From assembly GCA_017504305.1 (NCBI GenBank), contig JAFVRJ010000027.1, positions 4,172 to 68,171 on the forward strand: a stretch of 64,000 nucleotides of DNA, in the 5' to 3' direction. This DNA is from Clostridia bacterium (lineage in GTDB: Bacteria; Bacillota; Clostridia; Christensenellales; DTU072). Positions within the stretch are counted from its first letter, which is position 1, and each line of letters opens with the position of its first letter. The position numbers and the translations under genes are program-made. Shown here in pieces: positions 1 through 64,000 of this stretch. The notes beneath the pieces are model-generated. The model worked only from the letters and a program-made list of their open reading frames with translations, did not search any database and was not told where the DNA came from.

Positions 1-50
1 TTCTTCTTGAACAACGATATGATTATATCCTATATTGAGGTGCTTGTCAA

Positions 51-461
51 TTATTGTTTTATTATACCAGTTAGCTTATTAATTACATCGGTAATGAGTA
101 CGTTTATGGAAAGATCGTTTATTCCTGCTATCAAGTTATCACAGCGATTGAGTGGGAGCAGTATGCGGGTTGCGTTTGATTGACCGATTGCAACGGCCAT
201 TTTAGGGGTTATTTCACCGTACAATGAATCTGCAATTACGATTCCAACCGGTCCAATTATGACGTCTGCAGTACGGCAAGCAACTATGACCGGATTTTCA
301 CCTGTTGCGCCTTGTTTAGCGCCAGCTTTCATCATGGATGCAGTGGCAACTGCATTGGTTCCTATTGCCATAATTGTGATTTGTGGAAACCTTGAAGATA
401 TCTCTTTTACCAAAGTGGCGCCCATTTGTCCACCATGGCCGTCAATTATTAAAACTTTCAT
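51..461 (-). CDS. DUF3842 family protein
   Basis: 136-aa ORF. MKVLIIDGHGGQMG at the N-terminus and GATGENPVIV...GPVGIV...GEITPKMA match my recollection of the small Firmicutes DUF3842 family. Confidence 0.7.
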   Translation of the reverse strand: MKVLIIDGHGGQMGATLVKEISSRFPQITIMAIGTNAVATASMMKAGAKQGATGENPVIVACRTADVIIGPVGIVIADSLYGEITPKMAVAIGQSNATRILLPLNRCDNLIAGINDLSINVLITDVINKLTGIIKQ

Positions 462-879
462 TTGCGCTCCAAATCTATTTTTTTTAGTATATCACAACAC
501 CAACAAGAAATAAAGACTTTATAAGAAATCCATATTTAAGTATGATTATAAACGTGGTCATACTGAATAAGTAAAATTTGGAGAACTAATTTTTAAAAGC
601 GAAAAGGGTTTAATTTTGGAGATAACATATAAGATGAGAATATGAGTATACAACCCAATAGATTGAGAACGAATTGTAAAGACGTTATTAGGTTATTGAT
701 TAAGATATAGAGTGTCGCGATGCTCCGACAAACAAGCACACGTTATAGGGGTAAATGATATAGCTAAATCAGGTTTTTTATTGCCTAAATAAGCTTATAT
801 GCTTCAAAAGTGCGGTCTTGAAAAGATTGTATTTATGTTATACAATTATAGTATATTTGAAAATGGGTTTGGTAGTTTT

Positions 880-1212
880 ATGGCCATAATGGTTAATATT
901 TATTATACCGGAATAAACGGAAATGCGGTTAAGTTCGCAAAGGAAATGACTGAAAGCGGTATCGTTAGTCAAATTCGCGCAGAAGATGGCAATTTACGGT
1001 ATGATTATTGCTATTTGTTGGATGACTGCGAAACGGTACTTTTAATCGATAGTTGGGTGGATCAACATGCTTTAGACGTGCATCACGCTTCACCGATGAT
1101 GCAAAAAATTATTGAACTCCGCGAAAAATACAATCTATCGATGAGAGTGGAAAGATACCTTTTGGATGAATCGGGTGTTCCCGAAAAGGATAAAGCTTTT
1201 ATTCGATATTGA
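880..1212 (+). CDS. ABM-fold (antibiotic biosynthesis / quinol monooxygenase-like) protein
   Basis: Lies in ORF 799..1212. The core VNIYYTG...LLIDSWVDQHALDVHHASPMM resembles ABM-domain proteins. The start is uncertain: ATG 880 or 889 is preferred over 799. Confidence 0.5.
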   Translation: MAIMVNIYYTGINGNAVKFAKEMTESGIVSQIRAEDGNLRYDYCYLLDDCETVLLIDSWVDQHALDVHHASPMMQKIIELREKYNLSMRVERYLLDESGVPEKDKAFIRY

Positions 1213-1278
1213 ATACTACGCTTAAGTATGATAAAATTATAATGTCAATTGTATTAAGTTGATTATAAGGAGAAATGC

Positions 1279-2589
1279 ATGAAAATTACCTTCATTGGTG
1301 CCGGTAGTACGGTGTTTTGCAAAAACGTTTTGGGCGACTGTTTGCTTGCTGAAAATTTACCGGAATTCGAGATCGCTTTATTAGATATCGATGCACAACG
1401 TCTTGAGGAATCGTATGCTCTTATTTGCGCGCTTCGTGATAAATACAAGCCTGCAGTTAGCGTAAATAAGTATCTTGCCACTGATGATAAGCAAACGGAA
1501 GAAGCTTTTAGCGGTGCAAAATACGTCATAAACGCCATCCAAGTCGGTGGATACAAACCCTGCACAGTTACGGACTTTAGAATCCCCAGAAAATACGGAT
1601 TGCAACAAACAATTGGCGATACTCTCGGCATAGGCGGTATATTTAGAGCGCTCCGTACTATTCCCGTCATGAAGGCTTACACCGATATCATGGAAAGAGT
1701 TTGCCCTGATGCATTACTTCTTAACTACACAAATCCGATGAGTATGCTCACCGGATACCTACAAAAAAACACCAAAATTAAGACGGTTGGACTTTGCCAC
1801 TCCTGTCAAGTAGTAGTTTCGCACGTCAATCGCAAGTTAAAAGAGGAAAAATTAAACGACGCCGAGTACACTCTTGGTGGCATTAACCATATGTGTTGGC
1901 TTTTAACACTAACCGATAAAGAGGGTAACGATCTCTATCCGTTGTTCAAAGAAAAATTCAATAAGGTAAGACCTAAAAACGATCTCGTTAGACTTGAGAT
2001 AATGAATCGCTTTGGATACTATAACACCGAAAGTAGCGAACATACCGCAGAGTATCACCCTTACTTTATCAAGTCCAAGTATCCGTTCAATTTGCTTAAA
2101 TATCTTATTCCGCTTGACGAGTATCCGAGACGTTGCAGAAGACAAATTAGGCGCTGGAAGAAGCTCCGCAAAGAGATTATGGCGGATGGCAACGTAACTC
2201 ACGAGCGCAGTAACGAGTATGGTTCGTACATAATAGAGGCTTGTGAAACCAACGTACCGTATAAGATTTACGGCAACGTTCTAAATAACGGCTTAATAAG
2301 CAATCTACCAGCAAGCGCTTGTGTAGAGGTGCCGATTATGGTTGATGCCAACGGCCTTAATCCGATGGAGGTTGGTGCGCTCCCGGAGCAACTTGCAGCC
2401 CTTAACATGACTCACGTTGCAGTGCATGAAATGGTTATCAAAGCCGCAGAAACGCTTGATAAGAATTATATCTATATGGCGGCATATCTCGATCCGCATA
2501 CTCGAGATCAACTCTCGCTGAATAAAATCAAAGCAATGTGCGACGACTTAATTAAGGCGCACAAGGGATGGATTCCCGAGTTCAAATAA
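1279..2589 (+). CDS. Glycoside hydrolase family 4 alpha-glucosidase/alpha-galactosidase
   Basis: 436 aa. N-terminal Rossmann motif MKITFIGAGSTVF and length are typical of NAD/Mn-dependent GH4 enzymes. AAGGAG RBS lies 5 nt upstream. Confidence 0.85.
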   Translation: MKITFIGAGSTVFCKNVLGDCLLAENLPEFEIALLDIDAQRLEESYALICALRDKYKPAVSVNKYLATDDKQTEEAFSGAKYVINAIQVGGYKPCTVTDFRIPRKYGLQQTIGDTLGIGGIFRALRTIPVMKAYTDIMERVCPDALLLNYTNPMSMLTGYLQKNTKIKTVGLCHSCQVVVSHVNRKLKEEKLNDAEYTLGGINHMCWLLTLTDKEGNDLYPLFKEKFNKVRPKNDLVRLEIMNRFGYYNTESSEHTAEYHPYFIKSKYPFNLLKYLIPLDEYPRRCRRQIRRWKKLRKEIMADGNVTHERSNEYGSYIIEACETNVPYKIYGNVLNNGLISNLPASACVEVPIMVDANGLNPMEVGALPEQLAALNMTHVAVHEMVIKAAETLDKNYIYMAAYLDPHTRDQLSLNKIKAMCDDLIKAHKGWIPEFK

Positions 2590-2609
2590 ACACTTAATAG
2601 GAGGGCGTT

Positions 2610-3335
2610 ATGGCTTTCAAGTACAAGATTGTTATCGTTGCGGTAGCTATATTGTTAATCGCTATATTGGTGGTTGGCGCGCTGATTTATCTTGGTTGTA
2701 CACCGATTCACTTCCACTCAAAGCCCAAAGAGGGACAAATTAAAGTTGCGTGTGTGGGAGATAGCATCACTTACGGCATGGCTATAGCCAACGTTTTTGA
2801 AAACTCTTACCCCAAACAACTCGGCGATATGCTTGGAGATGAGTACCACGTTTTGAACTTCGGGCATAGCGGAAAGACCTCTCGCCACGGCGTTATGGAT
2901 TCATATACCAAGTCGCCAAAGTACAAGTTGAGCCACGAGTATCAACCAGATATAGTTGTGCTTATGATGGGTAGCAACGATACCAAAGGTTACAACTGGA
3001 CCACAAAAGAGGACTTTAAAAACGCTCACCGCGAGCTTGTTAATAGTTATTTGAACCTTGAATCCAAGCCAAGAGTCATCTTATGTACACCCAATTCAGG
3101 ATTCTTTAAAGGCAAAAAGACGAGCGGGGATTATAACTATGGTATCAACGGCGATAATTTAGTGCTCGTATCGGAAGCGGTAACCGAACTTGCCGAAGAG
3201 CTTGATCTCGAACTCGTAGACACTCATACCTTGACGGCAACTCATCCCGAGTGGTATAAAATAGATGGTATTCATCCCGATAAACACGGCGCCAAAGCTA
3301 TGGCGGAACTGATTTACGAAACGATAACCAAATAA
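2610..3335 (+). CDS. SGNH/GDSL hydrolase with N-terminal TM anchor
   Basis: SGNH blocks present: VGDSITYG, GHSGKTS, GSNDTK and DGIHPDKHG. GGAGGG RBS. Confidence 0.75.
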   Translation: MAFKYKIVIVAVAILLIAILVVGALIYLGCTPIHFHSKPKEGQIKVACVGDSITYGMAIANVFENSYPKQLGDMLGDEYHVLNFGHSGKTSRHGVMDSYTKSPKYKLSHEYQPDIVVLMMGSNDTKGYNWTTKEDFKNAHRELVNSYLNLESKPRVILCTPNSGFFKGKKTSGDYNYGINGDNLVLVSEAVTELAEELDLELVDTHTLTATHPEWYKIDGIHPDKHGAKAMAELIYETITK

Positions 3336-3356
3336 CGCTACTTCAAATAAATACCG

Positions 3357-3384
3357 ATAGCCCCTACCTTCAAGTAGGGGCTAT
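3357..3384 (+). terminator. Hairpin after the SGNH gene
   Basis: ATAGCCCCTAC-cttcaa-GTAGGGGCTAT is a perfect 11-bp stem. The U-tract is weak. Confidence 0.5.
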
Positions 3385-3394
3385 ATCTAAATAG

Positions 3395-4438
3395 ATGCAT
3401 ATGAAAAAGATTGTAAGAATACTTGTATTAATCTTAATACCAATAGTTTTTGGCGGAATAGCTTTTGGCGGATACGTTGGCTATAGAGTATGGCTTGATA
3501 AGCCTTATACGACTGAAAGCTATGATGAGATTTATAATCAATCTGCGATGACACTTCAAGTGGGCGACGACGGCCTTTTAAACGTGCTTAAAATCAACGA
3601 TACGCACTTTATCAACGGCGAGTGCGCGGATGATAAAAAGACGCTTGCTGGGCTTAAGGTGGTCCTTGATTCAACGGTTACGGATTTAATAGTACTCAAC
3701 GGCGATATAGTAGATGGCTTCAACCTTAAGCCGAGCTACGATAAATATCAAGCGATTGATTGCGTTGCTGAACTTATAGAAAGCTACGAGGTGCCGTGGA
3801 CGTTTGCCCCTGGCAATAACGATGGTGAAATCGACGGTGGCAACAAAGACGTTATAGCGTACATGATGCAATTCGAGCACTTCGTATGCGGAAACATAGA
3901 GCGGCTTTACGGCGATATGCAGTTTTTTATTGACGTCAAGCAAGGGGATAAACTCGTACATACCATTGCTATAATGGATTCCGGTATGCGTAAGCCTAAG
4001 ATAACTGGAAAGTACGATTATATACGTAAAGACCAAATCGAGTGGTTGCTTGATGGGATTGAATACCGCAACGTTTCTACAAGCGTATTCTTTCATATGC
4101 AAACACCCGCTTTTGAACTCGCCTACAACGAAGGTGAAATAATTCAAAACATGCCGAAATGGAAGTCAAGCGACTATGATTCGATACCCAAAAACGCACT
4201 TTTTGACGAAATGACTAAAGATTGTGATTTGATTTCGCTCCTGTCCGTAGGTCACCAGCATGGTAACGCCATGACATCTTATTATAATGGGCGATATTAT
4301 CAACTCTCATCGCCGAGTGGTTACTCTGCGTGGTATCCGGAGGAGCTTTCACCGAGTTGCACGCTAACGGTTGTCGATACCACGGCAAACAACGTAAAAG
4401 AGGCATACAGTTTTTATGATATCAAGGCTACCGCATGA
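3395..4438 (+). CDS. Membrane-anchored metallophosphoesterase (calcineurin-like)
   Basis: N-terminal TM segment. Motifs INDTHF, LNGDIVDG and GNNDGE are typical of the metallophosphatase fold. Confidence 0.7.
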   Translation: MHMKKIVRILVLILIPIVFGGIAFGGYVGYRVWLDKPYTTESYDEIYNQSAMTLQVGDDGLLNVLKINDTHFINGECADDKKTLAGLKVVLDSTVTDLIVLNGDIVDGFNLKPSYDKYQAIDCVAELIESYEVPWTFAPGNNDGEIDGGNKDVIAYMMQFEHFVCGNIERLYGDMQFFIDVKQGDKLVHTIAIMDSGMRKPKITGKYDYIRKDQIEWLLDGIEYRNVSTSVFFHMQTPAFELAYNEGEIIQNMPKWKSSDYDSIPKNALFDEMTKDCDLISLLSVGHQHGNAMTSYYNGRYYQLSSPSGYSAWYPEELSPSCTLTVVDTTANNVKEAYSFYDIKATA

Positions 4439-4453
4439 AGGTAGCCTTTTTTC
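4424..4453 (+). terminator. Rho-independent terminator overlapping the stop codon
   Basis: AAGGCTACC-gcatga-(A)GGTAGCCTT followed by TTTTT. Confidence 0.75.
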
Positions 4454-4487
4454 TACTTATATTTGTAACAATGCATATACTTTGTAT

Positions 4488-5021
4488 ATGAAAACTTGTG
4501 ATTTGAGTAAATGGTGGAAGGCGCATTTGTGGCTTGGTGTGCCTGTGATACTTTTTATTTCGGCGTTACAGCACTCGTTGTATACGCTTTTGCCGTTTGA
4601 GGTGATTGGGCTATGGGCGCCGGTTAACGAAAGCCTTGCCGAACATCTGAAAATAGTGTTTTATCCGACGTTATTATGGTTTTTGGTAACTTTTGCGATA
4701 TTTAGGAAGCGCTGCAATCTTGACTTTTACAAATGGATAACAGCTGGAGGAATTACCGCTATTATAGCAGTATCTTTGTTGACGGCATTGTTTTGCACGT
4801 TCGTTTATGGGTTTAACGTACCGTTTGAAAGCTTTGTGTTTCATATTTTTATCGAGGTTGTAGCAATTACGTTGGCTTATATGATAGGCCTACATTATTA
4901 CAATCGCACAAGTGGGGCTTCGGCTATAACTGTAGTCGTATTACTTTTAATTGTATGCGTCGCGGTTTTGATGGGAGTGTTTGCCTTCTATCCACCGGAT
5001 ATTAGGATTTTTAAGGGCTAA
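4488..5021 (+). CDS. DUF6512-like polytopic membrane protein
   Basis: Lies in ORF 4416..5021. The upstream extension crosses the terminator at 4424-4453, so ATG 4488 is preferred. The VNESLAEHLK motif recalls DUF6512. Confidence 0.5.
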   Translation: MKTCDLSKWWKAHLWLGVPVILFISALQHSLYTLLPFEVIGLWAPVNESLAEHLKIVFYPTLLWFLVTFAIFRKRCNLDFYKWITAGGITAIIAVSLLTALFCTFVYGFNVPFESFVFHIFIEVVAITLAYMIGLHYYNRTSGASAITVVVLLLIVCVAVLMGVFAFYPPDIRIFKG

Positions 5022-5126
5022 AGTAGCTGATTTTTATATATTATATATAAAACCAACTTTTTTGGGTATTTACAAAGCGCCCGAGTCGTGGTATAGTTAT
5101 TAAAGATACTAAAGGAGGGTATAGCT

Positions 5127-6656
5127 TTGTCAAACACAAGTATTAAAGACAAGTATTTTAAGCGCAACCTTTGGACTTTTAGCGCTGGTGGTTTTGGCCG
5201 TGACTTTATGTACAACTTGTTCAATGGACAAATGTACACGTTTATTTTGCTTACCAAAAACCTCACTGAAGCCGAAGCTGCTATCATCGGTCTCGTTATA
5301 ATGATTGCCCGTATTTGGGACGCAGTCAACGATCCGCTAATGGGCAGTATTATCGAAAACACTCGTACCAGATGGGGTAAGTTTAAACCGTGGATTATGA
5401 TTGGTGCAGTCACCAATGCAATTTTGGTATTCTTCCTATTCTGGACGCCGTTAAAGGGCATGAGCTACGTTATCTTCTTTGCGATTGCTTATATCTTCCT
5501 CGACGTAACTTACACGATGAACGATATCGGCTATTGGTCGATGCTCCCGGCACTTTCATCCGACCCCAACAACCGTAATACGCTCTCGGCAGTTGCAAAC
5601 ATCTTCGCAGGTGTAGGTGGCGCTATCGTTGGATTACTTGCTCCTATCCTTACCGTTGGTAAGCTCGCTATAGGCGGTAGCCCCGTTGTAGCTTTCCCGG
5701 TGGTTGCTATTATCGCCGGCGTACTGCTTATCGGTTGCCAAACCATGACTTGCATATGCGTAAAGGAAGATCCGCTACCTCCGCTACCTAAGACAGAAGG
5801 GAAAAAGCCCAATCCCATCAAACAAATGTTTACCGTTCTAAAGGGTAACGATCAACTCTTGTGGGTTGCTCTTTGTATGGTAATTTATAACCTTGGTAGC
5901 AGTATTATTACCGGTCTTTCCAACTGGTTCGTATACCTCCGCTTCGGATATGAAGGCGCGTTGAACTCGTTGTTCGGTATCCTTTCCGGTATAGCAAGCG
6001 CTGTTATCGTATTCTACCCCATGCTTGCCAAGAGAGTTGAACGTAAAACCATCATTAAGATTTGTATGGTTTGCGTTGCCGTAGGTTACGGCTTGATGAT
6101 GACGTTGGGCCTTACCTTAAACAACTTAACGCTCATTTCGCTTTGCGGTTTGTTCTACTCCGTTGGTCAAACCATGTTCTATCAAGTTCTTACAATTTCT
6201 ATCGCTAATACCGTTGAGTATAACGAGTGGAAAACCGGTAAACGTGAAGAAGGCATTATCTTCTCCGTACGTCCCTTTATGGCAAAGCTTGGTAGCGCAC
6301 TTCAAATGGGTTACGTTTCCTTGACTCTCGGTATTCTCGGTATTACTGCAATTACCGAAGCTATTTCCAAACAAGAAAACTTATTTGTTCAAGGTGCTAT
6401 TGATGAAACAACCAAGGCTGCAAATATCACCAGCCTTATCGCACAAGCTCCCGACTCGGCAAAGACAGGCTTGCTTATCTGCATGACTGTTGTTCCGGTA
6501 GTTTTGATTTGCATAGCAGGTGTAATATATCTTGCCAAGTATAAACTTACCGAAACGAGATACGATGAGATTTGCGCAGAGATAAAGGCACGTAAAGAAG
6601 CGGAAGTTGGTGTCAGCGAAGAAGCTTCTGAAGCCACCGAGGCTGTAGAGGCATAA
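5127..6656 (+). CDS. GPH-family glycoside-pentoside-hexuronide:cation symporter
   Basis: 509 aa with about 12 TM segments. R(I/V)WDAVNDPLMG and GKFKPW motifs are typical of MelB/YicJ-type carriers. TTG start follows a GGAGGG RBS. A GH4 gene lies nearby. Confidence 0.85.
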   Translation: MSNTSIKDKYFKRNLWTFSAGGFGRDFMYNLFNGQMYTFILLTKNLTEAEAAIIGLVIMIARIWDAVNDPLMGSIIENTRTRWGKFKPWIMIGAVTNAILVFFLFWTPLKGMSYVIFFAIAYIFLDVTYTMNDIGYWSMLPALSSDPNNRNTLSAVANIFAGVGGAIVGLLAPILTVGKLAIGGSPVVAFPVVAIIAGVLLIGCQTMTCICVKEDPLPPLPKTEGKKPNPIKQMFTVLKGNDQLLWVALCMVIYNLGSSIITGLSNWFVYLRFGYEGALNSLFGILSGIASAVIVFYPMLAKRVERKTIIKICMVCVAVGYGLMMTLGLTLNNLTLISLCGLFYSVGQTMFYQVLTISIANTVEYNEWKTGKREEGIIFSVRPFMAKLGSALQMGYVSLTLGILGITAITEAISKQENLFVQGAIDETTKAANITSLIAQAPDSAKTGLLICMTVVPVVLICIAGVIYLAKYKLTETRYDEICAEIKARKEAEVGVSEEASEATEAVEA

Positions 6657-6726
6657 TTAAACATAAGAGTATATTTGGGTTAACCGACAGGCGTAGTCTT
6701 GTCGGTTAACTATGTATAGGAGCAGA

Positions 6727-7788
6727 ATGAAGTATTTATTTTTTGATATCGAGTGTAGTGACGGCAAGCATATATGCAGTTTTGGCTACGTGCTGACCGA
6801 TGACAACTTTAAGATTATCGAAAAGGAAGATATTTTAATAAATCCCGAAGCAATTTTTCATACGGGTGCGTGGAGCAAGTCAAAACGAGAAAAGAACGTT
6901 CGCGATAGGGGTATAGACCTTGCGTACCCCAAAGAGAAGTTTTTAGCGAGTCCTAAGTTCCCGCATTATTACGAAAGGATAAAAGGGTTGCTAACCGCGC
7001 GTGGCGTGATGGTAATAGGCTTTTCATGCGATAACGATGCGCGTTTTATTATGCGTGCAACCGAAAAATATAAGCTTCCGTACGTAAACTATACTATTTG
7101 TGATATACAAAGGGCTTATCGCGAGTACAAGGAAGTTTGCGATCAACCGGCGCTTGAGAAGGTGCTTGAGGACCTTGGGGTAAGCGTTGCCGATCACGTT
7201 GCCCATCGTAGCGATGAAGATGCCGAAGTAACGATGTTGGTTGCTAAAGCGATGTGCAAGAGGCTGGATATTGATCTTAAAGAGCTAATAGAAAAGTATC
7301 CGGCTTGTCAAGGCGAGGTAGAAGGTAGTGCAATAAACTTTAAGCACGTCAAGGGCTCGGTGTGCGAGGGCGGTAGATATAGAGGTTCTAACTCCTTGCG
7401 CAAGTACTATAAAACCTTTGTAGCACACGCAAGAAACACCAAACCTAAAGCAGGGGCTAAATTGCCTCTTAAAGGGCAAAGGCTTTGCCTGAGTACGGTT
7501 TACGAGGACAAACATTTTTGCGAAATGATGGTCATCGTAGAGCGTATAGGCGAGCTTGGCGGTAAGTACGTTACTCGCGCATCGGAAGCAACAATATATG
7601 GCGAATATACTATTGGCGATAAGACCTGTCGCAGGCGCAAAGTAATAGAAGATAGGTTAGCAAAAGGCAAAAACCTTACTAAAAAGAGCTTTAAGGATTT
7701 TATAAGTCTTTTGGGATGGAATCAAGCAACGCTTGATCAAAAGGCTCAAGAATATAAACAAAGCATTATGAATAAAGCGATAGAGTAA
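6727..7788 (+). CDS. DEDDh 3'-5' exonuclease domain protein
   Basis: Exo motifs present: FFDIECSDG, GFSCDNDARF and HRSDEDAE. ATG 6727 has a TAGGAG RBS, unlike ATG 6712. Confidence 0.7.
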   Translation: MKYLFFDIECSDGKHICSFGYVLTDDNFKIIEKEDILINPEAIFHTGAWSKSKREKNVRDRGIDLAYPKEKFLASPKFPHYYERIKGLLTARGVMVIGFSCDNDARFIMRATEKYKLPYVNYTICDIQRAYREYKEVCDQPALEKVLEDLGVSVADHVAHRSDEDAEVTMLVAKAMCKRLDIDLKELIEKYPACQGEVEGSAINFKHVKGSVCEGGRYRGSNSLRKYYKTFVAHARNTKPKAGAKLPLKGQRLCLSTVYEDKHFCEMMVIVERIGELGGKYVTRASEATIYGEYTIGDKTCRRRKVIEDRLAKGKNLTKKSFKDFISLLGWNQATLDQKAQEYKQSIMNKAIE

Positions 7789-7823
7789 GACACCAAAATA
7801 GTTAAAATGGAAACCTAAACATA

Positions 7824-7860
7824 AATAAACGCCCACGGAACAAGCCGTGGGTGTTTATTT
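7824..7860. terminator. Bidirectional terminator between convergent genes
   Basis: AAATAAACGCCCACGG-aacaag-CCGTGGGTGTTTATTT, with A/T runs on both sides. Confidence 0.8.
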
Positions 7861-7893
7861 AAAGGATACATTGGAGGGAAAATTGTAATTTGA

Positions 7894-8304
7894 TTATTGG
7901 ATTTCGATACCGCGTTTTTCGGGTTTGGATGCAACCTTCTTCGGTAGATTTACGGTAAGTATACCACTTTCGTATTTAGCGTTGATGTTGAGGTCGTCAA
8001 TTTCGCCTACGTAATAGGCACGCTCCATGCTAACATGGCGCTCCTTGCGTATAACGCGTGCGTCATCGGAAGAAGCACTACGCGCAGCGCGGATGGTTAG
8101 GTAGTTGTTCTCGTATTCTACGCCAATATCTTTTTTATCAAAGCCCGGTAGCTCTACTTCCATTTTGTAGCCGTCTTCGGTTTCCGTGATATCGGTTCTC
8201 ATAAATTCAAGGTTTCTTTCGGTGTAAAACGGACGGAAGAGGCTATCGAAGGTGTCGTTAAAAAATCCAAAAGGATTGATGCTTCTGTTTGCTAATGTTC
8301 TCAT
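7894..8304 (-). CDS. Hsp20/alpha-crystallin small heat-shock protein
   Basis: The alpha-crystallin core (DITETEDGYKMEVELPGFDKKDI...GILTVNLPK) is present. ATG 8304 has an AGGAGA RBS 7 nt upstream. The ORF-track start at 8322 has none. Confidence 0.9.
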   Translation of the reverse strand: MRTLANRSINPFGFFNDTFDSLFRPFYTERNLEFMRTDITETEDGYKMEVELPGFDKKDIGVEYENNYLTIRAARSASSDDARVIRKERHVSMERAYYVGEIDDLNINAKYESGILTVNLPKKVASKPEKRGIEIQ

Positions 8305-8325
8305 AATTTTTCTCCTTATCATATA

Positions 8326-8405
8326 TTAGCACTCACGTGCTTTGAGTGTTAGCACTCTACTATCTCGACTGCTAAAATCATAACACTGCTTATTTGATTT
8401 GTCAA
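8326..8405 (-). promoter_or_regulatory. SigA-type promoter plus two overlapping CIRCE (HrcA operator) elements
   Basis: Read on the minus strand: TTGACA(8405-8400)-17 nt-TATGAT(8382-8377). This is followed by TTAGCAGTC-N9-GAGTGCTAA (8375-8349) and TAACACTC-N9-GAGTGCTAA (ending at 8326), which overlap each other. The CIRCE consensus is TTAGCACTC-N9-GAGTGCTAA. Confidence 0.8.
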
Positions 8406-8499
8406 TAGTTTGTGCAAAAATTTTTTTATTAAAATATCCTTAAAATAATTTGATTGCGTTTATTTGTAAGGTAGCACCTTAAGGTGCTATAATTAAAAT

Positions 8500-9159
8500 A
8501 TGAGCGAATTCAAAAATAAAAAATACCTTTTATTTGACTTGGACGGCACTATAACCGACTCCGGTCCCGCTATAATTTCTTCGTTTAAGTATTCGATTAG
8601 GGAGTACGGTGAAGTTGGTCTTACCGATAGCGATTATTCCTCCATAGTGGGTCCTCCGCTACGCGATAGTTATATGAGATTACTTGGGGTAGACGGCATT
8701 ACTGCTTGGGATCTTGTTTTGAAGTATCGCGAGTTTTATAATGCCGGCGGGATGTTTGATTGTACAGTTTATGACGGTATGGTGGAGCTCTTAACGGCGC
8801 TTAAGGATGCAGGTAAGATTCTTGCCGTTGCTACTTCTAAACCGGAGGAGCAATCTTTAATCATATTAAAGCATTTTGATCTCTTAAAGTACTTCGACGT
8901 TGTAGCAGGCGATGATCAAAATTGTACTCGCTCAAATAAGGCGATGATTATAGAATATGCTCTTTATAAGCTTGGTAATCCCGATCCTAACGAGGTTGTT
9001 ATGATAGGTGACAGGAGTTACGATATGCTTGGTGCTATCAAGACGGGCGTAACCCCGATAGGCGTTGCGTTTGGATACGGCTCGCGCAAGGAGCTAACGG
9101 AAAGCGGAGCAGAGTATATTGCGAATAAAGCAACCGATTTAATTGAGGTACTTATATGA
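8500..9159 (+). CDS. HAD-IA family hydrolase (phosphoglycolate phosphatase-like)
   Basis: LLFDLDGTITDS (motif I), ATSK (motif II) and a MIGDRSYD-type motif IV are present. Confidence 0.75.
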   Translation: MSEFKNKKYLLFDLDGTITDSGPAIISSFKYSIREYGEVGLTDSDYSSIVGPPLRDSYMRLLGVDGITAWDLVLKYREFYNAGGMFDCTVYDGMVELLTALKDAGKILAVATSKPEEQSLIILKHFDLLKYFDVVAGDDQNCTRSNKAMIIEYALYKLGNPDPNEVVMIGDRSYDMLGAIKTGVTPIGVAFGYGSRKELTESGAEYIANKATDLIEVLI

Positions 9160-9890
9160 TAAAAGGTTACAAGGTTGAAGGACACTTGCACGTCAAAGGC
9201 AATAGTTGGTGCGGTAAAACAAGCGCGCAAGATATTATAAGGTTATATAAAGATTGCCATTACGACGGCATAATTGTAACCAATCATTTCAATAGACACA
9301 TTTATGAAAACTACTTTACCGGTGAAGATAGAGCAAGTAAGCTAAATGAGTTTTTTAAAAGCTACTACGAGCTTAAAAACAATACTGTCGGTATCAAGGT
9401 TTATTTTGCGGTAGAGTTTGCATTGAAGGACGACCACTACAATTTTATCTTCAAAAAAGACTGCGCGGAGATGCTGGTTTACGGCATAACGCCGGAGGAG
9501 TTTGAGGAGTACGGTACAGAGGTAATCGATATGGATTACAAGGAGTTGAAAGCTCTTTCGGATAGGATGGGATGGATAGTTGTACAGGCTCATCCGTATA
9601 GAGAAAGTACCAAACTTATAGACGTTGATTGCATTGATGGACTCGAGGTTTTTAACGGTAATCCCCGTCACGTGAATCGCAATCGTAGGGCGTTAATGAG
9701 GGCGCAAAAATACGGTTTAATTAAAACTGTAGGAAGCGACTTCCACCAACCACACGATATTAGTTCAGCTTTAATTTTTGAACAGTTGCCTGTTGACGAA
9801 AAGGATTTGGTTAAGGTACTTAAAAGCGGTAAATATGATACCCTAAAAGGCAAAAGAGCGTTAAGACGATTTGATAGAAAGCGCGGATAA
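9156..9890 (+). CDS. PHP-domain metal-dependent phosphoesterase
   Basis: GHLHVKGNS at the N-terminus, then AHPYR and GSDFHQPHD motifs. The ATGA start overlaps the HAD gene's stop. Confidence 0.55.
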   Translation: MIKGYKVEGHLHVKGNSWCGKTSAQDIIRLYKDCHYDGIIVTNHFNRHIYENYFTGEDRASKLNEFFKSYYELKNNTVGIKVYFAVEFALKDDHYNFIFKKDCAEMLVYGITPEEFEEYGTEVIDMDYKELKALSDRMGWIVVQAHPYRESTKLIDVDCIDGLEVFNGNPRHVNRNRRALMRAQKYGLIKTVGSDFHQPHDISSALIFEQLPVDEKDLVKVLKSGKYDTLKGKRALRRFDRKRG

Positions 9891-11387
9891 ATGGAGTGTA
9901 AAAAAGTAGCGAACTATAGGCCGATAACTCTTTCAGCCATTGCGGTGAGCATAGGTATTGTGCTTGCCGGACTAACGGTTAAAGTAGGAATAGCCTATTT
10001 TCTGTTGCTCGCTATCTTGGCGGTAGCGGTGGTTGTGGTGACGATTTTAAAGCGTAAGGCACTCATACTAATCGCGCTATTTGCAACCCTTGGATTTTTA
10101 TCTTTTAGCATAACCTATTTTGTTAGATCGGAAGATGCCGTTTACTACGACTCAGCTTACTTGGAAGGTCGTATAGAGCAGATAAGCTCTAAAGCGGAAG
10201 GGCGCAAACGCTACGTGCTTGAGGATATAAAGCTCAACGGCGTTGAAGTAGGTGGCAAAGCACAACTTACCATTAATGATGACTTGGAAGTAGGCGACGT
10301 TGTCGGTGCTCTTGTGTGCGGTAGTACAAACGAGTACAACCCTTTTGATACTTACGTAGCGTTGCAGTACGGCAAGAATATTCGGCACGTATTCAATGCG
10401 ACTTATGCCGAAAAGCTTTACTCGACGGAACTTGACTTAATTGAAAAGATACGCGTTAAAATTACCGATATGCTATTCGAGTACGTAGGCGAGGAAGAGG
10501 GTGCCGTTGCTCTTGGGTTGGTGCTTGGCGATACAGCGTACGTCAACCGTTTTGCCAAAGAAGATATGCGGGTGAGTGGCCTCGCTCATCTATTTGCCGT
10601 ATCGGGTTTGCATATAGGGTTCATGTGCGGACTTGTATATGGGTTGTTCAGATTAATAAAGGTTAGTAAGCGCAAGTCACTGGTTTTAGTTATTGCGGTA
10701 CTACTGTTTTACGGCATAATAACGGCGTTCCCTGCAGGTGTTGTAAGAGCGACTATTATGGCACTGTGTTTACTGTTTTCCGAAATTATCGAGGAGCGTT
10801 ACGACGCGCTTAATACGCTATCACTTGCTGTAATACTGATGTTGTTGTTTAACCCAAGCGAATTGTTTAATATCAGTTTTTTGATGAGTGTCGGCGCAGT
10901 ATTCGGTATTGCTTGCTTTTATAGACCGTTATCCAATCTTTGCACTTGTGAGAATAAAATCGTAAAGAAAGGCTGGGATTTAATATCAGTTTCCGTTGCG
11001 GCTAACTCATATATTTTTGCAATAAGTGCATACGCGTTTGGTACTGTTTCCATTTACTTTGTTTTAAGTAATCTCGTAGCGGTTCCGGTAGCTGGCGTTA
11101 TATATTCTGTTCTTGTAAGCGTGGTGTTGGTTACGCTCATAATACCGACTTTAGGTATTCTTTTAGTACCACTTAAGTACCCAATAGGTATACTTACTGC
11201 ATTTAGCGGACTCATTGCAAGTTTGCCGAGTGCGAGCGTGGAAATTACTATTCCGATTGTCGCAGGCATTACCTATGCGATAGCGTTGATGTTTATAAGC
11301 AAGTTTAATCTTATGAAAAATAAGATTAAGATAATAGTTTTTTGCTCACTTTTGGTGCTCACTGCCCTCATTATTATAATTTTTTAG
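9891..11387 (+). CDS. comEC: ComEC/Rec2 family DNA internalization channel (no beta-lactamase domain)
   Basis: Polytopic membrane protein with the competence-domain motif SGLAHLFAVSGLHIG. It lies directly upstream of holA, as in many Firmicutes. Confidence 0.8.
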   Translation: MECKKVANYRPITLSAIAVSIGIVLAGLTVKVGIAYFLLLAILAVAVVVVTILKRKALILIALFATLGFLSFSITYFVRSEDAVYYDSAYLEGRIEQISSKAEGRKRYVLEDIKLNGVEVGGKAQLTINDDLEVGDVVGALVCGSTNEYNPFDTYVALQYGKNIRHVFNATYAEKLYSTELDLIEKIRVKITDMLFEYVGEEEGAVALGLVLGDTAYVNRFAKEDMRVSGLAHLFAVSGLHIGFMCGLVYGLFRLIKVSKRKSLVLVIAVLLFYGIITAFPAGVVRATIMALCLLFSEIIEERYDALNTLSLAVILMLLFNPSELFNISFLMSVGAVFGIACFYRPLSNLCTCENKIVKKGWDLISVSVAANSYIFAISAYAFGTVSIYFVLSNLVAVPVAGVIYSVLVSVVLVTLIIPTLGILLVPLKYPIGILTAFSGLIASLPSASVEITIPIVAGITYAIALMFISKFNLMKNKIKIIVFCSLLVLTALIIIIF

Positions 11388-11416
11388 TTGTAAATTGCGC
11401 GCGCGTATAGTATAAT
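11388..11416 (+). promoter_or_regulatory. Promoter-like element directly abutting the holA start
   Basis: TTGTAA-17 nt (attGCGCGCGCgtatag)-TATAAT. The ATG at 11423 is 6 nt downstream and has no SD sequence. Confidence 0.5.
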
Positions 11417-11422
11417 AGCGCT

Positions 11423-12397
11423 ATGAAAGCCTTGGATTTCAAATGGACAAGCGATATAGGAAGCGCGTTTTTGCTCACCGGTAGCGACGGATACTGGAAG
11501 GATTACGTTATAAACGTAATTATAAATTCTGTTGCGAACGGCGCTTTTGGGTATAATTATCGCGTCTATAATGAACTGAAAAGCATAGAAGAAGCTCTTG
11601 AAGCGTTTAGTTCGGTTGGGTTCTTTGGCGAGAGTAGCATCGTAGTTATTTCTAACTACGGCGTTAAAAAATCAGGTGCTAAATCGGAAGCTAAACTTTC
11701 GGCTAAAGAAGTTGAGCTTTGGCATGAAGTTATTGCTTCGCTTTCCCCCGAGCTAATACTTATCGTAGTTGACTCCAACTTGCCTAAAGAGATTGCTCAA
11801 AATTTTTTTGAAGTGGACTGCAGTAAGCTTGAGGGTGTGGCGCTTAAGGATCACGTTAGCTCTTTAGCTACTCCTAAAAAAATAGAACCGCGTGCTTTGG
11901 ATATACTCATAGAGTACTGCAACCGCGATATGCTTTTGATTGCTAACGAGGTTAAAAAGCTTTCGGCATATGCCGGCGGTAAAAATATTCTGACTGTCGA
12001 GATGGTGGAAACTCTTGTTGCCAACAACATTGAAAACGAAATGTTTGAGTTGTCTAACGCCATCGCGGACAAAAACAAAATTAAAGCTACCAAACTATTC
12101 GATAAATTCGTTTCCAAGGGTATTTCGTACTCGTTGATGCTTGGTATGCTGGTTAATCAATATCGCCGGTTGTTGCATTGTGCCCTTTCTAAAAAGAGCG
12201 ACAACGATCTTGCCGAGTCGCTTGGCATAAAGCCTTATGCTGTCAAACGTAGTCGCGAGACCGCCACGAAGTATGGTAAGGCAACGTTAAAGAGCATTTT
12301 AGACAGTTTGGTCGATGCGGAGTTTGCATTTAAGAGTGGTGTTATGGTGGAAGAAACCGCCGTTAGAACTGCTTTTGCAAAACTGATTTCCAAATAG
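11423..12397 (+). CDS. holA: DNA polymerase III delta subunit
   Basis: 324 aa. The position after comEC and an overall HolA-like pattern (LLTGSD..., C-terminal helical domain) support the call. Confidence 0.7.
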   Translation: MKALDFKWTSDIGSAFLLTGSDGYWKDYVINVIINSVANGAFGYNYRVYNELKSIEEALEAFSSVGFFGESSIVVISNYGVKKSGAKSEAKLSAKEVELWHEVIASLSPELILIVVDSNLPKEIAQNFFEVDCSKLEGVALKDHVSSLATPKKIEPRALDILIEYCNRDMLLIANEVKKLSAYAGGKNILTVEMVETLVANNIENEMFELSNAIADKNKIKATKLFDKFVSKGISYSLMLGMLVNQYRRLLHCALSKKSDNDLAESLGIKPYAVKRSRETATKYGKATLKSILDSLVDAEFAFKSGVMVEETAVRTAFAKLISK

Positions 12398-12405
12398 GAG
12401 GAAAA

Positions 12406-13191
12406 ATGATCAGTAAACTATTTAGTAAACTAAATAAAATCCCCGGTTGGGTAAGTATAGTGGCTGTAATTATCGCATGCATTTTTTCGGTAATTCCAGA
12501 GTTACTTACCTTTGATAACAGCATTTATCAAGACGCACTCGGCTTGATGGATTTGACTTCAGGTGTCGTTCAAGATTCTGCCACCATTACTAATCCTGCG
12601 TACAAGTACGTCGTTGTGTTCTTCGATGCGATTTTAACTTGGATCATTATGGAGCTTGTTGCAGGTTGCGTATTCAACTGGGCTGTACGCAGTAGGTTTA
12701 CCAATAGAGGCAAGCAACAATTTTTAGTAGCCACAAGACTTGGTTACGCTGTAGTAATGCTTTTATACGGCATTTTCTCGTTTACTGCGTTATGGGCACC
12801 CGCAGTTTACAATTTCGCATACGATATCGTGTTGTTTGTGTTAAGAACTGCAGTGTTTACCATCGTTTATTTGGGCATCAAAGAGGATTGCGTTAACGAT
12901 AAATTCGTCTTTACTCTCTACAATAGATTGTTCACATTATACTTTACGTATAATGCGGTGCTATATCTATTGTTTATGGTAATGGAGCTTCTGTCTACCG
13001 AGACGATCGTCGTTATTGCAGTAGTCGCCAATGCAGTCGGTTTGGCGGTTGTACTTATAGCAGGCGCAATATTATATTTTACCGTCTACAAGAAGCTCAA
13101 GAAGGAGCAGGAAGAAAATCGCAAAATCATATTACCACCTCCCACCGATGGTGGAAATAACTACGAAATCTTTAAGGGATACGGTATGTAA
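12406..13191 (+). CDS. Hypothetical polytopic membrane protein
   Basis: 261 aa with several hydrophobic segments and a strong GGAGGA RBS. No recognisable family. Confidence 0.5.
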   Translation: MISKLFSKLNKIPGWVSIVAVIIACIFSVIPELLTFDNSIYQDALGLMDLTSGVVQDSATITNPAYKYVVVFFDAILTWIIMELVAGCVFNWAVRSRFTNRGKQQFLVATRLGYAVVMLLYGIFSFTALWAPAVYNFAYDIVLFVLRTAVFTIVYLGIKEDCVNDKFVFTLYNRLFTLYFTYNAVLYLLFMVMELLSTETIVVIAVVANAVGLAVVLIAGAILYFTVYKKLKKEQEENRKIILPPPTDGGNNYEIFKGYGM

Positions 13192-13208
13192 CCGTAAAGG
13201 AGTACCTT

Positions 13209-14018
13209 ATGTTGTCGGCATATCAATTTAGTCTTTTGAGCATCGTCGATTTAATAGCTGTAGCAGGTCTTTTGACTGCTGTTGCTATCTTCTTTATTCG
13301 CAAAAAAAGCGTAAAGCTTCTTGCTATATACGCAGTTGCTACGATTGCTTACGTAGCAATCGTCCTTATTGACGAACTGTTTAACGTACCCGTAGCGAGA
13401 GCAGTAGCACAATTATTTATAATTGTAATGAGCATAATCCTTGCTGTCGTATATCAATCGGACTTCAAGGTAGCGTTTTTTAACCTGACCAGAAGTTATG
13501 ATAAAAACGCCTACGTTGATAGCGACCTTTCGGACGAGGAATTGCGTAATGCCGTTGACGAGATAGTTAGAGCATGTCAAACGATGAGTAAAAACCGTAC
13601 CGGCGCTCTTATCGTAATAGCACCTAACTCCATTACTCCCAATATTTTAGAAACCGGCGTTAAGCTCGAAGCCTTTGTAAGTGCAGCGTTGCTTGAGGCT
13701 ATTTTTAACACACGCGCGCCTTTCCACGATGGAGCGGTTATTGTACAAGGCAACAAGGTATTGGCAGCAGGATGCTTCTTACCTTTATCCCAATCACAAG
13801 CGGTTGCTAAAAACCTTGGTACGCGTCACCGCGCGGGCATAGGCGTAACCGAAGTTGCGGGTGACGTACTCACTATTATCGCAAGTGAAGAAACCGGCAT
13901 TATATCAATTGCCCAAGGCGGACAATTAAGACGCTTTGTAACCCCCGATAGACTCCGTGACGAGCTTCATAAGATCCTTAAGATTACTCCCCATACTCGT
14001 AACAGAAACATTAATTAG
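13209..14018 (+). CDS. cdaA: Diadenylate cyclase CdaA (DisA_N/DAC domain)
   Basis: Three N-terminal TM helices, followed by TGALIVI, HDGAVIV, LGTRHRAGIG and SEETGIIS motifs. Confidence 0.9.
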   Translation: MLSAYQFSLLSIVDLIAVAGLLTAVAIFFIRKKSVKLLAIYAVATIAYVAIVLIDELFNVPVARAVAQLFIIVMSIILAVVYQSDFKVAFFNLTRSYDKNAYVDSDLSDEELRNAVDEIVRACQTMSKNRTGALIVIAPNSITPNILETGVKLEAFVSAALLEAIFNTRAPFHDGAVIVQGNKVLAAGCFLPLSQSQAVAKNLGTRHRAGIGVTEVAGDVLTIIASEETGIISIAQGGQLRRFVTPDRLRDELHKILKITPHTRNRNIN

Positions 14019-14027
14019 GAGAACCAA

Positions 14028-15254
14028 ATGAGTACGGTTAAGATACCCAAAATACTCATACCTAAACAATCGACGGACATGGTAAAATGGGCGACCATAG
14101 CGTGCGACCAGTTTTGTGCGCGGCCTAAATACTGGGAGGAACTGCAAAGTATCGTAGGTGATGCACCGAGTACCCTTAAGATAACCTGCCCCGAAATTTA
14201 CATAAATAAAGGCGACCTTGATAATCGTATTTTAAACATAAACGCCGAGATGCGTAGCTACGTTGAAAACGGCTTATTTGAGGAAGTAAACAATTTTGTG
14301 TTGGTCGAGCGCGAAGTGGAGGATGGCAAAAAAAGAGTGGGTATGATGATCAGCATTGATCTTGATCAATATGATTGGAACCGTGTCAGAGTGCCTATTC
14401 GTGCGACTGAAGGAACGCTTGTAGAAAGGCTTCCCGTTCGTATTAAGATACGCAAAAACGCTCCCATCGAGTTACCTCACGCAATAATACTTATTGACGA
14501 TGAGGACCGTAAGATTATCGAGCCTATTTATGCAAGGAGGCACAGCCTCAAAAAGCTATACGACTTCGACCTAAATATGGGTGGCGGTAACGTTAAAGGC
14601 TACGAGGTTGATGAGAGCGAAAAAGTTCTTACGTTACTTGAAGGCTTGCTTGACCGCGAACTTCAAATAAAGAAGTACGGTGTAGATGCCGGCATACAAT
14701 TTGCAGTAGGTGACGGCAACCACTCGATTGCTACTGCAAAGGTGATGTGGGAAGAACTTAAGAAAAACCTAACGGAGGAAGAAAGACTTAATCATCCGGC
14801 GAGATATATGCTTGTCGAGATGGTTAACCTATATGGCGAGGGCATGAGCTTCAAGCCCATCCACCGTTTGGTATATAACCCCGACAAGGCGTTTATTGAC
14901 GGACTCAAGGAGGCGCTTCAAGGCGATGGTAAGATTAAATTACTAACCGACAAGGGTGAGGAATTCGTTAGTGCCCCACAAAAAGCAAGCCTTGCGATAA
15001 CGGCGGTCCAAAGTTATATCGAATCCTTTATAAAAGATAATCCTTGGTTAGAGGTCGAGTACGTTCATAACGAAGAGCACTTAATAGAAGCTCTTGAGGA
15101 AAGTAAAGGCGCAATCGGTATCGTTATGCCGGACTTCCCTAACGCAGAGCTTGTTAATTACATCGTTAACGTTGGCAACCTACCCAAGAAGGCTTTTTCA
15201 ATTGGAGAACCCGAACACAAGAGATACTATCTCGAGTGTAAATACATAATATAA
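14028..15254 (+). CDS. DUF1015-like protein (divergent)
   Basis: 408 aa. The layout resembles DUF1015, but GDGNHS replaces the usual ADGHHR and TEGT replaces HExT. Confidence 0.45.
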   Translation: MSTVKIPKILIPKQSTDMVKWATIACDQFCARPKYWEELQSIVGDAPSTLKITCPEIYINKGDLDNRILNINAEMRSYVENGLFEEVNNFVLVEREVEDGKKRVGMMISIDLDQYDWNRVRVPIRATEGTLVERLPVRIKIRKNAPIELPHAIILIDDEDRKIIEPIYARRHSLKKLYDFDLNMGGGNVKGYEVDESEKVLTLLEGLLDRELQIKKYGVDAGIQFAVGDGNHSIATAKVMWEELKKNLTEEERLNHPARYMLVEMVNLYGEGMSFKPIHRLVYNPDKAFIDGLKEALQGDGKIKLLTDKGEEFVSAPQKASLAITAVQSYIESFIKDNPWLEVEYVHNEEHLIEALEESKGAIGIVMPDFPNAELVNYIVNVGNLPKKAFSIGEPEHKRYYLECKYII

Positions 15255-15277
15255 ATTGATACTATAGAAGGTGTGAC

Positions 15278-16588
15278 ATGAAAGTTTGTAAGTTTGGCGG
15301 TACCTCGATGGCAACCGTTGCATCAATTAGACAAGTTCAAAGTATAATCGAAAGCGATCCCATGCGCAAGTTCATTATTGTTTCTGCTCCCGGCAAGAGA
15401 TTTTCCGAGGACACAAAGATCACGGATATGCTCTATGCTGCATACGCAGAAAAGCTCGAAAATGGTAGCTGTAGATACAAAATTGCCGAAATTCGTACCC
15501 GTTTTGTCGAACTCGCAAAAGAGCTTGGATTAAGCGTTGATATGAATAAATACATAGACGAGGTTGAAAAGGGCATCAACGAGTCGACCACCGCCGATTA
15601 TGCTGCTTCACGTGGTGAGTATCTTTCAGCGGTTATTATGAGCGAAGTGCTTGGATTCAAGATGCTTGATGCTGCCGACGTTATCAAGTTTAAGGCAGAT
15701 GGTACTTTTGACTCCGAGTTAACAAACGACCTCGTTTCTAAATATGCTAAAGAGAGCGGTGGTATCGTAGTGCCCGGTTTCTACGGACGTATGCCCGATA
15801 AAACCATTAAAACCTTCACAAGAGGCGGTTCTGACTTTACCGGCGCAATTATTGCTCGTGGCGTAGGCGCAACCGTTTACGAGAACTGGACCGACGTTAA
15901 CGGTTTTATGGTAACAGATCCCCGTCTTGTCAATAATCCTAAGCACATCGAAGTTTTGAGTTATGAAGAATTGAGAGAGCTTTCCTATATGGGTGCGAGC
16001 GTATTGCATCCCGATAGCATCTTCCCCGTTCAAATCGATAAGATTCCGATTAACATCCGCAATACGTTCAATCCCGAAATGCCCGGTACGTTAATTCTTG
16101 ATAATACTGATGGTTATAAAATTCCTAAAGTAACCGGTATCGCAGGACGCAAGGGAAATACGACCATTTCTCTAAAGAAGGCAATGATGAACGCGGAAAT
16201 CGGCTTCTGTCGTAAAGTTCTTTCCGTTCTTGAAAGACACGGCATGTCCGTTGAGCACGTACCAACCGGCATCGACACCATGAGTATTGTTTTATCGGAT
16301 GCGGGCCTAAAGGGTGTTGATGAAAACAAGATTGTTGACGATATCCGTGGCGCAGTAAATCCCGATCATATCGAAATCACCCATAGCTTGGCTCTTATCG
16401 CCGTTGTAGGACACGGTATGGCTAACTCTCGTGGTGTTGCTGCAACGTTATTTACCGCTTTATATAAAGCCGGTGTTAACGTTCGCATGATCGACCAAGG
16501 CTCCAGCGAGCTTAACATCATTGTTGGCGTTGAAGAAAAGGATTATAATGCATCGATTAAGGCTATTTACAACGCATTTTTCGATTAA
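15278..16588 (+). CDS. Aspartate kinase
   Basis: MKVCKFGGTSMA at the N-terminus, an amino-acid kinase fold, and C-terminal ACT-like repeats (ALIAVVGHGM...). Confidence 0.9.
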   Translation: MKVCKFGGTSMATVASIRQVQSIIESDPMRKFIIVSAPGKRFSEDTKITDMLYAAYAEKLENGSCRYKIAEIRTRFVELAKELGLSVDMNKYIDEVEKGINESTTADYAASRGEYLSAVIMSEVLGFKMLDAADVIKFKADGTFDSELTNDLVSKYAKESGGIVVPGFYGRMPDKTIKTFTRGGSDFTGAIIARGVGATVYENWTDVNGFMVTDPRLVNNPKHIEVLSYEELRELSYMGASVLHPDSIFPVQIDKIPINIRNTFNPEMPGTLILDNTDGYKIPKVTGIAGRKGNTTISLKKAMMNAEIGFCRKVLSVLERHGMSVEHVPTGIDTMSIVLSDAGLKGVDENKIVDDIRGAVNPDHIEITHSLALIAVVGHGMANSRGVAATLFTALYKAGVNVRMIDQGSSELNIIVGVEEKDYNASIKAIYNAFFD

Positions 16589-16614
16589 TTAACTAATACT
16601 TGTATATAGCATTT

Positions 16615-16647
16615 AAAAAGGCTCGCAACTTGCGAGCCTTAATTTTT
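16615..16647. terminator. Bidirectional terminator
   Basis: AAAAAGGCTCGCA-act-TGCGAGCCTTAATTTTT lies between convergent genes. Confidence 0.85.
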
Positions 16648-16648
16648 A

Positions 16649-17176
16649 TTAATTTTCAATTAATAAGTCGTGTAGCAATTTATACGCTTCGGGTGCCGTT
16701 TGGTTCCAGCTGTTTCGTATCGAAATTGCAAGAGGGCGAGATTCAACCACCATTTTTAAGTCGATAATAACGCGAGTTGTATCGTGGATTTTGAGGGATA
16801 CGGTAAAGCTACCATCCTCGTTACGGAAGTAATCGGAGGTGAACTCTTGGCGCTTACGGTAGGCAAGGCGATTCTCTTTAAGGAACTCTTTGATCTCGTT
16901 TTGGAGGGATAGGGGGATATCCTTATAGAAATACGCAAGGCAGTTGCGTCCATCTGTGGTGATGGAAAGGATAGGGGAGGAGTTGCCGGGAACGTTGGTT
17001 TTAGCGATAAAAGCGCTTGCAGTCAACTCGTTAACAACTTGCTTGCAGTATAGGTAGGGAATCCAGTTGTTGTCGACACTGCAAAGAGAGAGGAATAGTT
17101 CCTCTGAAATAGGCATTTCGAATTTCTCCAAAATGAATAATACAAGCAATTTATTGTTGGTGCTTTCGTCGTTCAT
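16649..17176 (-). CDS. DUF4364 family (PadR-like wHTH) protein
   Basis: 175 aa. The N-terminal LLVLFILEKFEMPISEE... resembles the DUF4364 family of Clostridia. GAGGAAG RBS. Confidence 0.5.
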   Translation of the reverse strand: MNDESTNNKLLVLFILEKFEMPISEELFLSLCSVDNNWIPYLYCKQVVNELTASAFIAKTNVPGNSSPILSITTDGRNCLAYFYKDIPLSLQNEIKEFLKENRLAYRKRQEFTSDYFRNEDGSFTVSLKIHDTTRVIIDLKMVVESRPLAISIRNSWNQTAPEAYKLLHDLLIEN

Positions 17177-17246
17177 TTCTCTTCCTCTTTAAGTGTGCGA
17201 CCTAAATTATATCACAAACTTTTTGATTTGTGGCAAAGGAAAAATA

Positions 17247-17278
17247 AAAACCCTTGCTAAAAATTATACAAGGGTTTT
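17247..17278 (-). terminator. Terminator of the M20 peptidase gene
   Basis: AAAACCCTTG-12 nt-CAAGGGTTTT, with a T-run on the minus strand. Confidence 0.7.
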
Positions 17279-17338
17279 ATTAATTCAACATATTGTGGTT
17301 TAAATTTTCAAATACCGCAAGAGAAAACGAGAGGCGTT

Positions 17339-18793
17339 TTAGAAGCAGGTATTTTCGTACAAACGCAAGAAGAATCTGGTACCGAGTTCCAATGAAGCAA
17401 CGCTTTGGCGCTCGTTCATACCGTGGATGCGATTGCCGTCCTCAATGGATTTTTCAAAGGGAGTGAAACGATATACGCAGTTGGTAAGATTATAGTAGTG
17501 TTTAGCATCGCTTGCAGCAATAAAAGGATAGGGGGCCGCGATATAGCCGTCGAATACTTCGCTTATAGTTTTGGATAGCGCGCGGAAGGCATCGGTATCG
17601 ATGTCGCTGACGGGAGAGGGATCACAATATCCTTCTAATACTGAAACCTTAACGTTTTTGCCTGCAATTTTTTGTATATATTTTTGTACTTCGGCAGTTG
17701 TTTCTCCTGTGTTAAGACGGCAGTTAACGTTACCACGTGCAACGGGAGCGAGTGTGTTGGGAGTGTGGGCTCCGGATGTTTGCGTGGGAGCTAAAGTAGT
17801 GCGAACCAAGCAGTTGGTAAAGGGGCTAACAATAGATAAAACGTACTTTAGCAAAGGTGAAAGTATATCGCGGTTAACTAAAGCAAGTTTGAAGCCAAAG
17901 TTCATATGGGGAGCAAGTGCTTTGAACATGTCCTTGGTGGGCTTGGTCCAAGAAGTGGGACGCTTATGCTTTTCGATCTTATACATAGCCTCCGATAGGA
18001 TGCCTACGGAGGTGCGCCTTGTGGGTGCAGAGCTGTGTCCGCCGTCCTTTTCAACCTCTAAAACGTAGTCGGCGTAGCCCTTTTCGCAGGTGCCGATCAA
18101 AGCGATTTTATTGTTTATTCCGAGGATGCTACCATCCAAAATCGTACCGCCTTCGTCAATAACGTACTCTAATCTTACGCCTTTACTTTGTAGATACTTG
18201 CTGATTTCGAGAGCACCGTAAGTACCGCGGAGTTCTTCGTCGTGACCAAAGCAGAACATCATGGTACGTTTTGGAGTACGGCCGTCTTCAAGCAAAATTT
18301 CCAATCCTTCAAGAGCGGTTATCATCTGGGATTTCATATCTTGAGAGCCTCTGCCATATATGTAGCCATCTTTCACTTGACCGCTAAATGGGGGAACCTC
18401 CCAGCCTTCTTCGGGAGCCGGAACTACGTCTTGGTGTGCAAGTATGGCACAAGGTAGTAAGCTTTCGTCGGTACCTTTAACGGTATAAATAACGGCATAT
18501 TTGTTGACCAAAGTTTTTTCGGCAACAGCCATGATTTTTGGATATGATTTTTCAAGATAAGCTTGGTAGGTGTAGAATATAGAGCCGTCTTGATCGTTAT
18601 CGGAAAGGGTGACCGTGGGGATTTGTACCGCCCCGATGAGGTGATCGCGGACTCTATCTAAATCGATATCGTGGGGAGTATAAGAAGCGTTATCGATATT
18701 GGGCTTCTTAGTAAGTAAAGTGCGCAGTAGCATAAAGAGTAATAATGCTACGAATAATCCTAAAAGGGAAAAGCCTATAATTTTGCCAACCAT
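17339..18793 (-). CDS. M20 family metallopeptidase with N-terminal TM anchor
   Basis: HQDVVP, GRGSQDMK and GHDEE motifs are present. ATG 18793 has a GGAGG RBS 8 nt upstream and is preferred over 18835. Confidence 0.8.
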   Translation of the reverse strand: MVGKIIGFSLLGLFVALLLFMLLRTLLTKKPNIDNASYTPHDIDLDRVRDHLIGAVQIPTVTLSDNDQDGSIFYTYQAYLEKSYPKIMAVAEKTLVNKYAVIYTVKGTDESLLPCAILAHQDVVPAPEEGWEVPPFSGQVKDGYIYGRGSQDMKSQMITALEGLEILLEDGRTPKRTMMFCFGHDEELRGTYGALEISKYLQSKGVRLEYVIDEGGTILDGSILGINNKIALIGTCEKGYADYVLEVEKDGGHSSAPTRRTSVGILSEAMYKIEKHKRPTSWTKPTKDMFKALAPHMNFGFKLALVNRDILSPLLKYVLSIVSPFTNCLVRTTLAPTQTSGAHTPNTLAPVARGNVNCRLNTGETTAEVQKYIQKIAGKNVKVSVLEGYCDPSPVSDIDTDAFRALSKTISEVFDGYIAAPYPFIAASDAKHYYNLTNCVYRFTPFEKSIEDGNRIHGMNERQSVASLELGTRFFLRLYENTCF

Positions 18794-18969
18794 AGTAAAT
18801 ACCTCCAGTATATTTGAGATTATACTCCATCCCATTTAAAATTGCAACAAAGTAACTATGTATCCTTGGCAACGCCGAATTTTCAGTTAGACAGCCCACC
18901 TGATTTTTGTTCACAAAACGGGTGTTTTGCGAGAATTCAGAGGCGCAAAAAGCTTAAAATAGTGGTTTT

Positions 18970-19095
18970 TGGGGATAAATACACCTAAAACGTGGGGTAT
19001 AACTAAAATCGATGGGGGCAAAGGGGGAGTTATCCACAGTTCTACCCCAAGTTATCCACATATCGGTGTGGTTTTCCACAAAAATAGGTGGAAAT
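18970..19095 (+). promoter_or_regulatory. DnaA-box cluster
   Basis: Perfect TTATCCACA at 19030-19038 and at 19052-19060. TTTTCCACA at 19072-19080. Inverted TTATCCCCA at 18970-18978. A weaker ATTTCCACC on the complement at 19087-19095. Confidence 0.65.
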
Positions 19096-19404
19096 TGTAC
19101 TCGCAAAAAGCAAGTAATCGTAACAATACGCCAAATTAGGCGTCCCAAAAGCAGTTTGGGGTACCTTTTTAACGACTATTTTTTTGCGCAAAATAAGTGC
19201 ATGTTTTCGCGACTTTTTCGCAAGTTTTTCTCTTGCAAAAAATCATCAAGGCAGAATCTAATCGAATTGAGCGGAAAAACGCCCAAAACGAACATTTCTC
19301 GTGCCTTTGAAAAATACAAGGTGCATATCGACAAAAATCGCGTGCTTACGCTAAATATGTAATGATTTACTTATTTATATCATATAAAAACTAAAGTCGA
19401 TATA

Positions 19405-19434
19405 TTGACTTTTCGCGCGCACGTATAGTAGAAT
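19405..19434 (+). promoter_or_regulatory. Promoter of the esterase gene
   Basis: TTGACT-18 nt (tttCGCGCGCacgtatag)-TAGAAT. Confidence 0.6.
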
Positions 19435-19472
19435 AAAAAAGTATTCGTACACTTTTATCAAGGAGGCAAAGC

Positions 19473-20390
19473 ATGCATATTTCACGAGCTTTTTTTAAGA
19501 TTAGCGATTTAGTTAACCATCCTTTGCGTAATTATAAAAGGTATAAAGGCGTTGTAGTCGAGCACAATCTACGCTACTCTATGGCGCATAAAAAAGAGAA
19601 TAAGTTTGACGTATACTATTGCCCTCAAAAGAAAACCGGACCGTATCCAATAATGTTCAACATACACGGAGGCGGTTTTGTTAGGGGAGGTAAGCAATAT
19701 CGTAGCGGTATAGCTAAAAGATTTGCATCCCTTGGTTGGTTTGTAGTGAACATCGACTATAGACTTGCTCCCTACGGCGTATTCCCCGCGGCAACGGTAG
19801 ACAGTATTTTGGCACTTACTTACGTAAATGCTTTAAAAGATATTTATGATCTCGATCTAAACAAGATAGTGGTTACCGGAGATAGCGCCGGCGGTTATTA
19901 TGCAGCACACCTCATAGCTGCCTTGAATAGCGAAAGGTTAAGTAAATCTTTGGGCTTACCGGAGTATAACGGCGTAAAACCTGCAGCGCTACTTACTTTC
20001 TGCGCACCGTTTGACGTTATTAAGTGTTTTACCGCACCTACGCCTTTTGATATGAGCGTAGATATTACCAATTGCGTATTCGGCACTCACTATCGCGATA
20101 ATCATATCCCCCAAGATTTTCCGTTTGCAGATGAAGACGTAAACATTTTGAAAAACGTCAACGAAAATTGGTGCCCCTGCTTCTTGGTTGCAGCTCAAAA
20201 CGATATGTTTTGCGGTGGTCAAATAGAAGGTATGCTACAAGTTCTTGAGGAAAAGGGAATAAAGCATGGTAGTTTTATCGCGCGCGCAAGAGGGGACTCT
20301 CATTGCTCGCACCTTATCCCATTTATGAAGGGCACGCCTGCAATTATGGAAGCGGTTGATAAATTTTTGGACGAAATCAGATCGCGTTAG
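19473..20390 (+). CDS. Alpha/beta hydrolase (esterase/lipase, HSL-like)
   Basis: HGGGF oxyanion motif and GDSAGG nucleophile elbow. AGGAGG RBS. Confidence 0.8.
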   Translation: MHISRAFFKISDLVNHPLRNYKRYKGVVVEHNLRYSMAHKKENKFDVYYCPQKKTGPYPIMFNIHGGGFVRGGKQYRSGIAKRFASLGWFVVNIDYRLAPYGVFPAATVDSILALTYVNALKDIYDLDLNKIVVTGDSAGGYYAAHLIAALNSERLSKSLGLPEYNGVKPAALLTFCAPFDVIKCFTAPTPFDMSVDITNCVFGTHYRDNHIPQDFPFADEDVNILKNVNENWCPCFLVAAQNDMFCGGQIEGMLQVLEEKGIKHGSFIARARGDSHCSHLIPFMKGTPAIMEAVDKFLDEIRSR

Positions 20391-20456
20391 ATTGTTTAAT
20401 ACTACTTTAATTTAGTAGTTCTAATATCTATAAGATATTAAATATAGAGGTATGTA

Positions 20457-22265
20457 ATGGCTATTAACAGAGCACGTAAAAAGGATGACGAAGAACCTTT
20501 TAAAATAGATTTTAAAAAAATCTCTTTTAAGGAGTTCTTTTCTTGTGTTAAGGGCTATGGCGTTCCTACGGTACTTGCACCTATCTTTATTATAATGGAA
20601 GTAATCTTCGAGGTGCTTATACCGATGGTAATGCAAAAGCTCATTGACCAAGGTATAGGTAACGGCACTACGCCCCCCAATATGACAATTGTATGGACTC
20701 AAGGCGCAATAATGTTGGTGCTTGCTTTCGGTGCGCTTATTACGGGCGCTTTATCTGCAAGGTTTGCCGCGGTTGCTTCGCAGGGTTTTGGTAAAAACCT
20801 ACGCAAAAAGTTGTTTGATGCCGTACAAAGCTTTAGCTTCCGCAACGTAGATAAGTTTTCACACGGCTCGTTAATTACCCGCTTGACAACGGACGTTACT
20901 TTTATACAAAACACCTTTATGATGCTCATCCGCATTGCTTTCCGTTCGCCGATAATGTTTTTATTCAGCTTAACGATGGCGGTCAGCATCAATTGGAAAC
21001 TGAGCCTTGTATTCTTGGCAATTGCACCCATAATGGTTTTAGGTATTGCGATAGTAGGATCGATAGTGTTCCCGCTATTTGGCAAAATGTTCAAAAAGTT
21101 TGATAACATGAATAGCCGTTTGCAAGAGAATTTGCGCGCAATCCGAGTTGTAAAATCTTTTGTTAGAGAAAACCATGAGACGGAGTCTTTCCGCAAGACG
21201 GCGGCGGATATTCAACGCGCGCAAGTTAGAGCGGAACGCGTTATGGTATACGGTCAACCGATGGTTCAGCTTTGTATGTACGTATGTATGGTATGCGTAA
21301 TCTGGTTCGGTGGATCGATGGTGCTCAACGGCACTGGCATGACGCTTGGCGAACTTAATACCTTTATATCTTATAATAACCAAATCCTAATGTCTCTTTT
21401 GATGGTGGCAATAACCTTTGTTAACATCTTTATGAGCATGCAATCTGCAGCGCGTACCTCCGAAGTTTTATCGGAGTACCCCGATATCAACGACGATCAT
21501 GCCGATGCGGAGCTACAAGTTGAAGATAGTTCTATTACCTTTGAAAACGTTAACTTTGGCTACAATGGGGGAGAAGATAAGTACGTACTAAAGAACGTAA
21601 ATCTTCAAATCAACGCCGGCGAAACGATTGGTATTATAGGTGGCACGGGCTCGTCAAAAACCACTTTAGTACAGCTTATTCCGCGCCTATACGACGTATC
21701 GACCGGTAGCGTAAAGGTTGGCGGTCGAGATATACGCGATTATAAAATACGCACGCTACGCGATAGCGTTGCAATGGTACTACAAAAGAACGTATTGTTT
21801 AGCGGTACCATCAAAGAAAACTTGAAATGGGGTAACGATAACGCTACCGATGAAGAGATCGAAAGTGCTTGTAAGGTAGCGCAAGCTCACGATTTTGTAA
21901 TGAGCTTCCCAGATGGCTACGCTACCGATTTAGGTCAAGGAGGCGTAAACGTATCAGGTGGACAAAAACAACGTTTGTGTATCGCAAGAGCGCTTATTAA
22001 GAAGCCCAAAATCATGATTTTGGATGATTCGACCAGTGCGGTAGATACTGCAACGGATGCTCGCATACGCCGTGCTTTCCGCGAAGAACTTAAGGGCACT
22101 ACGGTAATTATTATCGCGCAACGCATATCCTCAATAAGCGACTGCGATAAGATAATAGTTATGGATAAAGGTGTGATAACCGATATAGGTACTCACGCCG
22201 AGCTTTATGAAAAGAGCAAAATCTATCGCGAAGTATGCATTTCGCAACAAAAGGGGGTGGAGTAA
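20457..22265 (+). CDS. ABC exporter, fused permease/ATPase (heterodimer partner 1)
   Basis: Six-TM domain followed by Walker A GGTGSSKTT, signature VSGGQKQR and Walker B ILDDSTSAVD. Confidence 0.9.
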   Translation: MAINRARKKDDEEPFKIDFKKISFKEFFSCVKGYGVPTVLAPIFIIMEVIFEVLIPMVMQKLIDQGIGNGTTPPNMTIVWTQGAIMLVLAFGALITGALSARFAAVASQGFGKNLRKKLFDAVQSFSFRNVDKFSHGSLITRLTTDVTFIQNTFMMLIRIAFRSPIMFLFSLTMAVSINWKLSLVFLAIAPIMVLGIAIVGSIVFPLFGKMFKKFDNMNSRLQENLRAIRVVKSFVRENHETESFRKTAADIQRAQVRAERVMVYGQPMVQLCMYVCMVCVIWFGGSMVLNGTGMTLGELNTFISYNNQILMSLLMVAITFVNIFMSMQSAARTSEVLSEYPDINDDHADAELQVEDSSITFENVNFGYNGGEDKYVLKNVNLQINAGETIGIIGGTGSSKTTLVQLIPRLYDVSTGSVKVGGRDIRDYKIRTLRDSVAMVLQKNVLFSGTIKENLKWGNDNATDEEIESACKVAQAHDFVMSFPDGYATDLGQGGVNVSGGQKQRLCIARALIKKPKIMILDDSTSAVDTATDARIRRAFREELKGTTVIIIAQRISSISDCDKIIVMDKGVITDIGTHAELYEKSKIYREVCISQQKGVE

Positions 22266-22266
22266 T

Positions 22267-24162
22267 ATGCCGGGACCGAGATCAGGAAAAATGGAAAAAC
22301 CGAAGAACCCCTTAAAGACCTTTAAGAAGATATTTAATTATATCGGAGCATACAAGTGGCAGTTGCTTATAGTAATATTTGCTACCATCGGATCGGTTGC
22401 AGCAAACCTCATAGGCACCTATATGCTCCAAAACGCACTTACAATCATCGAAACCTACGATGCTCTTACCGCTACCATAGAGGAAACGCTTGCAAGGCTT
22501 GCTTCTCAAGTAGGCATTATCATATGCGTATATTTGTCAGGCATATGTTGCACGGTATTGAGTAGTAGGTTGGTCCTAAACATCCAAACGGGCACTCTAC
22601 GTAAGTTCCGTGAGGACATGTTCGAGAAGATGGAGCGCCTACCTATTAGGTACTTTGATACTCGCACTAACGGTGAGATCATGGCAAGATACACCACTGA
22701 TACCGATGCCATCCGCGAAATGATTTCTAACGGTATCCCGTCGATTATCAACTCCTCGCTTACCATTATCGGCGCGTTTACCTTGATGCTTATTTTTAGC
22801 CCGCTTCTAACGCTTTTCGTTATCGGCATGTTAATTTTGATGCTTGTAGCAGTAACGATAGTAGGTGGCAAGGGTTCCAAGTACTTCATTAGACAACAAG
22901 CATCCATAGCAAACGTTAACGGATATATTGAAGAGTATATTAGCGGTCAAAAGGTAGTACAAGTTTTCTGTCGTGAAGATCAGGTCAAAGAGGGCTTTGC
23001 AAAACTCAACGACGAGCATTGCAAAACGGCAACCAGTGCTCAAACCTTTGCTCATATTCTCATGCCCATCATGGGTAACTTAAGCTATATCAACTACGTT
23101 GTAACCGCAGTAGTTGGTGCCGTATTGGTTGTCAACGGCAAGATGGACGGCGTAGCAACGCTAATTCCCTTCCTAACCTTATCCCGTCAGTTCTCGATGC
23201 CCTTGACTCAAATTTCACAACAATTCAACGGCATCCTCTCCGCTCTTGCGGGCGCCGAACGTATCTTTGCGCTTATGGAAGAGCCTCCGGAAGTAGATAA
23301 CGGTTACGTAACACTTGTTAACGCTATAATCGATGAGAACGGCAACGTCACCGAAAGCGCCGAGCGTACCGGCAAATGGGCGTGGAAGCACTATCATAAA
23401 GCCGACGATACCACCACATACGTGGAGCTTAAGGGCGCGGTAGAATTTGAAAACGTAGTCTTTGGCTACGAAGAGAATAAGACGGTTTTAAACGGCGTAT
23501 CACTTTATGCAAGACCGGGACAAAAAATTGCACTCGTTGGTTCGACCGGTGCCGGCAAAACCACCATCACCAACCTTATAAACCGCTTCTATGACGTACC
23601 GGATGGCAAAATCCGTTACGACGGAATAAACATCAATAAAATCAAAAAAGACGACCTTCGCAGATCTTTGGCGATGGTACTGCAAGATACCCATTTATTT
23701 ACCGGAACAGTACGCGAAAACATACGTTACGGTAACCTAAACGCAACTGACGAGCAAATTGAAAGGGCTGCAAAACTTGCAAACGCACACGACTTTATAA
23801 CCCTTATGCCCGATGGTTACGACACCATCATTAATGCAGACGGATCCAACCTTTCGCAAGGGCAACGGCAATTGCTATCAATTGCACGTGCAGCGGTCGC
23901 AGATCCTCCGGTACTTATACTTGACGAAGCTACAAGCTCCATCGACACCCGTACCGAAGCCCTCATCGAGCAGGGTATGGATAAGCTCATGGAAGGTCGT
24001 ACCGTATTTGTAATTGCTCACCGCCTTTCCATCGTTCGAAACGCGCACGCCATCCTCGTTATGGAAAACGGCCAAATTATCGAGCGTGGCAACCACGATC
24101 AACTCATCGCTCAACGCGGTAAGTATTATCAGCTCTATAACGGGATGTTCGAACTATCTTAG
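22267..24162 (+). CDS. ABC exporter, fused permease/ATPase (heterodimer partner 2)
   Basis: Walker A GSTGAGKTT, signature LSQGQRQL and Walker B ILDEATSSID. ATG 22267 follows a GGGGGTGGAG RBS directly after the partner's stop. Confidence 0.9.
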   Translation: MPGPRSGKMEKPKNPLKTFKKIFNYIGAYKWQLLIVIFATIGSVAANLIGTYMLQNALTIIETYDALTATIEETLARLASQVGIIICVYLSGICCTVLSSRLVLNIQTGTLRKFREDMFEKMERLPIRYFDTRTNGEIMARYTTDTDAIREMISNGIPSIINSSLTIIGAFTLMLIFSPLLTLFVIGMLILMLVAVTIVGGKGSKYFIRQQASIANVNGYIEEYISGQKVVQVFCREDQVKEGFAKLNDEHCKTATSAQTFAHILMPIMGNLSYINYVVTAVVGAVLVVNGKMDGVATLIPFLTLSRQFSMPLTQISQQFNGILSALAGAERIFALMEEPPEVDNGYVTLVNAIIDENGNVTESAERTGKWAWKHYHKADDTTTYVELKGAVEFENVVFGYEENKTVLNGVSLYARPGQKIALVGSTGAGKTTITNLINRFYDVPDGKIRYDGININKIKKDDLRRSLAMVLQDTHLFTGTVRENIRYGNLNATDEQIERAAKLANAHDFITLMPDGYDTIINADGSNLSQGQRQLLSIARAAVADPPVLILDEATSSIDTRTEALIEQGMDKLMEGRTVFVIAHRLSIVRNAHAILVMENGQIIERGNHDQLIAQRGKYYQLYNGMFELS

Positions 24163-24637
24163 ACCGCGTATAAGCTTCGCAATACTTCACAAATAAACAA
24201 AAACCCACTCGGTTATGTACGTTCAAGTACACTCCCGTCGTGGGTTTTTGTATTTGTTCGTCTTGCTCGCTTCTTCGCGGTCTAACCCCATACATAAGCT
24301 TCTCAATACAGCATAAAATAAAAACCCCACTTGGTCATGTACGCTCAAGTACGCTCCCGTCGTGGGGTTTTGTATTTGTTCGTCTTGCTTGCTTCTCCGC
24401 GGTCTACATCCTACTTAATACGCTTCGCAGTACCATATTAATAAACCAAACCCCACTTGGTCATGTACGTTCAAGTACGCTCCCGTCGTGGGTTTTTGTA
24501 TTTGTTCGTCTTGCTTGCTTCTCCGCAGTCTAACCCCATACATAAGCTTCTCAATACAGCATAAGCGTACGCATCAGTACGCTCCCATTTTGTGCTTTTT
24601 ATTTATATTTGTCTTGCTTGCACTTGACTGTCTACCT
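24160..24637 (+). repeat. Tandem hairpin-repeat array, locus 1 (3 full units plus a degenerate one, period about 118-128 bp)
   Basis: Hairpins at 24199-24249, 24321-24371 and 24448-24497 use AAAACCCCAC/GTGGGGTTTT-type stems with a loop core GTAC-N6-GTAC. Each is followed by a T-rich tail and the linker TTCGTCTTGCTYGCTTCTNCGCGGTCTA. The same family recurs at 59660-60336. Confidence 0.9.
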
Positions 24638-24707
24638 TTTATTGGGCTTTAGTAAAACCCAATAGGCTTAATTTTTACCCTTATAATCTATATTTTAAAG
24701 TTCACCG

Positions 24708-24727
24708 CTACGCGGTTGACCGCGTAG
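24708..24727. promoter_or_regulatory. Perfect 20-bp palindrome upstream of the lipoprotein promoter
   Basis: CTACGCGGT-TG-ACCGCGTAG. The half-site equals the CTACGCGGT(CTA) unit-end motif of the repeat family. Confidence 0.6.
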
Positions 24728-24748
24728 AAATATATTTCTCTTTTTATA

Positions 24749-24777
24749 TTGCGCGTGTGCAAAGTATATGCTAAAAT
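24749..24777 (+). promoter_or_regulatory. Promoter of the 871-aa lipoprotein gene
   Basis: TTGCGC-17 nt-TAAAAT, about 35 nt upstream of the start codon at 24811. Confidence 0.55.
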
Positions 24778-24810
24778 AATAGTTAAGGGATATTAAAGGA
24801 GTGGAATAGT

Positions 24811-27426
24811 ATGAAAAATAATAAAAAAACAGTTTTATTAGTTATAGCCCTTTCTTTGTGCCTTGCTTGTGTTTTGGCAAGTTGTGGCTTTTTAGGAGGT
24901 GATTCCGACAACGGTGACGGGAGCACTAATTCCTATCGTATTATTTTTGTGGGGACCAGTTTGGAGCCTCTTTACGTTTTAGACGGTCAGATCAATATGC
25001 CCAATAATCCAACCAGCGAAGGCTACGTTTTCGGCGGTTGGTACGTTGACCAAGCATTGACTATTCCCTTTGATCAAGCCTATCTTGATGCGCACCCCTT
25101 AACTTCCGATTTGCGTCTTTATCCCAAATGGGTGGAAAAGGCAACCGGCGCATATACCATTACCCTTAACGTCAATGGTGGTGATCCTCTCGATGAAGAT
25201 ACCATCGAAATCTATAAAGAAATTACCACTCCACAACAACTCCCCATTCCCACCAGAGCCGGATATTCCTTTATTGGATGGTTTGCTTCTCTTACCGGTA
25301 ACGATGCGGTAACCGGTGCCGATGGCTCTATGGTAGATTATCGCGGTAGCTCAACTACCTTCTACGCTAAATGGGTGGCTGCAAAGTACAGCTTAACGTT
25401 AATGTCGAACGACGTTTCGGCAGGTAAAGTATCTGGGGCCGGTGGTGAGTTTGTTTATGGTCAAAAGGTAATAGTCGTTGCTACTTCTTTAGACTCCGCC
25501 AACTATGTCTTTAAGGGTTGGTATGATGGGGAAGAACTCCTTTCCGACAGCCTTACCTACGAAGTTACCATGTATGACAACGTTTCCTTGACTGCAGTTT
25601 GGCAAGGTAAACAACGTTATATCAGATTCTATAACAACCATCTTGAGTCCGATAACACCTACTACGACTATTATTACGCTTATGGATCTGACGTAAGCTA
25701 CGTACCTGCTTTACGCGTTGGTCATAGTTTTGTCGGATGGTACGAAAATCGTGCGGGCGTTGGCTCCATTATCAACGCAAACGGTGTCTTTGACGACTGT
25801 AAATATGTAAACGGCTATGAGCTTTACGCTTGTTGGAGCGAGGGTACCGAGCCTTTAAACTATGAAATTATCGACGGCTATTCCGTTAAGGTTACCGGTA
25901 TCACCGCAAACGCCGGCAGTATAATCCATATTCCGCACGCTTATGACGGCAGAGCCGTCACCACAATAGGAGAGGGTGCTTTTGAAAACGTTAATAAGGC
26001 CGCGATAGTAATTCCTTCGAGTATTACCGCAATCGAGCAAGATGCCTTCAAAGACGTTAAAGCAAAGATTTATTTCGACGTAGGTGCTGATTTGAGTTTG
26101 TTGACGGCAGAGCGTTTTAGTTCTTCATTAGACATATACACCCACGTTACCTTGAAAGCAAATAATCCTCTTGTCGACGACGAGTACGTTGAAGCAGAGG
26201 GTATTTTAGCCGACACGCACGCCAACACGATACCCGAAGCACAAGCATTATTTGGTTATTTGTGGTTATATACCTACACCGAGGCTTTCGATATAGTATT
26301 CGAAGCGGGGGCATATACCGGTAACGACGAAGGGTTTAACGATAGCTTTATCGATTCGGTATTTTCTAACATTGCCAGAAAACTTTCGCTTAAGAGCGAA
26401 ACCCAAAACTATTCTTTACACTACTATCCGTCGGAAAGAAGAGCAAACATTACCTTTAACGCCAAAACGGGCAATTCGATGGCAAGCGCAACGACCGATG
26501 GCGGTAAGATGCAAACGCAATCCCAATCCGTTGTAACCATACCTACAGGCGCTACGCATAACTTTAAAATTGACGAGCTTTCCGATTACGTTGTATACAA
26601 TAGTGAGCAACTTGTTTACGCTGTTGAAAACGGCTATAATCCCGTATTCGGAGCGGATGGCACTACGGCAGAGTCTATTTATAATAAGGCGCGCAACGTA
26701 CTATCTCAAATAATCACCGAAGGCATGTCACCCTTTGAGAAGCTAACCGCAATACACGATTGGCTTGCACTCAACGTTATTTACGATAGCAAGTTACTTA
26801 CAATTGCGACCAATTACCCTGCGAGCGCGGTATCGCACTATCGCGGATTCTACCTCGAAGGCGTATTTGAAGACGGCAAAGCCGTTTGTGATGGTATAAG
26901 CAAGGCGTTTTTGCTCATGGCTCGCATCGAAGGTATCGAGACGATACGCGTTTCCGGCACTATGGGCGGAGTTGGTCACGCTTGGAACAAAGTAAACGTT
27001 GGTGGCACTTGGTATATGGTAGACGTAACCAACGACGATAGCATCATGACGATCTCATCTTTAGGTAAGTCTTTTGAAATACTTAACCACCGCTACTTCC
27101 TTGTAAGCGATGAATCCGTAAGTACAACGCATGATGAAGACGAAATTCATAATGCTCCCGTAGCGACGGGCACTTATAACTATTTCAGCACGGCAAAATA
27201 CGGCGCAACTCACGATTACTATATTGCTTCCCAAGCGGAGTTCAATGATTTATTGTACGTACTTAAAGCACTTGCTTCGCAAACTGGCATATTGTATACG
27301 GTGGACGTAACTTTCGCTCCGTCGGTAAACGTTGAGTCTTTGAGTTATAACGTAATAGCCGGATATAGAGTGTTCTTGAACGATGGCCTTGGTGGCGGAG
27401 TATATTTACTTGGAGTGTTTAAATAA
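24811..27426 (+). CDS. Multidomain lipoprotein: Listeria-Bacteroides (Flg_new) repeats, BspA-type LRR and a C-terminal transglutaminase-like cysteine protease core
   Basis: Lipobox LASCG. Repeats GYVFGGWY, GYSFIGWF, FKGWYDG and HSFVGWYEN. LRR-like IPHAYDGRAVTTIGEGAFEN and IPSSITAIEQDAFKD. Transglutaminase motifs GKAVCDGISKAF...GHAWNKV...YMVDVTNDD (Cys-His-Asp). Confidence 0.65.
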   Translation: MKNNKKTVLLVIALSLCLACVLASCGFLGGDSDNGDGSTNSYRIIFVGTSLEPLYVLDGQINMPNNPTSEGYVFGGWYVDQALTIPFDQAYLDAHPLTSDLRLYPKWVEKATGAYTITLNVNGGDPLDEDTIEIYKEITTPQQLPIPTRAGYSFIGWFASLTGNDAVTGADGSMVDYRGSSTTFYAKWVAAKYSLTLMSNDVSAGKVSGAGGEFVYGQKVIVVATSLDSANYVFKGWYDGEELLSDSLTYEVTMYDNVSLTAVWQGKQRYIRFYNNHLESDNTYYDYYYAYGSDVSYVPALRVGHSFVGWYENRAGVGSIINANGVFDDCKYVNGYELYACWSEGTEPLNYEIIDGYSVKVTGITANAGSIIHIPHAYDGRAVTTIGEGAFENVNKAAIVIPSSITAIEQDAFKDVKAKIYFDVGADLSLLTAERFSSSLDIYTHVTLKANNPLVDDEYVEAEGILADTHANTIPEAQALFGYLWLYTYTEAFDIVFEAGAYTGNDEGFNDSFIDSVFSNIARKLSLKSETQNYSLHYYPSERRANITFNAKTGNSMASATTDGGKMQTQSQSVVTIPTGATHNFKIDELSDYVVYNSEQLVYAVENGYNPVFGADGTTAESIYNKARNVLSQIITEGMSPFEKLTAIHDWLALNVIYDSKLLTIATNYPASAVSHYRGFYLEGVFEDGKAVCDGISKAFLLMARIEGIETIRVSGTMGGVGHAWNKVNVGGTWYMVDVTNDDSIMTISSLGKSFEILNHRYFLVSDESVSTTHDEDEIHNAPVATGTYNYFSTAKYGATHDYYIASQAEFNDLLYVLKALASQTGILYTVDVTFAPSVNVESLSYNVIAGYRVFLNDGLGGGVYLLGVFK

Positions 27427-27433
27427 AGGCACG

Positions 27434-28867
27434 ATGTTACAACCTAACCAAACTATTGAACTCAATATTCATGATTTGGGCATGGAAGGCGAAGGGATAG
27501 GCCGATACGAGGGATATACCTTTTTCGTGCCGTACGCATTGCCGGGCGAGCGGATAAAGGCGAAAATAACCCATCTCAAGCGCAATAAAAATATTGGTTT
27601 TGCCGATCTTAAAGAGATTATAGAGCCCTCGGAGTATCGAGTAAAAACACCTTGCAACCGATTTGGCAGATGTGGTGGATGTACTTTGATGCATCTTGAG
27701 TACGCAAAGCAACTTGAGTACAAAAAGAAGAACGTCGAAAACGTTCTTCGCAAAAACGCGCAGTACGTAGGTGATGTTAACGACGTAGTACCATCCTCAC
27801 CATTTGCCTACCGCAATAAAGCGCAATTACCGTTTGGTACGGTCAACGGTAAGGTAGCGGTTGGCTTCTATGGTGCTGGAACTCATAAGATTGTGTCGTC
27901 CACGAAGTGTTTTTTGCATGGAGAGTGGCTTGAAAAACTTATTAAAATCACACTGGAATTTGCAAACGAAAAGGGGTTGACCGCATATGACGAGCAGACT
28001 AAAAAAGGATTGCTTCGTCATCTGGTGGCGCGTTACGTGGGCGGACAAATGGTTGTAACTATCGTTATTAACGGCGCAAAGCTTGATGGCGCAAACGAGC
28101 TTGCGGATAGGTTGGAAAAGGAATTTAACGGGGTAGCGGTATATCTATCGCCAAACACGCGCGATACCAACGTCATTATGGGTAGCACGTTAATACCCGT
28201 TAAGCCCACGCCACAATCGATAACGGTTATGGGCATAACCATAGACGTAAATCCATTTTCCTTCTTCCAAGTTAACGATGAAATCCGCGAAAAACTTTAT
28301 AAAGCAGTAATCGATAAGGTAGCCCCCGACAAAGATACTGTGGTGGTGGATGCTTACGCCGGAGTAGGCCTTCTTGGCGCAATAATGGCAAAGAGGGGCG
28401 CAAAGGTGTTCAACGTTGAGATTGTTAAGGAAGCTATAGACGATGCAGAAAAGCTTTATAAAGCAAATGGTATTGCAAGTAGTGTGGTAAATATATGTGG
28501 TGATGCAAGCATAGAGCTTAAAAAGCTTATATCGGCACCTGAAAACGACGAAAGCGCACCCCAATATAGTAAATTCCAACAATGTATCGCATCAGGTAAA
28601 AAAGTAAAAATCATCCTTGACCCTCCGCGTAAGGGTATCTCTAAAGAGGTTGCCGATACTCTTAACGAGCTATCAAAATCATTGGCGTTTGACCTAATTT
28701 ATATTTCGTGCAACCCAGCAACGCTATCAAGGGATATTGCTAATCTGACTATGTTTACTCCCATAGAGGTAATGCCTTTTGATATGTTTCCTCATACAAG
28801 TCACGTCGAGTCCGTCGTGTGTTTCACACGTCGGCTCGACAATGAATTGCGCGAGCGCATGAATTGA
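27434..28867 (+). CDS. RumA/RlmD-type 23S rRNA (uracil-C5)-methyltransferase (TRAM domain, Fe-S cluster, SAM MTase)
   Basis: TRAM-like N-terminus, Cys cluster CNRFGRCGGCTLMH, VDAYAGVG SAM motif and DPPRKG. The last ~9 codons (DNELRERMN*) are encoded by the ATGAATTG repeat array. ATG 27434 is preferred over 27383. Confidence 0.85.
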   Translation: MLQPNQTIELNIHDLGMEGEGIGRYEGYTFFVPYALPGERIKAKITHLKRNKNIGFADLKEIIEPSEYRVKTPCNRFGRCGGCTLMHLEYAKQLEYKKKNVENVLRKNAQYVGDVNDVVPSSPFAYRNKAQLPFGTVNGKVAVGFYGAGTHKIVSSTKCFLHGEWLEKLIKITLEFANEKGLTAYDEQTKKGLLRHLVARYVGGQMVVTIVINGAKLDGANELADRLEKEFNGVAVYLSPNTRDTNVIMGSTLIPVKPTPQSITVMGITIDVNPFSFFQVNDEIREKLYKAVIDKVAPDKDTVVVDAYAGVGLLGAIMAKRGAKVFNVEIVKEAIDDAEKLYKANGIASSVVNICGDASIELKKLISAPENDESAPQYSKFQQCIASGKKVKIILDPPRKGISKEVADTLNELSKSLAFDLIYISCNPATLSRDIANLTMFTPIEVMPFDMFPHTSHVESVVCFTRRLDNELRERMN

Positions 28868-28945
28868 GTGCGTTGCACTCATGAATTGGCTTCGCCATGA
28901 ATTGCGCCTGCGGGCGCATAAGGTAGGACGCGCAATTCAATTCAT
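28842..28945 (+). repeat. Octamer-plus-hairpin array at the left edge of the NERD cassette
   Basis: ATGAATTG occurs at 28842, 28859, 28881 and 28897, and the inverted copy CAATTCAT at 28938-28945. Each direct copy is followed by a short GC-rich palindrome: GCGCGAGCGC, GAGTGCgttGCACTC, GGCttcGCC and GCGCCtgcGGGCGC. Confidence 0.85.
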
Positions 28946-28971
28946 GAATAGAAATAGAACAGGAGTATTTA

Positions 28972-29685
28972 ATGAATTTGCTAAAAAAGATAATAAAAAG
29001 CGCCTTTAAACCAATTATCAATAAAGCAAAAGGCGCAATAGGAGAGCAAAGAGTTTCTGCTAAATTAAACCCCCTGCTTTTTGGAAAGGTTGAACACAGG
29101 CAAATCAATAATTTAGTTTTAATAGATGAAAATGGGAAAAGCCACCAAATAGACCATATAGAAATACGTCAAAATGGAATATTTTGTATTGAAACAAAAA
29201 ATTACTCAGGGTGGATTTTCGGAAATGAAGAACAGCAAATGTGGACACAGACATTTTATAATGAAAAGCATCAATTCTTAAATCCCATAAGGCAAAATCG
29301 TTCTCATATCTATCATATAAGCAAAATTCTTGGCGGAAAATATAAAATTAACTCTGTTATTGTTATGGTTCAAAATAATGCTGATAGAATAAATGTACCG
29401 TATGTTGTTAATTTAAATTGCCTAAAGTCATACCTTTCATCCTTCTACGACGGAACTCATTATTCGATATTGGAAATGGATTATATATATCGAGAATTGC
29501 TTTCTGCTTCGCGGTGTGATATAACAAGCAGAGAACATATTGAAAATATAAAAATTACACAGAACGAGATTCAAAATAATATATGCCCCCGTTGTAAAGG
29601 CAAGCTAATTTTAAAAAAAGGAAAATACGGCAATTTCTATGGCTGTAGCAATTATCCTAATTGCAAATTCACAAAGAAACTATAG
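28972..29685 (+). CDS. NERD domain protein with C-terminal topoisomerase-type C4 zinc ribbon
   Basis: NERD core GAIGEQRV...HQIDHIEIRQNGIFCIETKNYSGWIFG...NPIRQNRSH, with C-terminal CPRCKGKL...YGCSNYPNCKF. The gene looks AT-richer than its flanks. AGGAG RBS. Confidence 0.85.
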   Translation: MNLLKKIIKSAFKPIINKAKGAIGEQRVSAKLNPLLFGKVEHRQINNLVLIDENGKSHQIDHIEIRQNGIFCIETKNYSGWIFGNEEQQMWTQTFYNEKHQFLNPIRQNRSHIYHISKILGGKYKINSVIVMVQNNADRINVPYVVNLNCLKSYLSSFYDGTHYSILEMDYIYRELLSASRCDITSREHIENIKITQNEIQNNICPRCKGKLILKKGKYGNFYGCSNYPNCKFTKKL

Positions 29686-29712
29686 CTTTTGAGACCTTTT
29701 GGAGTCTTGACC

Positions 29713-29758
29713 CACGTCGAAACGCTTGTTTGTTTTGCAAGAAAGTAAACCGCAAAAA
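29713..29758 (+). pseudogene. Orphan copy of the rRNA methyltransferase 3' end (HVETLVCFARK*)
   Basis: CAC GTC GAA ACG CTT GTT TGT TTT GCA AGA AAG TAA parallels the in-gene sequence CAC GTC GAG TCC GTC GTG TGT TTC ACA CGT CGG (HVESVVCFTRR) at 28802-28834. Confidence 0.7.
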
Positions 29759-29791
29759 GTTCATTTAGAGCAGTTTAGGAATAATATAGAC

Positions 29792-31444
29792 ATGAAAAAT
29801 TTATTTAAAACAATAATTATAATGTTTTCAGTTACCGCCGTGGCTACGTCGCTAATGGTACTTGCTTCTTGCGGTGGCTCGCGTTGTGGCGATTATAGCC
29901 ACTCTTTGACGGGGGCAGTGCTTGAAGTTGATGAATTTCAGCATTCTCAAAAGTGCGAAAAATGCAAAGAGGTCGTTAAGATGTATCACGATTATTACGA
30001 CGTAGTTGTAACAAGAGAAGCAACAAAGGAAGCGGATGGCGAAGGATATCAAACTTGTAAGGTATGCAATTATCGTAAAGAGGTGGTAGTGCCTTATTGC
30101 ACCCATACATACGAAAAGGTTGTAGGAAGGTTAGGTAATTGTTGCTCCACTGGTAATATAGAGCACTACAAATGTCCAAATTGCGAAAAGTTGTTTGATG
30201 AAGACCATAATTTGCTTACTTTAGAAGAAGTAACAACCGATTTTGGCTCACACTCTTTTTATGATAGAGATTGTTTCATATTTAAGCCGAGTGCAACGGG
30301 CAAGGGGTTTGTTAAAATCCGTTGCGATAGGATAGAGGAGTGCGGAGCATATCTAACTAACGACGGTGAAGTCGTGCAGTTTGATTTGCCTAAACTTAGC
30401 GACACGCAGTACTATGAAACGGTCGGCCCAAATGAAGAGGGTATTATCACTTATAGACTAACGGGAGATTACGCAAAAAGTGAAGCAACGCTTAAAGCAC
30501 CAAGCAACCAAAGGTATTTGGTCGAATCTATATTGAGAGGCCTAAAACTGGAATACGATGCTTGCTTGCAAGGTCATGACTTTGACCCTACCTCTTATGA
30601 GGTAATAGACAACAACTTACATTACGTTTGTAAAAGAAACGAAGAGCACAAGCTGGCAATCAAACTACCAGATTTAGAGGACGGTAACTATATAAAATCT
30701 ACCGTTAAAGCAACTTGCACAAAGAGCGGTGGCACAAACTACTCCCTTACCCAAAACGAGTGGAATACTATTCTCAACAAATACGAAGACGAGCTTGTAA
30801 ATGAGAGCTACAGTTTGGGAGCATACTCAAAGCATCTTGCATTGTACTATACCGTTTTTGTCGAATCGGGTGGTATTGATAAGAATAATCATTCGGTAGC
30901 ATCAATAGTAACAGGACAATTTGTAGCGCCTACTTTTGACGTAAAAACCTCAAAGAGCACGGATGGGTCCATTAAGTGTCAATGTGCCGATTGTGATGCC
31001 GTTTGGGTTGAGTCCGTTAAGTATGATGACGGCGATTGGAGCATGACGGGCAGTAACATGTTCAACAGAAAGTACGTAAGGAGTTACGTAATTTACGGCA
31101 CGACCTATAAAGCTCCCGCGCAAGAAAAGTTTAACTACTACGTTGATATGAACGGTGGTGAAGCGGTAGATGATAAGGTCGAAATTGAAGGCGCATCAAG
31201 TGGTGGTCACGTTTACATTAGCAAGGTAGACTACAAGAAGACAGGATATAGTATTCGTGGCGTGGAGATTTACGTTGACGGAAAGACGGTGAGCATTATC
31301 GAAAAAGACAGAAGGGTGGAAGAAGGTGATTCCTATAGCCTTATTGTAGGTGATTACCACTATTGGAAAGTATTCATCGGTTACAATAGTTCTTTAGACG
31401 ACGTTTTCTTGGGCGAAGTAAAGATTAAGATATTGTGGTACTAA
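29792..31444 (+). CDS. Cysteine-rich lipoprotein of unknown function
   Basis: Lipobox LASCGG follows a signal peptide starting at ATG 29792. Several CxxC/HxxxC pairs are present (CEKCKE, CKVCNY, CPNCEK, CQCADCD). No family recognised. Confidence 0.55.
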   Translation: MKNLFKTIIIMFSVTAVATSLMVLASCGGSRCGDYSHSLTGAVLEVDEFQHSQKCEKCKEVVKMYHDYYDVVVTREATKEADGEGYQTCKVCNYRKEVVVPYCTHTYEKVVGRLGNCCSTGNIEHYKCPNCEKLFDEDHNLLTLEEVTTDFGSHSFYDRDCFIFKPSATGKGFVKIRCDRIEECGAYLTNDGEVVQFDLPKLSDTQYYETVGPNEEGIITYRLTGDYAKSEATLKAPSNQRYLVESILRGLKLEYDACLQGHDFDPTSYEVIDNNLHYVCKRNEEHKLAIKLPDLEDGNYIKSTVKATCTKSGGTNYSLTQNEWNTILNKYEDELVNESYSLGAYSKHLALYYTVFVESGGIDKNNHSVASIVTGQFVAPTFDVKTSKSTDGSIKCQCADCDAVWVESVKYDDGDWSMTGSNMFNRKYVRSYVIYGTTYKAPAQEKFNYYVDMNGGEAVDDKVEIEGASSGGHVYISKVDYKKTGYSIRGVEIYVDGKTVSIIEKDRRVEEGDSYSLIVGDYHYWKVFIGYNSSLDDVFLGEVKIKILWY

Positions 31445-31459
31445 AAGTATAAATAACCA

Positions 31460-32245
31460 ATGCAAAAGACGTTAGTAGATAAAATCCCTATAGCTCTTCC
31501 TAAAGAGATAGCGCCTTACGTGGAGGGCGCTAAGGTCTATGATAGCTCTTGCAACTCGGAAGCTAAAGTTTATTTTATCGAAAGAGAGGGAGGCTATTTT
31601 TTAAAGGTTGCATCCAAGTGCTCTTTACAACGCGAAGCTCTAATGACCGACTATTTTTATAGTAAAGGTATTGGCGCAGAGGTGCTTTTTTACGGCGGTA
31701 ATAATTGCGATATTCTCTTGAGTAAGCAAGTTAAAGGGGAAGATTGTACGCATGAGAGTTATCTTGAAAACCCTAAAAAACTATGTGATAGGCTTGCGGA
31801 AGAATTAAGGTTATTACATAAAACTGATTTTAGTGATTGTCCTGTTAAAAACAAAATGCAGGAGTATTTCGCTCTTGCGGAACGCAACTTCCGCACGGGT
31901 AATTATGATAAATCAAACTTCCCTGATAGCTTTGGTTATAGGTCGGCAGATGAAGCATATTCGACTTTTATAAAAGGGAAGGATGATTTAAATGGTAGCG
32001 TTCTTTTGCATGGTGATTATTGCTTGCCTAACGTAATACTTGATGATTGGCATTTTTCGGGCTTTATAGATTTAGGCGGAGCCGGAGTCGGCGATAGGCA
32101 CGTAGATATCTTTTGGGGACTGTGGTCGCTTGCATTTAATCTTAAAACGGATAGATATCGCAGTCGTTTTATAGATGCTTACGGCAAAGATCTTGTCGAC
32201 GAAGAAAAGCTGAAGATAATCGGTGCGATAGAGGTGTTTGGTTAG
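31460..32245 (+). CDS. APH(3')-like aminoglycoside/small-molecule phosphotransferase
   Basis: Protein-kinase-like fold. Motifs SDCP, HGDYCLPNV (catalytic loop) and SGFIDLGGAGVGDRHVDI parallel those of APH(3') enzymes. Confidence 0.75.
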   Translation: MQKTLVDKIPIALPKEIAPYVEGAKVYDSSCNSEAKVYFIEREGGYFLKVASKCSLQREALMTDYFYSKGIGAEVLFYGGNNCDILLSKQVKGEDCTHESYLENPKKLCDRLAEELRLLHKTDFSDCPVKNKMQEYFALAERNFRTGNYDKSNFPDSFGYRSADEAYSTFIKGKDDLNGSVLLHGDYCLPNVILDDWHFSGFIDLGGAGVGDRHVDIFWGLWSLAFNLKTDRYRSRFIDAYGKDLVDEEKLKIIGAIEVFG

Positions 32246-32253
32246 AGGTTGTT

Positions 32254-32736
32254 ATGGCAAAGAAGATAGAAAAGACCAACGTTATGCGTATTTTGGAGCA
32301 AAAGAAGGCGGAGTATACTCCCTATTTTTACGATGCGGTCGAGGCGGTCAGCGGAACGGTAGTTGCCAAGATGATTGGTAAAGATCCAAGCTCCGTTTTT
32401 AAGACTTTGGTTACTGTAGGTGCAAGTAAGCAAAATTACGTTTTTGTCGTACCTGTCGAAAAGGAACTTGACCTCAAAAAGGCGGCAAAAGTAGTCGGCG
32501 AAAAAAGCATTAGCATGATTAAGTCCAAAGAGTTATTGCCCCTTACGGGATACGTACACGGCGGATGCTCGCCGATTGGCATGAAGAAATTTTTTATTAC
32601 GACTATCGATGCTTCCGCTAAAATCCAAGATAAAATTATTTTTAGTGCCGGCAAGATAGGTTATCAAGTGGAAACGACTCTTGAGGAATTAAAAAAGATT
32701 ATTACGTTTAAACTTGAAGATATCGTAGTAGATTAA
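32254..32736 (+). CDS. ybaK: Cys-tRNA(Pro)/Cys-tRNA(Cys) deacylase YbaK
   Basis: 160 aa. Overall YbaK/EbsC pattern (TNVMRILEQ..., GYVHGGCSPIG, IIFSAGKIG). Confidence 0.8.
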   Translation: MAKKIEKTNVMRILEQKKAEYTPYFYDAVEAVSGTVVAKMIGKDPSSVFKTLVTVGASKQNYVFVVPVEKELDLKKAAKVVGEKSISMIKSKELLPLTGYVHGGCSPIGMKKFFITTIDASAKIQDKIIFSAGKIGYQVETTLEELKKIITFKLEDIVVD

Positions 32737-32830
32737 GGTTTAATAGGGGTAAGACCTCTAATGTGCGCGTATGCAAGTATGCATAGATATGCATATGAGA
32801 ATAATATGGGCTCGGACGAGCTCTTTATAT

Positions 32831-32859
32831 TTGCATTGAATATAAGTATATGATATAAT
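32831..32859 (+). promoter_or_regulatory. Promoter abutting the membrane-protein start
   Basis: TTGCAT-17 nt-TATAAT. ATG 32867 lies 7 nt after the -10 box and has no SD sequence. Confidence 0.5.
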
Positions 32860-32866
32860 GCGAGCA

Positions 32867-33604
32867 ATGGGAATTAAGGTAAAAAGATTTAATAAAGCAG
32901 GTGAATTATATTGGTTATTGGGCGTGTTATTCATATCGCTCGGCGTTTGTTTATGCAAAAAAGCAGATCTCGGCGTTAGTATGATTGCGGCACCCGCCTT
33001 TATTATTTACGATGCTATTAAAGAGCTTGTTCCCTTTTTTACCGTTGGTGTAGTTGAATATATAGTACAAGCCTTTTTTGTCGCTTTGCTTTGCGTAGTT
33101 GTTTTTAAGGTAAAAGTTAAATACCTACTTTCCATATTGGTAGGAGTAATTTACGGCTACGTTTTAGATATGTGGCTATTGATTTTTAAAGACGTCTATA
33201 TCAATGAAGTTTGGGCAAGATATCTTATGCTTATAGTAGGTGATGCAGTTACGGCAATAGGTGTTGCATGCTTCTTCCGTACCTATTTACCTATACAATC
33301 GTATGATATATTCGTAAAGGACGTAGCTTTGAGATATAACCTAAACATCAATAAGTTCAAGTTGATATACGACTTTAGTTTGCTTACCGTTTCTGTTGTA
33401 TTGGCATTTAGTTTGTTCGGTGACGTCAAAACTTTTGACTGGACGCAAATTTATAAAATGAGTTACCATAATTTAGGTTTAGGAACCCTAATTACTACAA
33501 TTATTAACTCGCCGTTCATCTTTGTGGCCGGTAAGCTTTTGGATAAACTACTTGGACAAGAGCCTATATTTATAAAGGCTAAAGCGTTTTTAGACAGAGG
33601 TTAA
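32867..33604 (+). CDS. YczE/DUF6198-like polytopic membrane protein
   Basis: Hydrophobic protein resembling YczE-type membrane proteins (LGVCLCKKADLGVS...). ATG 32858 overlaps the -10 box, so 32867 is preferred. Confidence 0.4.
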   Translation: MGIKVKRFNKAGELYWLLGVLFISLGVCLCKKADLGVSMIAAPAFIIYDAIKELVPFFTVGVVEYIVQAFFVALLCVVVFKVKVKYLLSILVGVIYGYVLDMWLLIFKDVYINEVWARYLMLIVGDAVTAIGVACFFRTYLPIQSYDIFVKDVALRYNLNINKFKLIYDFSLLTVSVVLAFSLFGDVKTFDWTQIYKMSYHNLGLGTLITTIINSPFIFVAGKLLDKLLGQEPIFIKAKAFLDRG

Positions 33605-33606
33605 TT

Positions 33607-34227
33607 ATGCAAAATCCCATTTATCTTATAAGAAGAATCGTTGGCGGTAAAAAACGTAACGAAATAAACAAAAAGGCACGCGAAAGGCTTATAAACAAAG
33701 ACTTTAGCGTGTTTTCGTCTTCTTGTATAGGAGGTGTGGTTTGCAGTGATATGGGGGTAAGATTCAATAGCCCCACCGTCAACGTTTTTATACCTTTTAC
33801 CGATTTTTTAAAAATGATGGAAAACTTACCGTACTACATGAGCCTTACTCCTAAAAAGGCACCACGTGAAGGACATCTTTATCCGGTAATAACGGTAGGC
33901 GACGTAAAGGTATATTGCGTCCATTATCATACTTATAAAAGTGCAATTGATAAATGGGTTACACGCGCCAAAAGAGTCAATTACGATGACGTTCGCATCA
34001 TTTTAGGCGGGCTTCCTTGGGGAAACGAGGAACTTATGGCTCGCTTCGAAGCTCTCCCCTATAAAAAGTTGATAGTAACCTCGTACGATAAGGCTCCGGA
34101 CGACGATTACGTGTTTAAAGTCAAAGAAAAAATGGGCAGAACTGCCATCACTTTTAACTTCAAAAATATCAAAGGCGAGCGTTTTTACGATAACCATGTG
34201 GATTTTGTCGACTTTTTTAATAAATAA
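33607..34227 (+). CDS. DUF1919 domain protein
   Basis: FSSSCIGGVV...RFNSPTVNVFI resembles the DUF1919 signature. AGAGG RBS. Confidence 0.55.
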   Translation: MQNPIYLIRRIVGGKKRNEINKKARERLINKDFSVFSSSCIGGVVCSDMGVRFNSPTVNVFIPFTDFLKMMENLPYYMSLTPKKAPREGHLYPVITVGDVKVYCVHYHTYKSAIDKWVTRAKRVNYDDVRIILGGLPWGNEELMARFEALPYKKLIVTSYDKAPDDDYVFKVKEKMGRTAITFNFKNIKGERFYDNHVDFVDFFNK

Positions 34228-34295
34228 GGCTATTAAGAATATTGAAAACATTTAAATAGTATGCTAAAATATAAAAACGTACAAAGGAGGAGAGT

Positions 34296-35543
34296 ATGTT
34301 TTCTAAACTTATTAACGAAAAACAAAAAAGCGCGCAATATATGATTGATGAAATCACTCATATTTGCAAAGATATGCCCAAAAGAGCTCCCGGTAGCGAA
34401 GGCGAAAAAATAGCTTGCGAGTACATGGCAGACGTTCTTAAAAACGACTGCGGTTGTGAAAAAGTTTCGGTTGAGTCTTTCAAAGAGAATCCCAATGCAT
34501 TCTTTGGTTGGATTTACATCACCGCAACTTGCGCTCTCATTAGCTATATTTTATACTTCTTCGTACCGCTTGCAGCTGTACTCGTAACCTTATTCGGTTT
34601 TGCAGTAATGTTTGCTCAATTCGGTTTTTATAAGAAAGTAGTTGATTTCTTATTCCCCGCAGCAACCGGTCACAACGTAACCGCAGTTAAAAAGTGCAAG
34701 GGCGAAGTTAAGGCTCGTATATTCTATAACGGTCACCCCGATGCAGTTTGGAACTTGCCTTTCCATAATAAATGGGGCGGTGCTGCTTACGAAGGTCACA
34801 TTATTATTGCAGTAGGTGGCGCTCTTATTAGCTTGGTATTCCACATCCTTGCAACCATTAAAGTTGGCGCAACCGCTCAAGTTGCAACCCCCGAGCTCTA
34901 CGGATGGCTATACTATGCAGGTTTTGCAATTTTAGTATTTGCTCCCTTTATTTTCGGTCTTTACTTCATGTGGGACGAGCGTACTATCGTAGACGGTGCT
35001 AACGACAACCTTTCCGGTTGCTATATGGGCATTGCTATCTTAAAGGCAATGAAAGACGAGGGTATCGAGCTTGAGAACGTAGAAGTAGGCGTAATTCTTT
35101 CCGGTTCTGAAGAAGCAGGTTTGCGTGGCGCTAAAGCTTGGGCAGAGGCTCACAAAGAAGAGTATCAAGACGGCATCCCCACTTGGATTATTGGTTACGA
35201 TACCATCCGTGAACCGGAATATCTTTACGTTAACTACCGTGACCTTAACGGCACTGTTAAAATGGATAAGGAAGTTGGTGATGCTTTCCTTAACGCAGCA
35301 AAAGAACTCGACATCCAATGTCAAGCAAGTATCGTTCCTCCCTTTGGTGGAGCTACCGATCCCGCAGCGTTTAAGCAAGCAGGCTTTACTACTTGTGGCG
35401 TAACCGGTATGAATCACACCATCCAAACTTACTACCACACCATGCGTGATACTTACGACAATATGTCCGAGCAAGCTCTTGCAGATTGCTATGCAATATC
35501 CGTTAAAGTTCTTGATAACTTCAACAAAAAGTTCAGCGATTAA
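34296..35543 (+). CDS. M28 family zinc peptidase with internal TM segments
   Basis: DNLSGC and SGSEEAGLRGAKAW motifs, plus several hydrophobic helices between the N-terminal and catalytic parts. Confidence 0.7.
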   Translation: MFSKLINEKQKSAQYMIDEITHICKDMPKRAPGSEGEKIACEYMADVLKNDCGCEKVSVESFKENPNAFFGWIYITATCALISYILYFFVPLAAVLVTLFGFAVMFAQFGFYKKVVDFLFPAATGHNVTAVKKCKGEVKARIFYNGHPDAVWNLPFHNKWGGAAYEGHIIIAVGGALISLVFHILATIKVGATAQVATPELYGWLYYAGFAILVFAPFIFGLYFMWDERTIVDGANDNLSGCYMGIAILKAMKDEGIELENVEVGVILSGSEEAGLRGAKAWAEAHKEEYQDGIPTWIIGYDTIREPEYLYVNYRDLNGTVKMDKEVGDAFLNAAKELDIQCQASIVPPFGGATDPAAFKQAGFTTCGVTGMNHTIQTYYHTMRDTYDNMSEQALADCYAISVKVLDNFNKKFSD

Positions 35544-35559
35544 TTTATTTAATAAAATC

Positions 35560-35590
35560 AATTGGGTACGCCAATGGCGTACCCAATTTT
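35560..35590. terminator. Bidirectional terminator
   Basis: AATTGGGTACGCC-aat-GGCGTACCCAATT followed by TTTT. Confidence 0.85.
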
Positions 35591-35612
35591 TATGCGGATG
35601 GTAGTGTATTTT

Positions 35613-36074
35613 TTATATAAATAAATTTATAATTATCTTTTTCCGTCTAATGGCGTATTTAAATGCTATGGCCGTGCCACTGTTGTGACCTTTATAGCTA
35701 TTATTATAATAAAAAATACAATATTGAGAGCGTTCAATCATTTCATAGTTTCGTACAACATAAGAAGATTTACCTGCGTTTTCAAGTCTTTTAGGGAAAT
35801 AGGTATCTTCATAAGATTTAGATAGATAGTTTTCGTATGTTTTATCTATATGCTGAAAATTGGATCTGACGTACACTCTTTTTATATGTGGAAATTCAAG
35901 TTTAAGTTGCGTAACAATTTCCCATGATAGGCTGTCAAATTCGCTCTTACTGCCAAATAAAAAGGTGGTAACACCTTTATTTACAAGGGCTACTATAGTC
36001 TTTTTTAATATAGAAGATAGATCATCACTTTTTTCTATCGTTCTGTGTCCTATAAAGCAAGCTTCCATACCCAA
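35613..36074 (-). CDS. SLOG/DUF1273 (YpsA-like) family protein
   Basis: CFIGHR, FLFGSKSEFDSLSWEIV, RNYEMIERSQYCIFYY and SGTAIAFKYA follow the DUF1273 pattern. The region is AT-rich. Confidence 0.65.
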   Translation of the reverse strand: MGMEACFIGHRTIEKSDDLSSILKKTIVALVNKGVTTFLFGSKSEFDSLSWEIVTQLKLEFPHIKRVYVRSNFQHIDKTYENYLSKSYEDTYFPKRLENAGKSSYVVRNYEMIERSQYCIFYYNNSYKGHNSGTAIAFKYAIRRKKIIINLFI

Positions 36075-36081
36075 CCTTTTA

Positions 36082-36205
36082 TCGTGGAACTCCGTAAAAT
36101 ATTATACATTTATCATCCCTATATTGTCAATATCGTGGAACTCCACGAGATAAAATTTTTAATTATTCATATAATACTTTCGTGGAATTCCTATACGGAA
36201 CTCCA
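36082..36205. promoter_or_regulatory. Repeated operator-like motif in a divergent intergenic region
   Basis: TCGTGGAACTCC at 36082-36093 and at 36133-36144. The second copy extends to the perfect palindrome TCGTGGA-AC-TCCACGA (36133-36148). TCGTGGAATTCC lies at 36180-36191 and ACGGAACTCC at 36196-36205. Confidence 0.6.
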
Positions 36206-36217
36206 TGAAGGTGTTTT

Positions 36218-36451
36218 ATGAATATTAATGATGCAATAATTAAAAGGATTGATGAACTCTGTAAAGAAAAGAATATAAACGTATGCGGAGCGACGTTGGG
36301 TGGAGGAAAATCGCCATCGGCGATATATGACCTTATTAAAGGTAGAACTAAATGCTCTAAAGTATCTACGATAAAAGCTTTTTGCCAAGGAGCAGGGATA
36401 ACGTTATCAGAGTTTTTTGATAAAGAATATTTTAATGATTTTGAGGAATAA
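36218..36451 (+). CDS. Small XRE-family helix-turn-helix protein
   Basis: 77 aa. The pattern resembles an HTH_3/HTH_26 domain (IKRIDELCKEKNINV...STIKAFCQGAGITLSEFF). Confidence 0.65.
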   Translation: MNINDAIIKRIDELCKEKNINVCGATLGGGKSPSAIYDLIKGRTKCSKVSTIKAFCQGAGITLSEFFDKEYFNDFEE

Positions 36452-36461
36452 GCAATATTAG

Positions 36462-36492
36462 AAAAAGCCACGGATTTTACTCGTGGCTTTTT
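36462..36492. terminator. Bidirectional terminator
   Basis: AAAAAGCCACG-gattttact-CGTGGCTTTTT lies between the XRE gene and the convergent giant gene. Confidence 0.85.
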
Positions 36493-36555
36493 ACTTTTGC
36501 TTGTAGGTGTAAAGATAAACTAATTTAATAGACGAAGAATACGGCGTATTTAGCA

Positions 36556-39500
36556 TTAGAACTTCAGATGATGCGGTCTCTTCTTGCGCTTTCTCGGTGA
36601 GAAGAAGGAGGGGAAGAAGGTAAAGAATATAATCAGCACGATGGCGATTATTAAGCCGATCTTGATGTATCCGCCCTTGAATTCGCCTACAAAGCCAATA
36701 CCTTCGAGGTCACCTGCGTTTTCGAGGGTGATTATGCCGTTTACCACTGCAAGATCTTTTACGCGGTATTTGCCCTTTTCCTTAACGACTACTTTTACGC
36801 TTTCCTTATCGGCATAAGCGGAGGGAACTTTGATTTGCATTACGCTATCGTCGCTTAATACGTCGTCGCCGTTAATATCGATTTCATAACCGATAACAAC
36901 GCGCTCGAGGGCGGTAAGGAGTCCGCTAATGGTGCTATTGGATTGCATCTTTTCGAGCTTGATGGTGGAGTCGGGGTGGAATCCGTTGTCAGACTCGATC
37001 ATGACGGAAAGATCTTCGCTTTGATGCTCGATGGTGAGTGAATAAATGGTTATGGTAACCATAACGGGGTCTGGCTCGGAATAGGTATCGGTAGCGTCTG
37101 CACGCAAGGTTACGATATATAGTCCGGGGCTTACGAAGGAGTTTTCGACCTCGTTTGAACCGAGATAGTATTTTATTTCTGCGCCACTTGAGCAAGTTGC
37201 TTCGATCACGTAAGCATTGCCGTTGTATACGAAGGATACGTCCGTATTGTCGACGCGGATTTTTGAGGGGTTACCGTAAATGCGGTAGGTAGCGGTGGTA
37301 ACCACCAAAGTATAGCACTCGTTGGTGCAAGTTGCATCGAGAGTATAGAAGCCTGCGATAGTACCTTCTTCTTTTGTGATTACGATGCCAACGTCCTCGT
37401 TATTGACTATGCTACCAGCGGTAATTGTGTAAGCGCTTTGGTCAACGATTATGGCTTCGCCGATAGTGGAGTATTGATCTTTAAGCGTTATGAAAATCTT
37501 ACGTTGAACGATAGTATAGGTACCGGGTGTGAACTCGATTGTGTAGTTATCGTTGTGGAGCGTTCCGATTAAGATGTCGTATCCACCGGGAACGGAGCCC
37601 GCTTCGCGTTCGAGAGAGCCTTCCAATTGCTCTTGACCAATTAGTGGAGTGGTGTCGTCAACAATGGGAGTAAGGGTGGCTTCGGGATCGCCGTATGCTA
37701 CGCTAACGTCTTGGGCGGTAACCTTAATGAAGTACGGTGAAATCGTGTAATTAAACGTGCCGTCTGCAAGCTTTACGTCATAGTTAGGATTGAGCTCGTT
37801 AAGGGTTCCGATGCTAATCGCATACTCACCTACGTTCGTGCCGTCAGCGCGTGCTAACTTACCGTCTAATTCACTTTCCGTAAAGGCGAGTGCGGTATTG
37901 GTATAGGTGATATCTGCATCTACAGAGCCGTATACGTGACCGACTCCGCTATCGGGGGTGACGATAACTTCTTTAGGAAGGATAGTGCAGTAAGCATCAT
38001 CGAGTTTTACAGAGTAGTTATCGTTATTCGAGCTTGCGAGGGAGATGGGATAGTCATTAACGTCTTCGCCAATTTCTCTTTGTAAAACGACTTCGAGCTC
38101 TACGTTGGGGATGCCGGTAGCAAGACTATATCCATACTTAATAGAGTAAGTAATAGTGCCGTCCTCATCGCCGTAGTTCTTTGTGAATCCAACGGGAACA
38201 ATGTAGATTTCGCGAGCAGTAACGGTATATTTTGCGCTAACGAAAGTAATGTTGTAGTTGGGGTTAAGCTCATTGGTAACGGTACCTTGTAATATGTTGT
38301 ATTCACCTGCGTCCGTACCTTCTTCGCGAGCGAGGTAACCGTTAAGTGATTCGTTACCAACCAAACCCACTACGTCAAAGCCCAATTCGTTTTGTTCTTC
38401 ACCAAAGATTTGGCTATCAGCTTTTGCGGTAACGGTGATATCTTTAGGAAGAATCTCGTATTTATCAACACCTGCACCATCCGCAATAGTGAACTCGTAG
38501 TTCGAGTTGAAAGCATATACGGTCAGTAAATCGTACAAGCCTTTTATCGTACCGGATTCGCGAGTGTAGTAAACGGTTACAACGTCATCGTGGAAGCCCG
38601 TTTCGATATCTTCAACAAGAAGTATTTCGTTTTCACCATAGGTGTTAACAAACTTTTTGGGAGTTACGGCATAAGGTCTAACGTTAATTGTGAATTTGCC
38701 GATTCCGCTATCCGTGGTCATGCTTGCGGTATAGTTTGCGCTATCGGTAATAACGTCTACAAAGTCGATAACAGTGCCGGCGTTTTCATTGGAAACGGCG
38801 TCTCTTAAGAAGATTACGTTGAGGGTTTCGCCGTTTAGTCCGTTTACCTCTTGCTTAAACTCGGGATCGTGGTCGCCGTAAAGTTTGCTATAAGCGTTGG
38901 GCGTTACGTCGCCGATATAATAGGGAGTAATCTTCAACTTAACGAGTATGGATGCTTCGTTATAGTTGGTCGTTTGGGCGGCGGTAAGGATGACGTCGTA
39001 GTATTCGCCGTCCGCTTTAACGTCTTTATAGCTTGCGTTTGCTTCAGCGGTCGTTTCGTTGTGGTTGAGGAGCGCCGTAGCGGTTTGGGAATTTGCATTG
39101 TAGATTAGCTCTAAATAGTGTGTGCCGTCAATAACGTTTGTGTTAACGGGCGTTATAACCGTATTAGCGCGGTTTATGACGTATTTTACACCCGTGGTGA
39201 AGGAAATATCGTAATTGAGGTTATTGGCGCTTGTGAGCGTTCCTGCAGTGATTTCGTAAGAGCCTGCAGTGCCGTCTTGATTACACTCGAGCGCACCGGA
39301 TAGGGGATATCCGCTAACGATAGCGTTACCCGTGGTGCCGGCACCGCCACTTACTTTGTAGTTAAGAGCTTGTTCGGCATCACCATAGGTGATAATCACT
39401 GCAACGGGAGTTATAGTTATGGGACGCTCGGTGATTACGTAATTAGCGCCAACGTAAGTGATATCGTAGTTAGCATTAGCTAACGTACCTTGGCTAATGG

Positions 39501-42500
39501 CGTAAGTGCCGACTATTTCGCCTACACCCCTTACGAGAGAGCCGGATAAAGTATCGTTGTTAACAATGCCTGCCGTGGTATATGAAAGCTCTTTTTCCGT
39601 TTCACCGAATACTTGAGTTTTACTATCGGCAGTAATCGTTAAGGGACGGGCTTCAAGAGTATACTTTCCGTTAACAAGAGTGATAGCATAGTTGCTGTTT
39701 TCAGCGTTGATTACGATATCGTAAGAGCCAACGCTCGAGTATTTTGTAACGGTAGAAGTAAAGGTTACGTTAAAGTCGTCGCCTGTTTTTTCGTTGCCAT
39801 CGGTGGAATAACCGAAATCCAATAAATCATCGCCGTATACGCTTGATTTATTTTTGGCGGTAATTGTTAAGGGACGAGGGGTAATATGATAGTAGTTGGT
39901 GTTAACTTTAACGGTATATTCGCCTGCATCGTAGTTTGCGGTAATTGAATAATCACCAACAACGTCACCGCTGTCACGAGAGAGTTGAACGTTAAGAGAA
40001 TCGATATTATCGCCATCTGCAAATACGCCTTGGTGAGTAAAGGTGAGTGCAACTGCTTCGTTGCCGTAAACTTGAGTTTTTTCCTCAATGCTTATAACTA
40101 TTATGCTTTCACCAATCGTATAAGTGCCTTCTACAAAAATAACTTCATAGTTCTCATTGGCACAAGTACCGGTGATATCATAGTCGCCTTTGGGCGAAGT
40201 TGAAGTCGCGGTGGTGGTTAAGGTTATTTCAAGGTCATCTTGGTTATAGATTTCACCTGCGGTAACGCGACCCGTTAACGTTTCGAGGCTAATACCATAG
40301 TTAGAAGCTTTATTATCAATGGTATAAGTAATGGGGGCAGGGGTGATGACGTAGCTACCTTTATTAAACGTAACATCGTAGTTTAGGTTACTATAGGTTG
40401 CGTTTGCGTTGGTCAAAATATAATCACCCGCATTTACGGGCATATTAACGTACGCGATATTAAGAACGCTTATAGGTTCGTCGTATGCCATTGCGTATCC
40501 ATCGGCAAGAGTAGGAGCGGGAGGTACAATAGCCAAGCCGTATTGACTTTCGCTGGAATTTAGATTTACGGTAATGGCTTTCTGGTTTACGGTGTAAGAG
40601 CCGTTTAAGAAGGTTACGTTGTAGTTAGCGTTATTAAAGCTTGCATCCGTTGCCTCAAGGACGTAAGTGCCTTGGTCTTTATTTGCATTTTGAGGTACGG
40701 TGATATTAAGTAGGTTAATATCTTCGCCATAGGCCATGCTAAAGCCGTCCGCAAGATCATAACCAATGGTTTGGAAAGGATCACCGTATGTTGAGCTACC
40801 ACTTCCAATTTGGATTGTAATCGCTTTAGCGCTAATCGTGTAAGTGCCGTTTTTTATGGTTACGTCGTAATTTGCGCTATTGCTGGTGCCGGTGATGTCG
40901 TAAGTACCAAAGCCCAAGCCGTCCTGCTTCGTAAGCGTTACGTCAAGGTCGGATTCATCATCGCCTGTAACTAAAGCTCCGTCAGTTATGGTTATAGTTA
41001 GGGGAGCAAACGCTTCGCCGTAAACAGAAGTCTTATCAGCAGCTTTTACGGTAATAGGCTTTTTAGTAATTGTATAAGTGCCCTTTGCCGTTGAGGCGTT
41101 GGTAACGTTGTAGTTCGTGCCGTCGCCGTTGTATGTTTTGACGGTAATATCATAAGTGTCAACGCCATAAGTGTCAACGCCTAAACCATCTGACGTTTGT
41201 AGCTCGATAGTGCCGAGGTCTGCAATAGTATTGCCGTTTACAAGATTGTTTGCAGTAAACGTTAGGGGTACAATGCTTTCGCCGTAAACGGAGGTCTTAT
41301 CAGCAATAGTAATCGTAACATCTCTCTTGGTGATAGTATAAGCACCGGTCGTTTTGGTGCCGTCTTCACTTGTAAAGCTTACGTCGTAATTAGTGCTTGT
41401 ACTTGTGCCGTTGATGTTGTACGTGCCAACGTTAGCCGTATTGGAAGCAATAGTAGTAAGACTAATTGCAAGAGCGCTTACTTCGTCTTTAACACCATCT
41501 ATGGTTGCGAGATCGTCGGGGTCATAAGTAAAGGTAAGTGACTCGATAACGTTGCCGTAAACAGAAGTCTTATCATCAACCGTTACGGTAATATGCTTTT
41601 GAGAAATGGTATAAATACCGGTATTGCTTGCGGTTACTACGTAGTTATTTGCCTTTAAGGACTTAGCAGTAATTCCGTAAGTGTCAACAGTATAGCCGGC
41701 GTCCCTTGCTAAAACAGCGGTTATTACGTCGATTGTATCGCCGTTAACAAGCTCGGTGGAGGATATGGTGAGTTGTGCATCATCTTGACCATAAACGTGG
41801 CCTGCATTGTTGATGGTGACGCTTATTGGGCGTTGATTGATTTTGTAAATGCCATTTGCTACGGTTATATCGTAGTTAGCACTCGTTGCGGAACCGGTTA
41901 TGTCGTAATCGGCAACGTTAGAAGTGTTAGTGGCAGTGGTGGTAAGTGTTACTTTGAGAACGGCTTCAGTATCGGTGTCACCATTTACAAGTGCGCCATT
42001 AGGGATCGTATAGGTCAGGGAAACTATATCATCGCCGTAGTCGGAAGATTTATTAACCGCATATATGGTAATCGCCTTTTTTGCGATGGTGTATGTGCCG
42101 GTCGTTTTGGTGCCGTCTTTACTTGTAAAGCTTACGGCGTAATTAGTGCTTGTACTTGAGCCGTTGATGTTGTACGTGCCAACGTTAGCCGTATTGGAAG
42201 CAATAGTAGTAAGACTAATTGCAAGAACGCTTACTTCGTCTTTGACACCATCTATGGTTGCAAGATCGTCGGGGTCATAAGTAAAGGTAAGTGGCTCGAT
42301 AACGTTGCCGTAAACAGAAGTCTTATCATCAACCGTTACGGTAACGGCTTTCTTCTCGATAACAAAATTGGTAGCTTGTAAGATTACGTTGTAGTTGGGG
42401 TTGGCAATAGTACCGAGGTTAAATGCATAATTTGCTACGGCTTCACCACTTGCTCTTTGGAAAGCTCCACTCAAAGCATCGCCATCGTATAAAGTACCAC

Positions 42501-44295
42501 TTGTTACGTTGTACGCACTAAAAACGGGGTCAACGTCGCCGTAGGTCTTTTGGACGTTGGTCGGCTCGACGGTCAAACTTGCTTGATTTACCGTAAAGGT
42601 TATACGTTCGCTATTTAAGGTGACGTAGAAGGGGTTTCCGGTTGTAAACAGGTTGTAATTTACGTTGACCGTGTTGCAGTACATCAAAGCCAAATTATAT
42701 TCGTCAAGAGTGGTTACAAGTTCTGCGGTATAGGTGCCGGCTTGTAGTCTTGCGTTTGAGTAATCATCGTTCCAACTTTCGTAAACAATATTGCCGTTTG
42801 CATTACGTATACGTACGGAAGCATTTTCGAAGCTGTTTGCGCGGTTTGTAGATGTAGATCCCGCCCAATAACCTACGCCACAGGTTGCTAAATTAGAATT
42901 AAGGCTTAAATCGGTATTTACGGAATTATTAGTATTATCGCGGATAGAAGCGACAATATCTTCAAGGTCGATATCGGAACTATAAGTATAAGTTGTGTTC
43001 GCAACGTGGATGGTAGCAATTTTACCAATTCTAACGTTAGCGAAAACGTTGGAAGTCGGTTCTGATTCTGATTTGTTGATTTTAAATAGAACGTCTACGC
43101 CGGCGCCAATATCCGATTTAGTACCGATAAATACAATACCGTCAGCACTACCGCCGGTTGCAAAAAGTTGGGTGTTTCCGTTATAACCGACGTGGCCGAT
43201 AACGTAATCGTCATTGCCGATGCTTGCCGAGAAACGTCCCTTTAAAACCAATATATCTTCGTTATTGGGATCAAAGCAAACTCTATCGACGTAAGCGTTA
43301 GCATTTGTAAACGTTACGCCATTATAGTTATTTGCCACCATAGTGCGGTAGACTTCTACCGTATTGGTAACGGTCGCACCGGTTGTAGTGGTGGTTCCGC
43401 TAAGCCCTTGGTTTTGAACGGAAGCATCGTTGTTATGCGACGTTCTGTTATCAAAATAATATAATTTATCAACGTTACAACTATTCCCGGCAGAAACAAT
43501 ATTTTTTGTTGTAGTTACGGAATATGGACCTGCTTCAAAAGTGCCCGTGAACCCCCAAACAAGGTCTTTACAATCAACGGTAGAGCCTAAATTATCGCCG
43601 ATGAAGCCACCTACTCGCACGGAAGTGGTGTCGGTCGTCTCGCTAAGACTTGAAGACGCTTTACCGCTTCCAAAAATAGAGCAACGCTCAAATAAAGTGT
43701 GCGTGGAACTAAATGAAGCAACACCAACAAACAAACCGAGGTTAGCATTGCCGCCGTAGTTCATGTTGCGTTGTAAACCATGTCCTACGCTGGAATTGTA
43801 TGCATCCATGATAAGAGTACAATCCGTTATTGAAGAAGTACCGGTAACCCTTCCAACAACACCACCCATGCCATCATGAGTTTTAGTGATTGCGTGGTAT
43901 CTTATACAAGAGCCGGCTTCATAAGTGATAGTACAATTATATAATGAAGCACCGCCTTCCATAAGACCGACGACTCCCCCAAAGCTACATGGGGACGTGT
44001 TGTTATAGTTACTATCTCCCCAATAATTTGTGTTTGAAGCAAACGCAACGTTGAGGTTTTTGATTGTACCGCCACTTAATACGTCGACGATCATTCCGGT
44101 GTTAAGTCGGTCGCCGGTTGTCATGCGCGTCCAGCTGGTGTCAATGGGATTAAGCTTTATGGTATGACCATTTCCATCTAAAACACCGCTAAACGTTACT
44201 TGACCATGAGTTCCAACAACGGGATACCAACCGTTTGATGCCGTAATATCGTTTGCAAGATAGTATTCACAGATACGGAATGAGCAGAACTTGAA
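36556..44295 (-). CDS. Giant surface protein, C-terminal frame (GLUG motifs, more than 20 MBG/YGX-type repeats, C-terminal TM anchor)
   Basis: The frame is open from 44295. The 57 codons upstream of the ORF-track ATG read EYYLANDITASNGWYPVVGTHGQVTFSGVLDGNGHTIKL, which is typical of GLUG-region modules. Repeats follow the pattern ...YG(D/E)...L(T/S)(Y/F)T...G(D/N)...G(T/E)Y.I...NY.V. The tail is IGLIIAIVLIIFFTFF...RKRKKR. Confidence 0.8.
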   Translation of the reverse strand, partial: FKFCSFRICEYYLANDITASNGWYPVVGTHGQVTFSGVLDGNGHTIKLNPIDTSWTRMTTGDRLNTGMIVDVLSGGTIKNLNVAFASNTNYWGDSNYNNTSPCSFGGVVGLMEGGASLYNCTITYEAGSCIRYHAITKTHDGMGGVVGRVTGTSSITDCTLIMDAYNSSVGHGLQRNMNYGGNANLGLFVGVASFSSTHTLFERCSIFGSGKASSSLSETTDTTSVRVGGFIGDNLGSTVDCKDLVWGFTGTFEAGPYSVTTTKNIVSAGNSCNVDKLYYFDNRTSHNNDASVQNQGLSGTTTTTGATVTNTVEVYRTMVANNYNGVTFTNANAYVDRVCFDPNNEDILVLKGRFSASIGNDDYVIGHVGYNGNTQLFATGGSADGIVFIGTKSDIGAGVDVLFKINKSESEPTSNVFANVRIGKIATIHVANTTYTYSSDIDLEDIVASIRDNTNNSVNTDLSLNSNLATCGVGYWAGSTSTNRANSFENASVRIRNANGNIVYESWNDDYSNARLQAGTYTAELVTTLDEYNLALMYCNTVNVNYNLFTTGNPFYVTLNSERITFTVNQASLTVEPTNVQKTYGDVDPVFSAYNVTSGTLYDGDALSGAFQRASGEAVANYAFNLGTIANPNYNVILQATNFVIEKKAVTVTVDDKTSVYGNVIEPLTFTYDPDDLATIDGVKDEVSVLAISLTTIASNTANVGTYNINGSSTSTNYAVSFTSKDGTKTTGTYTIAKKAITIYAVNKSSDYGDDIVSLTYTIPNGALVNGDTDTEAVLKVTLTTTATNTSNVADYDITGSATSANYDITVANGIYKINQRPISVTINNAGHVYGQDDAQLTISSTELVNGDTIDVITAVLARDAGYTVDTYGITAKSLKANNYVVTASNTGIYTISQKHITVTVDDKTSVYGNVIESLTFTYDPDDLATIDGVKDEVSALAISLTTIASNTANVGTYNINGTSTSTNYDVSFTSEDGTKTTGAYTITKRDVTITIADKTSVYGESIVPLTFTANNLVNGNTIADLGTIELQTSDGLGVDTYGVDTYDITVKTYNGDGTNYNVTNASTAKGTYTITKKPITVKAADKTSVYGEAFAPLTITITDGALVTGDDESDLDVTLTKQDGLGFGTYDITGTSNSANYDVTIKNGTYTISAKAITIQIGSGSSTYGDPFQTIGYDLADGFSMAYGEDINLLNITVPQNANKDQGTYVLEATDASFNNANYNVTFLNGSYTVNQKAITVNLNSSESQYGLAIVPPAPTLADGYAMAYDEPISVLNIAYVNMPVNAGDYILTNANATYSNLNYDVTFNKGSYVITPAPITYTIDNKASNYGISLETLTGRVTAGEIYNQDDLEITLTTTATSTSPKGDYDITGTCANENYEVIFVEGTYTIGESIIVISIEEKTQVYGNEAVALTFTHQGVFADGDNIDSLNVQLSRDSGDVVGDYSITANYDAGEYTVKVNTNYYHITPRPLTITAKNKSSVYGDDLLDFGYSTDGNEKTGDDFNVTFTSTVTKYSSVGSYDIVINAENSNYAITLVNGKYTLEARPLTITADSKTQVFGETEKELSYTTAGIVNNDTLSGSLVRGVGEIVGTYAISQGTLANANYDITYVGANYVITERPITITPVAVIITYGDAEQALNYKVSGGAGTTGNAIVSGYPLSGALECNQDGTAGSYEITAGTLTSANNLNYDISFTTGVKYVINRANTVITPVNTNVIDGTHYLELIYNANSQTATALLNHNETTAEANASYKDVKADGEYYDVILTAAQTTNYNEASILVKLKITPYYIGDVTPNAYSKLYGDHDPEFKQEVNGLNGETLNVIFLRDAVSNENAGTVIDFVDVITDSANYTASMTTDSGIGKFTINVRPYAVTPKKFVNTYGENEILLVEDIETGFHDDVVTVYYTRESGTIKGLYDLLTVYAFNSNYEFTIADGAGVDKYEILPKDITVTAKADSQIFGEEQNELGFDVVGLVGNESLNGYLAREEGTDAGEYNILQGTVTNELNPNYNITFVSAKYTVTAREIYIVPVGFTKNYGDEDGTITYSIKYGYSLATGIPNVELEVVLQREIGEDVNDYPISLASSNNDNYSVKLDDAYCTILPKEVIVTPDSGVGHVYGSVDADITYTNTALAFTESELDGKLARADGTNVGEYAISIGTLNELNPNYDVKLADGTFNYTISPYFIKVTAQDVSVAYGDPEATLTPIVDDTTPLIGQEQLEGSLEREAGSVPGGYDILIGTLHNDNYTIEFTPGTYTIVQRKIFITLKDQYSTIGEAIIVDQSAYTITAGSIVNNEDVGIVITKEEGTIAGFYTLDATCTNECYTLVVTTATYRIYGNPSKIRVDNTDVSFVYNGNAYVIEATCSSGAEIKYYLGSNEVENSFVSPGLYIVTLRADATDTYSEPDPVMVTITIYSLTIEHQSEDLSVMIESDNGFHPDSTIKLEKMQSNSTISGLLTALERVVIGYEIDINGDDVLSDDSVMQIKVPSAYADKESVKVVVKEKGKYRVKDLAVVNGIITLENAGDLEGIGFVGEFKGGYIKIGLIIAIVLIIFFTFFPSFFSPRKRKKRPHHLKF

Positions 44296-46403
44296 TTACG
44301 GAATATATTTAGAAATTGATCCCAGCTTGTTATTGCCGTGCCCGTAGGTACGTGGGTTTCACTTACCGTTCCGTTTACTAATCCTCTTTCGTTAAAAACA
44401 GGAGTTACAAACTGCGTATAGCGCGTGTTGCGTAAATAGGGGTAGCCATCGTTATAAACGGGATCACTTATATAATACACATTTCCATCGTAAGCAGTAA
44501 TTACTGTATCGGGACTTGTTACGACATAGTTGCCGTCTATTGAGTTCGCCGCTTTCGCGAGGGTATCAAAGTTTGTAAAACCGTCATTTGTATTATTCCA
44601 TTTGGATGTTAGGTTTCCAAAGCTATATGAATTTGTGATGTTAGGGGAGTTTGTATAGCATGCAATATGTCCTGCGCGGTCGCCGGAGGCGGATATCGCG
44701 CCACCATTAATGCAATAATTAATTGACGAGCCATCGCTACTGCTACCGCTACTAAGCCATCCCGTAATACCGCCGATGTGAACGTTCCCACCAATCGAAA
44801 TGTCACTATAGTTTGCACACTCAGTGACACTGCCGGCATTGGTAACAAGACCGGCGATACCGCCGAATTGCCAACCATCGGTCTTGCCTTGTCCTGCGGC
44901 ATTGATGCTACTGCACGATGAGTATTTAGTTACTTTACCCCAGTTAAGAGAGCGTTCGATTCTACCGTTATAGTTGACGCCAGCAATGCCTCCTGCGGGA
45001 CCCGCGCTGTTAACGGCACAACTATAGTTAACGCAATCCTCGATTAGAGCACCTTCGCCGTTAAATGCGGCGATGCCACCATTATAGTATGAGGAAGAAG
45101 TTATAGAGCCGTCGATCAAAGTTACGCCTTTAATAGTGCCCTTGTTATAACCGAAAAGGGCTCTGCCATAACTGGAGCTGTTTATGGTAAGATTTTTAAT
45201 TTTATAGCCGTTGCCGTCATACGTTCCCTCAAAAGGAATACCGTCTGGCGGAACGTTGCCTGAAGCGGGAGATACACCGATGGGAGTAAAGTTCAAAATC
45301 CCACCGAGGTCGATGTCAGCCGTTTGTTTATAATAAGCCGATTCATAGCCGTTTCCATATTGTACGAACGCTGCCATGTTTTGGAGGTCTGTAGCATTTT
45401 TGATTTTATAAGGATTGGATTCCGTGCCAGCACCCTCAAAAGGATTTGTTACATCAACTTTAATTTGTATATTTGCAATATAAAAACCGGCACTTTGGTC
45501 TGATGCTAAAAAGTAATGTAATCTTATGCCTTCTTTTCCTGTGGTATTGCCTGCTTTAATAGGGTTTTCCCAAGAAACACTTTGATCTTTGTACGTGCCA
45601 TTTGTAGCTTCTTCATCCAAATCGTATAAATCATCTGAATGTTCTTGCCCTAAAGTAAGTGGGCTATTTGATATAAAATCTGTACCGCCCAAGCCACCTT
45701 TGCCATTAGGTTGACTTTCGCCATCCAATAATTTATATTCCATGTCTGTAGTATACGACATGCCTAAAGTAGCATAGAAACCACACCTGCCGGAAGTATT
45801 GCGACTATAGTGGTATTTGCTGCCAACAACACAAGACATAGTGATTGTGACATGACCTACATCTGCCACTGCGGATAAGCCGGTATCCAGCTTAATATTG
45901 GTATAAAATGCACCACCGAAAACATCTGATTGAATCCAACCAAGTTGGCGGGAAGTGTCGTTGGAGTAAGTAGAAGTACCCTCATGCGATTCGGACTGTT
46001 TTCCGCCATTACGCCCACCGTTATTACCGCTTGTAGGGATTAAGTTTCCAAAGTATTGCGCTTTTAAACTTGCGCCAGAACCGGTAGCATAACCGCCGAC
46101 CGGGAGTTCATAGGTTCCAGCAGAGGGTATTTCGAAATAGTATTCTGGGTATCTTATGCCATCGTCAGAGGTGTCTTCGGAAGTGTCTGAACTATAATCG
46201 CTAAACTGAGTGGCGGATGGCGTCGCCAATTTAGGTGCGTTTTCGATAACGTCGGCGGAACCGTATTCTATAGGAATAAGGTCGGGGGTGTCCGCTTGGT
46301 TCAAAGAGTTTTGCGTAGTCGTATTGCACGATGCCAATAGTATGGATGCTATAAGGGCAATGCAAATTGTGACAATTACGTAAATTTTTCTGGTCTTATT
46401 CAT
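44196..46403 (-). CDS. Giant surface protein, N-terminal frame (lipoprotein signal, unknown beta-rich region, GLUG motifs)
   Basis: Lipobox LLASCNTT. GLUG-like motifs GGIAAFNGEG, GGIAGVNYNG, FGGIAGLVTNAG and IGGITGW, and a FEGTYDGNGYKIKNL module. The C-terminal ~20 aa look out of frame. Confidence 0.75.
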   Translation of the reverse strand: MNKTRKIYVIVTICIALIASILLASCNTTTQNSLNQADTPDLIPIEYGSADVIENAPKLATPSATQFSDYSSDTSEDTSDDGIRYPEYYFEIPSAGTYELPVGGYATGSGASLKAQYFGNLIPTSGNNGGRNGGKQSESHEGTSTYSNDTSRQLGWIQSDVFGGAFYTNIKLDTGLSAVADVGHVTITMSCVVGSKYHYSRNTSGRCGFYATLGMSYTTDMEYKLLDGESQPNGKGGLGGTDFISNSPLTLGQEHSDDLYDLDEEATNGTYKDQSVSWENPIKAGNTTGKEGIRLHYFLASDQSAGFYIANIQIKVDVTNPFEGAGTESNPYKIKNATDLQNMAAFVQYGNGYESAYYKQTADIDLGGILNFTPIGVSPASGNVPPDGIPFEGTYDGNGYKIKNLTINSSSYGRALFGYNKGTIKGVTLIDGSITSSSYYNGGIAAFNGEGALIEDCVNYSCAVNSAGPAGGIAGVNYNGRIERSLNWGKVTKYSSCSSINAAGQGKTDGWQFGGIAGLVTNAGSVTECANYSDISIGGNVHIGGITGWLSSGSSSDGSSINYCINGGAISASGDRAGHIACYTNSPNITNSYSFGNLTSKWNNTNDGFTNFDTLAKAANSIDGNYVVTSPDTVITAYDGNVYYISDPVYNDGYPYLRNTRYTQFVTPVFNERGLVNGTVSETHVPTGTAITSWDQFLNIFRNSSSAHSVSVNTILQTILRHQTVGIPLLELMVK

Positions 46404-46476
46404 AACACACCTCTTGAGAAGTCGTATCGTTTTAATATCGCGCGCGCTGATATGCGCAAAAATAAATATATAAAAT

Positions 46477-46506
46477 ATAATAACATAGGCGCGCGATATA
46501 TTTCAA
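46477..46506 (-). promoter_or_regulatory. Promoter of the giant surface-protein gene
   Basis: Read on the minus strand: TTGAAA(46506-46501)-18 nt (tatatCGCGCGCctatgt)-TATTAT(46482-46477). Confidence 0.55.
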
Positions 46507-46591
46507 TAGGGATTTTTTAAAATCAGTAAACGTTCACTTTTGAGGTATACAAAAAAAGAGCGATTTACCGCTCTTTAATAGATTATAGTAT

Positions 46592-47758
46592 CTAATCGAC
46601 TTGCAAAACGAAGAATTTTAGATAGCTTGTTTCTTCGGCGCAAAGCAGATAGGGGTGGTCGGGGGCTTGAGACTTGATTTCTAAACATTTAACCCTACGT
46701 TTTGCTATGCGAGCGCTATCTATAAGCATCCTTTCAAAAGCTTGTTGGTTGACGTAGTGGGAGCAAGAGGAGGTTATAAGATAGCCTCCCTTTTCTACGA
46801 GCTTAAGACCGAGCACGTTAATATCGGTGTAACCGCGTATAGCATCTTTAATTTCCGATGCTGATTTAGTGAAAGCAGGGGGATCAAGAATGACAGTGCC
46901 AAAGGTTTTGCCCTCTTGGCGATAACGGCGTAATACTTCAAACACGTCGTCGCAAACCGTGTTTAGATTGGTAAAACCGTTTAACTCTTTATTTTCATTA
47001 ACCGAGTCGATAGCCTTTTGAGAGATATCTACCGCGGTAACTTCTTTAGCTACGGTCGCGACGTTAAGGCTGAATCCGCCGGTGTTTGAGAAGCAGTCGA
47101 GGACGGTTTTATCATTACAATATTTGCGTGCGGCAAGGCGGTTTTCCTTTTGGTCGAGGAAGTAGCCCGTCTTTTGACCGCTCCTAATGTCAACGGCAAT
47201 TTTAATACCGTTTTCTTCAATAATAACTTTTTCGGGTACTTCGCCGTATAGTACCCCGGTTTGCAGTTTAAGACCTTCTTTAAGTCTGACGTTAACGTCA
47301 CTTCGCTCATATATGCCTTTGGGATTAAAAAGCTCTTTAAGGCAGTCGACTATAAGCCCTTTTCGCATATCCATACCAAGGGACAAAAATTGTACCGAGA
47401 GTACGTCTGCGTACTTATCGATGATGAGGGCGGGGAGGTCGTCGGATTCAGCAAAACAAAGCCTAAAACAGTTGTCGTAACCAAGGGCGCGACGTGCATC
47501 ATATGCGCGCTTTAGGCGCTCCAAATATAGCTCTTTGGTATCCTCAACATCCTCTCTTATAAAAATACGGACTATGATTTTCGATAGGTGGTTAATATAG
47601 CCTTTACCTATGAATTTGCCGTCCCAAGTAAGGACCGTAGCAAGGGAGCCGTTTTTATCTTTGCCTTCGATTTTTTGTACCTCGTTGGCATATACCCAAC
47701 TGTGTCCTGCGAGGATGCGTTTTTCTTCACCTTTTTTCAAATATAACGTGTAACTCAT
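46592..47758 (-). CDS. rlmI: RlmI-type 23S rRNA (cytosine-C5) methyltransferase (PUA plus SAM MTase)
   Basis: 388 aa. N-terminal LKKGEEKRILAGHSWVYANEV, LDCFSNTGGFS and ILDPPAF motifs. Confidence 0.8.
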   Translation of the reverse strand: MSYTLYLKKGEEKRILAGHSWVYANEVQKIEGKDKNGSLATVLTWDGKFIGKGYINHLSKIIVRIFIREDVEDTKELYLERLKRAYDARRALGYDNCFRLCFAESDDLPALIIDKYADVLSVQFLSLGMDMRKGLIVDCLKELFNPKGIYERSDVNVRLKEGLKLQTGVLYGEVPEKVIIEENGIKIAVDIRSGQKTGYFLDQKENRLAARKYCNDKTVLDCFSNTGGFSLNVATVAKEVTAVDISQKAIDSVNENKELNGFTNLNTVCDDVFEVLRRYRQEGKTFGTVILDPPAFTKSASEIKDAIRGYTDINVLGLKLVEKGGYLITSSCSHYVNQQAFERMLIDSARIAKRRVKCLEIKSQAPDHPYLLCAEETSYLKFFVLQVD

Positions 47759-47764
47759 AATACA

Positions 47765-47793
47765 ATTATAGACTATTTACAAATACCGCGCAA
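47765..47793 (-). promoter_or_regulatory. Promoter abutting the rlmI start
   Basis: Read on the minus strand: TTGCGC-17 nt-TATAAT, then 6 nt (tgtatt), then ATG at 47758. No SD sequence. Confidence 0.55.
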
Positions 47794-47828
47794 TAAATTT
47801 TCTACACTTAAGTTTTTAAAAAACACTA

Positions 47829-47857
47829 TTGACTTATCGCGCGCCTGCGAGTATCAT
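47829..47857 (+). promoter_or_regulatory. Promoter of the 560-aa SGNH gene
   Basis: TTGACT-17 nt (tatCGCGCGCctgcgag)-TATCAT. Confidence 0.6.
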
Positions 47858-47885
47858 ATAAGTAAGATTTTTGGAGGATGCAGTT

Positions 47886-49568
47886 ATGAAAATTAAAGTT
47901 GTAGCATTAGTGCTTATACTTGCATTGACCGTTGCCGTAGGCGGAGCGGTTGTTGCTAACGAACTTCTTGCTTTAGATAAAGGCAATCCCGATATTGAAA
48001 TCAGCTTTTGGGGTGACTCGATTGCCGAGGCTTTCCTTGGAGCGTCTCCTATCGGCGAACGCGATGGATTCGGATACTATGGATTAGTAGGTCGCAATAA
48101 CGGATTTACCTTCCACAACCGTTCGGTTTCCGGCCATAAGACCGCTCAAATGTACGAGTACATTAGTGCAAACGAAGATAACGCTCGTATGAATACCGAA
48201 GTTTTGAAGAGCTCCGATATTATTTGCGTATCTATACTTGGTAACGACCTTTTGCAGAACAATATGAGCAAAATGGTTTACGATTACCTCAACGACGACA
48301 CCGCTTTACTCGATAGTAGCGTAGCGAAGGCCAAAGTAGATTTCAAAATGGTTTTCGATTATATCAAAGAGGTTAACCCCACCGCTATAGTCGTAATTCA
48401 AACCGTATACAATCCCGTTTATGAAGGAAGCCCCATTATTGCAAAAGAATATATGGACCTTTTGAAGGCACAAGGATACGACGGCACCTCTATTCGTAGT
48501 GCGGCTTTAGGTATGCTTGAAGCGCTCAACGGTATCATATACGATTATCTTGATGAGAATCCTATGGCATACTATATCCTCGACGTATATAAGGAGTTCA
48601 ACAGGATTTTCGTTGAAGACGAGCATCGCGGAATAGAGCTTTTCTATAATGACGGCGTTCACCCCTCTAACGAAGGCCACGCGGTTATTTCCGGATTATA
48701 TCAACAATTATTCGATTCTCTTGGATTAACCAATCCTGAAGGCGCGCTCAAGAACTACAAGAGCCATCGCGCGGAGCAAATCAAGAGATTATTTGCCGAT
48801 TCTGTAGACGTTAAGGCGGTTACCAAGCAAATTAAAGCTGCCGAAACTTACGACGACGTTACCAACGTATTCTTCCGCGCAACCGAAGGTAAGACCGCTA
48901 TTCTTAACGAGCTTGCCACCGCAAAAAATAAGACCGTAGCTTTTGAAGAAGATAGAGTTTACGACGTTAAAGTTGCAAACGTCATGTCGCCTGAAATTTC
49001 TGCGATGTTAACATATTTTATCGATTATGATAAGAGCTATATTGAGTTCCGCACCGACGGCACCATGACCTTAAAGGTAATGTTATTAGAAGGACTTGGT
49101 TCCTCTCTCGGCGGTATCCTCGGATCAACAGGCGCAGATTTAACTGCCATCGATCTCGATGCGCTTATCGGCGGATACGCACGCGAATTGTTGCCCGGCT
49201 TCACCTTCGAAGACGTCGAAAAGTCCTTTGGCTTATTGACAACCAATACCGGTGTAAGCATTATCGGTCTTGATTTTGATAACGAAGGCGTTAAGGCTAT
49301 TGCAGATTCTATCGAAACCACGGGTAGACTTCCTGCAGAACTTACCCTTCCTGATACTTTAGGTATTGGCTACGAAGGTCGCTATACGGTAAGAGAGGTT
49401 ACCAACCCCACCACCGGCAAGACCTTTACGGCAGTACACATGGGCGCTCCCTATGAAAATGGTGATGGCTTCGTAATTATGACCATAACCGAAAATGAGG
49501 AAGGACAAGAAGAAGTATTCTTCGCCATCGATTTCTTGCAAATTTATATTGAGGCAGTAAGAGGTTAA
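47886..49568 (+). CDS. Secreted or anchored SGNH/GDSL hydrolase with a large C-terminal extension
   Basis: FWGDSIAEA, LGNDLL and DGVHPSNEGH blocks. GGAGGA RBS precedes ATG 47886. Confidence 0.7.
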   Translation: MKIKVVALVLILALTVAVGGAVVANELLALDKGNPDIEISFWGDSIAEAFLGASPIGERDGFGYYGLVGRNNGFTFHNRSVSGHKTAQMYEYISANEDNARMNTEVLKSSDIICVSILGNDLLQNNMSKMVYDYLNDDTALLDSSVAKAKVDFKMVFDYIKEVNPTAIVVIQTVYNPVYEGSPIIAKEYMDLLKAQGYDGTSIRSAALGMLEALNGIIYDYLDENPMAYYILDVYKEFNRIFVEDEHRGIELFYNDGVHPSNEGHAVISGLYQQLFDSLGLTNPEGALKNYKSHRAEQIKRLFADSVDVKAVTKQIKAAETYDDVTNVFFRATEGKTAILNELATAKNKTVAFEEDRVYDVKVANVMSPEISAMLTYFIDYDKSYIEFRTDGTMTLKVMLLEGLGSSLGGILGSTGADLTAIDLDALIGGYARELLPGFTFEDVEKSFGLLTTNTGVSIIGLDFDNEGVKAIADSIETTGRLPAELTLPDTLGIGYEGRYTVREVTNPTTGKTFTAVHMGAPYENGDGFVIMTITENEEGQEEVFFAIDFLQIYIEAVRG

Positions 49569-50386
49569 TGCGTAATTACGATAACTTGATATGTCCAAGA
49601 TGTGGTTGTAGGCTATCTCGTCAAGGAGGTAGCCTATACTGCTTTGGTAAGCATTGTTACGATATCGCATCGTCCGGATACGTAAATTTAGTGCTATCAG
49701 GTAGTAAGGCTCAAACCAACTCCGGTGACAACAAAGATATGATGCAAGCACGGCGCAGAGTTATGGATAGTGGATACTATGCTAAACTCGGTGACGAGCT
49801 TATAAAGCTAATAGAAAGCTATCTGCACGATAGCGTATTGGACATAGGGTGCGGAGAGGGCTATATAACCGGTAGGATCGCAAAAGCCTTTGAAAGCAGT
49901 GACGTGCGCGGATCGGATTTATCTAAAATAGCAATAACGATGGCGGACAAGCGTTACAAGAACGCAAGCTTTATCGTGGGCAACTCCGCATCGCTCCCCA
50001 TAGCGGAAGGTAGCGTAGACGTTGCCATAGCAGTATTTACACCCACTTACTTTGCAGAGCTTGATAGGGTACTTAAGCGTGGTGGAGTATTTATTAAAAT
50101 CGCTCCCGGAGCTAACCACCTTATGGGGGTTAAAGAGCTTTTGTACGAAGACACCTATGAAAACGCACAAACGGTAGAGATGCTCCCCGATTCGCTTACC
50201 CTTATAAAGCATTTTACAATAGAGGATAGTTATACGGCGGAAGGAGGTCTTGTATTGGATCTTTTACAAATGACGCCGTACTATTATAAGACTCCCAAAG
50301 AGGCGATAGAGCGTGTTGCGAAAATGCCTAAAGTAACAACCGAGCTTGCCTTTGATATTAAGGTTTACGTAAAGCATGGAGCGTAG
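49568..50386 (+). CDS. rlmA: RlmA-type 23S rRNA (guanine-N1) methyltransferase
   Basis: N-terminal Zn-binding CPRCGCRL...LYC...HCYDIASSGYVNL, followed by the SAM motif LDIGCGEGY. Confidence 0.7.
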   Translation: MRNYDNLICPRCGCRLSRQGGSLYCFGKHCYDIASSGYVNLVLSGSKAQTNSGDNKDMMQARRRVMDSGYYAKLGDELIKLIESYLHDSVLDIGCGEGYITGRIAKAFESSDVRGSDLSKIAITMADKRYKNASFIVGNSASLPIAEGSVDVAIAVFTPTYFAELDRVLKRGGVFIKIAPGANHLMGVKELLYEDTYENAQTVEMLPDSLTLIKHFTIEDSYTAEGGLVLDLLQMTPYYYKTPKEAIERVAKMPKVTTELAFDIKVYVKHGA

Positions 50387-51044
50387 TTTAGGTGATTTAC
50401 AATACACCTTGCGATACGATAAGCGCAGTAAGCATATCCGCATAAAGGTGGTACCACCTGAAGGGAACGTGGTTGTTAGTTGCCCTTATTTTACATCTAT
50501 TGAAAGGGTGGAAGCATTTTTAATATCCAACCAAAAATGGGTGCAAAACGCAAGGGTAAAAGTGATAGTAAATGCCGGTCCCAAAAGCTATCTTGACGGT
50601 GGTAACAACCTAAAATTGTTTGGCAAAAACTATACGGTTGTCGAAAAGGAAGATAAGCGATATTCGTTGGTTTTCGACAACGATATTGCGATATTAGGTA
50701 GCCCAAAAGGCGCTGATTATAACAAAAAGGTAGCTTATGTAAAACGTTGCTACAAGACTATTGCACAAAAGGAACTTGCTCCGCGCTTTTCTAAATGGCA
50801 AGCTATAATTAACGTGCAACCCCGAGGATTTGGTCTACGTTTTATGCGATCGAGATGGGGCTCTTGCAGTATTAGTACAAAGCACGTAAACTTTAGCGTT
50901 TACGCCATCGAAAAACCTATAGAATATCTTGACTATTTGGTGGTGCACGAATTAGTGCACTTATTGCACCCCAACCACGGTACCGCCTTTCATAATGCTG
51001 TAAAAAAATACTTGCCAAACGCCGAGCGTTTGCGCAAACTGTGA
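50376..51044 (+). CDS. YgjP-like M48/DUF45 metallopeptidase
   Basis: SRWGSCS and HELVHLLHPNHG (HExxH) motifs. Confidence 0.8.
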   Translation: MERSLGDLQYTLRYDKRSKHIRIKVVPPEGNVVVSCPYFTSIERVEAFLISNQKWVQNARVKVIVNAGPKSYLDGGNNLKLFGKNYTVVEKEDKRYSLVFDNDIAILGSPKGADYNKKVAYVKRCYKTIAQKELAPRFSKWQAIINVQPRGFGLRFMRSRWGSCSISTKHVNFSVYAIEKPIEYLDYLVVHELVHLLHPNHGTAFHNAVKKYLPNAERLRKL

Positions 51045-51051
51045 GGCTAAA

Positions 51052-51840
51052 ATGATTATTGATTTCCATACACATATTTTTCCTGACGTTATAGCCCAGA
51101 GAGCTTACGATGCGCTTACCAAAAACGCAAACGGAGAGTATTTTCCGCGTTATGATTTGACGGCCAAGGGGCTACTTGACTCTATGCAAAAATACGGCAT
51201 AGATAAATCGGTAGTAGCGCCGGTTGCCACCAAGCCCACCCAATCGATGAAAAACCTTACGTGGGGTGCAGAAGCTCGTTCGGACAAACTTTACTTTTTG
51301 GCAGGTCTTTATCCTGATGCCGAAAGTTGGGTTAACAACGTAGACGAAGCCCTCCAAATGGGATATAAGGGAATAAAGCTGCATCCCGAATACCAAAACT
51401 TTAATGTTTGGGACGAAAGCATGTATCCTCTTTACGAGTACGCTTTTAGTAAAGATATGTTTATTCTTTTCCACGCAGGCTACGATCCGATAGGTACCGA
51501 GCCCTTCCGTTCCAATCCACAGGCTTTCAGAAAGCTTATAGAGGAATTCAAAGGCGCTAATATCGTATGCGCTCACTTTGGCGGACAAAACCAATGGGAA
51601 GACGTTTATGATTATCTTGCAGGTACCGACGTCTATTTAGATACGTCTATGGGCTTTGCTTATTATGGGGTTGATACCTTTATGAAGATATTTGATAAGC
51701 ACGGAGCCGATAGAATTTTGTTTGCTACCGACTCCCCGTGGAGTGATGTCGGCGAGGAACTTAATACGCTCTTAAACTTAAACATATCGGAAGAAGATAA
51801 AGAGAAAATCCTATATAAAAACGCCCTTAAATTGTTGTAA
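51052..51840 (+). CDS. Amidohydrolase-family TIM-barrel metal hydrolase
   Basis: MIIDFHTHIFPD at the N-terminus and a later HAG...H...D pattern. Confidence 0.7.
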   Translation: MIIDFHTHIFPDVIAQRAYDALTKNANGEYFPRYDLTAKGLLDSMQKYGIDKSVVAPVATKPTQSMKNLTWGAEARSDKLYFLAGLYPDAESWVNNVDEALQMGYKGIKLHPEYQNFNVWDESMYPLYEYAFSKDMFILFHAGYDPIGTEPFRSNPQAFRKLIEEFKGANIVCAHFGGQNQWEDVYDYLAGTDVYLDTSMGFAYYGVDTFMKIFDKHGADRILFATDSPWSDVGEELNTLLNLNISEEDKEKILYKNALKLL

Positions 51841-51943
51841 AAACCACTCAAACGGCGCTTTTATAAAAAATTAGGTCTTGCAAAAAGTAAGTTTTTATAT
51901 TATAATAAATGCTCTATATAATACAGTATAATTTAGGAGTAAA

Positions 51944-52975
51944 ATGTCGGCATACGCAATAACAATCTTAATAATGGTTTTGTTGTATACCTTCTACGTA
52001 GGGTTTAACGACGGCTCGACGGCTATAGCCACGACCGTTGTTTCGCGTGCAATCAAACCGACGACTGCGATTATTGTTGCGGCAGTAACCAAATTTATAT
52101 TGCCGATATGTATTTTCTTTATTGGCACCGGTAGTGTTGCCACCAATATCCAAGACTCTTTGATCTTTGTCGAAAGCTTCCAAAACATAAGCGCGGAAAA
52201 GGCTTTTGCTTTTATATTTTCCGGAATGTTTGGCGCAATGATTTGGGCGGTGATAGCCTTTGTTTGCAAGATACCAAATACCATTTCACATACCTTACTT
52301 GGCGGAATAATAGGGGCCGCGATAGCAGCTTTTGGCTTTGGCGCGATACAGTGGAAAGAGTACGTTTTACTCAACGTAGTAGCAATGGTGCTACTTGCTC
52401 CGCTTGTCGGATTTATACTGGGTTACGTATTCTTATTTATAATCAAAAAGTTTGTTCGTCATGCTCCTCGCGGTATGAACAAAGTGCTAAAAGTGCTCCA
52501 AAGGGTAAACTTAATCGTACTTACGGGAGCCTTTTCTGCCAATAACTCGCAAAAATCTCTTGGTGTACTTTTGCTTTTGAGTACGCTTGGACTATGGAAC
52601 ATCGGCGACGAAATGCCTTTTTGGATTGTACTTGTTATAGCGATTGCTTTGACGCTTGGCATGTTGTTTGGCGGATATAGAGTAATGAATACCGTAGGGC
52701 GCAAGATATTCAAAATTGCACCGATACACTCCGTAGTATCGCAACTTACGACTTCGCTTGTAAGTATTGCCGGTACGGGGCTTGGTATTTCGCTTGGCAT
52801 GGGACAAGTTATGACCTCGTCGGTAATCGGTGTCGGCGCGGCAGAGCGTTTTAACGCCGTCAAGTGGACGACCGCTGGTAAAATCACTTTAGGATGGTGT
52901 TTGACTTTGCCTATTTCGATGGCAGCGGGATACCTTGTATATCTGCTCGTAGGCAAATTGATAATGGGAGTATAA
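51944..52975 (+). CDS. PiT-family inorganic phosphate transporter
   Basis: GFNDGSTAIATTV and the repeated GxxxG-rich PHO4 halves. Confidence 0.85.
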   Translation: MSAYAITILIMVLLYTFYVGFNDGSTAIATTVVSRAIKPTTAIIVAAVTKFILPICIFFIGTGSVATNIQDSLIFVESFQNISAEKAFAFIFSGMFGAMIWAVIAFVCKIPNTISHTLLGGIIGAAIAAFGFGAIQWKEYVLLNVVAMVLLAPLVGFILGYVFLFIIKKFVRHAPRGMNKVLKVLQRVNLIVLTGAFSANNSQKSLGVLLLLSTLGLWNIGDEMPFWIVLVIAIALTLGMLFGGYRVMNTVGRKIFKIAPIHSVVSQLTTSLVSIAGTGLGISLGMGQVMTSSVIGVGAAERFNAVKWTTAGKITLGWCLTLPISMAAGYLVYLLVGKLIMGV

Positions 52976-52984
52976 GGAGTTATT

Positions 52985-53590
52985 ATGTTGTTTTTCAAAA
53001 AGCGTAACGAAGAAAATTTTTACGACCTCTTAACCCGTCAAGCCCAAATGGTGGCTAAAGGTATGCGCCAATTGAGCGAGTACTGCGCAACCGGCTCGGA
53101 AGAAATTGCCGAGAGCGTAATTCGTACCGAAGAAGAGGGCGATATGGTCAGACGTATTCTTATTGATGAAATCAATAAGGCGTTTATTACGCCCATTGAT
53201 CGTGAAGATCTATTTAAACTTTCGGCAAAGCTTGACGAAGTTTTGGACTATGCCAAAACTTCTGTTGACGAGATTCGTCTTTTTAACGTTAAACCGGATG
53301 CTGAAATGGCGGAAGTTACTTCCACCCTTCTTGAGATGGCAGAGCATATTATTCTTGCGGTATCCAATATCGAAAAGCACGAGTCTATAGCGAGCGACGA
53401 GGCTATTTACGTTAAGTCGTTAGAGAACAAGGTTGGCGATATTTGCGTAAAAGGTCTTGCAAACCTATTTAACAACGCAGATTTCCGCACTATTTTCAAG
53501 TATAGAGAGATTTATAGACACTTAAATCAAACGGCGGACATCGCCGATGAAGCAATGGATTGCTTACTCAAGGTATTGGTGAAAATGTAA
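52985..53590 (+). CDS. DUF47 (PhoU-like) phosphate transport regulator
   Basis: 201-aa helical protein adjacent to PiT, with the typical TIGR00153-like pattern (FITPIDREDL...). Confidence 0.75.
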   Translation: MLFFKKRNEENFYDLLTRQAQMVAKGMRQLSEYCATGSEEIAESVIRTEEEGDMVRRILIDEINKAFITPIDREDLFKLSAKLDEVLDYAKTSVDEIRLFNVKPDAEMAEVTSTLLEMAEHIILAVSNIEKHESIASDEAIYVKSLENKVGDICVKGLANLFNNADFRTIFKYREIYRHLNQTADIADEAMDCLLKVLVKM

Positions 53591-53591
53591 T

Positions 53592-54170
53592 ATGGCACAT
53601 AATTTTTACGCGTATTTAAGTCGCATGAGGTACATCGAGAGATGGTCTTTGATGCACTCGACGGTTAAGGAAAACATCATGGAGCATTCCGAGCAAGTAG
53701 CTCAAATTGCACACGCTCTTGCCATGATCGCAAACAAACGTTTTGACAAGCAGGTTAATGCCGATAAATGCGTAACGCTTGCGGTATTCCACGAGTGTAG
53801 CGAGGTCATAACGGGCGACTTGCCCACCCCCATAAAGTACTATAATAACGAAATAAAGGTCGCGTACAAGGCGATTGAAAGCGTTGCTAATGATAAGCTA
53901 TTGAGCATGCTCCCCGAAGATTTTCGTGAAGATTACAAGAGCATAATCGCGCCGGATCCCGATGCATACGAGAAGAAGCTTTGCAAAGCTGCCGACAAGA
54001 TTTGCGCCTATCTTAAGTGTATTGAGGAATTAAAATCGGGTAATAAGGAATTTGCAAAAGCTGCAAAATCCTTGCGTGCAGAAGTCGAGCAAAGTGAACT
54101 ACCGGAAGTCAAGTATTTTATAAAGCACTTTATCGGCGGATTCGAAAAGACTCTCGACGAGTTGGATTAG
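53592..54170 (+). CDS. HD-domain 5'-deoxynucleotidase YfbR-like
   Basis: RMRYIERWSLMH...ENIMEHS...FHECSEVITGDLPTP matches the YfbR HD signature. Confidence 0.8.
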   Translation: MAHNFYAYLSRMRYIERWSLMHSTVKENIMEHSEQVAQIAHALAMIANKRFDKQVNADKCVTLAVFHECSEVITGDLPTPIKYYNNEIKVAYKAIESVANDKLLSMLPEDFREDYKSIIAPDPDAYEKKLCKAADKICAYLKCIEELKSGNKEFAKAAKSLRAEVEQSELPEVKYFIKHFIGGFEKTLDELD

Positions 54171-54184
54171 AAGTTTAAGAATTA

Positions 54185-54213
54185 AAGAGCTTGTTTTTAC
54201 AAGCTCTTTTTTA
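54185..54213 (+). terminator. Rho-independent terminator
   Basis: AAAGAGCTTGT-tttt-ACAAGCTCTTT followed by TTT. Confidence 0.85.
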
Positions 54214-54291
54214 CTGATATTGAGTATTGAAAATACCCTTTAATTATGTTAACATAATGCTATATGCTCGTTATACGTGGAGGAGCGCATA

Positions 54292-55773
54292 ATGATTAAG
54301 AAGTTGTTTAAAAAGTTTTTCGAGTTCAAGCCCGATCGCGAGGTGCAAAACAAAGAGCTTGTCAATTACGCTATAGGCGTATTCGGCCAAAACCATGCTT
54401 ACAACATAATAGCAAACTGGTTTATGTATTTTTGTACCGACGTTCTATACGTAGACGTAATGGTAGTCGGTTTGGTGCTTGGCGCTGCGCGTATTTGGGA
54501 TGCTATCAACGACCCGATAGTTGGTGTAATCGTAGATAGACACACCTTCAAAACAGGCGAAAAGCTACGCCCATTCCTCAAGATAATGGCAATACCAATT
54601 GGTATTATGTCGGCGGTAATGTTTGTAGACTGGGGACTACCGCAAAACATGATGGGCCTTTATATTTGCGCCGTATACTTCATTTGGGATACGTTGTACT
54701 CCTTCCAAGATATAGCCCAATGGGGTATGACCGCAATGATTTCCACCAACTCCGAGGAGCGTGGTAGAGCGGCGCAGTTCGGTCGTATAGGCGCGATGAT
54801 AGGCGGATGGCTCCCCGGTTTAATCGGTATAGCTATTGCAAACTTACCTAAAGTTGGTATTTCGCAAAAAACCATCTTCCTTGTTGCCGGTATATTCTTT
54901 GGATTCGGCGGTATGGCTATCTCTATGATGGCATCCAAGACTAAAGAACGTACACCCGTTAAACCTCCGGAAGGTTCTATCAAAGATGCGTTTAAGCTTA
55001 TCTTTAACAACAAGATAGCTATGGCTTTGGTTATTGCCGAAATACTAGGACACATTACCTTTAGAATACAAGATATCTACTTCTTCAAATATATGGTATC
55101 CGTCAACCTGTTCGGTAAGACCATCGAGGGACTAAACGTTCAGTTTGTTTACGGGCTGTTGGTAGGACTCCCCGGCACGTTATCGATATTTATAGCTACT
55201 TGGTTTGCACGTAAGATTGGCGGTATGAAGAACCTACTCGTGCTTGCCACCTCCCTTAATATTTCCGTTCGTATTATAGCCTTCTTCATAGGCTTTGAGG
55301 GTTATAAAATCGCAATAACAGGTGCCTTAATGGCGCTTGCTGGTATCCCAAATGGCATGATGGGTATTGCAACAACTACCATATGGGGCGATAGTGTGGA
55401 CTACATGGAGTGGAAGACCGGCGAGCGTAATGAAGCCAGCGTATTTGCTTTACAAAACCTTGTTGCAAAAGCAGGCTCTGGACTCGACACGATGTTTACC
55501 GGCATCACGCTTTCGATACTCCAATTTGATTCTACCAAGTATGACCTTGGTGAGCCTCAATCGGAGGTATTCTACAAGTACGTATGGTTGGTATACATTT
55601 TAGGACCTGCGATTGGCTCAATACTCTATTTAGTACCGCTACTTATGATGCGTTACGATCGCAAAACCAAGGAAATGGTTGAGGGTGAGTTACGTAAGAG
55701 ACGTGCCCAAAAGGCTTTGGAAATAGAAGCCGAAGAGGAGTATGGTGTCTCACTCAACTTACCGATCTATTAG
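54292..55773 (+). CDS. GPH/MFS-type glycoside symporter
   Basis: RIWDAINDPIVG motif and about 12 TM segments. ATG 54292 follows a GGAGGAG RBS. Confidence 0.8.
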   Translation: MIKKLFKKFFEFKPDREVQNKELVNYAIGVFGQNHAYNIIANWFMYFCTDVLYVDVMVVGLVLGAARIWDAINDPIVGVIVDRHTFKTGEKLRPFLKIMAIPIGIMSAVMFVDWGLPQNMMGLYICAVYFIWDTLYSFQDIAQWGMTAMISTNSEERGRAAQFGRIGAMIGGWLPGLIGIAIANLPKVGISQKTIFLVAGIFFGFGGMAISMMASKTKERTPVKPPEGSIKDAFKLIFNNKIAMALVIAEILGHITFRIQDIYFFKYMVSVNLFGKTIEGLNVQFVYGLLVGLPGTLSIFIATWFARKIGGMKNLLVLATSLNISVRIIAFFIGFEGYKIAITGALMALAGIPNGMMGIATTTIWGDSVDYMEWKTGERNEASVFALQNLVAKAGSGLDTMFTGITLSILQFDSTKYDLGEPQSEVFYKYVWLVYILGPAIGSILYLVPLLMMRYDRKTKEMVEGELRKRRAQKALEIEAEEEYGVSLNLPIY

Positions 55774-55875
55774 TAAATTACAAAAAATTAAAAATACCAT
55801 TGAAAAACCTTGACTGATAGTATATAATAGTTATATCTATAACTATGTGCAGTACCGCAAGGAGCGCGAGGGAAT

Positions 55876-56835
55876 ATGCGTAATTTAGCTGAACAAAAAA
55901 AGATTTTCACACCCGTAATATGGTTTTTCGCTATGGCGATCGTTTACGCTGTAATTTTCGTCGTATTTTTCCTTGGGCATTTCAATATCAATGCGACTAT
56001 TGGCGGATACCGTATGTACGACTTTAGCGAAGATCTCGAGAAGGTCGATGCTTACGATATTGACGAAGGCGACAAGATGGCGTATATTGCCAAGGGTAGC
56101 AAGGTTTTAGTAAAATCCGTAGCGGTTGAAGATCTTAAAAATAACGACATTATCGCTTTCTACGATAAGGTTGATAATGAGATAGTAGTTGTAACGCGTA
56201 TTTATAAATCTCATTATGGGGGTCCCGACGGCGTAACCGTATACGTTACCCACGAACTTGATAGTGCAGAGTATATTCTTACCACCATTGATTCTGGTCG
56301 TTTAATGGGCGTTTACGTAACTTCAATACCTGTTTTAGGTACTGTATCGGCCTATCTTACGGCAAACAATATTATACTTTATGCAGTACTTGCAGTGCTC
56401 GCACTTATCATGCTCGGCACTCCGATTATCGTGTTTATTATTCGCCTTAAGGCACGTAGTTTAGGCAGTCCCTTCCCCGAAGGTGTCAACGTCAATAAGC
56501 TCAAGACCGAAAACCTCTACATCTACGAAAACATCCGTGAGTTTATCTTGTCTTCCTCGATGACTATTGATAACGGTTACGATTGCGACTTGATTTATAT
56601 GGGAGATATTCTATTTGGCGTACTGCACGTAACCAACGGCCACGTATACGTAAATATCAATAAAGATTTCCAACGTTACGATAACAAAATCGATCGTTCC
56701 GGTTACATTTGTATCCCGCACGCTGCAAACCTTGAGTCTGCTAAAAAACGTATCAATTCCATTTATCGCGCATACTTTATGGATATGAAGCAATCTGCAA
56801 TGGCACGTGCAAATGGAAAGGCCAAAAGAAGATAA
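55876..56835 (+). CDS. Hypothetical membrane protein
   Basis: 319 aa with two TM segments and an AAGGAG RBS. No family recognised. Confidence 0.45.
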   Translation: MRNLAEQKKIFTPVIWFFAMAIVYAVIFVVFFLGHFNINATIGGYRMYDFSEDLEKVDAYDIDEGDKMAYIAKGSKVLVKSVAVEDLKNNDIIAFYDKVDNEIVVVTRIYKSHYGGPDGVTVYVTHELDSAEYILTTIDSGRLMGVYVTSIPVLGTVSAYLTANNIILYAVLAVLALIMLGTPIIVFIIRLKARSLGSPFPEGVNVNKLKTENLYIYENIREFILSSSMTIDNGYDCDLIYMGDILFGVLHVTNGHVYVNINKDFQRYDNKIDRSGYICIPHAANLESAKKRINSIYRAYFMDMKQSAMARANGKAKRR

Positions 56836-56855
56836 TCAGTAAAAACCTACCTCTA

Positions 56856-56882
56856 AAAGCTCCTAAAAGGAGCTTTATTTTT
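56856..56882 (+). terminator. Rho-independent terminator
   Basis: AAAGCTCCT-aaa-AGGAGCTTT followed by ATTTTTT. Confidence 0.85.
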
Positions 56883-56955
56883 TATATTCCACCTTGAAAC
56901 CCTTATATTTATGTGTTAAAATTTAGGTATCTACTTTCATAAAGGAGGAAAGGGT

Positions 56956-59673
56956 ATGAAGGTAAGGACTCTTATTTGCGTATTGGCTATTGCGGTAGTT
57001 GCTTCAGTGGCCGTAGCCGCAGCTTTTGCCACCGATCCCGACGTAGGTATGCGTTTGATAGTACCTAAAGATTGGGAGCTGGAAATCGGTGATTCTCGTA
57101 CGGTTGATTACGTTTTTGATGATGAGACGGTTACAAACCGCAAATTGACGTGGACTACTTCTAACGAAGAGGTGGCTACGGTTGACAAGTGGGGGCGTGT
57201 AACCGCTGTCGGTAAGGGCAAGGCATACGTTTATGCCGAAACCTCCGATGGTCTCAAAGCTAAAGCAAGGTTAAATGCAGTTGAGGTATCGACGGTTAAC
57301 CAAGTTGCCACTACTAAAATCGACTATAAAGGCAACGCAGTAACACTTGGTGCCAATCTTCAAAAGGTGGTAACGCGTTACGAAAGTGCTATAGTCAGTG
57401 AATCTACTGCGATTCCCACGGCTGTCAAAGAAGCGTTTGTAAGCGGTGTTTACACCGACATGAACGTGGCAACGACGGCAGATGGAGCCGTTTGGGAGAT
57501 AGTTTCTTACGGCGTACTTCGCACCGACGATAACGCACTTGATGCTCGCGATAAAGTTCAACGCTTTATGGGCGATAGATATTTCTTCTCAAAAGATACC
57601 ACAACCGGTAACGTTCTCGGTATATATGCCGACGGAGAAAACGGTATATGGACTATAATGGCAGGTGGCGTCACTCACATCGAGATGCTTAAAATCAACG
57701 GCACCGATAAGGCCGCGATGATGGTGAAAAGCACCCAAGACTACGTAATGAGACACGGCTACGTGGCGGAAAGTTACTATAACGGCTCTAACGATACTTG
57801 GAAGCCGGTTGAGTCTGATAACGATGGTTTATGGACTTCGATGTACGCAGCCGGTGAACTTATGAGATACGCATCTTTGAAGAAGTCCGGTACGGCTACT
57901 CCCGCTGAAATTGCTGCCGCCAGAGAATCTGCAATGGTTTCTACCGAAGCAGTACTTCTTTTATCCAATATAGTTATGCGTAAAGGAACGGTTGAAGCTT
58001 ACGTTCGTTACCAACCCAACGGACGTTACGACGAGTTCCCGTATGGTAGCAATACCGCAAACGGCAGATATCACTCGGCAGATGCGCTCGAAAAGGGTGG
58101 CGACAACTCTCTTAACGTTCCTGCGGTAAGCCCTGCGGAAGCCTTTGAAATCGCTTACAATGCTTATCTTGAAGACGGCACCATGACCTATTTCCTCGTT
58201 GACGGATACCTTGAGCCCTTTATTCAAGAGGATTGGTCCAACCCCATCGTTAACGAAGACGGCTCCGTAACCTACGAAACTCGCACTCGTAATTTGGAAG
58301 GATATATTGCTCGTACCTATTCCGTAGCCTCCGAAAACAATATTCCCGACGGATATATTCATTACCAATTTGAACGTGACGAAGAGGGCAACTTGATTGC
58401 ACGCGGTGTATCCACGATGAAGGAACACGAAGGCGGTTATTATCTTAACGGTGAAAACTTGAGAGGTGTTGAAGTCGATGCTTCCGGCGAAATCCCCCAA
58501 AGATTGTGGGACGATTTGGTAGATGCAGGCGCTATTGCAAGCGACACCGATATTACCGACATCTTCTATAAAGGCGACACCAGTTCGGATGAAATAATAG
58601 GGCATTTATTCCTCTACAAAATAGCATACGATATTTTAGGACAAGAGGATGCCGAAATCAAAAAGATAATTGCAAACACAATGGACCGTTTTGCTCAACA
58701 TATTACCGATAACGGATATATGATGGTAGATGCCACCGGTCAACCCGGAACGTGGTCCAAATTCAACAGAGAGTTCTTCTACAATAGCTCTCAACTTGGT
58801 GGCGCGCCCTTGACGGCATCGGTAGCACTTTGTGCCTTCAAAGTAGCATATTACGTAACCGGCAACGTTAAGTGGCAAAACGAGTATATGATGGCGGCCC
58901 TTGACCCTGCATATGAATATGCAAAGCTCATGACCAAGTATTCCGAGCAATGCTATATGTACATGATGCTACTCTTAAACGAGTACCTTGAGGAATATAC
59001 GGGAGGCTTACTCAATCTCGAAGCAATCGTCGATGGGTTGGGACTTGACGTAAGTCCTGATTCCGATCTTACCGAGATGCTCAAGAGACTGTTTATCAAC
59101 TACTCTGATGAAGAGATGGCAATGCTTGCATACTACCTCTTATTCCAATTGGAAACTGACGAAACCTTACTTAATTACTATCGTGAGGGCCTTAACGATT
59201 GGTGGGAGTCGATATCCTATTCCGAAAACCCCTTATGGTATTATATCTATCAACTTGCTTACCCCAACGAAACCATCCTTGATAGATACGGTAATAACAT
59301 TTTGGAAACCGCTGCATGGCAATTATCTCGCCATCCCATAGATACCCGTCAATACAACGCATCCAATGGTAATCGTGACGATATAGACATCCTCGATTTG
59401 TCCTCACTCGGCGGAACGCAATTGAGCTTTAGAGCACAAGAGGGTATTGAAATCGATTTAAGCGGTGTAGCAGGTATCTTTAGCGCCCTTCAAGATGGGC
59501 CTTCGCTCGAGTGGACCGTTGCTCCTGCCGATGAGAGAGCGCTCCATAAATATAACGGTCCGACTTACCGTCTTGAAACCGATTACAATCCCAACTGCAT
59601 GGAAGGCTCTACTACCTACACTTTGCCTTATTGGTTAGGTGTGTATCACAATATGTTGGTAGACCGCGGATAA
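56956..59673 (+). CDS. Secreted Big_2 (Ig-like) domain protein with a large uncharacterised, possibly alpha/alpha-toroid, region
   Basis: Signal peptide present. Big_2-like segment LTWTTSNEEVATVDKWGRVTAVGKGKAYVYA. The rest is helical-repeat-like (DNDGLWTSMYAAGELMRY). The last three codons and the stop lie inside the repeat family's 5' block. Confidence 0.5.
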   Translation: MKVRTLICVLAIAVVASVAVAAAFATDPDVGMRLIVPKDWELEIGDSRTVDYVFDDETVTNRKLTWTTSNEEVATVDKWGRVTAVGKGKAYVYAETSDGLKAKARLNAVEVSTVNQVATTKIDYKGNAVTLGANLQKVVTRYESAIVSESTAIPTAVKEAFVSGVYTDMNVATTADGAVWEIVSYGVLRTDDNALDARDKVQRFMGDRYFFSKDTTTGNVLGIYADGENGIWTIMAGGVTHIEMLKINGTDKAAMMVKSTQDYVMRHGYVAESYYNGSNDTWKPVESDNDGLWTSMYAAGELMRYASLKKSGTATPAEIAAARESAMVSTEAVLLLSNIVMRKGTVEAYVRYQPNGRYDEFPYGSNTANGRYHSADALEKGGDNSLNVPAVSPAEAFEIAYNAYLEDGTMTYFLVDGYLEPFIQEDWSNPIVNEDGSVTYETRTRNLEGYIARTYSVASENNIPDGYIHYQFERDEEGNLIARGVSTMKEHEGGYYLNGENLRGVEVDASGEIPQRLWDDLVDAGAIASDTDITDIFYKGDTSSDEIIGHLFLYKIAYDILGQEDAEIKKIIANTMDRFAQHITDNGYMMVDATGQPGTWSKFNREFFYNSSQLGGAPLTASVALCAFKVAYYVTGNVKWQNEYMMAALDPAYEYAKLMTKYSEQCYMYMMLLLNEYLEEYTGGLLNLEAIVDGLGLDVSPDSDLTEMLKRLFINYSDEEMAMLAYYLLFQLETDETLLNYYREGLNDWWESISYSENPLWYYIYQLAYPNETILDRYGNNILETAAWQLSRHPIDTRQYNASNGNRDDIDILDLSSLGGTQLSFRAQEGIEIDLSGVAGIFSALQDGPSLEWTVAPADERALHKYNGPTYRLETDYNPNCMEGSTTYTLPYWLGVYHNMLVDRG

Positions 59674-60336
59674 GCTTCGCAATACTTCATAAATAAACAA
59701 AACCCCACTCGGTCATGTACGTTCAAGTACACTCCCGTCGTGGGGTTTTGTATTTATTCGTCTTGCTCGCTTCTACGCGGTCTAATCCCACGCATAAGCT
59801 TCACAATACTTCATCAAACAGGCGCACCCCCTCAATCACGTACGACCAAGTACGCTCATATCGGGGAGTGCGCCGTTTTCTTCGTCTTGCTCGCTTCTAC
59901 GCGGTCTACATCCTACACAAGGGCTTTACACTATACTCGGTCATGTACGTTCAAGTACGCTCATATCGGGGAGTGTGCCGTTTTCTTTGTCTTGCTTGCT
60001 TCTACGCGGTCTAATCCCACGCATAGGCTTCACAATACTTCATCAAACAGGCGTACCCCCTCAATCACGTACGACCAAGTACGCTCATATCGGGGAGTGC
60101 GCCGTTTTCTTTGTCTTGCTTGCTTCTCCGCGGTCTAACCCCATGTATAGGCTTTACAATATACTCGGTCACGTACGTTCAAGTACGCTCCCATTGGGGG
60201 CTTTTTATTTTTGTTTGTCTTGCTCGGTTCTCTGCTGTCTAAACGCACGCATAGGCTTCACAATACTTCATAAATAAACAAAGCCTCCCTACAGTTGCGT
60301 ACAATTTGTACACTCCAATTGGGGAGGCTTTTTTAT
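59660..60336 (+). repeat. Tandem hairpin-repeat array, locus 2 (about 6 units, three stem classes)
   Basis: Hairpins at 59699-59749, 59821-59874, 59921-59979, 60050-60103, about 60187-60200 (degenerate) and 60281-60330. The loop core GTAC-N6-GTAC and the linker ...GTCTTGCTYGCTTCTNCGCGGTCTA are shared with locus 1. Confidence 0.9.
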
Positions 60337-60353
60337 TATCAAAATAATGCTCG

Positions 60354-61106
60354 TTATCCCAGCAATACGTCCATTAGTAGCATCACCGCAAAACCAAATA
60401 GCAAAGCAAACGTTGCGCCACTTTGGGCTCCGTGAGCGTGAGTTTCGGGTATCATTTCATCGCTTACAACGTAAAGCATAGTACCGCCGGCAAAGGCAAG
60501 AGCAAAAGGTAAAATTACCGTTGCTATGTTGACGGCAAAGAATCCTATAAGCGTACCTACTACTTCTACAAGACCGGTTAAAAGGGCGATTAAGAATACC
60601 TTGCCTCTCTTTATGCCTGCATTAAGCATTGGTGCGATTATAACCATGCCCTCGGGTATGTTTTGTAAAGCGATACCAGCAGCGATAATAAGAGCTTGCG
60701 TGTTATTGCCGGAGCCAAACCCAACACCTGCAGCGATACCTTCCGGTAGATTGTGTATGCCTATTGCAAGCACAAAAAGCATAACCTTATCGATGTTGGT
60801 TTTCTTATGTGGCTCAATATCGGGCTCGCTGATTTTGTGCAGGTGCGGTACAAGTTTATCTATAAGATATAGCACCAATGCGCCTACAAAAATACCGCCG
60901 ATGGTAATAAGTAACTTGTACTCACCACCATACTCTAAAGAGGGCACTATTAAACCGAAAATGGCGGCAGCAAGCATTACGCCCGCAGCAAACGAAAGTA
61001 CAATATCCGAAAACTTGTGGGATATGTTTTTAAATATAAATCCGATTCCGGCGCCGATAACGGTTGCGCCACCTACGCCGAGAGCTGTTAATAATACCAT
61101 TTCCAT
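60354..61106 (-). CDS. ZIP-family divalent metal (zinc) transporter
   Basis: HNLPEGIA and QNIPEG motifs and a multi-TM profile. The start is ATG 61106 or TTG 61118. Confidence 0.85.
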   Translation of the reverse strand: MEMVLLTALGVGGATVIGAGIGFIFKNISHKFSDIVLSFAAGVMLAAAIFGLIVPSLEYGGEYKLLITIGGIFVGALVLYLIDKLVPHLHKISEPDIEPHKKTNIDKVMLFVLAIGIHNLPEGIAAGVGFGSGNNTQALIIAAGIALQNIPEGMVIIAPMLNAGIKRGKVFLIALLTGLVEVVGTLIGFFAVNIATVILPFALAFAGGTMLYVVSDEMIPETHAHGAQSGATFALLFGFAVMLLMDVLLG

Positions 61107-61111
61107 AATTT

Positions 61112-62167
61112 TTACCAAGAATTTTTGACGTATTCGCAGAAGGCGTACATGTCCTTGATTTCAAGTACGGTACCGTCGTCAAGCGTTACCGTTCCGTTCC
61201 AAAGTCCGTGTGCTTGGTGGCACTCGGTGCCGAGCACGTCCTTATTTAAGAAGTACGAGTGATCGTCATAGAAAGGAGTCATAGTCATTTCAAAGCGACC
61301 GTCTTCCGAGGTGAACTCCCAAGGCTCCAACCACCCTTTTTTGCCGGGGAAATCCTTTACGTCTACACTGCCGATTTTGTGGGCTTTACCATCGTAGAAA
61401 AGGCAGGTTTCGGTAGCGTTAGAGGTATCGCCTATTAGCCAAGTAATTTCAAAGCCAAAGGAGTGCTTATTGCCATCTTTATCGTATAGATAGGTGGAGC
61501 CGTTACCCCAATACCAATGACATTTATGTGGCCAAACGCCACGCCCCCAGTCCATTACCCCAAAAGAATTTTCCTTTGTAAACTCGATTTTTTTATCACC
61601 GATTTGTACGTAACCCTCTGCCGGCAAGCAGTTTTGTTTTGTGGTTAAAAAGAATTGATTTTTCTTTTTGGGGAAGGGCGTTACGATGGTTATATTCTCG
61701 TGGTCAGCGGGGATTTCTTCCCAAAAATCGTACTTTATCGGTTGATCTTTATATATGCTTTCGAAGGTTACGTGCCTATAACCCTCCTCAAGATTGGTAT
61801 CGTATACCATTTTTATACCGCAGGCATCAAACTCAAGCTTGTTGGTGCGATCACCGATTTCCGGTGGTAAAAATCGGTTTCTTGTAAATGGAATAATACA
61901 TACGTTTTCGGCAATAAGTTCACCGGTGCGTATATCACGTATGGATGCAGCGGCAGACGTACCGACCGTTATGTTGAAGAAGTTTATAAGCACCTTATAA
62001 CGTCCGTCTTGGATTTGATGGAAGTCCCACTCTTTAAGCCTAAAACGAGGCTTAACAAGACTTCTCTTATAGTCGAAAACGTTACGTCTTGCCCAGCCTT
62101 TAGCTAAAAGATTGCCGTTTTCATCAAGCAATTTAGTAGGGGAAGTATACTCTATTTGTTTATTCAT
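61112..62167 (-). CDS. DUF2804 domain protein
   Basis: N-terminal LLDENGNLLAKGWARRNVFDYKRS...RLKEWDFHQI resembles DUF2804. ATG 62167 has a GAGGTG RBS. Confidence 0.6.
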   Translation of the reverse strand: MNKQIEYTSPTKLLDENGNLLAKGWARRNVFDYKRSLVKPRFRLKEWDFHQIQDGRYKVLINFFNITVGTSAAASIRDIRTGELIAENVCIIPFTRNRFLPPEIGDRTNKLEFDACGIKMVYDTNLEEGYRHVTFESIYKDQPIKYDFWEEIPADHENITIVTPFPKKKNQFFLTTKQNCLPAEGYVQIGDKKIEFTKENSFGVMDWGRGVWPHKCHWYWGNGSTYLYDKDGNKHSFGFEITWLIGDTSNATETCLFYDGKAHKIGSVDVKDFPGKKGWLEPWEFTSEDGRFEMTMTPFYDDHSYFLNKDVLGTECHQAHGLWNGTVTLDDGTVLEIKDMYAFCEYVKNSW

Positions 62168-62289
62168 AGCCACCTCACATATCATAAATATGATACCACT
62201 AATTCGGCTGTATAGCAATATTATTTTTTAGGCGCGCACGCGTATTGCAAAAAATACAGCGATATTATATAATATCAGTAGAGGTAGAT

Positions 62290-63069
62290 ATGAAGAAAGC
62301 GTTTATAGCAGTTATCCTCGCAGTATCGTTATCGGTAATATGCGTGGGTGTATATTTTGGATTTAAGCCTAACGATATGGGCGATAAGGGAAGGTCTGTC
62401 GATTACTCCTTAGATAACGATTACGAGTATGAAGTTATTGATACCGATGAATCTCTTACTTATTCTCCGGTAGGCGTAGAGCCACAATATGGTTTAGTTT
62501 TTTACGTAGGCACGGCAATCGATCAAGCACATTACAGCTACTTGGCAATAGCTTTGGCAAAACAAGGCTATATTGTTGTTTTACCCAAAATGATGCTTAA
62601 CATGGCGTATGCTTTTTATAGCGAGCAAGAAATAGCTTTTGAAAATCATAAGGACGTAAGGTTTTTTATAGGTGGTCACTCTCAAGGTGGCGGAGCTGCG
62701 GTTAAGCGTGTTCAAGAGAACTCTGATAAAGTGCTTGGCGCAATACTATATGCGCCGTTATGTTATGCTGAAGATAGCATTAAGGATGCCGAAACACCGA
62801 CTTTATTGATTGAAGCGACAAAAGACAACGTGTTAACCGCATACATGAAAGCCGATGCCAAAAGCCGTCTACCCACGTGTTACAGCGGTTATATGCTCGA
62901 TGGATGCCATATGAGCTTTAGTACCTTTGACGACGACGGTATATTGGGATTCTTTGGTGATGGACCGTTGACCGAAGCACAAAAAGCAGAGCAAAAGCAA
63001 AAAACAATCGATTACACGTTGGAGTTTATGAAGATGGTAGTACTCGGACAATACCCGATGCCAATCTAA
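62290..63069 (+). CDS. Membrane-anchored alpha/beta hydrolase
   Basis: N-terminal TM segment and GGHSQGG nucleophile elbow. AGAGGT RBS precedes ATG 62290. Confidence 0.7.
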   Translation: MKKAFIAVILAVSLSVICVGVYFGFKPNDMGDKGRSVDYSLDNDYEYEVIDTDESLTYSPVGVEPQYGLVFYVGTAIDQAHYSYLAIALAKQGYIVVLPKMMLNMAYAFYSEQEIAFENHKDVRFFIGGHSQGGGAAVKRVQENSDKVLGAILYAPLCYAEDSIKDAETPTLLIEATKDNVLTAYMKADAKSRLPTCYSGYMLDGCHMSFSTFDDDGILGFFGDGPLTEAQKAEQKQKTIDYTLEFMKMVVLGQYPMPI

Positions 63070-63096
63070 AATCGACTTTATTAAAAAGGAGTAAAG

Positions 63097-64000
63097 ATGA
63101 AAAACAGACTATCATTAAAAATCATAGCGATTATATTAATCATATCGGCGTTATTCCTATTTACTGCGTGCGGAAACAAGCAAGATCCTTCCGTTCCACC
63201 CTCGCACGACAATGCCTTAACGTCTAAAGTGGTATTATTTATCGGTGACGGCATGGGGCCCAACCACGTTTATAATACGGAGTTGTATACGGGAGCTTCA
63301 TTGTATTTTTCCAGCTTTACTACAAAAACGGAAGTTGATACCAACTCTGCAAGCGGACTTACCGATAGCTCTGCAGCCGCAACGGCGATGGCAACTGGCG
63401 TTAGGGTAAAAAACGGTACTCTTGCTTTGGATTCTTCCGGTAACGCAATCGTTTCTATCACCGAGCTTGCAAAGACCGATGGTTACGGCACGGGAGTGGT
63501 AACTTCTGATGAAATAACAGGTGCGACCCCCTCGGGTTTTTCCGCTCATGCAAAATCTCGTAACAATAGTGCAGAAATTCTTTTAAGCCAAAAGGATGCT
63601 AAACTCGATTTATTGTTGGGATCGGGCGATTATTCTTCGGTATATCCCAATTTGTTTGCAGAGCAAGGTTGGACTTGGGCAAACAAATTCAGTGAAGTCA
63701 ATACTGAACAAAAGAGGTTTGTTGCTACTTTTAGTGGCGTTGGTCACTCTAACGGCACCGACGATAAGCCCACCCTTACACAACTTGCAAGCTACGCAAT
63801 AGATTATATGGAGGCAAATTATCCTACCGGCTACTTCCTTATGATAGAGGGAGCAAAGATAGATAAAGCCTCTCACAGCGGTGATATAAGCGAAATGATG
63901 CTAAACCAAATCGACTTTAGTGAAGCTATCAAAACGGTTGATCAAAAGCTTTCCGCAATCGGTGGTGGATACTCCATTATCGTAACTGCCGACCACGAAA
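63097..64000 (+). CDS. Alkaline phosphatase lipoprotein (5' partial, runs off the window)
   Basis: Absent from the ORF track because no stop lies in the window. My manual translation gives MKNRLSLKIIAIILIISALFLFTACGN (lipobox), then FIGDGMG, TDSSAAATAMATG (active-site Ser), EGAKIDKASH and TADHE. AAAGGAG RBS. Confidence 0.85.
   Translation, partial: MKNRLSLKIIAIILIISALFLFTACGNKQDPSVPPSHDNALTSKVVLFIGDGMGPNHVYNTELYTGASLYFSSFTTKTEVDTNSASGLTDSSAAATAMATGVRVKNGTLALDSSGNAIVSITELAKTDGYGTGVVTSDEITGATPSGFSAHAKSRNNSAEILLSQKDAKLDLLLGSGDYSSVYPNLFAEQGWTWANKFSEVNTEQKRFVATFSGVGHSNGTDDKPTLTQLASYAIDYMEANYPTGYFLMIEGAKIDKASHSGDISEMMLNQIDFSEAIKTVDQKLSAIGGGYSIIVTADHE

Follow-up and report, generated by a model that had tools for sequence, protein, structure and literature searches.

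ERIC, the enterobacterial repetitive intergenic consensus, has been known since 1990-91, and ERIC-PCR typing is used worldwide. The element was reportedly described by Sharples and Lloyd in 1990 and by Hulton et al. in 1991, under the names ERIC, IRU and RU-1, and an orientation rule for ERIC at stop codons is said to come from De Gregorio et al. in 2005. According to reviews, ERIC is a 127-bp MITE with TA termini, whose RNA hairpin alters mRNA stability in an orientation-dependent and ribosome-influenced manner. Further interspersed repeats of 100-170 bp also form stable hairpins, i.e., SPRITE, RUP (S. pneumoniae), EFAR (Enterococcus), bcr1 (B. cereus) and Correia/NEMIS; these adjoin ORF ends and are co-transcribed, some being terminator-like or RNase-processed, and their terminal repeats match IS families (RUP with IS630).

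The window analysed here, i.e., the whole 64-kb stretch of DNA, holds two arrays that are probably clusters of a small non-coding foldback repeat, MITE-like and of ERIC type, which would be an array-forming new member of that kind acting as a 3'-UTR hairpin.

Two arrays built of one unit

The array at 24160-24633 (array 1) consists of three full units and one truncated unit, as given in the preliminary description, and that at 59660-60337 (array 2) of six units of the same family. Both lie directly 3' of + strand genes, and the two hairpins first singled out there are reproduced in coordinates and sequence: AAAAACCCAC (24199-24208) pairs with GTGGGTTTTT (24240-24249) in array 1, and AAAACCCCAC (59699-59708) with GTGGGGTTTT (59740-59749) in array 2. 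The compensatory stem swap claimed between them is exact (A and C at 24203 and 59703, T and G at the paired 24245 and 59745), and the array starts, said to be more than 90% identical, are 91% identical (24160-24318 versus 59660-59818; family D1).

The loop motif GTACGYTCAAGTACRCTC, with at most 3 mismatches, occurs nine times and the block TTCGTCTTGCTYGCTTCT eight times (0.12 expected for each), all matches being on the + strand and confined to the two arrays. TRF reports a period of 126 with 3.2 copies at 24170-24564 in array 1, and of 229 with 2.5 copies at 59707-60271 in array 2. The covariance-model search that had been proposed with the first observation was run with model R1 over the whole 64-kb window with filters off, and recovered ten units, all in the arrays, with nothing above noise in the rest of the 64 kb. 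The features are as follows, with R1 scores in bits.

24160..24284, + strand: U1, complete element (133 bits; fold -55.3 kcal/mol, z = -11.3)
24160-24168 with 24276-24284, + strand: basal stem P1 of U1, TAGACCGCG with CGCGGTCTA, 9 bp
Within U1, + strand: P2a, AAGC/GCTT, and P2b, GCAATAC/GTCTTGC with a T.C mismatch
24199-24208 with 24240-24249, + strand: P3 of U1, with the apex at 24209-24239
24294..24406, + strand: U2 (98 bits, model positions 14-117; fold -30.3 kcal/mol, z = -3.6); P2-P4 intact with stem AAAACCCCAC/GTGGGGTTTT, 3' basal strand CGCGGTCTA at 24398-24406, linker ACCCCATAC (24285-24293) in place of the 5' basal strand
24418..24532, + strand: U3 (107 bits; from sequence); preceded by linker CATCCTACTTA, P2-P4 present with one C.T mismatch in P3, 3' basal strand CGCAGTCTA at 24524-24532
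24542..24633, + strand: U4, truncated and decayed (22 bits; from alignment); without A-rich leader, P3 5' arm and apex 5' side, 3' arm decayed to TTTTGTGC
24700..24735, + strand: putative remnant of a unit, similar to its 5' part (from sequence); its palindrome CTACGCGGT-TG-ACCGCGTAG at 24708-24727 has the same bases as the basal stem
59660..59784, + strand: V1, complete element (136 bits; fold -56.2 kcal/mol, z = -10.9)
59660-59668 with 59776-59784, + strand: basal stem P1 of V1
59794..59908, + strand: V2 (89 bits; from fold); different covarying P3, GGCGCACCCCC / GGGG-A-GTGCGCC, without 5' basal strand
59919..60013, + strand: V3, short chimeric unit (38 bits); without leader and P3 5' arm, apex left half V1-type and right half V2-type
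60023..60137, + strand: V4, near copy of V2 (115 bits; family D6)
60147..60241, + strand: V5, short chimeric unit (38 bits); remaining 3' half a compact terminator-like hairpin GCTCCC/GGGGGC, then TTTTTATTTT
60251..60337, + strand: V6, terminal unit (21 bits; fold -24.2 kcal/mol, z = -5.7); 5' P2 region and third covarying stem AAAGCCTCCC (60280-60289) / GGGAGGCTTT (60322-60331), then a T-run, without 3' P2/P1

The order of linker types is common to both arrays, and each array begins with its only complete element. In the units that follow, the 5' basal strand or the entire 5' arm is missing, and some of them are chimeric. The ORFs running through the arrays look like artefacts, as had been supposed: those at 24240-24533, 59740-60138 and 59975-60277 match no Pfam family above threshold, and the unit periods (122, 126, 105, 124 and 104) maintain no single reading frame.

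In four strains, unit words are 14-36x as deep as the flanks, with many distinct left flanks, and at the junction 24159/24160 many different left flanks join in four metagenomes. Together with the relatives found in other genomes, the raised depth shows that the units form a real repeat family, as first proposed, and not a local segmental duplication; the condition named in the preliminary description as weakening the family view does not apply.

At related loci, a full element can lie within the apical loop of another (L039:7392-7680 and L069:2115-2380), nested patterns of the type L-L-A-R-R occur and right-half units are numerous. Chimeric units have their junction in the apex, where the breakpoints of nested insertions and of half units cluster too. 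The 229-bp higher-order period of array 2 arises from the 95% identity between 59753-59908 and 59982-60137. As read from these sequences, the arrays grow by tandem duplication, insertion of units into one another and recombination at the apex, and such a pile-up explains why only the first unit is whole. Both arrays stand at the same junctions in all four strains examined, so that there is no sign of ongoing excision, and the spacer before the downstream gene measures 648 bp in all three assembled contigs carrying that gene. Logan contigs break inside the repeats, which limits the comparison of array length between strains; contigs of strains X3 and X5 join 24434 to 24736, which hints at a shorter array in these two.

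A covarying rod anchored at stop codons

A complete unit folds into a single imperfect hairpin rod of ~125 nt (-55 and -56 kcal/mol for U1 and V1, z = -11). Above the basal stem at its foot come two short helices, in which pyrimidine mismatches are conserved, then a middle stem that covaries freely and finally the apex. The A-rich leader pairs with the T-run, and the structure is closed by AAGC/GCTT, by GCAATAC/GTCTTGC and by the 9-bp TAGACCGCG/CGCGGTCTA, in which the stop codon lies. At the apex, a 3x3 loop (TCA/CTC) is followed by a 5-bp helix, YGTAC/GTACR, and this by a loop whose last bases are CAA; the apical motif—TCA, YGTAC, loop, GTACR, CTC—is near-invariant.

Covariation extends over the whole rod. 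RNAalifold predicts 28 pairs from 20 copies, 19 of them with compensatory changes; over 83 copies, 90.9% of cells are paired, whereas shuffles give 67.8% and sliding the partner columns 27-51%, and double-change cells number 463 versus 135 in shuffles. Among 46 cross-phylum copies the paired fraction is 90.3% versus 62.2%, with covariation in 25 of the 28 pairs.

The position of elements relative to gene 3' ends, which had also been proposed for study, has a preferred polarity. Among 70 full elements, 26 have the stop of a co-oriented ORF (100 codons or more) no further than 8 nt from the 5' foot, and just one has its 3' foot at the end of an ORF on the opposite strand. The basal stem starts on the upstream gene's stop codon or just after it, and of the 32 stop-adjacent copies, 16 have this codon fully paired with its exact complement (TGA-TCA in 9, TAA-TTA in 6, TAG-CTA in 1). 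Stop-adjacent units follow unrelated genes, and their polarity relative to the gene is always identical. Some lineages have acquired elements at gene ends, where they persist across species; among ABC gene orthologues, the element, where present, begins exactly at the stop and leaves the C-terminus unchanged. No empty site was recovered in a close relative.

In the window, array 1 begins at the stop codon, the TAG in TAGACCGCG of U1 being that of the ABC exporter gene 22207-24162, and array 2 begins 12 nt before one: the gene of a 905-aa Big_2 protein (56956-59673) runs four codons (V-D-R-G) into V1 and stops at V1's own TAA (59671-59673). A putative TA target-site duplication would suit the window copies (TA-GACCGCG...CGCGGTC-TA) and the copies of the ABC orthologues (TA-A...T-TA), which are flanked by TA, but not the TGA-type copies (TTTTGACGG...CCGTCAAAA), which have no such flanks. 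The ABC exporter product has 631 aa on record and 651 aa as called here (the start differs); its closest relatives, 79% identical, are on contigs from gut metagenomes, and none of the named MAG loci encodes a close match to the proteins of the window.

Distribution, probable kinship with ERIC, and other known repeats

The covariance model recovers 83 copies at 51 loci of gut Clostridia/Christensenellales MAGs, where the nearest relatives of the window units are also found, and relatives in other genomes number in the hundreds. Full-length matches occur in Desulfobacterota, Betaproteobacteria and Brucella, and the same architecture in Desulfobacterota, Alpha- and Betaproteobacteria and E. coli. 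Loci in other genomes mostly hold single units, and near-identical copies can stand at separate loci within one genome. Rfam 15 gives no match at gathering score in the window and 15 related loci, and permissive Rfam searches return terminator-like noise alone; viral contigs scanned with the apex motif gave no matches, and a full-text literature search for the apex sequence retrieved unrelated primers only.

Model R2, built without enterobacterial sequences, matches three of five E. coli/Pantoea ERIC copies over their full length (27.3, 25.0 and 24.8 bits, E ~4e-5, the scores being modest and the E-values roughly calibrated) and misses two. Like the window element (U1 and V1, 125-127 nt, 28 pairs in the consensus rod), ERIC is an imperfect palindrome of ~125 nt forming one long stem-loop, whose apex has a stem, a 3x3 loop TCA/CTC, a 5-bp helix and a short loop, and the CTGCGT and CTTGTC blocks are common to both. 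On the reverse strand the ERIC core reads CACCCCAG TCA CTTAC TTAT GTAAG CTC CTGGGG: it has its flanking stem, TCA/CTC internal loop and GTCAC...GCTCC frame in common with the window, whereas the loop and the 5-bp helix differ, the helix covarying as CTTAC/GTAAG in ERIC and CGTAC/GTACG in the window. Elements of both kinds immediately follow stop codons and keep a fixed polarity (the ERIC copies examined begin right after the stops of ybhI and of a DUF1471 gene); both have TA at the two termini (among window-type elements, in the window copies), and the orthologous copies of both are very well conserved.

In contrast with ERIC, which the literature consulted reports solely from Enterobacteriaceae and Vibrio (Vibrionaceae), the window belongs to a gut Clostridia-like host, and sequence similarity is low (25-27 bits). 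Also unlike ERIC, window-type elements form tandem and nested arrays, half of their stop-adjacent copies have the stop codon itself paired in the basal stem, and the middle stem is terminator-like in the window lineage. Since their nearest relatives lie outside Enterobacteriaceae and Vibrionaceae, the units are best called ERIC-like, as opposed to ERIC proper. The preliminary description had missed the stop-codon anchoring, the invariant apex and the kinship with ERIC.

An intergenic element of E. coli with five to six copies, between glrK and qseG, has an apex, TCACGTACGACATGTACGCTCC, almost identical to that of the window, and likewise folds into an imperfect hairpin; it differs in being shorter, in matching the model by its apex only (18-20 bits) and in being unannotated in K-12. 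No literature on its function was found. It may be the 'RSA' family of older surveys; identification with BoxC, a purine triplex motif, and with RU-3, a REP pair, was rejected.

The remaining families are less close. SPRITE, RUP, EFAR, bcr1 and Correia/NEMIS show no detectable sequence or apex similarity, none is in Rfam, and no IS partner is evident for the window element. REP, BIME and REPIN are extragenic palindromes too, mostly downstream of genes and clustered, REP doublets forming hairpins of ~100 nt, and a DNA-level hairpin substrate is plausible for REP and window element alike; they were rejected on size and tag (20-40 nt with GTAG or CGTC, versus ~125 nt without either), and, unlike REP, the window type has its conserved part in the apex and not in the arms and flanks no RAYT in the fetched loci. 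Integron attC sites are of similar size (~60-140 nt), conserve structure more than sequence, have conserved unpaired bases, abut the preceding stop codon with fixed polarity and fold better on the bottom strand. They were rejected as well: no RYYYAAC/GTTRRRY R-box is present at the feet (TAGACCGCG/CGCGGTCTA, TTTTGACGG/CCGTCAAAA and similar), the apex is not variable but conserved, no integrase was found in the fetched loci, the neighbours are syntenic housekeeping genes and not cassettes, and window-type units can adjoin each other with no cassette between.

Proposed role and alternative readings

If the arrays are ERIC-type 3'-UTR hairpins, the element would form the 3' end of the upstream gene's mRNA. 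A terminating ribosome, covering the stop codon and ~12 nt, would keep the basal helices open, the full rod would close only on untranslated or released RNA, and translation would thereby be coupled to the fate of the mRNA 3' end; an analogous coupling has reportedly been proposed for stop-codon-adjacent ERICs in Yersinia. Because Firmicutes have, to our knowledge, no RNase E, the proposed nuclease step cannot be identical to that of ERIC. In the window lineage, the GC middle stem between A-tract and T-run may serve as a terminator, intact and some truncated units probably being bidirectional intrinsic terminators or 3' exonuclease blocks. V6, which adjoins the end of a convergent gene (60354-61118, minus strand; ZIP domain) at a distance of 17 nt, could therefore terminate in both directions.

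More broadly, and tentatively, ERIC may be one branch of a cross-phylum, stop-codon-anchored superfamily, which as conceived would span Clostridia, Desulfobacterota and Alpha-, Beta- and Gammaproteobacteria. Its near-invariant apex (TCA, YGUAC, loop, GUACR, CUC) would be read by a conserved factor, and its basal stem would couple termination to the mRNA 3' end or mark strand-specific DNA insertion.

The strand on which the rod folds bears on a different reading, in which the active form is single-stranded DNA, probably the bottom strand, whose hairpin would be a substrate at the apex for a nuclease or recombinase (e.g., HUH or tyrosine recombinase); position and polarity at gene ends would then come from the insertion mechanism and the direction of replication, as with REP/RAYT and attC. 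Across all copies G.U and A.C are about equally frequent (76 versus 67), without the usual signature of a sense-strand RNA, and in stop-adjacent copies, where A.C is the commoner on the sense strand, the antisense fold has 74 G.U versus 40 in the sense fold. The antisense strand also folds ~9 kcal/mol better in 61 of 68 copies; the loop there reads GAG/UGA, with tandem G.A possible, and T.C becomes G.A. Wobble and strand stability are no less compatible with a role at the DNA level or of the bottom strand. The clustering of breakpoints at the apex and the attC-like abutment on stop codons and conservation of structure over sequence point the same way, and an orthologous element that is 99% identical next to a gene at 90% could reflect conversion or re-insertion. 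However, the fetched loci contain no transposase, integrase, Rep, RAYT or other partner protein; the genes between or beside elements are housekeeping and syntenic (DinB, PEPCK, SpoU, MMPL, ThiC, L1 and similar), DinB and PEPCK being flanked by inverted copies. The missing R-box consensus and REP tag, the conserved apex, the empty search of viral contigs and the identical junctions in four of four strains also speak against it, and this reading is considered unlikely.

That the units are duplicated Rho-independent terminators, with termination as the conserved function, appears quite improbable. The terminator-like hairpin of the preliminary description is indeed present, but as the inner part (P3/P4, the inner third) of the ~125-nt rod, and termination does not stand as the conserved role of the family, since the middle stem often lacks a T-run in relatives, its 3' arm being followed in many of them by TCTTCGCG or similar. 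Within the window the resemblance is considerable: both arrays lie at gene ends, the middle stems are GC-rich with an A-tract before and a T-run after (by eye, in U1-U3, V1, V2, V4 and V6), truncated units are compact hairpins followed by T-runs, and V6 is a textbook terminator, the region of which has weak Rfam matches solely to terminator-containing models. Yet a structured apical domain of 31 nt separates the arms, beyond the usual loop of ~3-8 nt, and a consensus terminator scan called only short alternative hairpins inside units and missed the main ones; moreover, the whole 125-nt rod is conserved, the basal stem and two outer helices covary, and the conservation of the apex across phyla is not expected of terminators.

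The units are tandem, structured and sRNA-sized, and the intact ones end in a terminator-like hairpin, as would suit trans-acting sRNAs or a processed RNA array like the repeats of type III antitoxins; but no promoter-like site on the + strand precedes them, no toxin or other partner gene is adjacent, Rfam gives no match, most other loci have single units and unit starts are the stop codons of unrelated genes, all of which makes this reading very improbable. A simple segmental duplication within the genome, with no wider significance, would suit the 91% identity over the first 159 bp and the shared linker order but has practically no chance in view of the depth, the many flanks and the hundreds of covarying copies across genomes and phyla.

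For the annotation of gut MAGs, such arrays are a source of spurious ORFs and of breaks in short-read assemblies. They can also give genuine genes extra terminal codons or substitute for the original ones, an example being the 905-aa protein encoded at 56956-59673. If the kinship of the window element with ERIC holds, the ERIC family extends to at least five bacterial classes with one invariant apex and a start at the stop codon; its partner protein would become approachable by phylogenetic profiling, lineages with and without RNase E could be compared, and covariation could tell which strand folds.

Two arrays of one foldback repeat

The two arrays in the window, at locus 1 (24160-24633, units U1 to U4, 3' of the ABC exporter genes) and locus 2 (59660-60337, units V1 to V6), are probably clusters of a hitherto undescribed repeat that belongs to the ERIC type of foldback element and is carried by Clostridia-like gut bacteria. 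The preliminary description, which assigned both arrays to one repeat family, was right in this, but its reading of them as consecutive terminators is too narrow: alignment of the ten units of the two arrays indicates that the conserved unit is a whole rod of ~125 nt, of which the reported hairpin, a real stem as described, is only one part. At locus 1 this stem pairs AAAAACCCAC (24199-24208) with GTGGGTTTTT (24240-24249), and at locus 2 AAAACCCCAC (59699-59708) with GTGGGGTTTT (59740-59749); the sole difference, A/C at 24203/59703 plus T/G at 24245/59745, is exactly the compensatory swap claimed, and the identity of more than 90% estimated by eye for the array starts measures 91% over the first 159 bp. 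One conserved block is matched 9 times in the window and another 8 times (0.12 expected by chance in each case), every match lying on the + strand and within the arrays, and TRF finds periods of 126 (3.2 copies) and 229 (2.5 copies). No Pfam family scores above threshold in three tested ORFs crossing the arrays.

Features of the complete units and of the rod, from foot to apex
24160-24284, + strand: complete unit U1, predicted single rod
59660-59784, + strand: complete unit V1, predicted single rod
P1, foot of the rod: TAGACCGCG/CGCGGTCTA, then a 3x3 loop
P2a: AAGC/GCTT
P2b: GCAATAC/GTCTTGC, with a conserved T.C mismatch
Between P2b and P3: A-rich leader paired with a T-run
P3: variable GC stem, then CGG/CCG toward the apex
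Invariant 3x3 loop: TCA/CTC
P4: YGTAC/GTACR, capped by a six-base loop whose last bases are CAA

The predicted fold of U1 and V1 reaches -55 to -56 kcal/mol (z = -11). Within the window P3 takes three unrelated sequences (AAAACCCCAC, GGCGCACCCCC and AAAGCCTCCC), each accompanied by its own complement. Compensatory changes affect 19 of 28 pairs among 20 copies, and among 83 copies 90.9% of cells are paired, against 67.8% when shuffled and 27-51% with slid partners, although alignment to the model itself tilts these covariation counts toward structure.

Only the opening unit of each array is complete; those that follow have no 5' P1 strand, and U4, V3 and V5 lack the entire 5' arm. V3 and V5 are chimeras with their junction within the apex, the 229-bp higher-order repeat (family D6) corresponds to V2+V3 and V4+V5, and linkers of the same two types alternate in the same order in both arrays. 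In units without a 5' arm (60187-60211, 59955-59988) the apex GCTCC is predicted to refold with the orphan 3' arm into a compact hairpin that leads into a T-run (as in GCTCCC-ATT-GGGGGC TTTTTATTTT), so that decayed units may still work as terminators. A palindrome 3' of the locus 1 array, CTACGCGGT-TG-ACCGCGTAG (24708-24727), shares its bases with the basal stem, and the surrounding region (24700-24735) looks like a unit remnant. Contigs from two metagenome strains (X3 and X5) join 24434 to 24736, which hints at a shorter locus 1 array in these strains.

Elsewhere in the window, a 2522-aa ORF on the minus strand (36556-44124), with internal repeats ~260-750 nt apart (families D3, D4, D7, D9 and D13), probably encodes a giant repetitive surface protein and is followed on the same strand by a 735-aa ORF. 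The ABC exporter ORFs (20457-22265 and 22207-24162) share 59 nt at their listed coordinates; in public gene calls the second product has 631 aa rather than 651 aa, which places the real start ~60 nt further downstream.

Family size, stop codons and rearrangement

A local duplication does not account for the arrays, and the family reading is borne out by copies in other genomes and by four metagenome strains of the same species, in which word depth of the units is 14-36 times that of the flanks and many different sequences abut the junctions 24159/24160 and 59659/59660. Scanning one genome per species for the apex motif gives at least 112 loci, and the motif has no match in viral contigs; a unit HMM followed by a first covariance model (R1) gives, among the matches listed, 83 copies at 51 loci, nearly all in Christensenellales, 'Clostridia', Ca. 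Scatosoma and Ca. Limadaptatus gut MAGs. Individual genomes hold several subfamilies, and copies lie in both orientations. For the window and 15 related loci Rfam 15 yields zero matches at gathering score, and permissive thresholds give terminator-like noise alone.

Anchoring at stop codons and polarity both show among 70 full-length elements: 26 have the end of a co-oriented ORF (100 codons or longer) no more than 8 nt from their 5' foot, and a single one has an opposite-strand ORF ending at the 3' foot. In half of the stop-adjacent copies (16/32) the 3' foot holds the exact complement of the complete stop codon and pairs with it (TGA-TCA 9, TAA-TTA 6, TAG-CTA 1); in most others the stop lies just outside the stem. 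Copies with the foot pair flipped, so that TCA or TTA is on the 5' side, lie away from gene ends, often in opposite orientation. At locus 1 the ABC exporter gene uses the TAG of P1 as its stop codon. At locus 2 the element's TAG (59660) is out of frame, and the ORF of a 905-aa Big_2-domain protein (56956-59673) ends at the TAA of GGATAAGC, its last four codons (V-D-R-G) and stop being contributed by the element (59659-59673). Of 80 ABC-gene orthologues from metagenomes (amino-acid identity 70-79%), six carry an element by model and two more by eye; in all of these it begins at the stop codon itself and its right arm compensates. The closest relatives have ordinary terminators instead and an unchanged C-terminus. 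Gain, or loss, of the element has thus taken place exactly at the stop codon and left the protein unaltered.

Rearrangements centre on the apex. In one MAG, two loci (L039:7392-7680 and L069:2115-2380) each hold a complete element within the apical loop of another (CATAC-G[TTTTGATGG...CCATCAAAA]TAAAAA-GTATG), left-left-apex-right-right patterns are common, and right-half units beginning GTAYGCTCC are numerous. In one pair of species the orthologous arrays are identical up to the second unit's apex, beyond which their right halves differ. Between two orthologous elements (L004:7729-7865 and L079:2335-2471) identity is 99%, the adjacent gene is about 90% identical, the downstream flank is unalignable, and the junction reads TGA-TGA in one species and a single TGA in the other. 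At the loci retrieved, neighbouring and intervening genes are ordinary (DinB, PEPCK, SpoU, MMPL, ThiC, ribosomal protein L1), with no transposase, integrase or Rep among them.

Relatives in other phyla and probable kinship with ERIC

The same architecture (a foot starting TGA, a TTCG block, a long rod and the apex CAC GTACGNNCAAGTACGCTC C) is present outside Clostridia in multiple copies, in several Desulfobacterota MAGs, one betaproteobacterial MAG, Brucella daejeonensis and others, with full-length R1 matches at E values of 1e-9 to 1e-4, and several of these copies adjoin stop codons of long ORFs. In an alignment of 46 copies across phyla, 90.3% of cells are paired against 62.2% when shuffled, and 25 of 28 pairs covary. 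Megaplasmids of Sphingobium, Shinella, Agrobacterium vitis, Phyllobacterium and Ensifer carry relatives of the Brucella copy; such alphaproteobacterial copies may be linked to the Bru-RS or RIME repeats of the older literature. One copy, on Allorhizobium ampelinum S4 plasmid pAtS4e (476940-477031), has an isocitrate lyase/PEP mutase family gene on one side and an ABC permease gene on the other.

The betaproteobacterial copy as query matches an intergenic element present in 5-6 copies in every E. coli genome, an unannotated hairpin found, for example, between glrK and qseG (L197:1148-1311, L198:6508-6671), whose apex, TCACGTACGACATGTACGCTCC, is near-identical to that of the window's repeats; it may be the RSA family of older surveys. 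This match led to comparison with ERIC, the ~127-bp repeat of enterobacteria, whose core, the region of the standard ERIC1R and ERIC2 primers, is found in all 5426 E. coli genomes, in most at 99% identity or more. On the reverse strand it reads CACCCCAG TCA CTTAC TTAT GTAAG CTC CTGGGG, with the same stem, the same TCA/CTC loop and a short terminal loop, while its 5-bp helix differs from that of the window family by one covarying pair. The ERIC between ybhI and ybhJ starts directly 3' of the ybhI stop codon and is matched over its full length by R1 (17 bits). A second model (R2), derived from 46 copies (Clostridial, Desulfobacterota and Alpha/Betaproteobacterial) and free of enterobacterial sequence, scores this ERIC at 27.3 bits (E = 3.8e-5) and two further copies, from Pantoea and an IncN plasmid, at 25.0 and 24.8 bits; it does not match two more divergent ERIC copies. 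ERICs at or overlapping stop codons reportedly favour one orientation and those far from ORFs the other, which is the pattern of the window family. Reviews class ERIC as a MITE of 127 bp that has TA termini, terminal inverted repeats and a target duplication, and present its RNA as a long stem-loop; the hosts in the ERIC literature examined are E. coli, Yersinia, Vibrio, Photorhabdus and Xenorhabdus only.

Possible roles of the element

The element would be co-transcribed with its upstream gene, and the terminating ribosome would hold P1 and P2a open, so that the 3' strand (U/C-rich UUCGUCUUGCUCGCUUCU) would be single-stranded only during translation of that gene; the closed rod, or in the window lineage the GC stem and U-run, would end or protect the transcript. 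A role as single-stranded DNA, with the hairpin as a substrate cut at the apex, is a serious rival, because G.U and A.C mismatches are equally common (76 vs 67), stop-adjacent copies have 74 wobble pairs in the antisense fold against 40 in the sense fold, and in 61 of 68 copies the antisense strand, with its purine-rich conserved loops, exceeds the sense strand in stability by ~9 kcal/mol. The RNA role and the DNA role are mutually compatible.

Array formation, a stop codon inside the basal stem and a terminator-like middle stem are new with respect to the ERIC type. More widely, sequence comparison suggests that ERIC-like elements sharing one invariant apex extend across several phyla.

Follow-up and report, generated by a model that had tools for sequence, protein, structure and literature searches.

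A segment of 0.9 kb is probably a small non-autonomous element, integrated site-specifically at the attB-like HVE codons of the rlmD (rumA) gene and mobilised in trans; it occupies 28802–29720 of the window, the whole stretch of Clostridia DNA analysed (64,000 nucleotides). Its ends are community-wide repeats bounded exactly by an 8-bp core, CACGTCGA. They are att-like, and genes for recombination and transfer are absent between them. In appearance the segment belongs to a widespread group of small, site-specific cassettes without a recombinase of their own. The features of the locus are as follows.

27434–28867, + strand: rlmD, RumA-type 23S rRNA (uracil-C5) methyltransferase (TIGR00479 match)
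28802–28809, + strand: left copy of the 8-bp core CACGTCGA (His-Val-Glu codons), host/element boundary (depth jump; joints in other species)
28805–28840, + strand: putative hairpin H0, read from the sequence, with left arm GTCGAGTCCGTCGTGTG (28805–28821), loop TTT and right arm CACACGTCGGCTCGAC (28825–28840)
28841–28946, + strand: array of four short GC-rich hairpins with linker (A/C)ATGAATTG at 28841, 28858, 28880 and 28896 (linker repeats; model R1)
28947–29686, + strand: single-copy cargo module, a ribosome-binding site plus the NERD/Topo-type zinc-ribbon gene (ORF 28972–29685; Pfam, depth)
29687–29712, + strand: right-end arm TTTTGAGACCTTTTGGAGTCTTGACC, 26 nt (depth 450–650 versus 9–14)
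29713–29720, + strand: right copy of the 8-bp core CACGTCGA (the high-copy block stops at 29719–29721; contigs diverge beyond)
29721–29748, + strand: displaced native rlmD 3′ end (..TLVCFARK*; asterisk, stop), now untranslated (native-end form in relatives, HVE[ST][VLI]VC.x[RK][KRQ]*)

Two copies of the rlmD 3′ end enclose a single gene

The host gene product matches TIGR00479 with a whole-protein score of 273.5 bits (cut-off 183.55), contains the Pfam domains TRAM (PF01938) and tRNA_U5-meth_tr (PF05958), and carries the C-terminal ..DMFPxTxHVE motif of RlmD at 28775–28810. The ORF spans 27383–28867, and the true start is likely 27434 because the conspecific protein P0121 begins MLQPNQ, which corresponds to that position. 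In the window, the RlmD C-terminus is HVESVVCFTRRLDNELRERMN (...DMFPHTSHVESVVCFTRRLDNELRERMN).

The sequence-only reading of this locus had described two diverged copies of the rlmD C-terminal coding sequence around the NERD gene, and the duplication is real. Copy A (28802–28834) and copy B (29713–29745, with TAA at 29746–29748) share 21 of 33 nucleotides, one fewer than the count of about 22 made by eye, and 7 of 11 amino acids; the third-position divergence noted at the time holds, with agreement at 5/11 third codon positions and 10/11 second positions. Translated in six frames, the window contains two matches to the pattern HVE[ST][VLI]VC[FL][TAS][RK][RKQ], and 300 shuffles gave none. Copy B does read HVETLVCFARK*, but the orphan stretch, previously placed at 29713–29758, ends at 29748, and the 26 nt directly upstream of it (29687–29712) are the inserted element's, not the host's. 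Copy B lies in no long ORF, as had been assumed: the 35-aa and 572-aa ORFs over it are spurious, and the lipoprotein gene begins at ATG 29792, matching 550-aa conspecific products. In all conspecific contigs, the displaced native end stands directly before this gene.

NERD is the only gene between the two ends, with no conjugation or mobilisation module, in agreement with the earlier description of a single AT-rich cargo gene. Specifically, its product matches NERD (PF08378, 97.7 bits; gathering score 22.1) and Zn_ribbon_Top1 (PF01396, 55.7 bits; gathering score 32), and its GC content is 29–33% versus 42–46% in the flanks, a composition suggestive of foreign origin. The gene has no consensus promoter of its own.

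The ends are high-copy blocks joined to many flanks

In eight gut metagenomes from several studies, contig depth piles up 10- to 70-fold on two sharply bounded blocks, about 28802–28946 and 29687–29721, reaching 450–690 in the two ends versus 9–10 over the NERD segment. At the left core, depth jumps exactly at 28802/28803 from about 20–110 to about 670 and stays high until 28946; in particular, it rises from 109 to 670 in metagenome X1 and from 58 to 232 in X4. Sharp copy-number boundaries at the 8-bp core recur in metagenomes with many species, and in animal-gut metagenomes few short sequences around the rlmD locus are repeated as often as these ends.

Public data contain each of the four att-like joint types, namely rlmD-core-left end, right end-core-native end, right end-core-left end and rlmD-core-native end. 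The attL type is seen in other species, whose rlmD genes run into this left end at 28802–28805. Behind the right end, attR-type joints show various native-type ends, such as HVESVVCLTRK*, and locus L343 is one such case. Contigs of the attP or tandem type pass from the right end through the core and hairpin into the array without a break; P0275, which ends ...RPFGVLTHVESVVCLTRRIDNELRERMN, is of this kind, P0273, P0276, P0278, P0284 and P0285 are like it at the joint, and a back-joint 29721→28839 is found in X2 together with matching loose contig ends. All of these right-end/left-end joints could be tandem cassettes, not circles. As to the attB type, native ends without an array were found in most relatives among the matches listed in the scan of relatives' genomes, where the window's own species was not among the matches listed. 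Taken together, the depth jump and the joints bear out the idea that the element carries a surrogate 3′ end, the rlmD codons past HVE (28811–28867) being supplied by the inserted element, and that the downstream copy is attR-like, comprising an element arm and the core followed by native-type ends that vary among contigs.

An empty site, on the other hand, which the sequence-only reading had expected in relatives, was found neither among 14 conspecific rlmD variants nor in two sister species, and rlmD ends of the native type are confined to more distant relatives. The contigs of the eight metagenomes, assemblies that conceal rare forms, likewise contain no skip joint 28801→29721 (...AGTCACGTCGAAACGCTTG...) and no proven excised circle. 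With no empty site or circle seen, we infer the movement of the cassettes.

Assemblies break at cassette ends. An apparent large insertion at L014 was discounted: the break falls at the apex of the hairpin, and a chimeric assembly is the probable cause.

The left end comprises a coding hairpin and a Gut-1-like array

The left arm of H0 re-encodes (V)ESVVC, and its right arm yields the odd tail TRRLD. In the equivalents of H0 in other alleles the arms match each other, forming a perfect 17-bp pairing in L007. Recurring tails in unrelated homologues (KRQIQQ, RRFDN, RKQ) are the reverse complement of HVExVVC codons, and read-through into the element hairpin accounts for the variable RlmD C-terminal tails in databases (KRQIQQ, RRFDN, RRLDNEL...). 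An origin of the right arm by copying of host codons (fold-back or P-nucleotide-like) is ruled out by the depth data, which make the hairpin minus the core element-borne.

Downstream of H0, CATGAATTG occurs four times in the array and nowhere else in the 64 kb (0.5 expected), and one inverted linker copy, CAATTCATG (28938–28946), closes the array. R1, a custom model derived from other loci, gives the array 64.4 bits (E 2e-14), its sole match in the window. The architecture is of the Gut-1 type: the window array has four hairpins and a constant linker, and RNAalifold on eight related arrays gave compensatory changes in 6 of 16 pairs. Gut-1 seed sequences also contain a second half with an inverted linker, and the window array is a truncated first half of such a two-half Gut-1-like element. 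Against the Gut-1 model itself, conspecific and related arrays score 24–38.5 bits (conspecific 30 bits), all below the gathering score of 50; the window's own array gave no match at E<10, and Rfam at gathering score gave none over the window. The hairpin array appears to be a relative of this orphan Rfam motif.

In several distant species, Gut-1-like arrays begin exactly at the rlmD stop codon, often 5′ of a four-helix-bundle (Avd-like) gene, and hairpin arrays of the same type are also present away from rlmD. When metagenome and viral contigs were scanned with a loose pattern of three linkers, most of the output was noise and only 4 of 240 loci were true arrays. Three other readings were set aside: a genome-wide REP-like repeat, because the array is single-copy in 64 kb; an rRNA-substrate mimic for RlmD, because arrays also lie in phage intergenic gaps and elsewhere; and DGR-like mutagenic homing, raised by the Avd-like IVP gene, because copy differences are not adenine-specific and a reverse transcriptase is absent.

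Cargo differs among strains between conserved ends

Among conspecific contigs, the site holds NERD, a 23S_rRNA_IVP gene, or an IVP gene with a 146-aa gene, and the hairpin and array types are shuffled; inserts between the ends, where seen, measure 0.2–2.5 kb. Whichever the cargo, the right-end arm is kept in all conspecific alleles. This arm resembles a decayed rlmD segment (RPFGVLT) and is identical in the unrelated locus L343 of another organism, where it lies 3′ of a NERD homologue of 79% identity; sharing between L343 and the window is limited to NERD (82.6%) and the right end. The search for further copies that the sequence-only reading had proposed was productive, both here and in the high-copy ends of the gut metagenomes. 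Among 12 loci searched by blastn-short for downstream direct repeats of the rlmD end, L343 alone had one. A second HVE relic in L317 and L318 was ruled out, as the second motifs belong to full-length second RumA paralogues.

In the sister species L345, left end and cargo are present and the right end is missing. Window positions 28839–28946 are identical to L345, in which the array runs on. Because the left end is identical to that of the sister species' cassette with another gene, we conclude that the NERD module (28947–29686) replaced part of an older resident; the segment 28802–29720 is not one unit. Additionally, the same array and an IVP gene sit at the rlmD stop of a species with an rlmD of 36% identity, the IVP gene being of the same Pfam family with a near-identical N-terminus (by eye).

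A proposed mobile cassette and its alternatives

No match to recombinase, integrase or transposase families was found in the 45 window ORFs scanned across the 64 kb, as the sequence-only reading had stated, and the conspecific contigs have no recombinase in their annotated flanks. In the reading that we favour, the left end would be made up of the core, the Gut-1-like array and, between them, a hairpin that keeps RlmD intact by coding again for its last conserved residues; the right end would consist of the 26-nt arm and the core, with exchangeable cargo between them, here one NERD gene. Cassettes would come and go by recombination at the core, with an enzyme encoded elsewhere and acting in trans, for which a large serine recombinase specific for rumA, from an ICE or IME, is the most plausible candidate. 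Resident cargo may also be swapped by homologous recombination across the shared ends, and in the window allele the NERD module would have replaced the second half of the array together with a four-helix-bundle gene. Several observations stand against this mobile-cassette model. Upstream of the core, conspecific rlmD genes differ over tracts of variable length (VMPFDMF versus ITPYDMF; about 120 residues in P0132), a pattern left by homologous recombination rather than by an enzyme acting at one site; also against it are the missing recombinase and empty site, the arrays of the same kind away from rlmD, the missing right end of L345, and a right end that lies in no integrase gene.

A dead remnant is possible, if rather unlikely: a large element in rumA (ICE, IME or prophage) that encoded a serine integrase would have lost its interior, leaving att ends and a passenger that now undergo ordinary recombination only. 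Serine-recombinase ICEs do integrate at exactly these codons and decayed dICEs are common, and the recombinase missing here, the loss of the right end in L345 and tandem degenerate right-end copies that resemble scars would all fit. Decay accounts less well for ends that are tens of times commoner than any one cargo and surround inserts of 0.2–2.5 kb, for an identical NERD cassette in two contexts, and for the same array with a same-family IVP gene at an rlmD as distant as 36% identity. Nor does the right end look like that of a rumA ICE, whose attR lies inside the integrase gene: no long ORF covers it here, its translation in two open frames occurs in no protein of more than 100 aa among 5.8 billion clusters, and, as the only matches were spurious ORFs of 40–97 aa, its derivation from the 3′ part of a serine integrase gene was dropped. 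Exact copies of the right or left end were not found in IMG/VR, and the right-end segment gave no blastn match in phage and plasmid collections.

Less likely still is a hot spot of homologous recombination alone, similar to Neisseria minimal mobile elements, in which swaps run through the rlmD 3′ coding sequence on one side and the relic or lipoprotein gene on the other, with no dedicated enzyme or site. The variable-length rlmD tracts, the shuffling of hairpin, array and cargo types, a 7-nt repeat, CTATAGC, at a likely deletion joint, and a ComEC competence gene within the window are in line with such exchange. It would not be expected to produce copy-number edges at the 8-bp core across many-species metagenomes, the same ends joined to unrelated flanks (L343; rlmD of other species), or right end-core-left end joints.

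That NERD is a homing-type nuclease, cutting cassette-free rlmD at HVE and spreading its own gene by repair, is highly improbable. D61, E74 and K76, a PD-(D/E)xK triad, are invariant in 26 NERD homologues, the family is highly conserved and widespread, and an identical NERD protein is found in two different contexts. The AF2 model (pLDDT 87.9) shows weak fold likeness to site-specific nicking domains, namely the R2 restriction-like endonuclease (RLE) domain and R.BspD6I. The NERD/zinc-ribbon protein is thus nuclease-like in its conserved D...ExK residues, the fold being only weakly similar, and PADLOC returned weak NERD-domain matches only. Against homing, the PD-(D/E)xK fold matches are not significant (best E 1.3e-3), and the ends are far commoner than NERD and also flank nuclease-free cargo.

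Finally, a chance match of the downstream HVETLVCFARK* without any insertion, for which only its short length speaks, is refuted by the shuffles, by retention of the stretch in all conspecific contigs and L343, and by many metagenome contigs in which the same arm precedes rlmD-type ends.

Beyond the mobile-cassette reading itself, we offer by analogy a speculative extension that we hold to be improbable. The hairpin and Gut-1-like array might form a folded, structure-recognised recombination site similar to an integron attC, with the rlmD HVE codons as the attI of an unrecognised cassette platform of gut Clostridia that stacks one- and two-gene cassettes via a recombinase from elsewhere. Its cargo would comprise NERD, four-helix-bundle IVP proteins and OLD/AriA-like ATPases, and Gut-1 would be a mobile-element end, not a free-standing sRNA.

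Comparison with known systems

Insertion at the rumA 3′ end by large ICEs with their own serine integrase is known; here the same codons host 0.2–2.5-kb cassettes with conserved ends, interchangeable cargo and no enzyme of their own. If mobilised in trans, such cassettes would offer a cheap route between Clostridia for single genes, nuclease- and defence-like ones included, and would constitute a cassette system in a phylum otherwise without known integrons; we know of none in the host phylum. The locus is also the first genomic context for the Gut-1 motif.

The rumA ICEs have direct repeats of 2–21 bp and replace the rumA 3′ end. In its sequence record, the ICESluvan attL in rumA is CACGTGGAGTGCGTAGTGTT, and window positions 28802–28821 match this 20-mer at 16/20 positions (compared by eye), which supports the earlier view of the rumA 3′ end as an integration hot spot, at the very HVE codons used by a serine-recombinase ICE. 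With the large-serine-recombinase ICEs of rumA/rlmD (ICESluvan; streptococcal Tn1549-, Tn5252- and vanG-type elements; C. difficile CTn5), the locus shares the His-Val-Glu target, a short direct repeat at both ends (at 28802 and 29713) and replacement of the RumA C-terminal codons by element sequence. It differs in being 0.9 kb rather than tens of kb, without integrase, conjugation or mobilisation genes, and in having a hairpin and Gut-1-like array at its left end. Moreover, their attR lies inside the 3′ part of the integrase gene, unlike the right end here, and the streptococcal rumA ICEs change the frame, whereas the surrogate end here keeps the rlmD frame and the conserved residues.

The 2010 description of Gut-1 (RF01706; Weinberg et al., PMC2864571) presents it as a free-standing sRNA whose function was unknown at the time, and connects it neither to rlmD nor to mobile DNA. 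Like Gut-1, the array has tandem short covarying hairpins and a constant purine-rich linker, and both come from gut metagenomes; the linker is GUGAAAU in the Gut-1 consensus and AUGAAUUG here. The window cargo, for its part, has the same NERD and zinc finger domain pair as cassette 11 of the Vibrio rotiferianus DAT722 integron, which encodes NERD with a topoisomerase-type C4 zinc finger. Integron cassettes resemble the present ones in being single, apparently promoterless genes with structured, variable palindromic sites that stack at one chromosomal site. In contrast to integrons, no IntI-type integrase is found within the 64 kb here and the site lies inside a protein-coding gene; a 17-bp hairpin, a linker/hairpin array and a separate 26-nt arm stand in place of the attC R″/L″-L′/R′ boxes, and the structured element lies 5′ of the cargo, whereas attC lies 3′ of each ORF.

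Cis-mobilizable elements (CIMEs) are flanked by att sites, lack recombination and transfer genes, and undergo tandem accretion at att sites. The present cassettes share their att-like bounds, their lack of such genes and the composite internal joints expected of stacking; they differ in that no ICE or IME sharing their att sites was found, and in carrying one or two genes, with many cargo types on the same ends, which resembles a cassette platform more than a decayed ICE. Neisseria minimal mobile elements and the PeSL cassettes of T4-type phages are whole-gene cassettes between conserved flanks, with structured intergenic repeats at shuffling points, and depend on homologous recombination between flanks or repeats. 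The joints described here, in contrast, all lie at a single 8-bp core, and the flanks that they connect are unrelated.

A NERD gene between two diverged rlmD 3′ ends

As the sequence-only reading had proposed, and at the coordinates it gave, a single NERD gene lies between two diverged copies of the 3′ end of rlmD (rumA). The gene encodes a 237-aa protein with a NERD domain and a topoisomerase-type zinc ribbon. The features of the locus are:

27383-28867, rlmD/rumA ORF (TIGR00479, 273.5 bits against a cut-off of 183.55; TRAM and U5-methyltransferase domains)
28802-28946, left end, beginning with an 8-bp core (28802-28809) at the His-Val-Glu (HVE) codons
28841-28946, array of four short GC-rich hairpins with a constant linker, (A/C)ATGAATTG, then one inverted linker, CAATTCATG
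28972-29685, NERD gene
29687-29720, right end, closing with a second core (29713-29720)
29713-29748, orphan rlmD end, HVETLVCFARK*

The window RlmD ends in ...DMFPHTSHVESVVCFTRRLDNELRERMN*. The two 33-nt end copies share 21 nucleotides and 7 of 11 residues, agreeing at 10 of 11 second and 5 of 11 third codon positions. With two occurrences of the motif in the window and none in 300 shuffles, the downstream copy is not a chance match. The GC content is ~30% in the NERD gene and ~44% in the flanks. The true start of rlmD is probably 27434, since conspecific proteins begin MLQPNQ; the 17 extra codons of the longest ORF (27383-27433), which overlap the upstream gene, are probably spurious (conspecific product, 477 aa), as are 22 extra codons (29726-29791) of the downstream lipoprotein gene that start from a TTG within the orphan end (conspecific product, 550 aa).

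The two ends are high-copy blocks, and all four joint types occur

Logan contigs of eight gut metagenomes were placed on the locus, contig depth serving as a crude measure. Depth is flat at 3-20 apart from two blocks. In metagenome X1, it is 19.5 up to 28775, 109 at 28794-28802 and 670-690 from 28803, is still 181 at 28938-28946, and is ~9 (9.25 over NERD) from 28947. On the right side, it stays at 9 up to 29684, reaches ~450 at 29695-29714, and passes through 136 at 29720-29724 to ~14 from 29735. X4, X5, X6, X8 and X9 give the same pattern. On this profile, the left block (28802-28946) is made up of core, hairpin and array, and the right block (29687-29720) of TTTTGAGACCTTTTGGAGTCTTGACC and the core. 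Each block is bounded by CACGTCGA, and the NERD module between them (28947-29686) is single copy. X1 suggests, contig depth being crude, that a single sample can hold a mixture of strains differing in cargo. Over 28000-30500, its word depth is 19.5 on the rlmD side, 9.25 in NERD and 14.2 towards the lipoprotein gene; an X1 contig of 68 nt exits the array at 28946 into the second half of an array of the type that precedes 23S_rRNA_IVP four-helix-bundle (IVP) genes.

Joints of all four types were seen. In host-left end joints, rlmD genes with other upstream sequence (...PVDMFPGTGH, ...TPYDLFPMTG) enter the same left end at 28802-28805, and in right end-host end joints varied native-type ends, e.g. 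HVESVVCLTRK*, follow the right end. Right end-left end joints appear as small predicted ORFs in which the right end leads across core and hairpin into the array. Among these, P0275 has the end ...RPFGVLTHVESVVCLTRRIDNELRERMN, which is of the window's own array type, and P0285 has the end ...RRLDNELPMA, while P0273, P0276, P0278 and P0284 enter GTGAAGTT-type arrays; one X2 contig joins 29721 back to 28839 via a variant hairpin. The host-host end joint is the ordinary rlmD gene of most relatives. Together with the copy-number blocks bounded by the core, these joints support the insertion model for the NERD segment.

L343, a contig from a different organism, matches the window in nothing but its NERD gene (82.6% nt) and the right end. 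In the latter, 35 nt are identical as far as the core, after which the sequences differ. At 4590-4830, a second RumA-type methyltransferase gene of L343 (445 aa, DQVE in place of HVE) carries an insert of a hairpin, TGTTTGGCT-GACGAAGT-AGCCAAACA, and ~150 nt of GC-rich sequence. A 43-nt stretch of the 3′ end of this gene is directly repeated, without a mismatch, on the two sides of the insert, and the native end LVWLSRK* is displaced; this is a young insertion. An identical NERD protein, P0178, occurs in two unrelated contexts, after a tRNA-array-IVP segment (L335 3040-3130, 3150-4870) and after a serpin gene (L338 2830-3860). In each context it is followed by diverged relics that resemble an rlmD end and by a terminator whose stem shows compensatory changes, with no adjacent rlmD. 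In P0280 (ENA contig, 3229 nt), the first ~40 residues of a cytidine/deoxycytidylate deaminase-type protein run directly into the right-end arm plus an HVESVVCLERK end, so in that genome a truncated gene adjoins the right end.

The locus varies in tail, hairpin and cargo within the species

The window RlmD belongs to a 90% cluster of 14 proteins, among which six or more different C-terminal tails occur; conspecific tails include RRLDNELRERMN, KRQIQQ, RKQ, RRLDVDMRR, RRLDNELQPCSC... and one broken form. The conspecific contigs have a common flank on one side (an 871-aa surface protein gene and rlmD) and on the other (genes for the 550-aa lipoprotein, APH and a YbaK-like protein), with the following inserts between:

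Window, L007/L008: NERD
L005/L006: 116-aa IVP gene
L009-L012: IVP gene and a 146-aa gene

Every conspecific allele retains the orphan end just upstream of the lipoprotein gene, and the empty rlmD allele that the insertion model had led one to look for was absent from the conspecific contigs. In a syntenic sister species (L345/L346; RlmD 74% identical), hairpin, array, IVP and lipoprotein genes are present and the orphan end is absent. The window's left end is identical to L345 over 28839-28946. Beyond this stretch, L345 goes on with the second half of its array and an IVP gene, and the NERD module most likely took the place of both. L335 carries a tandem array-IVP-NERD-relic unit. Conspecific alleles combine hairpin type, array type and cargo in different ways, and their rlmD conversion tracts are of varying length, which points to homologous recombination as a further process at this locus. 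Genes for a ComEC-type competence channel, DNA polymerase III delta and a DisA-type diadenylate cyclase domain lie at 9891-11387, 11423-12397 and 13209-14018; ComEC is only a hint that the organism may be able to take up DNA and undergo homologous exchange.

The new tail of the window RlmD is the second arm of the hairpin GTCGAGTCCGTCGTGTG-TTT-CACACGTCGGCTCGAC (28805-28840). In other alleles the arms differ yet match each other, as in the perfect 17-bp hairpin of L007 (GTTGAATCTGTCGTTTG/CAAACGACAGATTCAAC). Distinct versions occur in each of L005, L001, L002, L255, L309 and L343. The tails KRQIQQ, RRFDN, RRLDNEL and RKQ are the reverse complement of HVExVVC codons, which is why such odd tails recur in RlmD proteins only 48-80% identical. 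The left arm, which encodes SVVC, lies inside the high-copy left block and is thus element-borne, and it co-varies with its partner because it belongs to the element. Metagenome contig L014 breaks exactly at the apex of its rlmD hairpin (7590-7600), beyond which it consists of unrelated GC-rich DNA; the assembly is probably chimeric at this palindrome.

The NERD protein has an invariant D61...E74-x-K76 triad, and its confident structure model (pLDDT 87.9) weakly matches PD-(D/E)xK folds (AF1548, R.BspD6I small subunit, the R2 restriction-like endonuclease domain, Can2, RecU/Hjc). Its family is large and uniform (>100 clusters, 62-93% identity, all ~237 aa) and matches phrog_21557; PADLOC matches are confined to the NERD domains of PglW and MkoA. 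Another cargo at an rlmD-linked array (L002) is an OLD/AriA/GajA-like ATPase. Elsewhere in the window, a 2522-aa ORF (36556-44124, - strand) has conspecific counterparts of 3267-3304 aa with MBG_2 domains and is therefore a giant surface protein; other large secreted repeat proteins are encoded at 24811-27426 (Flg_new/transglutaminase) and 56956-59673 (Big_2).

The left-end array is related to Gut-1 and recurs with IVP genes

CATGAATTG occurs four times in the array and nowhere else in the window (0.5 expected). Complete arrays (L009, L297, L345, L020, L055) consist of a direct-linker first half and an inverted-linker second half, and the linker varies among copies while co-varying between halves (ATGAATTG / CAATTCAT; TCGATATG / CATATCGA; GTGAAGTT / AACTTCAC). 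Eight arrays from other loci were used to build a covariance model, which contains four hairpins with compensatory changes in 6 of 16 pairs; its sole match in the 64 kb is 28839-28926 (64.4 bits, E 2e-14). By cmscan against the Rfam motif Gut-1 (RF01706; gathering score 50 bits), arrays score below threshold: L037 at 38.5 bits (E 1.8e-4), L055, L218 and L020 at 31-32 bits, and conspecific L009 and L013 at 30.0 bits (E 0.04); the window's truncated array has no match at E<10. The Gut-1 consensus reads CAaUGAAAU-hairpin-GUGAAAU-hairpin-GUGAAAU-hairpin-UGAAAU. The window array is a relative of Gut-1.

A linker-independent detector, run over ~1 Mb around rlmD from 80 other species, yielded four arrays, three beginning at the rlmD stop codon. 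Arrays stand at this position in L255 (RlmD 74% identical), L297 (RlmD 36% identical; the ATGAATTG array is the same, and its IVP gene falls in the same Pfam family, with a near-identical N-terminus as judged by eye) and L309 (Ca. Fimenecus). The L335 array adjoins a tRNA gene upstream of IVP and NERD, that of L055 lies downstream of an ordinary terminator, and those of L218, an IMG/VR phage contig, lie in gaps flanking terminase and portal genes. Arrays are thus tied to the rlmD stop codon, yet not confined there. In the L218 packaging module (terminase large subunit, portal), ATGAATTG-type arrays lie at 176-433, 2822-3083 and 4508-4767, each made up of a direct half and an inverted one.

Array and IVP gene seem to form a single conserved unit. 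Complete two-half arrays directly precede an IVP gene at:

L005, 3424-3601
L009, 11458-11640
L345, 11377-11560
L297, 4643-4815
L335, 3150-3340

These five independent loci cover three linker types, with IVP genes of 114-117 aa (PF05635, 23S_rRNA_IVP). The L009 copy falls in TIGR02436, the family that takes in DGR Avd, and on the P0084 contig an IVP gene is next after an rlmD with an RRFDN tail.

A proposed mechanism and comparison with known systems

Cassettes of this family would carry a single composite site in which right arm and core precede the hairpin and the array. Recombination at the core with rlmD would split this site into the two junctions seen in the window. RlmD would stay intact through a surrogate SVVC...tail, with the native end displaced. 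The Glu encoded by the HVE codons is the catalytic base of RumA, which would account for their being kept in every host.

The sequence-only reading saw no recombinase, and none was found in the 64-kb window or in the annotated flanks of related contigs. Nor did we find a long ORF containing the right end, an exact match to either end in IMG/VR, or any blastn match to the right-end segment in phage or plasmid collections. We infer that the cassette moves in trans. Between rlmD and the lipoprotein gene, the + strand lacks sigma-70-like promoters and intrinsic terminators, so NERD is probably expressed as part of the rlmD transcript, by read-through of the array. The array may serve as a recombination site, as an RNA element for processing or insulation, or in both ways.

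Two points are new: the element represents one allele of a cassette family that is widespread, lacks an integrase and has defined ends at the HVE site of rumA, and its left end contains a Gut-1-like hairpin array. Gut-1 was described, solely from human-gut metagenomes, as a candidate sRNA without an assigned function (Weinberg et al. 2010, PMC2864571); its published seeds share the arrays' two-half layout (4x GUGAUAUU, then 4x AAUAUCAC). Cassette 11 of the Vibrio rotiferianus integron has the same domain pair as the NERD gene. In streptococcal ICEs at rumA, flanking repeats are 2-21 bp and the 3′ parts of rumA and the integrase gene are exchanged. The serine-recombinase element ICESluvan has its attL in rumA at CACGTGGAGTGCGTAGTGTT, that is, at the same HVE(C)VV codons, and by our own comparison this attL is identical to window 28802-28821 at 16 of 20 positions.

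Follow-up and report, generated by a model that had tools for sequence, protein, structure and literature searches.

Two tandem arrays of structured repeats on the + strand of the window, i.e., the 64,000-nt stretch of Clostridia bacterium DNA analysed here, are composed of units that are, on balance, best interpreted as copies of a non-coding, non-autonomous, mobile palindromic element of ~125 nt. The element resembles MITE and REP sequences and would constitute a 3′-end module (hairpin and U-tract) whose tip is a putative recognition site; we infer both a partner protein and a function for it. It belongs to a family that is large, almost undescribed, and found across bacterial phyla. Array B (59660-60344) comprises six head-to-tail units (125, 124, 105, 124, 104, and 103 nt) between the gene of a secreted 905-aa Big_2 protein and a convergent ZIP gene, as an earlier note on this DNA had described in outline, although the end of the reading frame (its last four codons and TAA, 59671-59673) lies within unit B1 and a sister array of four units (array A, 24160-24636) had been missed. 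The first triplet of array A, and thus of unit A1 (24160-24162), is TAG, the stop codon of an ABC-transporter gene; the orthologs of this gene all have 631 aa and all end in ...FELS. Both window arrays thus begin at stop codons, and solitary unit copies were found nowhere else in the window.

Table 1. Coordinates of array units, a related palindrome, and flanking genes in the window.
Feature	Position	Strand	Description
ABC transporter gene	22267..24162	+	631 aa; upstream of array A
Unit A1	24160..24284	+	Intact rod; -53.9 kcal/mol, z -10.1; covariance model 143.1 bits
Unit A2	24285..24406	+	Class A stem; left terminus degenerate
Unit A3	24407..24532	+	Class A stem; left terminus degenerate, CATCCTAC type
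Unit A4	24533..24636	+	Left arm deleted; linker degenerate; decayed distal unit
Palindrome CTACGCGGT-TG-ACCGCGTAG	24708..24727		Resembles the remnant of a junction at which the right terminus of one unit met the left terminus of another
Big_2-domain protein gene	56956..59673	+	905 aa, secreted; upstream of array B
Unit B1	59660..59784	+	Intact 125-nt palindromic rod; MFE -55.4 kcal/mol, z -11.2; covariance model 144.8 bits
Unit B2	59785..59908	+	Class B stem GGCGCACCCCC/GGGGAGTGCGCC, then T-tract; z -4.75
Unit B3	59909..60013	+	About 21 nt of left stem arm deleted; right arm class B; z -0.27
Unit B4	60014..60137	+	Class B; nearly identical to B2; C-to-T at 60054, giving G.U
Unit B5	60138..60241	+	Left stem arm deleted; linker degenerate; z -0.39
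Unit B6	60242..60344	+	Class C stem AAAGCCTCCC/GGGAGGCTTT and T6; z -5.3
ZIP zinc transporter gene	60354..61106	-	250 aa from MEMV...; convergent

The unit is the whole imperfect palindrome of ~125 nt. Briefly, a copy consists of an outer stem of terminal inverted repeats (TIRs), a mid-arm with conserved mismatches, an inner stem of 10-17 bp, the sequence of which is free provided that pairing holds, and a conserved tip. The segments previously termed linker and tail are the two arms of the outer stem and pair with each other; the linker (GTCTTGCTYGCTTCTNCGCGGTCTA) is indeed conserved, with 8 matches in the window vs 0 in shuffles, and the tail motif, although not a separate tail, is non-random, as is the loop motif. 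End-to-end folding is observed in the first unit of each array (A1 and B1), the only intact ones, in which the TIRs are 16-17 nt long and 88% complementary; in B1, they are TAGACCGCGGATAAGC / GCTTCTACGCGGTCTA, the inner stem is ACAAAACCCCAC/GTGGGGTTTTGT, and the apex is TCATGTACGTTCAAGTACACTC. In interior units, the left repeats are degenerate (ATCCCACGC in B2) and helix 1 is 66% paired. The right termini of these units are canonical and the left termini non-canonical, which is not predicted by simple decay. The left terminus of A3 represents the same junction type as B2|B3.

The long hairpin formerly ascribed to every unit is not always kept: B3, B5, and A4 lack the left arm of ~21 nt, and 5/13 units are broken or chimeric. 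Folding of B3 and B5 is no better than that of shuffles; B3 contains no real hairpin, and B5 contains a small alternative hairpin (GCTCCCattGGGGGC) with a T-run. The stem class GGC(ttt)ACACT/AGTGTGCC that had been assigned to B3 is spurious, its left arm having been lost, and the real stem classes number three (AAAACCCCAC, GGCGCACCCCC, and AAAGCCTCCC). Likewise, the motif GTAC-N6-GTAC is not common to all classes, since the apex of B6 is GTAC-N5-GTAC. The hexaloop sequence is itself variable, and constancy is confined to the YGTAC/GTACR stem and its flanks, so that the tip is TCA-[YGTAC-loop-GTACR]-CTC(C). B6, from which the right outer arm is absent, probably serves the convergent ZIP gene as a bidirectional terminator and would end both convergent genes. 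A coding array was rejected: it is traversed by open reading frames of 99-132 aa, yet the lengths of its units are not divisible by three, and the sole "homolog" in databases is itself an array annotated by mistake as a gene.

Pairing within the units is actively kept through compensatory change, and the complementarity of variable stems claimed in the earlier note is thus borne out. Among the 13 local units, paired cells amount to 79.8% as compared with 30-48% with slid partners, and 14 pairs show double changes; in 141 related sequences, the corresponding values are 84.6% and 30-41%, with 41/44 pairs compensatory, although pairs 41-145 and 42-143 of that alignment are mostly unpaired. The seven sites differing between A1 and B1 resolve into two compensatory pairs and three loop positions, and complementarity is 0.70 between a copy's own arms and 0.38 between families. 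When representatives of many taxa were aligned with MAFFT and analysed with RNAalifold, only the 5-bp apical stem was recovered because arm registers differ; per-sequence folding, arm-against-arm alignment, and covariance-model alignment were therefore used instead. The C/T difference between the copies at 59821 and 60050, yielding a G-U pair on the + strand, is present in the sequence; its interpretation as a sign of plus-strand RNA does not generalise, because G.U and A.C mismatches in the arms are equally frequent (268 vs 288), so that nothing there marks RNA rather than DNA as the selected form. Furthermore, unpaired strand-specific features, i.e., TCA/CTC of the tip, a T.C mismatch, and a left-arm bulge, are kept across divergent families.

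The conserved strand-specific features and the lack of a G.U excess are also compatible with single-stranded DNA recombination sites (attC-like or HUH/Y1 substrates), in which case the units would be empty cassettes stacked at a fixed entry point and their RNA properties incidental. Similarly to the units, attC sites are imperfect palindromes (57-141 nt) directly after ORFs, with conserved unpaired bases marking one strand; the presumed newest array member occupies the proximal position, which is also the case in cassette arrays, the 5′ end of the element overlaps a stop codon, which also holds for many attC sites, and the right end GTCTAAC fits RYYYAAC. We nevertheless regard this possibility as unlikely. 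The arrangement is the reverse of that of attC, which conserves its ends (R''/R') and varies its centre, whereas the centre is conserved and the termini vary here; copies are dispersed behind unrelated genes rather than at one platform; and orientation follows the upstream gene, with a sense-strand T-tract asymmetry. No transposase or integrase was found in the window (Pfam scans of 30 ORFs, with precomputed Pfam hits covering the rest), and neither an integrase nor a transposase, Y1 or other, was found beside ~200 copies. Integron attC sites proper, which require IntI and an attI platform, neither of which is present here, were rejected because no IntI was found and because their core sites (5′-RYYYAAC ... 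GTTRRRY-3′) are arranged inversely to the unit ends (TTAGAC...GTCTAA).

The breadth of the family was revealed by the tip, the productive database probe. Matches to the 22-nt tip TCAYGTACGNYCAAGTACRCTC were found in 103 stretches of genomes and 95 of metagenomes, as compared with ~2 expected by our own calculation (596 Gb x 2 / 4^19.5), with a range over Clostridia, Proteobacteria, Thermodesulfobacteriota, Chlorobi, and Bacteroidota. With few exceptions, the tip lies at the apex of a 120-150-nt rod, the arms of which differ yet stay complementary; the apex is enclosed by a median of 47 bp, and the range of arm lengths is narrow (50-54 nt). A covariance-model search, as proposed earlier, yielded full-length matches to the model of the local units from Christensenellales (80-94 bits) down to Proteobacteria. 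Related units occupy dozens of loci per MAG and are present in other phyla, and their termini differ between lineages, whereas the centre is conserved across phyla; that the loop is "recognised by something", as had been suggested, is therefore a fair inference. The linker 25-mer had 0 matches in public genome and metagenome contig collections, indicating that the species is not in those collections. A phage or plasmid origin was rejected, as plasmids and phages gave no match and viral contigs 0 matches. Near the ~200 copies, no conserved neighbouring gene was found; the largest clusters of shared neighbours were ABC ATPases, dehydrogenases, and syntenic housekeeping genes.

For one branch of the family, a name already exists. 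The sX9 RNA (Rfam RF02228) is a northern-verified 75-nt RNA of Xanthomonas (Schmidtke et al., 2012; PMC3300014) that is present in multiple copies and has been annotated widely (PMC9029176). sX9 is the right half of the Xanthomonas element and represents the Xanthomonadales branch of the family: its model starts with the same tip (AUGUAC...GUACACUCCGG) and then follows the right arm of a rod with the same architecture, although it spans only the tip and right arm of the Xanthomonadales version. A Dyella humi copy retrieved with the window tip motif scores 73.7 bits to sX9 (gathering score 44), the sX9 model could be aligned, tip included, to the L064 copy, and B1 and A1 carry (T/C)ATGTACGTTCAAGTACACTCCCG, corresponding to AUGUAC-loop-GUACA followed by CUCCGG. 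The earlier remark that the repeat is not recognisable as a named family consequently holds for the window units, which match no Rfam family at gathering score (at E<=10, 59600-60400 gave noise, without sX9), but not for this branch. The branch, together with the MITE-like anatomy of the units (a palindromic repeat with TIRs), touches the two outcomes, an IS or MITE end and an Rfam match, that had been named as refuting the earlier idea. The sX9 model did not match the tested Beta- and Alphaproteobacterial, Thermodesulfobacteriota, and Clostridia copies. In the parts of the sX9 literature available to us, it is described as an sRNA and not as half of a palindromic repeat, and no description of the family beyond sX9 was found in the literature, including that on MITE/REP/stop-codon associations and Bru-RS1.

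The discrete sX9 RNA, the tip conserved across phyla, and the strong hairpin with a T-tract in each unit would agree with tandem sRNA genes in the style of LhrC/Qrr, each unit being its own gene for a ~60-120-nt hairpin RNA with the tip as a trans-acting seed or protein-binding loop. This interpretation appears improbable. No sigma-70-like promoter was detected on the + strand of either array (0 vs 1.7 expected at locus 2, array B), the one such site at locus 1 (array A) being on the minus strand, and the units abut one another and the upstream stop codon, pointing to co-transcription as a 3′ UTR. Moreover, the whole unit, supposed promoter region included, is one palindrome, copy number and unit content vary between strains, and broken units are frequent.

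The mobile-element reading is further characterized by a polar association with stop codons. The element sits at, or a few bases from, the stop codon of a gene in sense orientation: the left terminus of the rod has the stop codon of the sense upstream gene within -5..+3 nt in 30/71 cases, whereas the right terminus coincides with a stop codon in 1/39, and the upstream ORF runs in the direction of the element in 95 cases and against it in 46. The T-richness of the right arm exceeds the A-richness of the left in 94 rods, and the reverse applies to 11; proteobacterial members lack a strong T-tract. In the window, a stem with a T-run is present in A1-A3, B1, B2, B4, and B6. A terminator consensus scan called only short alternative hairpins and missed the long ones because the main "loop" is 31 nt. 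If transcribed with the upstream gene, an intact unit would fold into a long hairpin whose 3′ shoulder is U-rich solely on the sense strand, and could therefore act as a terminator or 3′-end-protecting module. As a point against a terminator role, six tandem terminators would be redundant.

Filled and empty sites were both observed among strains and relatives. At locus A, two relatives (L211 and L215; ABC ortholog at 86-87% protein identity) are empty, with TAA, 15-27 nt, and then a simple terminator, whereas in L209 (92%) the array begins at the same TAG; locus B is empty in L008 and L010. The sites are filled in the window, L209, and L214. Insertion at locus A fits a TA duplication within the native TAA, turning it into TAG, with an eroded right junction. 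Target-site duplications are clear in some families, i.e., TA/CTAG (L022, L057, and L100), TGA (L064), and CTGA (L052), whereas other families show none clearly. Array content also turns over: L214, a strain of the same species (99%), has a different array at locus A, resembling B1-B4-B5 and joined directly to the right half of the palindrome at 24708..24727, and in L004 (98.4% over 10 kb), there are 3 units, the arms of which are chimeric. Such copy-number variation, the TRF periods of 126 and 229, and the ABAB block structure of array B, in which B2-B3 and B4-B5 form a 229-nt duplicated block, could also be explained if a gene's terminator region had simply been duplicated in tandem on the spot, i.e., by a VNTR without mobility or special recognition. 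This explanation is very hard to sustain, since the same unit occurs at two unlinked window loci and related ones in other phyla, empty sites carry an unrelated plain terminator, and the units have TIRs. Separately, capture of the native locus A terminator as the origin of the class B stem was not supported; the two share CGCACTC/GAGTGCG, although their local alignment (p 0.2-0.5) is no better than that of shuffles.

In most arrays, the gene-proximal unit scores highest. For a mobile element, we envisage that new copies enter at the stop codon, the proximal unit being youngest and intact, and that older units would be pushed downstream and then decay, while recombination via the conserved tip and termini may duplicate, delete, and exchange units between arrays. 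The invariant tip and the arm length of 50-54 nt might provide a handle for a trans-acting protein recognising the folded element, which could be a transposase/nuclease acting on a single-stranded hairpin or an RNA-binding/processing factor. More speculatively, and in our view with a rather small chance of being correct, the family may be an ancient cross-phylum mobile system, of which a putative enzyme binds the folded single-strand tip, measures ~50-60 bp down the rod, cuts the base, and inserts copies directionally where translation stops; such an enzyme would account for paired but freely varying arms, narrow arm lengths, the polar stop-codon junction, and arrays with young proximal units. 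An enzyme acting on DNA cannot read frames, and the association with stop codons is mechanistically unexplained by it.

Among known repeats, MITEs and palindromic repeats (Correia/NEMIS, ERIC/IRU, RUP, BOX, and Nezha) resemble the units in length (100-170 nt), TIRs, whole-length hairpins, non-coding, multicopy, and intergenic nature, co-transcription with neighbouring genes, and the apparent TA-type target at locus A. However, MITEs conserve termini rather than the centre, and the strict polar link of the left end to stop codons and the head-to-tail arrays distinguish the units. REP/BIME and REPIN-RAYT systems share hairpin repeats at gene 3′ ends, clustered copies, presumed single-strand recognition by an enzyme encoded elsewhere, and proposed roles in termination and mRNA stability. 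By contrast, a REP measures 20-40 nt and has a GTAG or CGTC head, whereas the unit is a single 125-nt palindrome; REPINs conserve two flanking inverted REPs around a variable spacer rather than the loop; BIMEs alternate in orientation, whereas the present arrays are direct; and no RAYT was seen in the window or near copies. Mycobacterial MIRU-type VNTRs are likewise tandem intergenic units (50-100 nt) oriented with flanking genes, with ends overlapping stop codons and strain-variable copy number, but they are not long palindromes, carry small ORFs for translational coupling, and are genus-specific. Intrinsic terminators share with classes A, B, and C a GC-rich stem followed by a sense-strand T-run, whereas the units additionally have the structured, conserved "loop", an extra outer stem, tandem copies, and presumed mobility; the earlier view that the structure exceeds the needs of a plain terminator is shared here.

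If this interpretation is correct, the orphan sRNA annotations of sX9 and unannotated intergenic repeats of many phyla, at present scattered, are united by a common recognition tip as one family of mobile 3′-end modules. The targeting rule (sense orientation, left end on the stop codon) is unexplained and sharp enough for direct testing, and could expose a new transposition mechanism or a link of translation termination to DNA/RNA transactions. The arrays are likely rearrangement hotspots in gut/rumen Christensenellales-like bacteria, and, as they vary among strains of a single species, they are useful as markers for typing. Furthermore, they generate spurious gene calls and break short-read assemblies: independent short-read assemblies break within array B, the sequence of which is identical among them.

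The repeat arrays at the two loci are a real, structured and fast-evolving feature of the window, and each is assembled from units that form one imperfect palindrome of ~125 nt, here termed the rod, in which two complementary arms enclose a conserved 22-nt hairpin end, the tip. The locus B array begins within the final codons of the gene for a 905-aa secreted Big_2-domain protein, the TAA stop of which (59671-59673) is located inside unit B1, and 9 nt separate the array's end from the stop of the convergent ZIP transporter gene. The conserved pieces described in the earlier note as linker, loop and tail are genuine and non-random: the linker has eight matches in the window and none in shuffled sequences, and enrichment also holds for the loop and tail motifs. 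Searches of the window with nhmmer and a covariance model found no further unit copies outside the two arrays. Independent short-read assemblies of the same organism are identical in sequence, and their contigs break within the arrays.

Arrays and neighboring features in the window
Feature	Position	Strand	Description
Locus A sister array	24160-24636		four units (A1-A4); first triplet TAG is the ABC-transporter stop codon
Short palindrome	24640-24664		TATTGGGCTTTA-g-TAAAACCCAATA
Perfect palindrome	24708-24727		CTACGCGGT-TG-ACCGCGTAG, ~70 nt beyond array A
871-aa protein	24811-27426		Listeria-Bacteroides repeats, BspA-type LRR and transglutaminase core
2522-aa ORF	36556-44124	-	identical gene in L005 has a precomputed MBG_2 Pfam hit
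Locus B array	59660-60344	+	six direct head-to-tail units (B1-B6) of 125, 124, 105, 124, 104 and 103 nt
Array-crossing ORFs	59715-60277		

The tail (TAGACCGCGnATAAGCTTCGCAATAC) is complementary to the linker (GTCTTGCTCGCTTCTnCGCGGTCTA), a relation previously overlooked, and the two constitute terminal inverted repeats of 16-17 nt. In both arrays, the first unit folds along its whole length into a single rod (B1, -55.4 kcal/mol, z -11.2; A1, -53.9 kcal/mol, z -10.1), and the minimum free energy (MFE) of the first unit in a related strain is -52.2 kcal/mol. From the outside inward, the unit starts with an outer stem and a short stretch whose mismatches are fixed, followed by a 10-17-bp inner stem with a T-run on its 3′ side, a small internal loop with TCA on the 5′ side and CTC(C) on the 3′ side, and a 5-bp apical stem (YGTAC/GTACR) around a loop of 5-7 nt. 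Interior units retain the right terminus CGCGGTCTA, and their left termini are non-canonical. B3, B5, and A4 lack the inner stem's left arm of ~21 nt, and the folding of B3 and B5 is at shuffle level; therefore, the third stem class proposed earlier is the product of a truncated unit, and three real classes (A, B, and C) are left. An intact hairpin is present in 8 of the 13 local units, and a chimeric unit in a related strain joins a class A left arm to a class B right arm. Beyond array A, the perfect palindrome reads like the right-terminus/left-terminus junction of two units with the rest deleted, and the shorter palindrome between the array and this relic junction may have been left by the native terminator or by a further, decayed unit.

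Pairing between the arms is actively maintained. Seven positions separate units A1 and B1: two compensatory pairs (C.G to T.A and A.T to C.G) account for four of them, and the remaining three are unpaired sites. Across the 13 local units, pairing holds in 79.8% of cells compared with 30-48% when partners are slid, double changes are found in 14 pairs, and the observed covariation score was reached by no shuffle. On the alignment of the family-wide matches to the covariance model, pairing holds in 84.6% of cells compared with 30-41% when slid, and a compensatory change is found in 41 of 44 pairs; as a caveat, this alignment was fitted to that model. The one-step change that had been read as preserving pairing only through G-U in a transcript is present in the sequence; family-wide, however, G.U mismatches (268) are as common as A.C mismatches (288), and the arms thus do not tell RNA from DNA as the selected form. 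In the first unit of the 92% relative (L209 4893-5106), the otherwise invariant apical stem TGTAC/GTACA is changed to TTTAC/GTAAA, with both sides altered and pairing kept. Pairs 41-145 and 42-143 of the model alignment are mostly unpaired, and a T.C mismatch within AATAC/GTCTT (or AATAAC/GTTCTT) is kept unpaired in very different lineages, e.g., L040 6124-6248, L027 1926-2048, and B1.

The tip is conserved across phyla. The exact linker was absent from 185,579 species genomes and the JGI metagenomes, whereas the 22-nt tip TCAYGTACGNYCAAGTACRCTC was found in 103 stretches from genomes and 95 from metagenomes against a chance expectation of ~2 (596 Gb x 2 strands / 4^19.5); it was not found in 2.9 million viral contigs. 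Among its carriers are Christensenellales and other Clostridia MAGs, Ochrobactrum-type Brucella, Rhizobiaceae, Betaproteobacteria, Xanthomonadales (Dyella, Rudaea, and Wenzhouxiangella), Thermodesulfobacteriota, Desulfobacteraceae, Chlorobiaceae, Holosporales, and one Bacteroidaceae bin. In nearly all carriers, the tip is the apex of a 120-150-nt rod (medians, 47 bp enclosing the apex and MFE -56 kcal/mol), with arms of 50-54 nt in most lineages and ~60-65 nt in Proteobacteria. The arms are unrelated between lineages but complementary to their own partner (0.70 for self and 0.38 across families). A covariance model built from the 13 local units only, searched against the window and 99 fetched loci, gave 143 full-length matches, from 80-94 bits in Christensenellales and Candidatus Scatosoma down to 25-35 bits in Proteobacteria, and none in the element-free relatives L008-L010. 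Rods found without the exact motif indicate variable loop letters, with the YGTAC/GTACR stem and its TCA/CTC(C) flanks constant. Distant lineages also share unpaired mid-arm motifs, YTGYGTCRA in the left arm and CTTTCCTTG / GCGCCTTG in the right arm. The exact 22-mer also occurs without a surrounding rod in Solirubrobacterales (L014 4596-4617, within ~100 nt of a phage-type integrase gene) and Nitrospiraceae (L016 1031-1052); these rodless tips may have arisen by chance or may reflect another role for the motif.

Placement of the rods is polar with respect to stop codons. Of the copies that lie outside ORFs, 95 have an upstream gene in the same orientation and 46 one in the opposite orientation, and the distance from stop codon to motif has a sharp peak at 40-70 nt, the length of the left arm. 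Of 71 unique rods, 30 have the upstream gene's stop codon at -5..+3 nt and 46 at -20..+15 nt relative to the left terminus; at the right terminus, measured to a convergent gene's stop, the counts are 1 and 3 of 39, respectively. This placement is alike in Clostridia, Thermodesulfobacteriota, and Proteobacteria. No gene is linked to the family, as neither a recurring protein family nor a transposase was found beside the copies. T-richness of the right arm exceeds A-richness of the left arm in 94 rods and the opposite is found in 11; therefore, a U-rich shoulder follows the inner hairpin on the sense strand only.

The window arrays are a Christensenellales-type, array-form member of this broad palindromic-repeat family, of which sX9 (Rfam RF02228) is the only catalogued branch. 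The Dyella copy is a bona fide sX9 match (73.7 bits; gathering score, 44), and the sX9 model corresponds exactly to the tip and right arm of the rod; it matches neither the window's units nor the tested copies outside Xanthomonadales. In Xanthomonas, sX9 is a northern-verified RNA of 75 nt (PMC3300014), and it ranks among the most often annotated bacterial "sRNAs" (PMC9029176). That the units are independent sRNA genes is unlikely, because the arrays lack promoters, the units directly adjoin stop codons, and one palindrome takes up the entire unit. A limited literature search found no description of the rod, the family, or the placement, and an earlier description is possible.

Insertion polymorphism and strain-level turnover are evident when related genomes are compared. 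ABC-transporter orthologs of 84% to 100% identity are all 631 aa long and end in ...FEL(S/T), and the locus A element therefore starts exactly at the native stop position. In orthologs of 86-87% identity the site is empty, with TAA followed by 15-27 nt, a plain terminator, and the promoter of the next gene, whereas in the 92% relative an array is already present and begins at the same TAG; the TAA-to-TAG change fits an insertion duplicating TA inside the stop codon. Locus B is likewise empty in L008 and L010, and here the insertion lies a few codons ahead of the native end, such that the ORF now stops within the element. The 905-aa protein ends in VDRG*, encoded by the left end of the element (59660-59673), and a 66%-identical ortholog without the element (P0014; L009 3745-3763) ends in VDRGE* with other codons; the shared ending is probably a coincidence, target-site homology being the other possibility. 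In strain L214, whose ABC protein is 99% identical, the locus A array is a different one, similar to B1-B4-B5 of the window and joined directly to the right half of the perfect palindrome (...GCAGTACCGCGTAGAAAT). In L004 (9903-10620, compared with window 59660-60353), the upstream 10 kb is 98.4% identical, three units replace six, and the downstream genes are SecA-prfB-serS with no ZIP, which could reflect either a true rearrangement at the array or misjoining through the repeat into a chimeric megahit contig. Further arrays that start at a stop codon and lead with their best-preserved unit occur in L018/L119, L145, L045, L027, L043, L059, L012, and L033. A terminator duplicated purely locally is contradicted by the dispersal of the family and by the empty sites. 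The native terminator at empty locus A sites (L211 4920-4950 and L215 3915-3945) is AAACGCACTC-loop-GAGTGCGTTTTTT and has a 7-bp stem core, CGCAC(T)C/GAGTGCG, in common with the class B stem (59821-59874); units might acquire local terminator stems, but the whole-region alignment is at shuffle level.

The arrays are best filed with the MITE/REP kind of palindromic mobile repeats. New copies would arrive at the stop codon and displace older ones downstream, and recombination via the conserved tip and termini could shuffle arms and exchange blocks between arrays. The tip and the narrow range of arm length may serve as a recognition handle for a putative trans-acting protein. For the mobilization step, single-stranded DNA recombination sites (attC- or HUH-like) are a viable alternative, although tests for attC membership were negative. 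In a sense transcript, the hairpin and U-tract might act as a terminator or 3′-end stabilizer. Because termini and apparent duplications vary between lineages but the tip and placement do not, either a single structure-guided mechanism operates in all lineages or selection imposes the placement. Two unexplained properties are worth pursuing: the conserved center with free termini and the polar placement at stop codons.

ORFs of 99-167 aa cross the arrays, in the window and in L004 (10001-10504, P0001). A public metagenome annotation lists one of these as a gene, which is the sole database "homolog" of the ORF crossing the window's array; this gene call looks like an annotation artefact due to the repeat. 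The 2522-aa and 871-aa proteins are large surface proteins of a Christensenellales-like gut or rumen bacterium.
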